Below the pieces are notes generated by a model, which had not been told where the DNA came from, did no database searches, and saw only the letters and a list, made by a program, of their open reading frames with translations. Of a stretch of 37,771 bases of DNA, positions 1 to 37,771 are shown piece by piece; positions within the stretch are counted from its first letter, which is position 1, and each line of letters starts with the position of its first letter. This DNA is from Hyphochytrium catenoides (taxonomy: Eukaryota > Protista > Hyphochytriomycota). The stretch is from contig FLMG01004027.1 in assembly GCA_900088475.1 (NCBI GenBank), positions 1 to 37,771 on the forward strand, given 5' to 3'. The position numbers and the translations under genes were made by a program.

Positions 1-333
1 TCTCTCTCTCTCTCCCCCTCCCCCTCTCTCTCCCTCTCCCTTTCTCTCTCTCCAGCTCTTTTGCCATTCTGGCCTTGCTTGAGCTTTTCTCTCTTCTTTC
101 CTCGATCTCTGTTATAAAACAGAGCGGAAGGAGATGAAGAGAGAAAAGACAAGAGAGCAAGACGGAGAGTGAGCAGAGAGTGAGTGCCTCTGCTGAGCCT
201 CACGAGGAGTTCTCACAGCTCCCACTGGCCACGGCAACTATGAAGGCAGATGGAGGCCGATAAAATCCTCGTCTCTCTTTCTCTCTCCGTTCCTAGTCTC
301 CTGTCTCCAGCGAGCTCCCACTTAAGATCATAG

Positions 334-536
334 ATGTCTGACTTCTGGTACTGGGAGGACGAGCGCGCGACGGCTCTTTCCTTCTTCAAGCTCCTGCACT
401 CAGTGCCGCAGCAGGATGATCTTGAGGTGAAGCCTTCTACACTCCAGGGCGCCGGTCTAGGTTGCTGACTATCTCCCCCTCAGTTTGCCTCTTCTCGTCT
501 CTCGCTCTCGTCTCCTGCTNNNNNNNNNNNNNNNNN

Positions 537-568
<32 letters not shown>

Positions 569-1655
569 TTCAACTTCTCCGCCTCTCTCTGCTGCTCTCA
601 CCGCCTGTCCCTTTCCTTTCCCTCTTGCTCTCAACAACTCGTACGCCTCCTCCTCTGTCTCTTTGATCCTCTTCTCTCTCTCTCTCTCTCTCTCTCCCTC
701 GCTCTCTCGCTGTCAGCTACATTCCTCCGGTGTCTCTCTCTCCCGTCTCGCCCCACACTTCCCTGCTCTATTCCTCTTCTATCCTCTCCAAGCCATCTCT
801 TTCCTCTCTCTGACACTCTTCACCCTTCAGGTCTGTTTGCCAAGCGCGTGTTCTCTCCTGGAGAGGTGATCTGTGAGTATGTTGGGCTCCTGTACAGCGC
901 CTCCCAGGCCTTCAGGCTGCTGGAGGACAAGACTTACCTCATGAGACTGGGGCCACAACTCTACTGCGACGCAAGGTGAAGAGACTTCAACTTGCTTCAA
1001 GGTTCTATCATGGCCTTCTCTTTCTCTCTTCTCTCTCTCTCTCTCTCTCTCTCTCAGTCTCTCTCTCTCTGTCTCTGTCTTTCTCCCTCTGTCTTTCTTT
1101 CTTTCTCGCCTTCTTTGGGTTTCTCCTTTCCTTCTCTTTTCTCTTCCTCTAGTGGTTATCTGACATCCTTTAACGGGTGGGATCAACCTCAAAGGATTTG
1201 ACCTCTCTCTCTTTCACTTTCTCCCTCTCTCTCTGTAGCTCGCTTTTCTTCCTCTCTGTCTCTCTCTCTCTTCTCCCTATGCACTGTCTCTCTCTCTCTC
1301 TTCTTGCTCTCTCTCTCTCGCCGCTGACGAGCTTCTTCATGCGCAGGGAGTGTCTGCATGTACTGGCACGCTATATAAATGACGGGCGATCCTCTAAGAG
1401 GAACAATGCACAGTTTCTGAAGGTAAGAGGCTGGACAGTTCCTTTGTCTCTCTGTGTCTCTCCTTCCCTGAGTCCTCTTTTTAACTATCCGCAATCCGAA
1501 GCTCTTTTCTCTGTCCCTCACTCTGTTTAACTCTTTGTCACGCGGACGCTATCTTTAGGAGCTTTCTCTCTCTTGCTAAGTCCCTTGCGCAACTCTTCTC
1601 CCTATAATCTCTACCAAGAAGAGAAGACGAAGGCCCTTTTCGCAGCTCTTCTCTT

Positions 1656-1696
<41 letters not shown>

Positions 1697-1967
1697 TCCT
1701 CTCCTTTTTTTGGTTTCTTTCTCTCTCTAAGACCCTACACATAAACATAAACTCTTCCATCTCTAATGTCTAACAGTCTAAACACTGCTGTCGCCCTTGT
1801 GATACCAGGAGCCCGAAAGAGAAAGAGCTCTCGTCATTGCCACCTCGGTCATCCAAGAGGGAGAAGAAGTGCTGGTGGCTTATGGTGCTCGGTACTGGCT
1901 AGGCTGGAGCTTTACACAGAGGAAAGTGAAATCTGCTGACAGAGAAGACGTTTGTCGCGAGGGCTGA
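334..1967 (+). CDS. Stand-alone SET-domain protein (putative lysine methyltransferase), ~168 aa; exons 334-460, 831-975, 1347-1422, 1809-1967
   Basis: Four GT-AG-bounded exons join in frame (507 nt): MSDFWYWEDE...LEVKPSTLQGAGL|GLFAKRVFSPGEVICEYVG...KTYLMRLGPQLYCDAR|ECLHVLARYINDGRSSKRNNAQFLK|EPERERALVIATSVIQEGEEVLVAYGARYW. SET motifs GxGLFA, ARYIN and GEE(L/V)xxxYG..YW are present. Confidence 0.88.
520..536. other. Assembly gap (17 N) beside a (CT)n tract in SET intron 1
   Basis: Run of n characters followed directly by (TC)n. Confidence 0.99.
537..1730 (+). repeat. Dense imperfect (CT)n microsatellite / polypyrimidine tracts in the SET gene introns
   Basis: Repeated tctctc runs, e.g. 537-563, 673-697, 1030-1080, 1655-1700. 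Confidence 0.95.
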
Positions 1968-2468
1968 GGGAACATGAGGACCGAGCGGAAGTTAAATAAA
2001 GGTGTTAAAGAGAAAGAAAGAGGGGCAGAGAGAGAGAGAGAGAGAGGCACATATTCCAGAGGGCATTAAGCGGAAAGCGATCTCTCTGTGGTCCAGCTTT
2101 TTTATAGAAGGCAGAAATGCAGCGGCAGATGTTTGTTAGCAGTCTCTATGGTCCATTAAGCCATCTCACGTGTGAGCATGCGCGGATTTGGTACTGTTCA
2201 CGCAGTTCATCGAAGCATTGACGGGCTAAGGGGAAGGAGAGAGACACACAGAGAGAGAGAGAAAGAGAGACAGAGAGCGCAGAGAGAGAGACAGAGCGCC
2301 AATTAGGCCGCGAGAAGGCAGAAGGAGACATCAGTGCAACAAAACAGCGCTTGACAGCGACAATCTCTGCTATGTTTATAAATAAACCCATATATACATA
2401 GAAACAACCGAAGTGGCAAGTGTTCAGTTCTCTCTTCCCTTGGAGAAGTTAGAGGTGCCATGAGTAGT

Positions 2469-4820
2469 TCAGTCCACAACCTTTACCATGTCCTTATATC
2501 TCTCTAGTGCCTTCTCTAGCACCGTCACTGGTGACATTGCCTCCAGTTTGCCGTCAGCGAAGAGACTGAGAAGATTCGCTGAAAAGCCACTAACCAGTGC
2601 TGTGCCGCTCTCATGCTGCGTAACAGGACAAGTCACAGCAGCCTTCTGGTGATGGCCTCTCTCTCCTGGGCGGAGATTCCAAAAGATGAGTCGTGGCAAG
2701 TCATAGCCAGCAGCGCTGAACTCTGCCTTCATTTTCTCAAAGACCGTCGCTTTGTTCTTATTAGGTTTTTGTTTGTCGAACTCCATGTCCGAGAAGATAA
2801 AGATCTGCTGTACCATCTCCTCTTTCTTCAGTTGTGCAGCCTTAGCCTGGCGGAGAATAAGTTGGTAGACAGCTTGAATGTCCGTGTTATAGCCCCAATC
2901 CATCCCTAACATTGCATTATACTTCTCAGGCAGCGTCTGAGAAAGCTCAACCTTGAAGAATCGGGGCTTAGCACTGAAGGTGCACACCAACCCTTGGAAG
3001 GGTGGGAGAGAGCACTCAGCGATCAGAAGGCCGAGAGCGATGGCTACCTCTAAAGGAAGGCCTCTCATCGAGCCTGAGACATCAACAACCGCTAAAGAAT
3101 GAGAAAGTGTGCACTTTCGCTTCATCTGCTCCACGTACTCCTTCCACTGAAGCTCCTTCACTTCATCGAACTGCGTGGGCTCTGGTCCAAGGATCTCGTG
3201 AGGCATCAGCGCTTTGCTGTTGATCTTCTTCTCTCCCTGCGCAACAGACACGAGATACTGAGAGAACCTCTCTGCGTCTCTCTTTTGGAACGCCTGCTTT
3301 CTGTTCTTCATGCAGACTGATGGCACTCTCGCGTAGTCTATTTCTTCCCATTTGCCCGCTGACATCAGGGTCTCAGTGAGACGGGCTGCACCTCTTAAGG
3401 GCGTTAGAAAGTTCTTGGCGTACAGCCGGCGTGCTCTATCAAGATAGACTGGAAATGGCTCCGCTTTATTAGCCTGTTGATGACGAAAGCTGGCTTCAGG
3501 GTAGAGAAGGAGAGCAATTGTTGAAGAGAGAAGTGTGTGCTCATCCTCACTCTTTCCAGGAGATGGGGCCCACTTTGCTGCCAAAGAAGAGACTTCTCTC
3601 TTCTTTGCCTTCTCTCCTTCACTTCGCTTTAGAGCCAGCTTATCACGCTGGAGCTGAGAGGCATATACAAGGGCAACTGCCGTATGGAGAGCGCGGTAGT
3701 CTTTGTTAGTGTTGAAGATGCCTCTGGCCTGGCTGGTCTTCTCTTCTCTTTTCCTCCTCTTGATAGCCTTCGTTCGCTGTGCCTTGGCGAGACGCTTTAG
3801 CCCGTACTGCTGGATTCTTTGGTCGTTGTCCCTCTTGCCCATACGAAAGGCCATCAATTTCCGATTGGCCCTGGGACAGTCTTTGTCAACGATAGCTTTG
3901 TGCCTTTCCCAAGGCGTCTTGTCCTCCAACGTGGCAAGGAGTAACAGCAAAGTGTTGAGGTCCTTCCAGTAGCCTAACTTTACTACGGCAGGAAGGTTGA
4001 AGATCAGAGTCCGCGGATGGTGCTGGTAGAGCCATCGAAGAGCAAAGTAAGCGACTCCTCTCTCTCCCTTTCCCTCTCTCACATCTCTAAGATGCGCCAC
4101 GGCTTGCAACGTCTCTTGCTTCATGGCCTGCCAGCTCGCGGAGAGAAGAGACTTCACTTTCCTGTTTGTTGTACATCCAAAGACCTGAAAGAAGAAGTCC
4201 AGCAGCGGGTTATCAGAGGAAGAGAAGCCATATGCCCCGTTCTCTGTTCTCTGTCTTTTGGTAGGTTCAGGCAGTTGACTTAGCATTGCTTCCACGAACG
4301 CATCTCTTTCCTCTTTCGTCTCTTCTCCCTCTGCAAGCGTCTCTCCTTCTCGCTCTTCTGTCGTCTTCTTTCTTCCTTCTTTCTCTTCTGGCTCTGGGTA
4401 GAAGACCTGGAGAAGCTCCTGCAAGAGCTCTGTCGTCGAAGGATAAGGAGAGACTTTTCTTCTCTTCTTTCTCTCTTTGTGTTCTTCAACCTTTTGTTGC
4501 CTCTGGCCGTCCAGCTCTTCCCCTTCTTCTTCCATTGGCTCCCCAGAAGACGGAGGAGAAGAAGGAGAGAGCTCTTCATCATTCACATCTATCCAGTCTT
4601 CTTCTTCTTTTTCTCCTGCTTCCATGGCTCCTTCTCCTGCTTCTTCTGTCTTCTCAGACGAAGCGCTTGTGTTAGTAGAGACAGTCATCTCTTGCATCGC
4701 CTCTAGATGAAAGCAGATCTTCTTTAGGAGAGAAGGAGCGGCAAGGAGCTCTGGCGCCAGCTGCAGAGAATAGTGCTCCCACTTCTTGTGCAGTGAGCTT
4801 GAGGAGGAAGAGCCGCTCAT
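2469..4820 (-). CDS. DUF2828-family protein with C-terminal VWA (MIDAS) domain, TROVE/Ro60-like; 783 aa ORF
   Basis: Family motifs: RTENGA..SSSDNPLLDFFF, LRDVREGKGER, GYWKDL, SLAAKWAPS, WEEIDYARVPSVCM, ELQW, AVVDVSGSM (MIDAS DxSxS), MDWGYNTD, FIFSDMEFD, LPRLIFWNLR, LVSGFS. The N-terminal ~190 aa are acidic and low-complexity. The frame stays open upstream to a possible acceptor at ~4887, so a further 5' exon is possible. Confidence 0.92.
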   Translation of the reverse strand: MSGSSSSSSLHKKWEHYSLQLAPELLAAPSLLKKICFHLEAMQEMTVSTNTSASSEKTEEAGEGAMEAGEKEEEDWIDVNDEELSPSSPPSSGEPMEEEGEELDGQRQQKVEEHKERKKRRKVSPYPSTTELLQELLQVFYPEPEEKEGRKKTTEEREGETLAEGEETKEERDAFVEAMLSQLPEPTKRQRTENGAYGFSSSDNPLLDFFFQVFGCTTNRKVKSLLSASWQAMKQETLQAVAHLRDVREGKGERGVAYFALRWLYQHHPRTLIFNLPAVVKLGYWKDLNTLLLLLATLEDKTPWERHKAIVDKDCPRANRKLMAFRMGKRDNDQRIQQYGLKRLAKAQRTKAIKRRKREEKTSQARGIFNTNKDYRALHTAVALVYASQLQRDKLALKRSEGEKAKKREVSSLAAKWAPSPGKSEDEHTLLSSTIALLLYPEASFRHQQANKAEPFPVYLDRARRLYAKNFLTPLRGAARLTETLMSAGKWEEIDYARVPSVCMKNRKQAFQKRDAERFSQYLVSVAQGEKKINSKALMPHEILGPEPTQFDEVKELQWKEYVEQMKRKCTLSHSLAVVDVSGSMRGLPLEVAIALGLLIAECSLPPFQGLVCTFSAKPRFFKVELSQTLPEKYNAMLGMDWGYNTDIQAVYQLILRQAKAAQLKKEEMVQQIFIFSDMEFDKQKPNKNKATVFEKMKAEFSAAGYDLPRLIFWNLRPGERGHHQKAAVTCPVTQHESGTALVSGFSANLLSLFADGKLEAMSPVTVLEKALERYKDMVKVVD

Positions 4821-4935
4821 GTTGAGATGCTGTTGTGGGCCTGGGATACTCTTCTCTTCTATGGGATGAGGAGGAAGACTTGTGTCCTGAAGAGAAATCT
4901 GGGCAATGAGCTCAGCACACCTTAGCCACTCGTCT

Positions 4936-5590
4936 GCTCTCTCTCTCTCTCTCTCTCGCTCGCTCTCAGTCTATCTCCCCTTCACATCCACATATTTTGT
5001 TGCTTAAACGCGGTGCGTTCATTCCACACGTCCAATCTAGATTCTCTCTTTCTGTCTCTCTCTCTGTCAGCCTGCATCTACCTCTCTTGCAATTTCTCTT
5101 CCCCATCCCAATAGTTTTGTTCCACGCTCTCTCTCTCTGTCAGTCGGCCACTACCTCTCTTACCCGTCTCTCTGTTATAACACCCGTCCTCTTCCGCTCA
5201 ATTTCACTCTTCTCTCTCTTCCCGACACCTCTCTCTCTCTCTCTCTCATTCTGGCTCCCTCTTCTCTAGCTTTTTCTTTCTCTCTCTCTCTGTGCCGTGC
5301 TGGCTCTACTCACGCTTTGTCTCAACCACATTCTGCTTCCAGCCTCCACCCACAACTTCGCTGCCTCTCTCCTCTATGCTCTGTCTCTCCTCTTCTTGAC
5401 CTACATCTATCGCAAGCACTCATAATTCCTTCTCTCCCTCTCTCTCTTCCTCTCTCTCTCTGTCTCTCTCTTTCTCAATCTCTCTCTTTGTCTCACTATC
5501 ACTCTCCCTCTCTCTGTCTCTCTCTGTCTCTCTCTGTGTCTCTCTCTCTCTCTTACTCTCTCTCTCTCTCTTTCTCTCTGTCTCTTTCTT
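4936..5590 (+). repeat. Intergenic (CT)n-rich low-complexity tract
   Basis: Nearly continuous tctctc/tgtctc runs, densest at 5430-5590. Confidence 0.9.
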
Positions 5591-5718
5591 TATGACTGAT
5601 CTGGTCAAAAAAGGTCGAAGATCTCTCTTTTGGAAGTTTCCGCCTAGGAGTGAGGGTCTTCCCTTTATAACAATCACTCCTCTTTCCTTGGTGCTAAAAT
5701 TATGACAGAAGTATTCTA

Positions 5719-5796
5719 CACATACCATCACTCCTCTCCTCTTCCTTTCCTGGAACCTTCTCACATACCATCACTCCTCTCCTCTTCCTTTCCTGG
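5719..5796. repeat. Perfect 35-bp direct repeat, two copies, period 43 bp
   Basis: cacataccatcactcctctcctcttcctttcctgg at 5719-5753 and at 5762-5796. Confidence 0.9.
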
Positions 5797-7247
5797 GGTG
5801 GGGATCTTTCTTTGTCTGGTCGTCTCTTTTCCTCTTTCTTCTGCCCTCGACCTTTGCCTCCTTACTAGATTCCTTTTCTTCCTCTTTGTCTTGGGCACCA
5901 GCACTCTCTCGCACTCTCGCGGTCGGTAATGATTGATGATGGTGCAGCCAGGCAACCGATCGGTGTTAAAGAACCATGGAAGGCCCCAAAACCACCAACA
6001 AGTAAGAAGAATACGACAGCTGGTGATGCTGGAAGAAGAAGGTTTGGGGAGAGCGAAGGAGAGAAGCGTCTCTCCCCATTGCTGATGCGAGAAGAGTGTT
6101 GAGAGACAATGAGGATCCCCAGCAGCGCGGATAATAACGTGCTGACGAAGTGTCCTTTGTACTATTATCTACCTCTTCTCGTCCACAAAGACCGTCACAG
6201 AAAATTTCTTTTATATTTCTTCAATATTGTTCGTTGTCAAGAGCAGCAGCCAGAGGAAAAAGCTAGAGAACTGCACCCACTGGTGTAGCTGCAATCATCA
6301 ATGTAGCCGTAGCTATAATTATGCTATTATCTCTTCCCATGGTCCACCATCACCATCCCCCGCAGGCCGTCGATGATGAGGAGGAGGAAGGTTAGGCCCG
6401 ATATCTGTTTGTGGCTGTATCGGTAAGAACTCCTAAGAATAGTAATGATATGTTCCTTTATCTTCTTCATATTATTCAAACAGCAGCGATGGCAAACGCT
6501 AAGGGAGAAGAAGAGGGCCATGCCCACTACTATTATTTCTTGCTGATGATAATCAAAAGTGACGAGGGCGATGAATTGGCGGATATTCTTGCTCGCCATA
6601 GAGTAAGTCTACCTTATTTCTTATCTTGATGATGACGATGAGAAGAAGAAGGAGGGGCCATCAACAGCGAGCACGGAGTTTTGGGAGGAAAGAAGACGCG
6701 AAGAAGCAGAAGAGAAGAAAGGAGAAGAAAGGAGAAGAAGAGAGTCGCTATCTAAGGAAGATTGCTCGCTGAGGAGGAAAAAAGATGTTGAGAGCACGAA
6801 ATGTAAGAAAGCCCGAAGGAAATCCTAGCCAGTAACGGCTCCTCAGCATTCCGAACCTGACACTCCTTTTGATGATTGAAGGTATTCTAGATAATACATG
6901 AGTCAGGTTATTGCAAGAAGCAACCACCAAAGAATGTGCTGTCGTGGGCAAGGACGATATCTTTGCTTCTGAGAATGAATCTTCAGATCTTCGATCATCT
7001 TCACCAAAGTCTTCGCATCTTTTGCCTGATATTCTGACTCCGTCTCCGTCTCTCACTCATCGGTCTGGCCCTCTGTCTACGTCTCTCCTTCTCTCTCGAA
7101 GAAGTATTACTCTGTCTCTTAGAGATTGTCTCTCTCCTAGTGGTCTGTGCCTGCCTCTTCACGTTGCCTTTCTCCTTCTTTCGCTTTTGGGGTCGGTGCG
7201 ACGACCTCAGATCCTATATTATTCAGAGCTCAGATCGTAACGTGAGG

Positions 7248-7567
7248 ATGTTTTCAAAGACTCGGCCGGAGGAGCAAAAGATGAGAGAGGAGATGAAAGA
7301 GTTCTGGCAGGAGCACGCTGGACAACTGGAAGTCCAAGACTCTCACCGAGACGCAGAACTGCTCAGAGCGGAAGAGCGGGAGGTAAATCTTATATGTCGC
7401 TTCAAGGCTTCGAAGTTGGCAATGTGCTTCCTCACTCTCTTTGGTTTTCTCACTATCTCTCGTGGCCTACGTGTAGACTCTCTCCCTCTCTCCCTTGGTT
7501 CCAGTAGCCTCTAGATGTATTGACCTTTGTTATCCTTGTTTATTTAGAGAGTTCACCTTAGATCGTC

Positions 7568-7639
<72 letters not shown>

Positions 7640-10600
7640 CCTTCCCTCTTTCTCCCCCTCTTCTCCATCTCTCTCTCTCTTCTCTCTGTCTCACATTTGG
7701 GCTCTCTCTAGATCTTAGCATCGCTGCCCGCCTACGAAGGTGGAGTCGTCGTTGACCTAGGAGCTGGGAATGGCCGATACACCCGTCACCTGGCCGGACA
7801 GGCGAAGGAAGTTATCGGTATCAGGCAGCCTTGGAGGGAATAGTCCCTTATCTTCCTCTCTCTCTTGCCATCCCTCTCTCGTCCTTATCCAAGCATAACG
7901 TATGTGTGTCTCTCTCTCTCACTCTTTACCTCTCTTTGCTCTCCCTATCACTTACTCTTCGTTGTCAAGATCTTCCATCTTTCCCTGCTGTCTGCCTTGG
8001 ATATAGATTGCATGCTCTGACTCTGTCCTCTTCTCTCGGACGGAAAGCTGTGGACTTTATCAAAGAGATCGTCGATGCCAACCGAGCAGCAACCGAGAGA
8101 GACGCCAAGAACGTAAAGTTTGTCTTAGAGGACATCTCCTCTCTCTCAGGCATTGCTGACAAGTCAACAGATTTAGTTCTCGCCAACTCTGTCTTGATGT
8201 ACCTGCCAGAGGTAAGAAAGGGAAGAAAGTGCTACAACTAGAATGGGCTTATCTCTTCAAGGTTGACCTTGTATGGCCTCTCATCTGGGTCATTTAGGGA
8301 AAGGAAGAGAGGAGGTCCATGTTCGTCAGCTGCTTGTCTTGTTGTCGTTTTCGCCTGTCTTCCTATGTGTGTGCTTACCTCTCTTGAAAGTGTTCCTCTT
8401 TTTATCTTTGATCTTTGTTCACCAGTACGATTCTTGTCAGCTCGAAGCACTCAAAGAAAGGCACTCGGCGCCTCTCTCTCTCTCTTCTTCGCCTCTGTTG
8501 CTCCTTTGCCTTTGTTGCTCTCTCTCTCCCTTTTGGCTCCCTAGAGTGATGTGCAGGCTGCTGCACAGCGCGCTTTGGAGGTCCTTAAAGATGGCGGGTA
8601 CTTGGTCTCTCACGAGGCATGCTTCCTGGAGAAGTCTCAGGAGTCCGTCAGCTTGGTTGGGGAGTACAGGCACCCCAGGTTAGAGGACGCAAAGTAGCTC
8701 GTCTCTCTTTCTCATCCATTTTCTCTATTCCTTCCTCAGCTCTTCGGCCTCTAAGACGTCGACCCTTAAATTGATAGATGTGACTCATTTCTAACAAATT
8801 TGTAGCTGAACGTCTTCTATATGCCTGGCATCGATGATTCTCTATGTCTACAGCTTGCTTTATGCTAAAACATATTGTCTCTTTGCAGTTTCTACTGTGA
8901 GGTCATAAGCAAATGCTTTGTCAACGAGGGAGAGGGACTCTTGAGCCGCTTTGACCTTGTTAGCTGCCGACCGCTCGAGAGCTACAGGGCTAAGAAGAAG
9001 ACCAATGGACATCTTCTATGGGTTTGGAAGAAGGCGACAAGAAAAGAGAACGAGGGTAAGGAGGATGAGGGAAGTCCCAAGAAAGAAGAGACTGAGTCCC
9101 ATCCTATGTCTTGAAGTCCGGTGGGGTGTCCAACAGGAGCAGAGACCAAATATATGCAAAAAGTCATAGCGAGGAAGAGAGTTAATGGGAATACAAGGAC
9201 CATAGAGAGTGGGTTGGGCGTGTGTCTCTGCCCCAGAAGAGCTATTTAGTCCGAGGGTATGAGAGAGAGCAAGAAGTGAGAGAAGAGAGAAAAAGATGTG
9301 GCAGACCTCGTAGAAGAGCCATGAGGGGGAGCACCCGCTGTGAGACGCAATGCTATTCTTCTTCTAACTCTAATGACTCAGATGATTTCCGGCGCTTTCT
9401 GGACAATCAGCAGTACTCGCGGACGGGCATCCTGCGCTATGAGAAAATCTTTGGTGATGGCTTCGTTAGGTATGTCCAGTATACAAGGATAAGAGTGATA
9501 ACAATGAAAGAGAGATGTCATGGGCAGGGAAGTGCTTCCATACTCAATCCTGCCGTCTCACTTGCTTCCACGGCTTGTTTTGGGCCGTCGCTTCTCCATA
9601 CTCCAACCAGCACTGGAGGCTTAGAGACCACAGAGGAATTTATTCCATTGCTTCAGCTAAAACCAGGGGAGCGAGTCCTGGACGTCGGCTGCGGAATAGG
9701 AGGAGGAGACTTCTATATCTGTGACAAGTTTCAAGCAGAGGTTGTGCAGGATGAGCAAGATTCTTTCCCACTTTTCGTCGGTGCTCTTCTTTGCTGCGCT
9801 ACTGCTTGTCAGAGTCTCCAACCAACTACTCTTGCCCTTTTCAAGGCTGCACTCTATCTAACGAGGCTCTGCTCTTCCTTCCTGCCACATCAATCCTCGG
9901 ATAACACAGGTAGTTGGCATCGATCTGTCGACTAATATGGTGAACATCGCTTTGGAGAGGGCGGCAGAGCAAGGACGCACGGACGTGATGTTTGAGATCT
10001 GTGATGCGACAAAGAAAGAATATCCTCCAGGTGAGAGTTGAAGACACCGAGACGATTAGAAGGCTGGCATTTCTGGTCAGGTTTCCCGTCTCTTTCTCCA
10101 ATTCTGGGCTTGAGGTCACAATCATGCAGTCCCTCCTTCTCTCAGTGAAAATGGCACCAAGTGGGAGAAGTGTTTAGCTTCCCATTCATCCCTTCATAGT
10201 ACTTTCTCTCTGAAATTGCGCTTCTTCTCATGTATAATTCTGCAGAGTCTTTCGACGTGGTATATTCGAGAGACACCATCCTTCACATAGAGGACAAGCT
10301 TTCCCTTTTCAAGAACTTCTACAAGTGGCTTCGACCAGGCGGCCGAGTTCTTATTACGGATTACTGTTGCGGCCCGCCTCCGCATTCAGAAAGGTGAGCC
10401 GAGCAGAAGACATCGAGCAGTATGGGAATCTTAGGCTTGGAGGGAAGACAAAATGACCATGCTATTAAGAGCTCCCCATTCACCCTGTGTGTTCCTACAC
10501 TTTCGCTGCCCCTCTGCCTCTCTTTCAGATTCGAAAAGTATGTGGCCCAGCGTGGGTATCACCTGCATACAGTGCCCGACTATGGAAAGATCTTAGAAGG

Positions 10601-10992
10601 TAAGCATGACCAGTCTCTCTGCATTCTGCTTCAGACCCGCTTTCGCCTCTTTCCTTTATGTTCGCTAGTTCAGACTAATCCTCTTTGCTATCTTCCTTCG
10701 TGAGGCTGCCTATCTCTCTCCTCTACCTCTCTTGCTAATCTGACAATCCTTTTTTGGACACTTCCTGATAGCGGCTGGCTTCTCGAGAGTTCGCGCAGAT
10801 GACCGCACAGAGCAAATGATCTCCATTTTGAAGAGAGAGCTACAGAGAACGGAAGAGGAAAAGAAGGAAGAGTTTCTCACGGAGATGTCTGAGGATGACT
10901 ATGAGTACATTATCCAGGGTTGGAAGGACAAGGTCGTCAGGTGTGGAGAGGGAGACCAGCGATGGGGCCTCTTTCTGGGGTACAAGGACTGA
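7248..10992 (+). CDS. PMT: Two-domain (plant-type) phosphoethanolamine N-methyltransferase, ~494 aa; exons 7248-7382, 7712-7817, 8048-8211, 8545-8678, 8889-9055, 9382-9469, 9611-9740, 9910-10030, 10246-10393, 10529-10599, 10772-10992
   Basis: Eleven GT-AG exons sum to 1485 nt in frame. Domain 1: [37 protein letters not shown]. Domain 2: [110 protein letters not shown]. Collinear with plant PEAMT/NMT1 as I recall it. Confidence 0.95.
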
Positions 10993-11340
10993 GCTCTAGC
11001 TCTTAGGTCTAAGCCATCATAAAACGAACAACAGATTGTGAAGCTACGTTGTCTCTTAGTTCTCCTATGACAAGGGACCGAACATTTGCTCTTGCTTCCT
11101 CCTCCATTGCCCATACTTTTGCAGCACAGGGTGAAGCAATATATAAGTATTATCGCCGTTATACGCCGTCTTTACCTTCAAAAAGTGACAAAAAGCTCGC
11201 TCTCCTTTTCCTTCTCTCGCCCCTTCAACCTCGTCAGCATTGAAGAGTCGGCAGTATCCAAACATAGTCTTTGCCTTCACTGCCCACAGCAACAAAAGAA
11301 GAGGGAGAAGAATCTTTCCACCTCAGGGTTTGTGCTCAAA

Positions 11341-14300
11341 CTACCATCTTCTTCTCCCTTTAGGAGGAGGTGAAGCAACTGTTTTCTTCTCTTCCTTTTC
11401 CTTTTCTCCCTGTAGTGAGTTAGCAATGGCCGGCGCGTAGGGCATCATCAGTAGCTTGCGCACATCTTCGCTGCCACCAGGAGTCACGAGTTTGTAGCTT
11501 CCCCAGACAGGGCTCCGCTCCAGTTCCTCGGACACCTCTTTACCAGCAGTTGGGTTGGCTGCAGGGTCACAGTCCCGGTCAGTTTGAAGAGTATAACGAT
11601 AGACTAGTCAACAGATGGAAATGGGCAGCAATATGACTGGAGGAGAGTCTACATTCGAGCTTACTAAGAGAAGAGGTGAACGTCAGAGAAACACTGTGTG
11701 CTTTGGAGAAGATATCTAGTCTCTGAGGACGGAGTAGCTTACCTGCAAGGCTCTGAAGCAGTCTCGCCGCCAAAGTCTTTGTCTCGGGCAGCGAGCCTAG
11801 ATGAGAGAAGCTTATCACTCCAGAGAGTATGTCGAGGAGCTGTCCCACCATCCCGCTGCGTACCGCCTACGAGTGGGAGATGAAGCTTAGTAAGTGTCCT
11901 AATAACTAGACGTCGAATCTAGCCTTTGACCCCCTTCCTTGAAGCACAATCCTCGACGCCTCTTCTTCTATATTTACTTTTTGGCGTCCAAGTTTATCCC
12001 CTATTGGCTTTTCCTCTTTATCCTTCAAGATGTTTTGCTGACGTGGCTCTTTTGCCCTGTACCTGCTCACAAATCTTCGATGTGGCCTGTGTATGCCGCT
12101 GTAAGGAGGTGAGTAGGATGGCCAAGAGAAGCTGAATATGTCGCGGGTCTCCCTCTCTCATTGCAGGAAGGAGTTGAGCTAAAGCATCTGCGTCCATGCC
12201 TTGAGCTAGGCTATCGATGCATGACGGCATCAAGCAAAGATGGCCGAGGACCTGTATGTGTATGTGGAGTGAGTGTCATTAGGCGCATGTGATAGGGAGA
12301 CAAAGAGTAGGAGAGAGAGACAGAGAGAAGAGAATCGATGTGAAAGAGAGAAGAAAAGAGAGAGAAGTAGAGTGAGAGGAAAGATTAGTGCGACAAGGCT
12401 CGCAAAGATATAATTGGCAAGGCAAGTCGGAAGCTTTCCCCAACGACTTCTTAAGCATATTGAAGACGCTGATAAAGGTTGAAGAGGGACACACTCCCTC
12501 TGCGTACTAACCTGAAGCGCAAGCGTAGCGGCCTGCCCTGCTAGAGTGGAATTTCCCTCGGCAAGTGTGGAGAGAAGCGAGAACAGAGTCCTCATGTACG
12601 GAGGAGCGATGGCGGCCACTACCGTTGCGCATCTAGGGAGACATCACTTATGATGAGATGAACGTGAACTATAGCGGAGAGAGCCGGAAGCTTGGGTAGG
12701 CATAATGCGAGGAAAGGGTGGAAACCAAGCCCTTAAAGGCAGAGCGAAAGTGAGAGATGACTGGGGGATGGGCATTGCGCACCTCGGGCTAGCTAATGCT
12801 GTGTGAAGGGCCTGCAAGCCTCTGAGCCTCAAAAGAGGAAGCTTGGCGTAACCTTCGTCCAGGAGCGAAAAGAGCACGGATATGCCATTCTTTTCCTGCA
12901 GCACTCGATCCATACCTAGAGGTTTAGCCGGTGGAGCAGTGGTGAGACGTGATGGAGGGTCAATAGTTTGAGCTTCTTCTGCCTTGGTTGTCCTCTCTCT
13001 GTGAGTTCTTCTTCATGCGTTCTTTTTACGAGGCGTTGTTGATCAGCTTTCCAGACAGCGGCCGTGACTGTTGTCTAAAAACACCTAAAGACTGTACTTC
13101 CTCTTAAATGCTTACCCTTGGTGAAAGCTAATAAGTGAATGATAGCCTGCGTCATCATCTCCATTCGCTGGACAGAGGGAAGATTTAAGAGAGGAAGAGA
13201 GAAGACAAAAAGGCAGGGCGATCAGATCATCATGAGCTTCCTGCCACTCTCATAAGCTGAACTGATACCTGGCAAACTTCTTCTGAGGGAGATTGAGACG
13301 ATAGGACGTCTTCCTTCAGTTTATCCAGCAGTCCACACAAAAACGACTCCGGCGATGGAATTTTAGTAAGTGGATCCTGTCGCATAGCAAGACAAAGTTC
13401 ATTGACCAGCGTGGATAGAGCTTCTCAGAAAAGGCCGGCTTTAAGAAAGGTCGAAAAGTAGGATAATCATGCTCAAAAGGAGCGCCAGGTCCATCCAGCA
13501 AGTAAAGCTCTTTTGGCTGCCCACCGTCGAGGAAGTGCCCATCCTCTAGGTCGCCGATCACTCACTACTTTCACTCACCGCGTTGAAGTACCGGACATAG
13601 ATGCCGCAGATCTTGAGCTCTCTCTCTAGTGCTTGGTACACGAAACTTTGGGATACTGCCAGGGTGTTCGAGAAGCAGGAGTCAGTGAATCTAAGTCTAA
13701 GACATTCGCGCCATGCGCAGGAGAGGACGAAGCTACTAAGGAACGACAAGGCAAAGGACTTGCAGGGAATGGAAAGACAGGAGAATGGCTTACCAAATCT
13801 CTCCTTATTGTCAATGGCCTTGCCTACTAGCACCCTCATTTCCTCTCTAGTTTCCTCGGTCCACACCAAGGTTGCAGTGGTAGTGTTCCCGCAGAGGACG
13901 CGAAGAAAAGGAGTAGTACCACCCTGGCGGAGTATCTCTTCCAAGGGAGGAGACAGAAGAACCGATATGCTTCTCTTCATTAGGGAAACGCAATCCTCGG
14001 CATTCTTCTCTGGCTCTTCCAACACTCCTTTTCTAAGGTTAGCAGGGGCAGGTGTAGCTTCGTATTCAGACTTCTCATACTCTAGAAGTGACACAAGTGC
14101 TCCGGCCGCCACCTCCGCCTTCTTGCTATTAATGTGCTCAGGATGCAGCTGTGCGACGCAAAAGTAGAGAAGGACAAGATTTAGCTAGAGAGAACATGAC
14201 TGCGCGAGCGATCCGGACTGAGCGCAGCCGACGAGACGTGGGGGCAGAGGGAGAAGAGAATAACTAGAAAAAGAGGGAGCTAAACTTGGTAAGCATGTAG

Positions 14301-17300
14301 GAGAGGAGTAACGTAGGCGGAAGAGGCACTGAAGGTTCTGACCGGTTGATAACCGAGCGCTATTTTTAGTAGATAGAACGGCGCCCCGTGGTCCGCCAAA
14401 TGGCTTATGAGCAGAGACGCGGGCCCCGAGGAGCACGATAGCTCTGCAATTATATCTAGAGCGTATTGACCAGCCAAGTCATCATCGGAGCTACCCAGGA
14501 AGGGTAGCAAAAGCGGAATCTACAAGGCATTCCCCGAGAGTTAGAAGCTAGTTAAAGAGGTCTATGAAGACTTGAGGAGCAGGAAAGCGAGCTTACAAGA
14601 CAGAGCATTGCTTTGCCGAACAGAGATCAACCCTTAGATAGAAGGCGAATGGCAAAGGAACATCGATAACGCCAGAGCCAGTCGAGAAAGCAAAGAAGGT
14701 GAGGAGCAACAGGAAGTCGGCAAGAAGTAGAATACAGCAGAAAGCGGCCCGCACCATCTCTGTTGAGTTTAGAGCCGCGGCTGCTACTCTGCCCTCTTCA
14801 TGCTGCAAAATATAGGACAAAGTGCACAAAATGTCGGCGGCAAGAGCTTCGCAATCCTCTGAACATCGAGGGGAGGGACAAATGAGTTATGATCCCCGGA
14901 GATTCAGCATTTTGATCGATAGACTATGCAGAGAGCAAAATAAGGCATAAATGGCAAGACGAAACAGAGGCAGACACCGTGTTGTGATGACAAGAGTCAT
15001 GACAACTATTGCGGAAAACAGGCTCTTCGAAGAGGAAAGGCATCAGATTATGAACAGAGTCCATCCTCCGCTCCTAGTCTTCGCGGGCGCAGGTGAGCTA
15101 CTGCACCTGCTGAGCTCGGATGTAGTTGTGGCGCCTCAGCGAGCACTTGGGTAAGCAGCCTAATATACTGAGGAGTGGCACACTGCTTCGCGTTGTCGGT
15201 TGAAGCTAGCAGAGAAGTGCACGCCAGAGAAGAGTAAGAGGAGATGTAAGGCTCGTTTAGCTGCATCACATAATTTAAGGTTTCATTCACTTCCTACCTG
15301 GTACAAGATGGGCGAAGGCCGCCATCAGGGACGACAGAAGGCCGGATCTGTCATTCTGATCTTTCTTGAATCGCTCTCCTCGCATGTCGAGTGCCGCCTC
15401 AACGGCTTCCAGCAGATAATGGAAGGCGTTGAACTCTAGAAAGGGACTTTCGTCACTATATCTCCGGAATAAGAGCGTTACGGCTTCCACTAAGACTACG
15501 GCGTCAGCTGCCGCGTACTTAAGATCCGTGATTGAGACAATGAGAGCGAACAGGTACAAGGCCGTCAGTATGCCATGAGGGGATTTGAGTCTCATAGAGC
15601 ATGGCGAGATAGACGGGGAGCGAAAGAAGCGTGCAACAGTCGCCAAGAATTGGAAATCAACTACCTATAAAGTGAAGGAGCACAGCTCTCATCGATTTGG
15701 ACGGAGCACAGCATTCAGAGAGTAGAATGGGCAGAAACCAAGCTTGTCTCGAAGTGACTACGGCCTACCTGCTTCCCTCCTTCTGGCGGGTTTGCCCAAC
15801 AGTTAATAGCTTTGCCGAGGTTGGTTACCAAAAGACACAGATCCCTAATGGGCCAGTCCGGGTACTCCTGCACATCCAACAAATTCCTGAGGTAATAACC
15901 TTCCACCTGCAGATCATACGCTTTTGCAGGGTATCTGCAACCAAGGGGACGAAGTTAGAAGCAATGATATCGGAGCTTCAGATTAATCGCTACGAGCACG
16001 GACAATTTCACCAGCGATCAGGATGGAAAGAAAGAAAGAACTTCGAAGGAGGCTACCCCAGGTTCTATCTCGAATGGTAGATGGGTACTGCATGCTGCAT
16101 GTACTGGGAGAAGAAGTAAAGAGGAAACAAGGGCACCTTATCGGTTCCATTTGTTCTTCGGGGCAGCAGAACTCGTCTTCTGCCTCGTCCCTTTGCATTT
16201 TGGAACCCTTGTGCGACTCCATAAACCTTGAAAGTTCTTCTCTCAGCCTCTCTCTCATTGCCTGACCCCACAGCAGCTCAGGTGTGTCGTTCTCTGAGAA
16301 AAAAGCTGCAGAGAACGCTTCCGATTCATAACGCACAAGGAAGAGGATGACCGCCAGAGGAAAGAAAGGACACAGGGCGCTATTCCGGCAGAGCTGAGGG
16401 CAGCAGACATAGATAGAAGAGGTGGAGTGTCAGGCTCGTATTGGGGTTCGCAATGAGAGTGTGGCCCCTGATGATAAGAGGAACTGTGAATTGACAGAGG
16501 AACATCCGATATGAAGCCAGAATGTAATGGTAAACTCTCGTTAGGTTAGATGTCACGCAAACATGCACAATCTTCTCTCTCCAGCCGAGGACCCCGAGTA
16601 GGTGGACCGAAGACTTATAGGTGATCTGAAGTAAGTAAAGAACAGAACAGCGGACAAAGACGCAGATTTTGCTTCGAAGTTCTTACCCGTCGTAACGGTT
16701 CCTCTTCGGGATATTCCTCTTTCTCCTCGTCCACCAACGTGGGACGAATCTCAAACTTTTGTCGAAGATGAGTCTCTTTCAGGACTATCGCCACTAAAGG
16801 GATGTTGCGTTCTGTCACGTATCTGGGAAAGCATTGTAACGAGACTGTTAGCCGACCTTGTCACGGTAGCTCAGTCAGGGAGAGTTCTGAGCTTGATGAT
16901 GTCGGTCAAATGGGCATGTCCACTGGATACCATTGTTTTGGGGGGTTAAGGACAGCTAGGCTCTGACGGGCTTACGCCGCGTAGGACATAAAGGCTGTGT
17001 GAAATGCAACACTCTCAACAAGCAACGCAGCAAACACAAGGTGGCAAAAAGAGTAAAAAGGACCACTCGAACCTTAACAGGTAATAGAAGATCCCAGTCC
17101 TATAGAGTCTCGGTACAATTGAGGGATTGATCCTGTACAGGATCATCTGCAGCTTCACAGCCCAGAAAAACACCTTCTCGCTGCCGGTACCGAGGAGGGA
17201 CACCAGGAAGGGCAGAATGGATGGAGAAGAAACCGCCGTGATGACAGCAGGGGTCGGAGAAAGGAGTGCACCATATCTAGTGACATTGAGTTAGGAGCCC

Positions 17301-20300
17301 CAAGAGGAACAAACGTGTCGCTTAGCACCGTTCTTAACGAAAGAGTCAAAAGAGGCATCTAGGACAAACGAGTTGTTGGGGCAAAAGGATAGCACAGGAG
17401 GTACTGGTACTTGCGGATTATTTGGATCAGGAAGGAGGCTCTTTCCATAAAGCAGACGAGTCGACGGGTAGCTTCCTGAGTACTGACCTGTGCTTGCCTA
17501 TTGCCGCTTTGCAGATTCGATAGAGAACTTTAAGACAGACCACCGCGATTGAGCGATGGCGGACCATAAGTCGGTCTGCCTGGAGAAAGCGGGATGAAAA
17601 TGAAATGTAGCTTGCCGATGATGGAGGGGTCTTCTCAACAGGAGCCAAGCTGGGCGATACGGAAGCAGCGGAGGGAAGAGCCATCGAGTTCACGGTGCTT
17701 GAGTCCTCGTCATCCTCCTCTTCCTCCTCCTCTTCCTTGTACTCGGATACTTCTTCTGCGTAATCGATGAAGCATGGACCATCATTAGAGGAGGCACATC
17801 ATATAGGGAACGCTTAGAAGCATTAGGGAAAGAAGAAGGATCACAACGGTCACCAGCGAAACGGGGATCAAATTTACAGGCCAAACAGCCCCACATCTGC
17901 AGCAAGCAGTACCTCCCTTCTTGAGTAAAATGAAGCAACCATTGGTAATATTATCTAACGAGAAGGTAGACCGCAAAAACGCTAGGAGTCAAAGACGCAT
18001 TGAAGCAGATGTCCCTTGCCCTGCACCTTCTTGCTCCTTGTTATCTTGCACATCTACTTCCGGAGGACTCCCCACAACATCTGGAGCATTCTTCAACCCA
18101 GCGGACCACGAAGAGGCCACTTCAGCAGGTGAGAGGATTCGTATCGGAAGAGAGGACGACGGACGTAGAGTTTCATCGGGGGAATCTGCTGCGAGTGGAG
18201 AGAGTGATGAGCACTTTATGGATTAGGGCAGAGGCTCCGCTTTTATAAGAAAAAGTGATCAATAAAAAGCTTGGCATCAACCCTGCAGGGGAACAACTTT
18301 GGAGGGCAAGGACCTAGATAGAGGAACAAGACCACGGCGGTGGGAGCCTGTTGTGGGTGATCTGATCTAAACCCTTGACATTGCGACCAACCATCTCACC
18401 TTGTTCTTTAGTCTTTACAGGGGAATAAGAGAAGGAAGACCTCGGACTATCTCCGTCCCGAGGTTCGGACCGCTCATCTTCATCCTCTCCTTCCTCCAGT
18501 GACTCCTTTGCCTCATCCACAACGGCTGGCTTGACCTGCATATTAGATTACGCAAGATGTTGAGAACACTATGTGAGTCCTCTGTCCTCGGATGACGGAA
18601 TGGCCCCTTCTCGCTAAAGCTCTCACCTCTCTTAGCAGCTCTATCACTGCTTCTATGCCCTCGGCCTGGAGAAAGCGCTTCACATTGGCCGGGTTACTGA
18701 TGGCGGCCAACAGAAAGGTCATTATTGCACCTGCCGACCACAGATAGAGATTGAGCGAGATATGAGGAGCCATGACCGACAGCAATCCCATAGAAAACGT
18801 ACGATCACAGAGATGAAAAAGTAGGAAGTCTGTACGTAGTTTGTTGTACATACTCCGGAGTATACACTGCCAATTATTTGCAGTGACAACGGGGTTTGCC
18901 CCTCTTTAAGGCCTTACCTCTTATTGCCAACGGCCAATCACGACAAGCAGAAGACGACGTGGGGGGCCGATTTAGAGCTTGAACAAGTGTAAGAAGAAAG
19001 GGAAGCGAGGGCAGGTGTCCCTTGTACCTCTCGAGCACCTATTGAGGTGAAATCAAGAGAAAATGTCAAAGTGATGACTGACGAGGATCACTAGAGGAGG
19101 ACATGGGAGAGGCATGTGCTGGCAAAGGAACTTGGACTTGACCTGACGCAGACGACAGGACAAGGAGATCATAGTGGCATGACTATCTTCCTACACCTAC
19201 CCTGGTCATCACCGTAAGGCAAAGAAGCTGCACAAGAGGATCTTTCTCTGTCACTACCCGCAGATAGAGTTGAGTCATAAACTCCTCAGGCTTTTCCACC
19301 TATTCATTAACAAGCCCAACGGAAATGGGAACAACAAAGTTAGCTTTTGTCAAGAGCAGCTGTGGATTCTGCAGTGCGGATTCAGTGCGACCACGGATGA
19401 GGTCACGCACCTCTTCTCTAAGGTTTTCCTCCTCATCCAACAGGAGGGCCAAGAAGTATGGACCCACGCGTATCTGAAGGTTATGAGTTAGACAGTTAAA
19501 TGATTAGGACCTCCATCCCTTACTAAAGCCGCAGGAAAGCAGAGTAGATTGACTTCTTTTGATAAGGAACAGGCACTTCCTAGATGCTTGGGATCACAAC
19601 ACAAGTGCAATAGTAGCGACAGAACGGGGCCGCAGGTGGAGGCAACTCAAAACCAGACCGCTATAATCTCCTTTCAAATGGTGGTAAGTAGGAGCGAGTT
19701 ACGGACCTCTCCTTTAAGCCACTCTCTTCTCAACTCAAAAGCCTGGCTGTTCCATCTGACTCTCCCTCTGCTGGCCCCTTCCTGAGCCCAGATCGCCGTT
19801 TGATGATGTAATGGGGATCCGGACTCCAGACTCCAGTCTGTTGGTCTAGAGTCATTGCCCATCTTCATTTCTACATCGCAACGTCCGAAGAAAAGAAGCG
19901 ATAGATTGACAAGATCAGAAGAAAGCCTAGTCTGCCTCTTTAGAAAATGAGCAGATAAACGGGAAAAGGGCTGTGCCATAATAAGATAAGAAGAGTTATA
20001 CGAGGTTGCATGAGAACTGCTGGAAGAGAAGACAGAAATCTAGCAGAGACCGAAAACTTACCGTCAACAACAGGGGAGCTAAGTAATCTAGAAGAGCTCT
20101 TGGAAACAAGTAGCTTTGAAGAACTCTTGGAGAGAAGGCGTTCTTCAGTGTCCACTTCCTGTCCAAGTAGGGACTCCCTAACCTCTGTGAAAAGTAAGAA
20201 CTAAAGTTAGGTTCAGCATGTCCGAGAAGCTGACACCTCTTCCTTCTCCAGCTTCCAGCATCTCGTCTCGTCTCACATCCTCTGCGAAGGTTCGACTACC

Positions 20301-23300
20301 TCACTGACAACAAGCTTACCTGTAGGGCAATGCCGAAGGAAATGGTTCACGCGCTTACGGCTAAGGTCTAACTTAGCGATATGCGACAAGATCGTATCGC
20401 AGATCTCCACTATTCCCTAACAGTCATAAGAAACGGAGCTAAGATCTTCTGCCCAATCGGACACAAGAGCAGTGAGGACGTCGTAAGGTTATGAAACTGC
20501 TGGCGATAGTTTAAGAGGCAAGCCTTATGGAGCGGCGGCTTTGCAAGCAGATATAGTGAAAAGAAGAAACAAGCGTATAGAGAGAGAGAGAGCGGTCAAG
20601 TTGCTGACCTCTTGGCCCCATATAAGATCCTTCTGGTGATGAGACTGCTGGATTCGTTCAAAGAATTCAGGAAGAAGGACTACGCACTTCACCTGCGGTA
20701 AGATGAAAGGCTGTCAGTTGAAATGAAAGGTAGGGTAATAACTTTTTAAGAACAGCGTTTAAGGGCAAGTAGCATGAGAGTAACAGGGAACAGGATGGCG
20801 GTGACCTCTGCACCCCTGGCGTCATATGGCTCCGCTGCCAGCCGTGGCAGCTCCATTAAGTTTCCTCTTTCATCAAACTCCAAGAACTACAGTCGTATAC
20901 GGGACAGCAGCAGCCGAGGGTTAGATAAGCCAAATAGACAAAAGCAACGGCAGCAAACTACAGGCTAAACTTAGAAGTCATCTTACTTTTGTGGGAATGT
21001 CCCCGATAAGTGGCGGAGGGAAGCAGCGGCGGATGAAAGAAGAAGACTCCACGTTCTCATGGATGAGAAGAGCTACAAGTTGACTTGATATGCGACGCTG
21101 TGGCTGCAGGATTACAAAGAGACGCAAAGGAAGAAGTCAGCTCAGCGCAAACAGATCAGAAAGAGAGGTGTACTATCTGCGAGGTTTAGTTGCTCTACAC
21201 AGACAGACGTAGTCCTGTTGAGCACTACTGGCAATACTGATATTCCCTTCTGGGCACATAGCTAACCTTAGATGGGGCAGAGAGCGCGAGGTAGAGTTGC
21301 CAGATTAGAATACCCTCACTGGTGGTGTCGCTCTGTATCATCTGCACCACCTCAGGCGGCTGCTCTAGCACATGCACCTGTGAACAAAAGTCTGTCAGAA
21401 CGCGGGACGAACTATGTTGAACGGTCCTCAATTCTGTCTCTTGCAAACAAACTTCCCCTAGGCACCGTCCCGATCTACTACTCATAATTCTTCAAATGTC
21501 TCTTTTTGCTTCTACCCTTTTTGTCCCAGCCTTTTCTTCCGGTATCGTTCCGTCTTTCTCTTGAGGCTAGCTGGATCGCGTTACCTTGATAAGAAGCGAT
21601 GCTTTCTTGGTTATGAGGAACGAGGGAGAACGACAGAAACCTAAAATTCGAAGTCTGGAGGTGAAAGACACAATGTCTAACGCTTCTGTTACATCCTTAA
21701 ACACCTGTGGACTGCTGCCCCTTCTTCCTGTCACGGAGGCGAAGGGTCAATGGTTAGAATAATGCGTTGAGCCACTCATGGACTGTTATTTCATTCCTTC
21801 CCCTAGATAGCGCTTCATCTTGAGCGGCGCTCAGCCTTTCTTATTCTCCTCTGATTTGCAACTATGTGCTAATTTCTAAAAGATCAGTACCATACAAGCT
21901 CGAGTTCCTCTAGGCTTCTCACAAAAACCAAGTTGCCCGCATTACTGACCTGAAGAAAGGATAACCTCTAACGTGTCCAGTACCGTCCCGTGTAGCAGAG
22001 CCCTTTCAGGATCTCCCTGCATAGCAAGCTTTCTTTGTCAGTAGTGAAGTCGACCGATTATCCTTTTATGATTACAAGGCGCTCTTCTGGGGGTCAGGCC
22101 AAGGGTAAAGCAAAAACTCAACACAATTGTTCCTATGTCGGCAAGCATTTAGACTCTGATACCGGTTGCACTCCGTCGTCGTCATCTTCAGGATGGGACT
22201 CCAGTACTGCATTTGCCAGAAGCTGTGGGTGTTCATCTACCAGGAGGACCTTACGGTTCGCCGTCTCATATCGGCTACCCTTAGAGTCTGAGGCCAAACT
22301 TAACTGCCAATGATGGGACAGAGATGAAGAATCGGGCGGGAGGATGGGGATAGCAGGAAGACGTGGTTTAAAACTGCGTGCGAGCATTGTTATGGCGAAC
22401 AGTGTGAGTTAGGTCCGAAGGCATTCAACGGAGTCCAGAGGAGGATGCACTAATGTAAATGACATCGCAAGGCTCGTTATCCAACTAACCATTGCTTTAG
22501 TCACTTGGGCAGCTGCGTGCGCAACTTCAGTGTTTGAAGATGAGAGAAGCTTGAATACCGCATGTACTCCCTTCTTGCTCTCGGCACTGAGAACAGCCTC
22601 AAAGCCCGCACGGGTGTAGAGGATCCTATGCAAAGCCTGGAACAAAAAGCGTATGGATGGTTTGAATGGGGGAGCTGCCCGTTGGTTTCTTTCCTTTCTG
22701 TTTGAATAGTGCATTTTGTTACACCTAAGTCACCAGGTCGCTTATAAGCTAAAGCGTAGATCGCCCTGATCCCGGACCATTCTTTTCAGTCTCCCGGACT
22801 TCCTACTCTCCGTAACCATCGTAAAGAGAATTTCCTCCGTCGGCTACTTACCAAGAGAATGATGACAAGCGTGCCTTCAGGTATCTCCATGTCTCCCTCG
22901 ATGAATTTGAGTAGGACACCCAAAGCACGTCGATCCTGCCCATGCGAACAGGTTAGGCGCAATTCGGAAGTGCCGCTATCAAACTCCCAATCGCTGTTAG
23001 TCAGTGCTTCTCTGTGTTATCTTGCCTCTCTTTTCCTTGTATCTCTTTCTGTCCTAAACTTAGGGCCCTACCTACTACCATATTGATAATTGCATCTCTA
23101 TTCAGCGCTGCAGCCATCTGCACTGACTTACCTTAGACTTAAGGCCCCGCACTCCAACGTTAACGTTAAAATCCAACAACGTTTGGTCTATCTGATCCAC
23201 ATCTTTAGCAGAAGTCAGGGCTGAGGGTGTTGAAAGCGGAAGGTTGTTGTTAGCTGTAAGGTTGAGATAGAGGTTAAACGAGTGCCCCTTCCAGACATAC

Positions 23301-26300
23301 GCCCTTATAGACTCATTTTGTTCTGCTGTCGCTTCCTGTATGAGAAGTTCCTTCCCTGTCACAGCGCTGTGTCCTTTGCTAATCTACTGGGTTCGGTTCG
23401 TATGTATTGTGACACATACCGCTTGACGCGCTACTTACCCCATATTTTTTTGAGGAGGTAGTCCTCATACTCTGTATGAGGTTGACTGGATCTTGTGCCT
23501 TCTTTGCAGCCCAAAGGAGTCTCGCGTTCTGACCAGGAACAAGCAACCTATCTCAGGCAACCCATAGGAACCAGAGGTGAGGGTACGGCCGTATGTTAGC
23601 CAAGAGGATGACAAGCCGTTTAAACGTACAAGCTGCAGGTAAGGAGATTGGCAGCCACGTGACACTTCCCTTACCCTGCTAGCAGCGCACATGTCAAATA
23701 CATTCGAGAGAAAGAGCTCCCTTGCTCCCTTTGCGGAAATCTTCGAGACACCTCCTGCCACTTCTGAAAAGGAAGGTGGAGGTATCTCGGGGTCGGCAAC
23801 CGAGTGTACCAAAGCTCTTTCATCCTCTTTAGAAAGTCTTGATAGGCCCACGCTGCAAAAGGGAGGGGGCGCGTGTTAGGATTGGTTACACCATAGTAGC
23901 GCAGGTAATAATCAAAGGATGGACATGGCTTTCACAACGTCCTTAGCATGATAGAAGGAGAGCGCATGGAAGAGAGTGGTGAAGTAGTCGCGGCAAAATC
24001 ACTCACTACACGTCTGCACTTCTTTGCGACACCACACAAGGGCTCGTTTGATACTTCTTCAAGCGGCCGTCCCGGAGCTCGAAAGCAAACTGACAGAATC
24101 CTGTCCCCGTCGGGTGCTAATAGCAATGACAAATTTGAAGGAGTAAATCTCATAAGGTCCGTGACTTTGGGATATTACGGCTTACGAGTCCAACCACGAA
24201 GCACATTGCAAAGACAACGTCATATGAGAGTGAGGATCTAGCGCAGTCTCAAAGGTGGCAAATTCAGTGATGGTCACCGTACAACTGAGGTGCCGGTACA
24301 GGGGAGTTCTAGGCCAGAATACAAGGGAGAGCAAGCGGGCTAGGTGCAGATGGCGGCTTCCAGATAGAGACATATCTCAAATTACCTTGACAATATTGAA
24401 AATGTCCCCTACAGCGAATTGCGCGCATATCCTCTTAGTGTCTGGATCTCTCTCCAGCACAGTTGTCGAGGTAAGTGCAAGCACTCGCTCAACTAGGGCC
24501 TAGATATAAATAGAGTTAGATGCAAACCTCTTTTAACGTCGGCTTGTTCTCCTTATAACATCACAAACCCATCCCACGGGGTGATCGCATTAGGAGCTCA
24601 TTGGACTCTCACGGTCAGACCTTATGCGGGGGTTACTTTTCAAGACTCCACGGTAGGCGACACTCCTGCTCTAACCGTACAGTCTTTCATCCGGCGCATC
24701 TAAGTTGGGAGCTATGGTTTATTTCTTTTCAGACGAAGACCGTACCTTGCTACCCTTGCTAACCTTGAAGACTGGCATCTGAAACGTTACCGGGACTGGA
24801 AGATCAAATGTTGCCGTTAGGGCCTCGTACTCCCAAGCATCCTCCACTTCTTCCACTCTCAAAGAGATTGCCAGCCAAGAGCGGAGGTTGTTCCCAATTG
24901 CTAAAAGACGAAAAGCACACAGACGCCAATAAACGAGTTAAGGGGTATCCGAAACAATGAAAGGGTTGCCCAAGCTAAGGGTGCGAAAATTATAATAGTA
25001 TGCGCCATCACAACTAACTCTTGGTCTGAAGAGACCAAAGAATGGGAGGAAGTTGTGTCCACGAAGTGCCCCAAGCATGGTACATGGCTACTTCGAGACA
25101 AAGGCAAACTGTATATAGCCCCGAAGACTGAGATAACACGTGAGGTGGAGACGAATGATGACTTAGGGAGGCAAGAAGGGTAAGTGGTAGACGTAGAAGA
25201 AGTAGAAGTATGACACCAAGCAAAGGCAAACTGACTGACAGCCCTACCCTGTATGAGAGCTTCTCTCTCCTCACACCAGTATCTATGCACCCTGTTGTTC
25301 TGGAAGTAGAGAACCAATCCCGCGGGCTCGGAGCGAAGACGCTGTACTTTGACGATGTCCATAAGGAGAGTTGATGATAGAGTGGAACCCGTTCTCTTGT
25401 CAATTCTGCAGGAAGCAATCATGGCAGGAGCGTGACTTAGGCAGCGGCAGCCTGAAGACGAGTATCGAATAGGGTAGGAGAATGTACAAGAGAGAGAACC
25501 CCAAAAAGGCTGAATAAAGGTAAGGGACCGAGCAGGAGTATCATTTAGGTCCTGGAATACGTTCAGCCAAGGGGAGGCATAAAAACTGAGAAAAAAATTT
25601 GAGAAACAGGACGTCCCCGTGCTATCTGTCAGAGCCACGATGTACCTCTCGAGAGTACTGGACCGGACCGCCAGCAGAACATCGACCGTAACGATTCGCG
25701 TTGATGAACTGTCAGAGAGTTAATGAGCATGAAAAGGTATCGAAGTGAGCCAAAAGGAGCTCATAACGGTGAGAGATGCAAGACAAAAGAAGGCTGTCTA
25801 GGTTCAGATTGCGTAAGGGCAAGCGCTGAGGAGCTGGACCTTTCGCAAAAGTCAATTTTAACAACAGGAGAAGTGACCTCAACCATCTTGCAAGTGAAGA
25901 TCGTCAGAGTAACTACCTCTTCGACGTGCTAAGCTTTTTGGCGGGGAAGGTACTGCCAAAGAGTCCGAAAAGGTTGGGCTTTATCTCTCCGCCTTCTCCC
26001 TCGGGCAACTGCGACAGCAGAGGGCCAGACTGCTCTCTAAGCTTACAATAGGCGGATATGAAGGCATTCCTATGGCGAGAGGTGTAGGTCTCTTTGCTCT
26101 TTCCTATGCTCATGGTAAAGCCCTTCTCATTATTCACATCAGGAGCCAATGTCACGTCCTATAAGCAGAGCATTACACAGGGAAGAAGTGAGAGATGCCG
26201 TGAACGAAGAGGTAGCGGAAATATGGCGGCGAGCGGACAGAGAAGATGACAGAAGACATTGTTCCAGCGTTGGAAGTGAGTTAGGCGCAGAACTGCCCGC

Positions 26301-26544
26301 TAAACCCTACTAGAACCGGGCGGGTAGATACCTTGATGTCACTGTACGCATACTTCTCCTTGATGTCGCCACTACTGGGGTCGATGACATAGAGATACTG
26401 AAGTGAAAGGGCCAGTATCCGCTTCGAAGACCGGAGGAAGCCCTGTCGAGTCACAAAGAACTGGGCACAGACAGCTTCTCCTGTCCTTAGGCGCCATCCC
26501 TCATCTAGGGAGGAGCCAGAGAGACCTGGCTTCGTCTCAGTCAT
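11341..26544 (-). CDS. RME-8/DNAJC13 (GRV2)-like endosomal scaffold; many exons, divergent, no J-domain detected
   Basis: Exon peptides are collinear with RME-8: CAQFFVTRQGFLRSSKRILAL (PH-like 1); VERVLALTSTTVLERDPDT; LLDFNVNVGVRG; ALHRILYTRAGFEA; HHQKDLIWGQE; VRWNSQAFEL..IRVGPYFLALLLDE; PRLYRTGIFYYLLRY..ETHLRQKF; ENDTPELLWGQAMRERL; YYLRNLLDVQEYPDWPIRD; NTTTATLVWTEETREEM; FVYQALERELKICGIYVRYFN; terminal GKEVSEELERSPVWGSYK...RRRW* (stop 11341-11343). The ATG at 26544 is tentative, and not every exon boundary was resolved. Confidence 0.9.
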
Positions 26545-27530
26545 TGTGAGCTGCTGATAACTCTCTCCTTGCACGCCGTTTCGGCCGTCAGTCACTCGCT
26601 ATTCTCCCTATTGAGTCCTAGCTAGAAGCCGATGGATACGTGTACCGGCAAAGATCGTCATCCGCCTTTCTTCTGTCTCGATACGAGTCCCATTCTCTGA
26701 CTCGTCTTCATGGCAACCGCCTGCCGCTTCTGGCAGAGCCTACTTTCTACCGCTGGCCCTGCCATTCAGGACAGGGGCCTAGAGGCAGATTGACCCTTCC
26801 TCTATCCTGCATCGTACGCTCTTAGAAGAAGACTGGGAACCTGCTGGGAGCTGTGCACTAGCGGTGATGCGGCGGAGTCAAACAGGCGAGGGATCAGAAG
26901 GCGATGAGGTTGAGGATCTTGACAGGAAAGCTTCTTTCTTCTTCCGCTTTTCGTAGCTTCCCCATCATAGTTCCCATGTGAACTTGTGAGTTATTGTCGG
27001 TTTCTACCATCTGTTGAGTAATAACTGTTACATAGCAGCAACCTAGGCGTTATCTACCAGTATTATGCCGATATTTCACGGTGTTTTTCACGTAACCATT
27101 TTACTGTACGTTGGTAATAAACGTTTATGATATTCAACTGGGAACTATTGGACGATTCTTCTGCTCTATCCTCCCACTTCTATGAAGATTAGATTGCCTG
27201 ATGATGGCTCTAGCCGGGTTCTTCTCCATGCGCTTGAGGAAGAAGCTTCGTACAAGTGAGCCTTTCACCATCCAGGCTACTGCCGGCTCCAGGCAGTGTG
27301 TCCTCGTTGCTGGGCCTATGTTGGGCCTTCAGCGGCTTGAGGCAGCAAAGGTGTGGGCCTTTTATCTGGGTCCAAGTGTCGAGACGTGTCGAGACTAGTC
27401 TTATTTGAACGGGAGCAGGTCACTCTTCTTACGTTTCAAAGACCAGGGCACAGAGACCTGCTTGCTTCGCCTTTGTCCTTGGCGAAAGACGCAATGCCCT
27501 AGCATAGCCAGTAAATAGAAGTTTGGCTCA

Positions 27531-30160
27531 TCAGCGATACATAGATAGTATCACGCTGATCAGGATGGCCACTAGTGCGAGAAGGATAGCTCCTATGGTA
27601 AGAGTTATATTGAGTCCTTTGGGCTTCTCCTGCTCCAGTGCTGCTACTGGCTGCCCTTTGGCTTGGACATTGGTCGCACTTGGAAGCATAGCTGTGGACG
27701 ATAGGTATGTCAAGTTCCCTTCGCTGGCGGCTTCTTGAAGAAATTGGTCCCCTCCTGAACTCGGGTCCGCCCAAGTAACGCCTGTCCACGTGGTCAGACG
27801 TACAGGGTGATTAAGGGCAAAACTCAGAATAGTACTGCCGGATTGGTCATATCACCTCAATAGCGAAGTATATTGACACCGAAAGTCGAGAGGGGACCAA
27901 AACAAATGGGAGAGAACCGAAGAAACAATCTGTTCAGGCCGGCGGCTGATAGGTAGAACCACAGCCGTCGATGAGAAGGAGAGAAGGAACTCATAAGAGA
28001 TCGCAGCGTGCCCTATATAGGGAGATAGGTGAGGTGCGATGGTAGAGAGATAGAGCTGAGGATGAGAAAAGAGGAAGACGAGATTGCCGGTAGTGCTATC
28101 ATAGCTAGGAGCACATTAGTCACGAACCCAGTATCTCGTAACAGCTGGTTATTGCCTCCTCAATGCTGTCGTCCGGCATGAGGTAACAGCCAACGCGGAA
28201 GGTCCTGTCATTTTCTCCAGTTGAAGGGCGGGGCCAAGGCGCTAGATAACGACGAGGAAGGTGCACGGCACCACCCTTAACTAAAGGGATGCGATCCACA
28301 CAGTGCAGGATATCTGGCGGATATGTAGCAGGGGTAATAGAGAGGCCCAGTGAGAGAGGTACGCCGTCATAGATGCAGAAGTGAGAGATCAAGCTAAACG
28401 CCAGGCAGAGGCAGGAAAGACTGCTCTATGGTTAGGGAATCGCCTGACACCATAACGGCCATAAAAACTGCCCTTACCAGCTTCGAAGACGGACTCATCC
28501 TCAGCATCTATTTCGTCTTCCTCTATGTAATCTTCAAGACCTCTTTCCCAATCGTCAGACAAAAGTTGAAGTCTACTGTCAAGACTTCGGATTAAATCTT
28601 CTCTGATGAAGCGCTGGATACGGGCATCCGTCGCCTCCTGTGACGGTCAGAGAGTTCACTAAATCTGCAATACCTTTCTCAGTTCTTTCCAGTCTTCACA
28701 ACCCTCTCATTTCTCAGACGATTGACCATCCCTTCTTTTTCCTCTGAGGAGGTGTCTCCGTCTCCCGCATACGATAGCCTCTGGGCTTACCTTCTCATGT
28801 ACGTAAGCTATGACGTGTATGCTGCCAAAGACTCTCATGGTGGTTGGCGAACAGAAAGACAGCTCTCCAAGACTAGTAGACATCTTATATCGGCTTTCTG
28901 GGTCTAAATAGACGTCCACCCGCCTACAAGAGAGACTAGGAGCTGTAGAATTGTCGTTCGCTCGTCTCTTGCCTTCTTTCCGTCTTCCTGAAGGCGAAGT
29001 GTCTCGAGGGACCACCAAGGCGTCTGCCATCGTCCTGAGGTAGTCCTTAAAGGCTTTATCACAGTTCGACTGTTTTTCTCTCAGGTCATGCAGAGCATCC
29101 TCTATCGCCGATGAGCTCCTTTCGAGTGATTTATGGCCCTCTGGAGCTGCGTGATCTTTGACTTTCGAAGGGTTCTGGATTGTTACTGCCGTGTCTATAT
29201 CTACAGTGCCATCGACGGCCGTAAACTTTGATAAAATATGCTGCCACTTGAGCTGTGCCGGCTGCGAATCGCAAGTTGAAGTGATGATGAGGCGCAGAAG
29301 AGAGTTGGGAGAGATTGTCAAACAACGGTCAAGAATAGAGCGATCACAGAGGTATTGATTCGTCCTGACCTGTAGGTCTGATAGGTTTCCCTTTCCGATC
29401 CTCAGAGTGTACGCGCTGGTCCTGACACTAAGATGTAACAAGTACAAGGACGAGGCTTGCCCTTCGTCCTCTCCGTCTGCAATGTTTACAGGAAGAGTTC
29501 TTGCTTCCCTCACAGCTAATGCATGCTGCCTAGTTGTAGACAGGGCATCGTTTGGGCTCTCAGACGATAAAACGTACACGCCGATAAGAGAGAGACCGCC
29601 AGGAAGAGAACGAGCGACCTGTCGGGCGTGCTCTTGAGTCCAAATGCGGGGAAGATCCTTCAATGACTTCACGGCTTCACCCTCTGGCAAGAGATTTAAA
29701 CGTCATCTACGTTAGCATGCAAGTGGTTCGGCTAGCGCTTGAAACAAGCAAAGGCAGAAACGAACAAACTATAACCGGGAGCAATAGAGGTCTGTCTAAA
29801 GCATAAACAGACGACTGAGCAGCAGAGCAGCCCATCACGACAGCTGTAACCGCGTTAAAGCAAGCTACTATGAAACATAGAGAGTGGAAATTCGTGGGCA
29901 GTGAGTCGTGAATGGGCTATTTACCATTGGCCGGCGGCGTGGGTACATGGAAAAGGACGTAGTCTTTATCCTCAGCTCCAACCTAAGGAAAAGGTAGCCG
30001 CGTCAACCTAGCGGAAGGGACTGGTCTGGGGCATTCCTAGAGGAAACAAGCTTCCGCATACCTGTCCAATAAGCAGACCAAAGGCAAAGGGTGTCCGTTC
30101 TTGCACAGCTCCATCCAGAGTGCGCTGAATACTCTCATCTATGAAGCACATAGAAGGCAT
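27531..30160 (-). CDS. ODR4: ODR-4 homolog (tail-anchored ER membrane protein, odorant response abnormal 4-like), ~7 exons
   Basis: Exon 1 (30160-30062) MPSMCFIDESIQ..AFGLLIGQ; exon 2 (29982-29925) KDYVLFHVPTPP; exon 3 WTQEHARQVARSLPGGLSLIGVYV; later exons IREDLIRSLDSRL and HLPRRYLAP..CYLMPDD; C-terminal TM segment ITLTIGAILLALVAILISVIL. These match ODR-4 family motifs (GLLIGQ, DYV, W..EHA.QV.R.LPGG). Confidence 0.9.
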
Positions 30161-31699
30161 GGCGATAGTGCTCCTCCTCTAAGACGGGTTCCTGTCAGCT
30201 TGCACGTTGATCTCGGCGAATGACTGCCTCCTAGCCCCTGTCAAGTATGACCGCTGCGCCTACAACGTCATTCACCAAGCGTCTGAGGCGCCACAGCGTT
30301 ACGCTACGCCGTAAAATCTCCTAAAGAAAGTAGCACTATGCAGACGATGATGCTTCAAGCTGGCTTCTCACGAAGCTCAACATTAGATTGACAACAGAGA
30401 TTCTGCAGAAGCTGCAGACACCATGAGAAGTGAAGTGAAAAGCCCATACACGAAATAGAAGTCGATATTCCGAAAAGGAAGGCCAGGCGCCGAGTGCAGC
30501 TACTGCTTACCTCAATAGTTTTGTCTCATAAAGTCTCCTCACTTCGAATTTACTATCCTTATCCTAAAATAAAACTCGCATTGATGATGCTTCATCAGCA
30601 ATCTGGTTCTTCCTTTCTTCGCTCATCTTCAGCGGCCAATAGTTCTACTATGGCCTTTATGACCTATGACAGACTCAACGCAACGAAGATCATCGCTTGG
30701 CCTCGGTGCTTCTCCTTCAATCCATCAAGGACCCCTCTGTCTGCAATCTTCATGGTAGCTCTAGCACTGAGGCTTGAGATCCTTGCGGGAAGGGCGGCAC
30801 CCTTAGGCTACGGCATGATCTTCATTTAAAGTGCTTGTGAAAGAAAGAGAGATCAGGAAGAAGGTAATGGACAATTGGTCGTCTAATAAGCTGGATGTAA
30901 GAGTAAGCGTCATCTCCATCGCTATCATCTCGTATAGTCTCTCTCTCTCTCTGTCTTATTCATGCGGTTTTCTACATTCATAGGGGATGGCCATTATTGC
31001 TGCTGAGGCGGGAAGCACTATGGATAGAGCCCAATACTACCATGAATGCCTTTAAGAGGACGATGATGACAGTAGTTAGTTAGAGAAGAAAAGAAGTGAC
31101 AAGCGACGACATCATCTTGCCTTCCCTTCTTATTCCTCTCATTTCTCCCTGGGAGTTTAGCAGCAGGAAGCCCGGCTAACGAGGAATGCCTTTAGAGAGA
31201 GAAGAGGTGATGCTGGCTGAATCGTCCATCACCTTAGTACTTAGGATCTAAGGTAAATCTGTAAGTAGACAGAAAATAGAGACGGAAGCATGAGTCAATG
31301 GTCTGACCTATTGATAATACTCTTGGTCGATATTGGCGGACGGAGGGGAAACAGAGAGCTCTATGCAGCGACATTAAGCAAAACAGGGAGCAGCAAGTAA
31401 GATTAGAGACAACAGAACGCTTGGTAGTAGAAATATGAGACATATTTGAAGAGAAGCAACCTGGTTAGAGCAGCCCCAACAACGGCATCTATCCTCCCAA
31501 GGACACTATCATTAACAGACTATGGTCACTAGTCGCTGTCGCTCGGTGGAGAGCAATGTCTCACTTAAGTGGTGCCCCTGACCAAGCTTCAACGAGGGCC
31601 GAAGACGCGCCGATAATCACTGAGCACATTACCGGCAGCACCCTTGTTATCGATAAGAAGCCGTTGAGCGAAGAAGAGGTCTGAGAATGCTACGCGCTA

Positions 31700-33061
31700 T
31701 TATAAGAATTCTGCGATGGTCTCCTCGATGGCTGTGCGATACACTCCTTCCATTCTATGGTGCGCTGCACTCATTGTGACCAAGGTCGGTTTAATGCCCG
31801 CAGATCCGCAAGAGTCCCTAGTGAGGCCCCGTGCATCCACATGGTATCCACCATCTTCCTCTGTTTCAACTTTATAAGGTATTCCCCAGTGAGTGAAGGC
31901 AGGAGTGATGCCATCCGCCTTCACCGTCCCGAACTGGCAGGTTATCCAATCCTCGCCGTGGAAGAACCGGTGCTTCTGGATTAGACCACCAAGCTCGAGC
32001 TTTTTGAACAAGTCATCAGCGTTGAACGCTTGATGAACTTGCGGAAGACCTCTCGGCTCCCCAAAGGTCAGGACACGTATTCTCGTGTCAGCGTAGGTTC
32101 TAGTAGCCATTTCTTTCTTTTCACTTCTTTCTCTCGCCGTTGCTTTTCCGTCCTTGCTGTTCGCTTCGTCGGGCATAGCCGTCTTGTCTTGCTCGACAGT
32201 AACAGTCGCGCTTTCAGGGTTCCTGTTTAAGTATGGGTCACTATACATTTGCCGCTGGATGTAGTCTGTCAGGACTATGCCAGCAATGGAAGCAATGGCG
32301 CCACCTCGAGAATGTCCGGTAAGAATCACCCTATGACCGATGCAGAATGACTCATAGAAGTTGAAAAAATCGTCTTCAAACTGTGCATAGCCAATGTAGA
32401 AGCCCCGGTGGACCTTGCCCGTGTTATCCTTCGCGCCGTAGCGCTGCATACTGCTCAGAGATTTGTCAAAGTTTCCAAACATTTGGGGTGATCCGCTTGT
32501 CCCGCGCCATGCAAAGACACAAACAGTCTCCTGACCGTCATTGAAGCGGGAGAAGATAGCGTAGTCGCCACTTGTTCTGCCCGGGACCCTTTTAAAGGCT
32601 AGAGGACTGGGATCACCCACTGTTGGCCATCGATCTTCATAGTACACGATGGAAGCGTAGTCCGCAGCCAAAAGCGCGGCATCCACTTGTCTTCGGTTAT
32701 CATTCCACGGGAGGAGGTACTTCATTCTCTCCTGACTTGAAGGAGCCTCTGTAGCTCTGGCTTTCTCTGTTCTCTGCGTTTCCGAAGGTCCTCTGAGTAT
32801 CTGTTTTTTTGAGTTCTCCTGATGATTAGACCACAAAGGCTGTTGGCTTTCTGAGTCCATTCTGGTTGGGTCCTTTGGCGCTGATGACACCCCAGGCTGG
32901 TCTTTTACTGTTGGCTCTGCAGTGCCCTCGTTCTGTTCTAGTAGTTCGCGTGCCAGGTTAAAATTGGGTCTAAGGTTCATGGCTGCCCTTGCCCTGCATA
33001 GAAAAGCAACCCCCACTGCCAATAGGAAGCACGCAGAGCAAAGAGACTTTAGATGAACCAT
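31700..33061 (-). CDS. Secreted class-3 lipase (alpha/beta hydrolase), intronless, ~453 aa
   Basis: Signal-peptide-like N-terminus (MVHLKSLCSACFLLAVGVAFLCRARA). Lipase_3 motifs: VFAWRGT, KVHRGFY, VILTGHSRGGAIA (GxSxG), VLTFGEPR, HGEDWIT (Asp), FTHWG, AAHHRM (His). First ATG at 33061; the supplied ORF starts at TTG 33067. Confidence 0.9.
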   Translation of the reverse strand: MVHLKSLCSACFLLAVGVAFLCRARAAMNLRPNFNLARELLEQNEGTAEPTVKDQPGVSSAPKDPTRMDSESQQPLWSNHQENSKKQILRGPSETQRTEKARATEAPSSQERMKYLLPWNDNRRQVDAALLAADYASIVYYEDRWPTVGDPSPLAFKRVPGRTSGDYAIFSRFNDGQETVCVFAWRGTSGSPQMFGNFDKSLSSMQRYGAKDNTGKVHRGFYIGYAQFEDDFFNFYESFCIGHRVILTGHSRGGAIASIAGIVLTDYIQRQMYSDPYLNRNPESATVTVEQDKTAMPDEANSKDGKATARERSEKKEMATRTYADTRIRVLTFGEPRGLPQVHQAFNADDLFKKLELGGLIQKHRFFHGEDWITCQFGTVKADGITPAFTHWGIPYKVETEEDGGYHVDARGLTRDSCGSAGIKPTLVTMSAAHHRMEGVYRTAIEETIAEFL

Positions 33062-34479
33062 CTTCAAAGGGTTATGACGTGACTCGGTTGCAGCTATAGG
33101 TATCGCCGCCGAGGCTCCGGGTCAATGCGCCTTCGTCTCCACTGGTTATGACTAGAGGTTCGCGCAGGCCCAAGCTGCTGCCATATGGTAGAGAATGAGG
33201 AATGATGTATGGGAGTGAGCACTACCGACGGGCAAGAATTACTCGGTAGATCCCCACTCCTCTGTCTTACTTCCTCCATCCCTCTACTCGTACTCCTTGC
33301 TTGGTCATTCCAAAATCCGTCCCAAGCACCAGCTCCTCTTTAGCGATTGAAGTCACTATCAGCCCAGCCCTTGCTTTACCGCAGCAAAGCCGGCAAGGAG
33401 GTCTTCCCACCTGGACAACGAGAAGCATCGTATACCAGTAGGCAGTAGGACCCTGTGATGAGTTTTAGTACCCTATATTATGTGTGCCTTGATTCTTGAT
33501 TCTCCATTGACATGAGCGCGGACTCCTCTCCTTCCACTCCTTTGGAGGTTCACAGTCCTTGAGGATATATATCTAGGTCTCTGTAGAACTACGCTGGGAA
33601 GTCGGTGAAAGCACATGTCCAGGGTGTCCGCTTCGCTCCGATGCTGTCTGGACAGCAGGAGGGCTCTGACTAATATAAGAGGAGTGCTCTGAGCAATACA
33701 TGCCTCGTTCCTCGCTTTTTACACGGTAAAACGGTACAGATACTTTTTGCTCGTTTTATGTGGAATTATCGGAAGGGAGGGACTGGCTTTCCTAGACGAG
33801 GGAGTGAGACGGACGAAAGGGTCAAGACCCCTTACTTACCTGAACAAAGGAAGGGCAAGAAAAATGATTCTGAACTGTCTTCCCTTGTTATCTCCTCTAC
33901 ACTGTGGTGTCATATGTTGGCGATTGAATACTGCCGGCTTCTTCAACCTCATCACCCTCTTCCTTCTCCTTCTCTTAGGTACTTCCTTCTTGTTAGAACC
34001 ATCATGGCATCCAGCATTCCAGGCCCTGGGTTGCTATTCGATGGACGAGCTGCCCAGCTGGTCGAAAGTATCAAGGGATAAGTGCCTACAATGTTACGCC
34101 AAGAAATGTGACTTGTTTAATTCTAGTCCTTGCACCTGAACGGCTAGTTTAGACAAGCTATCACCAACTGAGGAGAAGGAGGACGCTGCCTGCCACCGCA
34201 TTTGTTGTTCTAGAGAGGAGGACCTATCGAAGGAACTGGCGGGGAAGATCGACTGCTGCACATCAGAAACAGCCTGCTGGCTGGTTGTTGGCTATTTTCA
34301 AAGCTTGCCCAGCCCTCACTACTAAGAAGACTCTCTTTCTATGAAAAGGACAAACCTACGGAGGACAGCTCCAAAGCAGCCTTAGATCTATTAGTATTCT
34401 TAGGCGGCAAGGACCGCCTCTCTATCTCCTTTCAAGGTCACCCGTCATCATGATGCAAAGATTGGAAAAATTGTTTATA

Positions 34480-35140
34480 ATACTTTGTTTTCTATTAGTC
34501 GGGCGAAAATCCTGGACAAATGGATTGTTCTGTAGTGCAAGGAATATAACGCCTCGGCCTCGTCCTCGGCTCGATCTCCTCCACGCTCATCATCAGTAGA
34601 GGAAGAATCCATCAAGTTCAACCGCCGCGAGGCAAGCAAAGAAGGGTACAGCTGCTCAAGAGTAATACGCTTCCAAATCTGAAGCACATTTTCGTCATGA
34701 ATTGCTATAGAGATTCTCTTTGAAGGCGTAAAGCCATGGCCAAACGGGACCATTGACCAAGATGCCGAGAAGCATCAAGAGCAGAGCGGTCACACTACAC
34801 GGAAGCTTCACCAGATCTCCCACACAATCAACGACGCCCGGCATAGCTCCCCCAAACAACTCCCAAGCTATTGGGACAAACTGCAGCCCTACCGCTTACA
34901 AGGAACCTCGTACTTCTTCAGCTTAGCCTTCTCAGATAAGCGACCTTGATGCCTGCATGGATTGCTGCATAAGGAAGGGTTCTAGACTGCAACGAGTCCT
35001 GACAGACACATCAAAGGCAAAAGGCCGTATGCTGATACGAGGCGGAGAAGCCACGAACCCAACAAATCTCCCGGTTTCAGATTTGACCCCGTGTTGTTCA
35101 CAAGTGGCGTGGGAAGCTTCTTGAACACAATTCCTTGTTA
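34480..35140 (-). mobile_element. Degenerate, 5'-truncated non-LTR retrotransposon fragment A: restriction-like endonuclease (RLE) C-terminus, CRE/R2-type
   Basis: Across frameshifts it reads NLKPGDL (KPGD 35066-35077)...RPFAFDVSVRT...YAAIHAG..GRLSEKAKLKKYE..C..GLQFVPIAWELFGG...KRISIAIHDENVLQIWKR. This fits the (R/K)P(G)D..D..K..KY..F.P...E.FGG..RLS RLE signature. Confidence 0.8.
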
Positions 35141-35189
35141 TGTGACTCAGCACGAAACGTAAGGCCTTACTACTATAACGAACTAAGAA

Positions 35190-35286
35190 GAGACGAAGAG
35201 GGAGGAGAGGGAGAAGAAGAAGGAGAAGAAGGAGAAGAGGGAGAAGAGGAAGAAGATGAAGAAGAAGGAAAATGAAGAGGAAAAAA
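35190..35286 (+). repeat. Imperfect (GAA/GAG)n purine tract between the two retroelement fragments
   Basis: gaagagggaggagagggagaagaagaaggagaagaaggagaagagggagaagaggaagaagatgaagaagaagg. Confidence 0.85.
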
Positions 35287-35329
35287 GAGCTACAAAGCCC
35301 TGAGCTCTTCAACACATTGGTCCCCTCAC

Positions 35330-35870
35330 CACCACCACCCTCACCATCAACATCGGAAGAAGAAGAAGAATCATAGTTGAAGTCTTCGGCGATAATGATA
35401 AGAGGCGGAGGAGGAGAAGAAGAAGAGGGCGTTTTGACACCGAAACCATCATCATCATCACGCTCAATCATGCAACCTACTAGAGGGGGGTCCAACTGCT
35501 GAAGAGGAATACGCTTCAGAATCTGTAGCGCATTCTCTTCATGACTCGTGAAAGAGGTTCTGGTATGAAGAGTCAGAGCGTTTGCCAAACGAGACCAATG
35601 ATAACAAGACGAGATACCTCCAGCGGCACGATCACACTGAAGCTATACCACTTGTTGAACAGAGTCCAAGAAATAGGGCATAGCACCACCAAAAGACTCC
35701 CAGAGTAGCGGCACAACGGTAGCCCCACTGCCTGGCAGGGACCCTCGTACTTCCTCAACTTCGCTTTCTCGGACAAATGACCTTGATAGCCGGCATGGAT
35801 TGCTGCATAATTTGTACAAGGAAAGCGGTTTTGCAAGGGCTAAGATCAAGCCAGACTAAAGCTCCGGCTG
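35330..35870 (-). mobile_element. Degenerate non-LTR retrotransposon fragment B: RLE C-terminus, paralogous to fragment A
   Basis: Reads GALVWLDLS...YAAIHAGYQGHLSEKAKLRKYEGPCQAVG..VVPLLWESFGGAMP...RTSFTSHEENALQILKR, with clear nucleotide similarity to 34640-34970. The 5' limit is uncertain. Confidence 0.78.
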
Positions 35871-37199
35871 GAATTGGCATCTTCAGAGAGGATACAACCT
35901 CCTCCTTCTTTCTAAGAGCAATGCTGATGGCTGCCGCACATCAAACTCAATGTATAGAAGAAGTGTACTTCTTAGCTTGCAACGGGTGGAAAATGGAAAG
36001 TGGATAGCTATAGCTTTCTTCTCCGTAGGTCCTCTTGTACAGATGCATGTACGAACCATGTAAACTTTTTCCTCCCTTTGGCACCACTAGATCTCCCAAG
36101 GCTTAGTTCTACTCTGTCTTGTGAAAGATCCGTTCTACAGTTTACTCTATTATAAAACCCTTGTAAAACAGTAGCAGTCCGCTGGTTAGTAGAACTAGTA
36201 TAAACAGTAGTAGAGTTACCAGCTTCGTTCGGGGGTTCAGCTAACCTTGCTCCGGCACACAAGGGCATACGGTGTCATATTATAGAACTACCAGCAATCA
36301 CGGAAAGAGCCGGATGACGATGACAAGGAAAGCGACCGTAATGATCGGGATCTCCCAGTCCATACTGGCTCTTCTGTTCTTCTTCCACCAGATGAAGGAA
36401 GAGTCCTCCGTACTTCCGCGGTGGTAACACAGTGCTGCTATTGCTGGTGTTGCCTACTACTAGATTTACTACTACATGAATACTAGTCAAGCACAAGCTT
36501 CGCTTGTCTGGCTCTCTTAGCATCCCGGACCACGACTCCGCCTCTTTATACAAATGCTTTGCAGTGGGTTATCTGTGGCGCCAGGCCCTTCTGGATTCGT
36601 CTGTAGCAGTGGCTCTCTCTCTCGCGAGGAAGAGACAAGAGAGATTCTTCTTCCAAAAGTATAACCTAACCTCTAGCCTAGCCCAAAGGACATCTTTGGT
36701 AACAGAGAAGGCTGGCTGCCTGCTGCTGGCTCTCTATCCGACATGATCTGGAGGTTTATTCTCCGGCCTCTGGCCACAAATAGCAGCGAGACCCCCAATC
36801 CGTCATGATATGCTACACAGGCGGACAGCGACATCTTTCATCATCAGCAATTTCCTGTCCTGTTGATGATAAGGGAAGGGCTAAAGTGGCACCGACGAGG
36901 ACGGCGTAGTAGCATTAGTGTCAGTCTTTGCTCTTCCAGAAGCTGTGGCCATATCAGACATCCATATGGTGTTGGCAAGTCTACGCCGGTGGGCCTGCCA
37001 GACGGCAATCTGCCGCGATGGCAACAGCCACGCCCTCCAAGCCCCCCCGTAACTGTCATCAAGGTCAAAGCTCTAAAGAAGGGAAAGAACAAGTAGAGCT
37101 TGAAGAGAGTAGGGCCGAGCACCCAATCAGACGATGCCAAATTCCTCCAGAGTCTCTTCGTGACTTCAAAATGTCTCAACCGCCGCACATGCATGTGAG

Positions 37200-37771
37200 T
37201 CGAAAGTACCATATGGACTCGCGGTGTAAGAATTGAAAGCATGGACAACGCGGCATCAGACAAGCCTGAGAGAGTATTATTATGGTTTTGCCTCGCGACC
37301 GAAAAATGCAGAGGAAGAAAAGACCGGTCAAGATCTCTGCCAGTGCTTCGACTAATGCGACGAATCACTTAGTAACGATCCATGATATTTAGAGCAAGAA
37401 ATCTGAGGCTATCTTCCAGAGCAAGGATACAAGGAAAGAGCAGGCTAATCTCCACGTCACCTCTGATCCGTATAAGCAAGGACCCCGGAGGTATTGGGCG
37501 GAAGGTTATGTGGGTAAGGATGCTTTATCAATAACTTGCTGCCTTTCAGCCTTTGTGGGGATGAGACAGTTCGAACCTTCTTTCGAACTGGCTGCACGCT
37601 TGACACCAATACCTCCAATGAACAACAAGGACGTCAAACGCCTCATTCCCGAACTCTACACTGCAACGAAGAAAGCCTTCATCAAATATCTACAGGATGT
37701 CAATGCAGATGCGGGACTACGAATGGTACACTTAAACCTTGATATCTGGACTTCCAAGGTCTCCAAGGACA
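37200..37771 (+). mobile_element. hAT-superfamily DNA transposase relic (BED finger plus first catalytic Asp), frameshifted, runs off the window
   Basis: IWTRG..WFCLATEKC /fs/ SASTNATNHLVTIHDI* (BED-like Cys2-His2; TAG at 37390) /fs/ FINNLLPFSLCGDETVRTFF /fs/ VKRLIPELY...VHLNLDIWTSK (D at 37741-37743, the hAT 'D.WT' motif). Three frameshifts and one stop. The element probably begins further upstream (~36.3-36.9 kb). Confidence 0.82.

Follow-up and report, generated by a model that had tools for sequence, protein, structure and literature searches.

A minus-strand gene of Hyphochytrium catenoides is probably a fast-evolving RME-8/DNAJC13 homolog that has lost the J domain from the DNA itself. 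Proteins of the RME-8/DNAJC13 family are named after, defined, and mechanistically explained by a J domain, through which Hsc70 is recruited to strip clathrin and ESCRT-0 off endosomes. The DNA analyzed here (assembly GCA_900088475.1, contig FLMG01004027.1, positions 1 to 37,771) is referred to below as the window, and all coordinates are those of this 37,771-nt stretch.

The gene, which spans approximately 26544 to 11344 on the minus strand, is by its sequence a homolog of RME-8/DNAJC13, since the hallmark blocks of the family align collinearly from the N- to the C-terminus. When the best-conserved exon (14148-13795) was used as a phmmer query against 1.84 billion representative proteins, the only matches were three weak ones, P0001-P0003 (E-values 8.5e-5 to 2.9e-4), each of which is 2400-2800 residues in length and carries both RME-8_N and DnaJ (i.e., canonical, J-containing RME-8 proteins). 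When these three proteins were compared to the window with tblastn, the matches were collinear. Word searches seeded with P0003 were then used to collect approximately 68 RME-8 proteins with a broad distribution among eukaryotes, and the 46 of these with at least 2200 residues were used to build an RME-8 profile of 2375 positions. All stop-free pieces in the window were compared with this profile individually. Twenty-four stop-free pieces on the minus strand fell in strict profile order, from profile column (hmm) 21 at 26478 to hmm 2288 at 11491, with the best E-values being 4e-19, 1e-15, 4.5e-14, 6e-10, and 2e-9. The assignment to RME-8/DNAJC13 made in a preliminary description of this DNA is thus upheld by collinear profile matches over the whole length of the gene.

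Membership in the family is further indicated by the IWN repeats, where the Trp is aligned in three repeat blocks (DLIWGQE, PELLWGQ, and ATLVWTE) and the Asn is replaced in each; a fourth IWN repeat was not detected in the profile alignment of the gene. In the three blocks (20609-20665, 16229-16393, and 13795-13989), loss of the Asn of Ile-Trp-Asn has yielded IWG, LWG, and VWT, respectively, with retention of the Trp. Additional family motifs aligned in the gene were LYRTGIFYYLL, IYVRYFN, and, near the C-terminus, SPVWGSYK. Ten single exon pieces screened against Pfam revealed no match to RME-8_N (PF19432) at E <= 1 and none to DnaJ, and a PDB sequence search with the two exons that flank the J-domain site recovered only chance matches to calpain (E ~0.3).

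The features recognized in the gene are compiled in the table. The start of the gene is the ATG at ~26544 in a crude gene model that was generated with our own program, and the end (~11344) was placed where the final open stretch with a profile match stops. This model comprised 63 exons that encode 2146 amino acids and included approximately ten micro-exons, because of which its details are not trusted; the micro-exons also weaken the case for an intact whole open reading frame.

Table. Features of the RME-8/DNAJC13-like gene in the window, with positions in the RME-8 profile (hmm) and scores where available.
Feature	Coordinates	Strand	Remarks
RME-8/DNAJC13-like gene	11344..26544	-	many short exons, introns ~50-350 nt; ends approximate
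N-terminal PH-like region (FFVTRQ..KRILAL..YAYSDIK)	26332..26478	-	hmm 21-69, 7.4 bits, collinear
IWN repeat 1 (DLIWGQE; Trp kept, Asn replaced)	20609..20665	-	hmm 778-796
Conserved solenoid block (..LYRTGIFYYLL)	17066..17278	-	hmm 1099-1169, 36.4 bits, E 4.5e-14
IWN repeat 2 block (DTPELLWGQAMRERL)	16229..16393	-	hmm 1202-1256, 41.8 bits
Pre-J exon (YYLRNL..YPDWPIRD..NCWANPPEGGKQ)	15769..15934	-	hmm 1288-1318, 21.1 bits, E 2e-9
Predicted GT..AG intron, 251 nt, AAG acceptor, J-domain site	15518..15768	-	~66 profile columns missing
Optional in-frame segment, 49 codons	15518..15664	-	exonic if TAG acceptor 15665 used
Post-J exon (YAAADAVVLVEAVTLLFRRY..HYLLEAV..)	15298..15517	-	hmm 1413-1448, -0.5 bits, collinear
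IWN repeat 3 block, two exons (..ATLVWTEETREEM.., ..IYVRYFN)	13573..13989	-	hmm 1644-1743, 53.2 bits, E 4e-19
C-terminal block (..SPVWGSYK)	11491..11559	-	hmm 2266-2288, 3.8 bits, collinear

Like RME-8/DNAJC13 (GRV2 in plants), the gene maintains the same order of conserved blocks over >2000 profile positions, and it shares with these proteins the PH-like region, IWN-type repeats (with the Trp in three), YYLRNL..PDWPIxD, LFxRY..LLEA, and VWxxYK. Unlike RME-8/DNAJC13, the gene is without the central J domain of ~70 residues and its HPD triad; the Asn of its IWN repeats is replaced, its overall similarity to the family is very low, and no GYF-like region was detected.

Both at its canonical site and elsewhere in the 37.7-kb window, the J domain is cleanly absent from the sequence. 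The preliminary description had located this site between the PDWPI.D and ILF.R blocks, as is indeed the case in real homologs, and had described an intron of 251 nt there (15518-15768), the donor, acceptor, and phase of which we read from the sequence in the same way. The pre-J exon follows a ttgcag acceptor and ends on a complete codon (...NPPEGGKQ; YPDWPIRDLCLLVTNLGKAINCWANPPEGGKQ) at the donor CAG/GTAGGC, with the GT at 15768-15767. The post-J exon begins at 15517 with YAAADAVV... (YAAADAVVLVEAVTLLFRRYSDESPF), downstream of a tract rich in pyrimidines and of an AAG acceptor that ends at 15518, such that both junctions of the predicted intron are in phase 0. In the RME-8 profile, the HPD column is hmm 1371. 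The pre-J exon, when its unaligned tail is included, reaches ~hmm 1338, and the Trp in this tail corresponds to the conserved EW(R/K) that precedes the J domain. The post-J exon starts at ~hmm 1405 when its unaligned end is added; the match is weak but is at the expected collinear place. The ~66 columns that are absent between these two positions would correspond only to the J domain and short linkers.

Several searches were consistent with this absence. Translation of 15518-15768 in the three minus-strand frames revealed no His-Pro pair, as had been claimed, and stops in every frame. Across all six frames of the whole window, HPD triplets were present only twice, at 27567 and 16025, and both were in a non-J context. 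The Pfam DnaJ model did not match the open reading frames of the intron at E <= 10. A profile of the J domain only (74 columns, from 46 RME-8 proteins) was run with all filters disabled on 2080 pieces, each 8 residues or longer, from both strands of the window; the best match had an E-value of 1.4, and there was none within the intron. The claim of an RME-8 homolog that lacks a J domain therefore stands, as no J-like piece was identified in the window with the Pfam DnaJ model, the J-only profile, or the scan for HPD. The feature that marks J-domain proteins (PF00226, a J fold with an HPD loop) was not found in the gene; lacking a central J domain with HPD, the gene would be a family homolog by descent and not a DNAJC protein.

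We also considered a degenerate J domain, where the exon tail ...GKAINCWANPPEGG was read as a decayed KYHPDKNPEGR, and rejected it because homologs place this stretch at the pre-J segment LDEW+aE.ek.P. Screening of the intron against Rfam and for repeats yielded nothing of note. An imperfect tandem duplication of 26 nt (73% identity) is present at 15674-15725, in the 5' part of the intron.

The exons on either side of the intron are open and correctly phased, as previously described, and have coding-like codon usage. Codon log-odds were +0.17 to +0.18 per codon for the pre-J exon and +0.20 to +0.22 for the post-J exon; values of +0.18 and +0.22 were reached by 8% and 2%, respectively, of null pieces drawn from the antisense strand.

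An alternative acceptor (TAG, 15667-15665) would start the exon at 15664, in frame and without stops, and would thereby shorten the intron to 104 nt and add 49 residues (VVDFQ...ITDLK). The preliminary description had noted this acceptor and the non-J character of the 49 residues, and we likewise found no likeness to the J profile or to Pfam in the segment. In this alternative, the gene would be equally J-less and would carry at the J site a hydrophobic 49-residue insert, either a decayed remnant or a replacement element, a reading that we consider plausible, if somewhat short of an even chance. The insert is in frame and stop-free, and the TAG at 15665 comes after a pyrimidine tract, with no earlier AG that would preserve the frame. 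In the crude model, CAG or TAG acceptors are used by the seven best-anchored introns, whereas the acceptor at 15518 is AAG, and the gene-model program selected 15665 both with and without homology anchors. Against exonic use of the segment, its codon log-odds of -0.04 were reached by 71% of non-coding (antisense) null pieces, and values this low were seen in only 10% of confident exon pieces. Moreover, the insert is 64% pyrimidine, as is the remaining intron, when compared to 45-51% in the flanking exons, and neither the J profile nor any column of the RME-8 profile is homologous to it. AF2 modeling of the alternative exon produced a low-confidence model (pLDDT 48.8). The absence of similarity to the J profile or Pfam in the 49 residues also bears on the type IV J-like feature (a J fold without HPD), of which the segment gives no sign. 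A donor-like hexamer, GTAGTT, directly follows the alternative TAG (15665-15667). With splice signals pointing one way and composition the other, the 251-nt intron is slightly preferred over the 104-nt alternative, and neither splice form, as read from the sequence, contains a J domain.

Loss of the J domain appears to be rare among relatives. The HPD was conserved in 46/46 full-length RME-8 homologs, and PF00226 was identified in all of the ~68 collected RME-8 matches except P0066 and P0067. These two, which by their Pfam lists were candidates for other J-less RME-8 proteins, were rejected because their gene models are truncated inside the J domain. A search of the literature identified no description of a natural J-less RME-8, and a scan of JGI metagenomes with the best exon was blank. 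The suggestion in the preliminary description that the gene might represent a specialised paralog subfamily found no support, given that the phmmer search of 1.84 billion representatives recovered only three canonical, J-containing RME-8 proteins and the metagenomes were blank; with no relative of the J-less form in the protein library or in the JGI metagenomes, the term subfamily is unsupported. Comparison of intron positions, considered as a pointer to an exon-loss route, provided no insight, as the closest homologs fetched are intronless: the genes for P0001, P0005, P0013, and P0014 lack introns, and in the Triparma gene the J domain is split by an intron at residue 1502/1503. The intronless P0001 (L001:3001-11496, Logan SRR14578324) is a canonical RME-8 of 2831 amino acids with a C-terminal PDZ domain (PF17820, PF13180, and PF00595; residues ~2750-2830) that was absent from the other homologs checked with Pfam.

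The remainder of the window encodes several unrelated features. A single-exon open reading frame at 2472-4970 (minus strand; 833 amino acids) combines DUF2828 with DUF7788 (TROVE/vWA-like) and has an N-terminus of ERER low complexity. Its best relative is a JGI protein with 62% identity, and its named relatives (from plants, green algae, Mortierellaceae, and Daphnia) are at most 42% identical, which suggests that close relatives of the organism are missing from the sequences collected. Genes for an ODR4-like protein (PF14778, two exons) and a class-3 lipase (PF01764) were identified at 28392-29702 and 31703-33121, respectively, both on the minus strand. Long GA/AG-rich stretches at 1-1800, 5400-5800, and 7550-7800 encode ER/RE repeats in several frames.

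Extreme divergence, the lack of a Pfam RME-8_N match to single exons, the score of -0.5 bits for the post-J match, and the AAG acceptor at 15518 all count against excision of the J domain from an otherwise maintained gene. An alternative is that the gene is a decaying or unexpressed RME-8 paralog (a pseudogene or nearly so) in which loss of the J domain was part of erosion. The collinear pieces of the gene total ~268 bits, when compared to 1658 bits for the RME-8 of Leishmania and 2004 bits for that of Blastocystis (both excluded from profile building), and even the most diverged of the canonical RME-8 proteins tested thus scores approximately six times higher. Parts of the profile were unmatched, among them the GYF region, hmm 1450-1550, and hmm 1880-2160; the protein was not found in a collection of 15 billion proteins, and the crude model needs about ten micro-exons. 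However, 23 collinear anchor blocks that together comprise ~1,000 codons are free of stops, and residues characteristic of the family (the Trp of the IWN repeats, LYxTGxF, YVRxxN, and VWxxYK) have been retained along the whole length of the gene. In addition, codon usage in the exons is coding-like, the J deletion preserves the frame, and part of the divergence and of the lack of database relatives can be attributed to the organism having no close sequenced kin. We therefore regard decay as unlikely; were the gene merely a decaying paralog, its J-less state would be of little consequence. It is far less probable that the assembly lost a real J-encoding exon between 15769 and 15517, by collapse or omission. 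The assembly does have a gap in the window (17 N at 520-536), but it is the only one: there are no N and no long repeats near the site, where the sole repeat is the imperfect 26-nt tandem duplication, and the donor, pyrimidine tract, acceptor, and phase-0 junctions of the interval are all those of a well-formed intron.

Removal of the J domain from a homolog that has otherwise been maintained is the reading that we prefer. In other RME-8 proteins, the J domain lies between two solenoid helices; here, these helices are predicted to be encoded by adjacent exons, the joining of which across a phase-0 intron would keep both the frame and the remaining architecture. The architecture retained would comprise an N-terminal PH-like region, at least three IWN-type repeats with Trp, and a C-terminal block. 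Such a product would be unable to stimulate the ATPase of Hsp70/Hsc70 itself (in cis). It would most likely act as a chaperone-independent endosomal scaffold, or as a partner or competitor of another RME-8 paralog.

The J domain is a constant, central feature of RME-8 in reviews and in a cryo-EM preprint (PMC13618431), and the same 2026 preprint describes DNAJC13 as an antiparallel homodimer in which the J domain is inserted in ARM3 (PMC13618431). Given this antiparallel arrangement, a J-less protein could pair or compete with a second RME-8 paralog. Mutation of the HPD triad in human DNAJC13 results in stronger PI(3)P binding and in stronger endosomal localization or residence (PMC12404652), and overexpressed DNAJC13 constructs with engineered J-domain mutations disturb endosomes (PMC12404652). 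Since HPD mutants bind endosomes more strongly, the residence of a natural J-less form on endosomes would be expected to be more stable. Like the engineered HPD mutants (PMC12404652), which offer the closest guide to its likely behavior, the H. catenoides product would retain the PH-like and solenoid parts but would not activate Hsp70; unlike in those mutants, which are laboratory constructs of a human protein, the loss is natural, and the predicted protein is far more divergent. The gene also resembles type IV J-like proteins, where the motif that stimulates Hsp70 has been lost in a J-protein lineage, but differs from them in that type IV proteins keep a recognizable J fold and the gene is without any detectable J-like sequence.

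A broader possibility is that RME-8 in this lineage has been wholly uncoupled from Hsp70, with a J-excised paralog and a paralog with an HPD-less J domain and no canonical copy, which we consider improbable, more so than decay of the gene. If true, it would indicate that endosomal sorting by RME-8 is possible without J-domain activity, perhaps via J-less or heterotypic antiparallel dimers. More generally, a natural, in-frame J-less copy would raise the question of what RME-8 does without Hsp70, and would agree with recent findings in which the J domain additionally keeps membrane binding in check. Such a copy would also supply a natural separation-of-function allele for comparison with engineered mutants.
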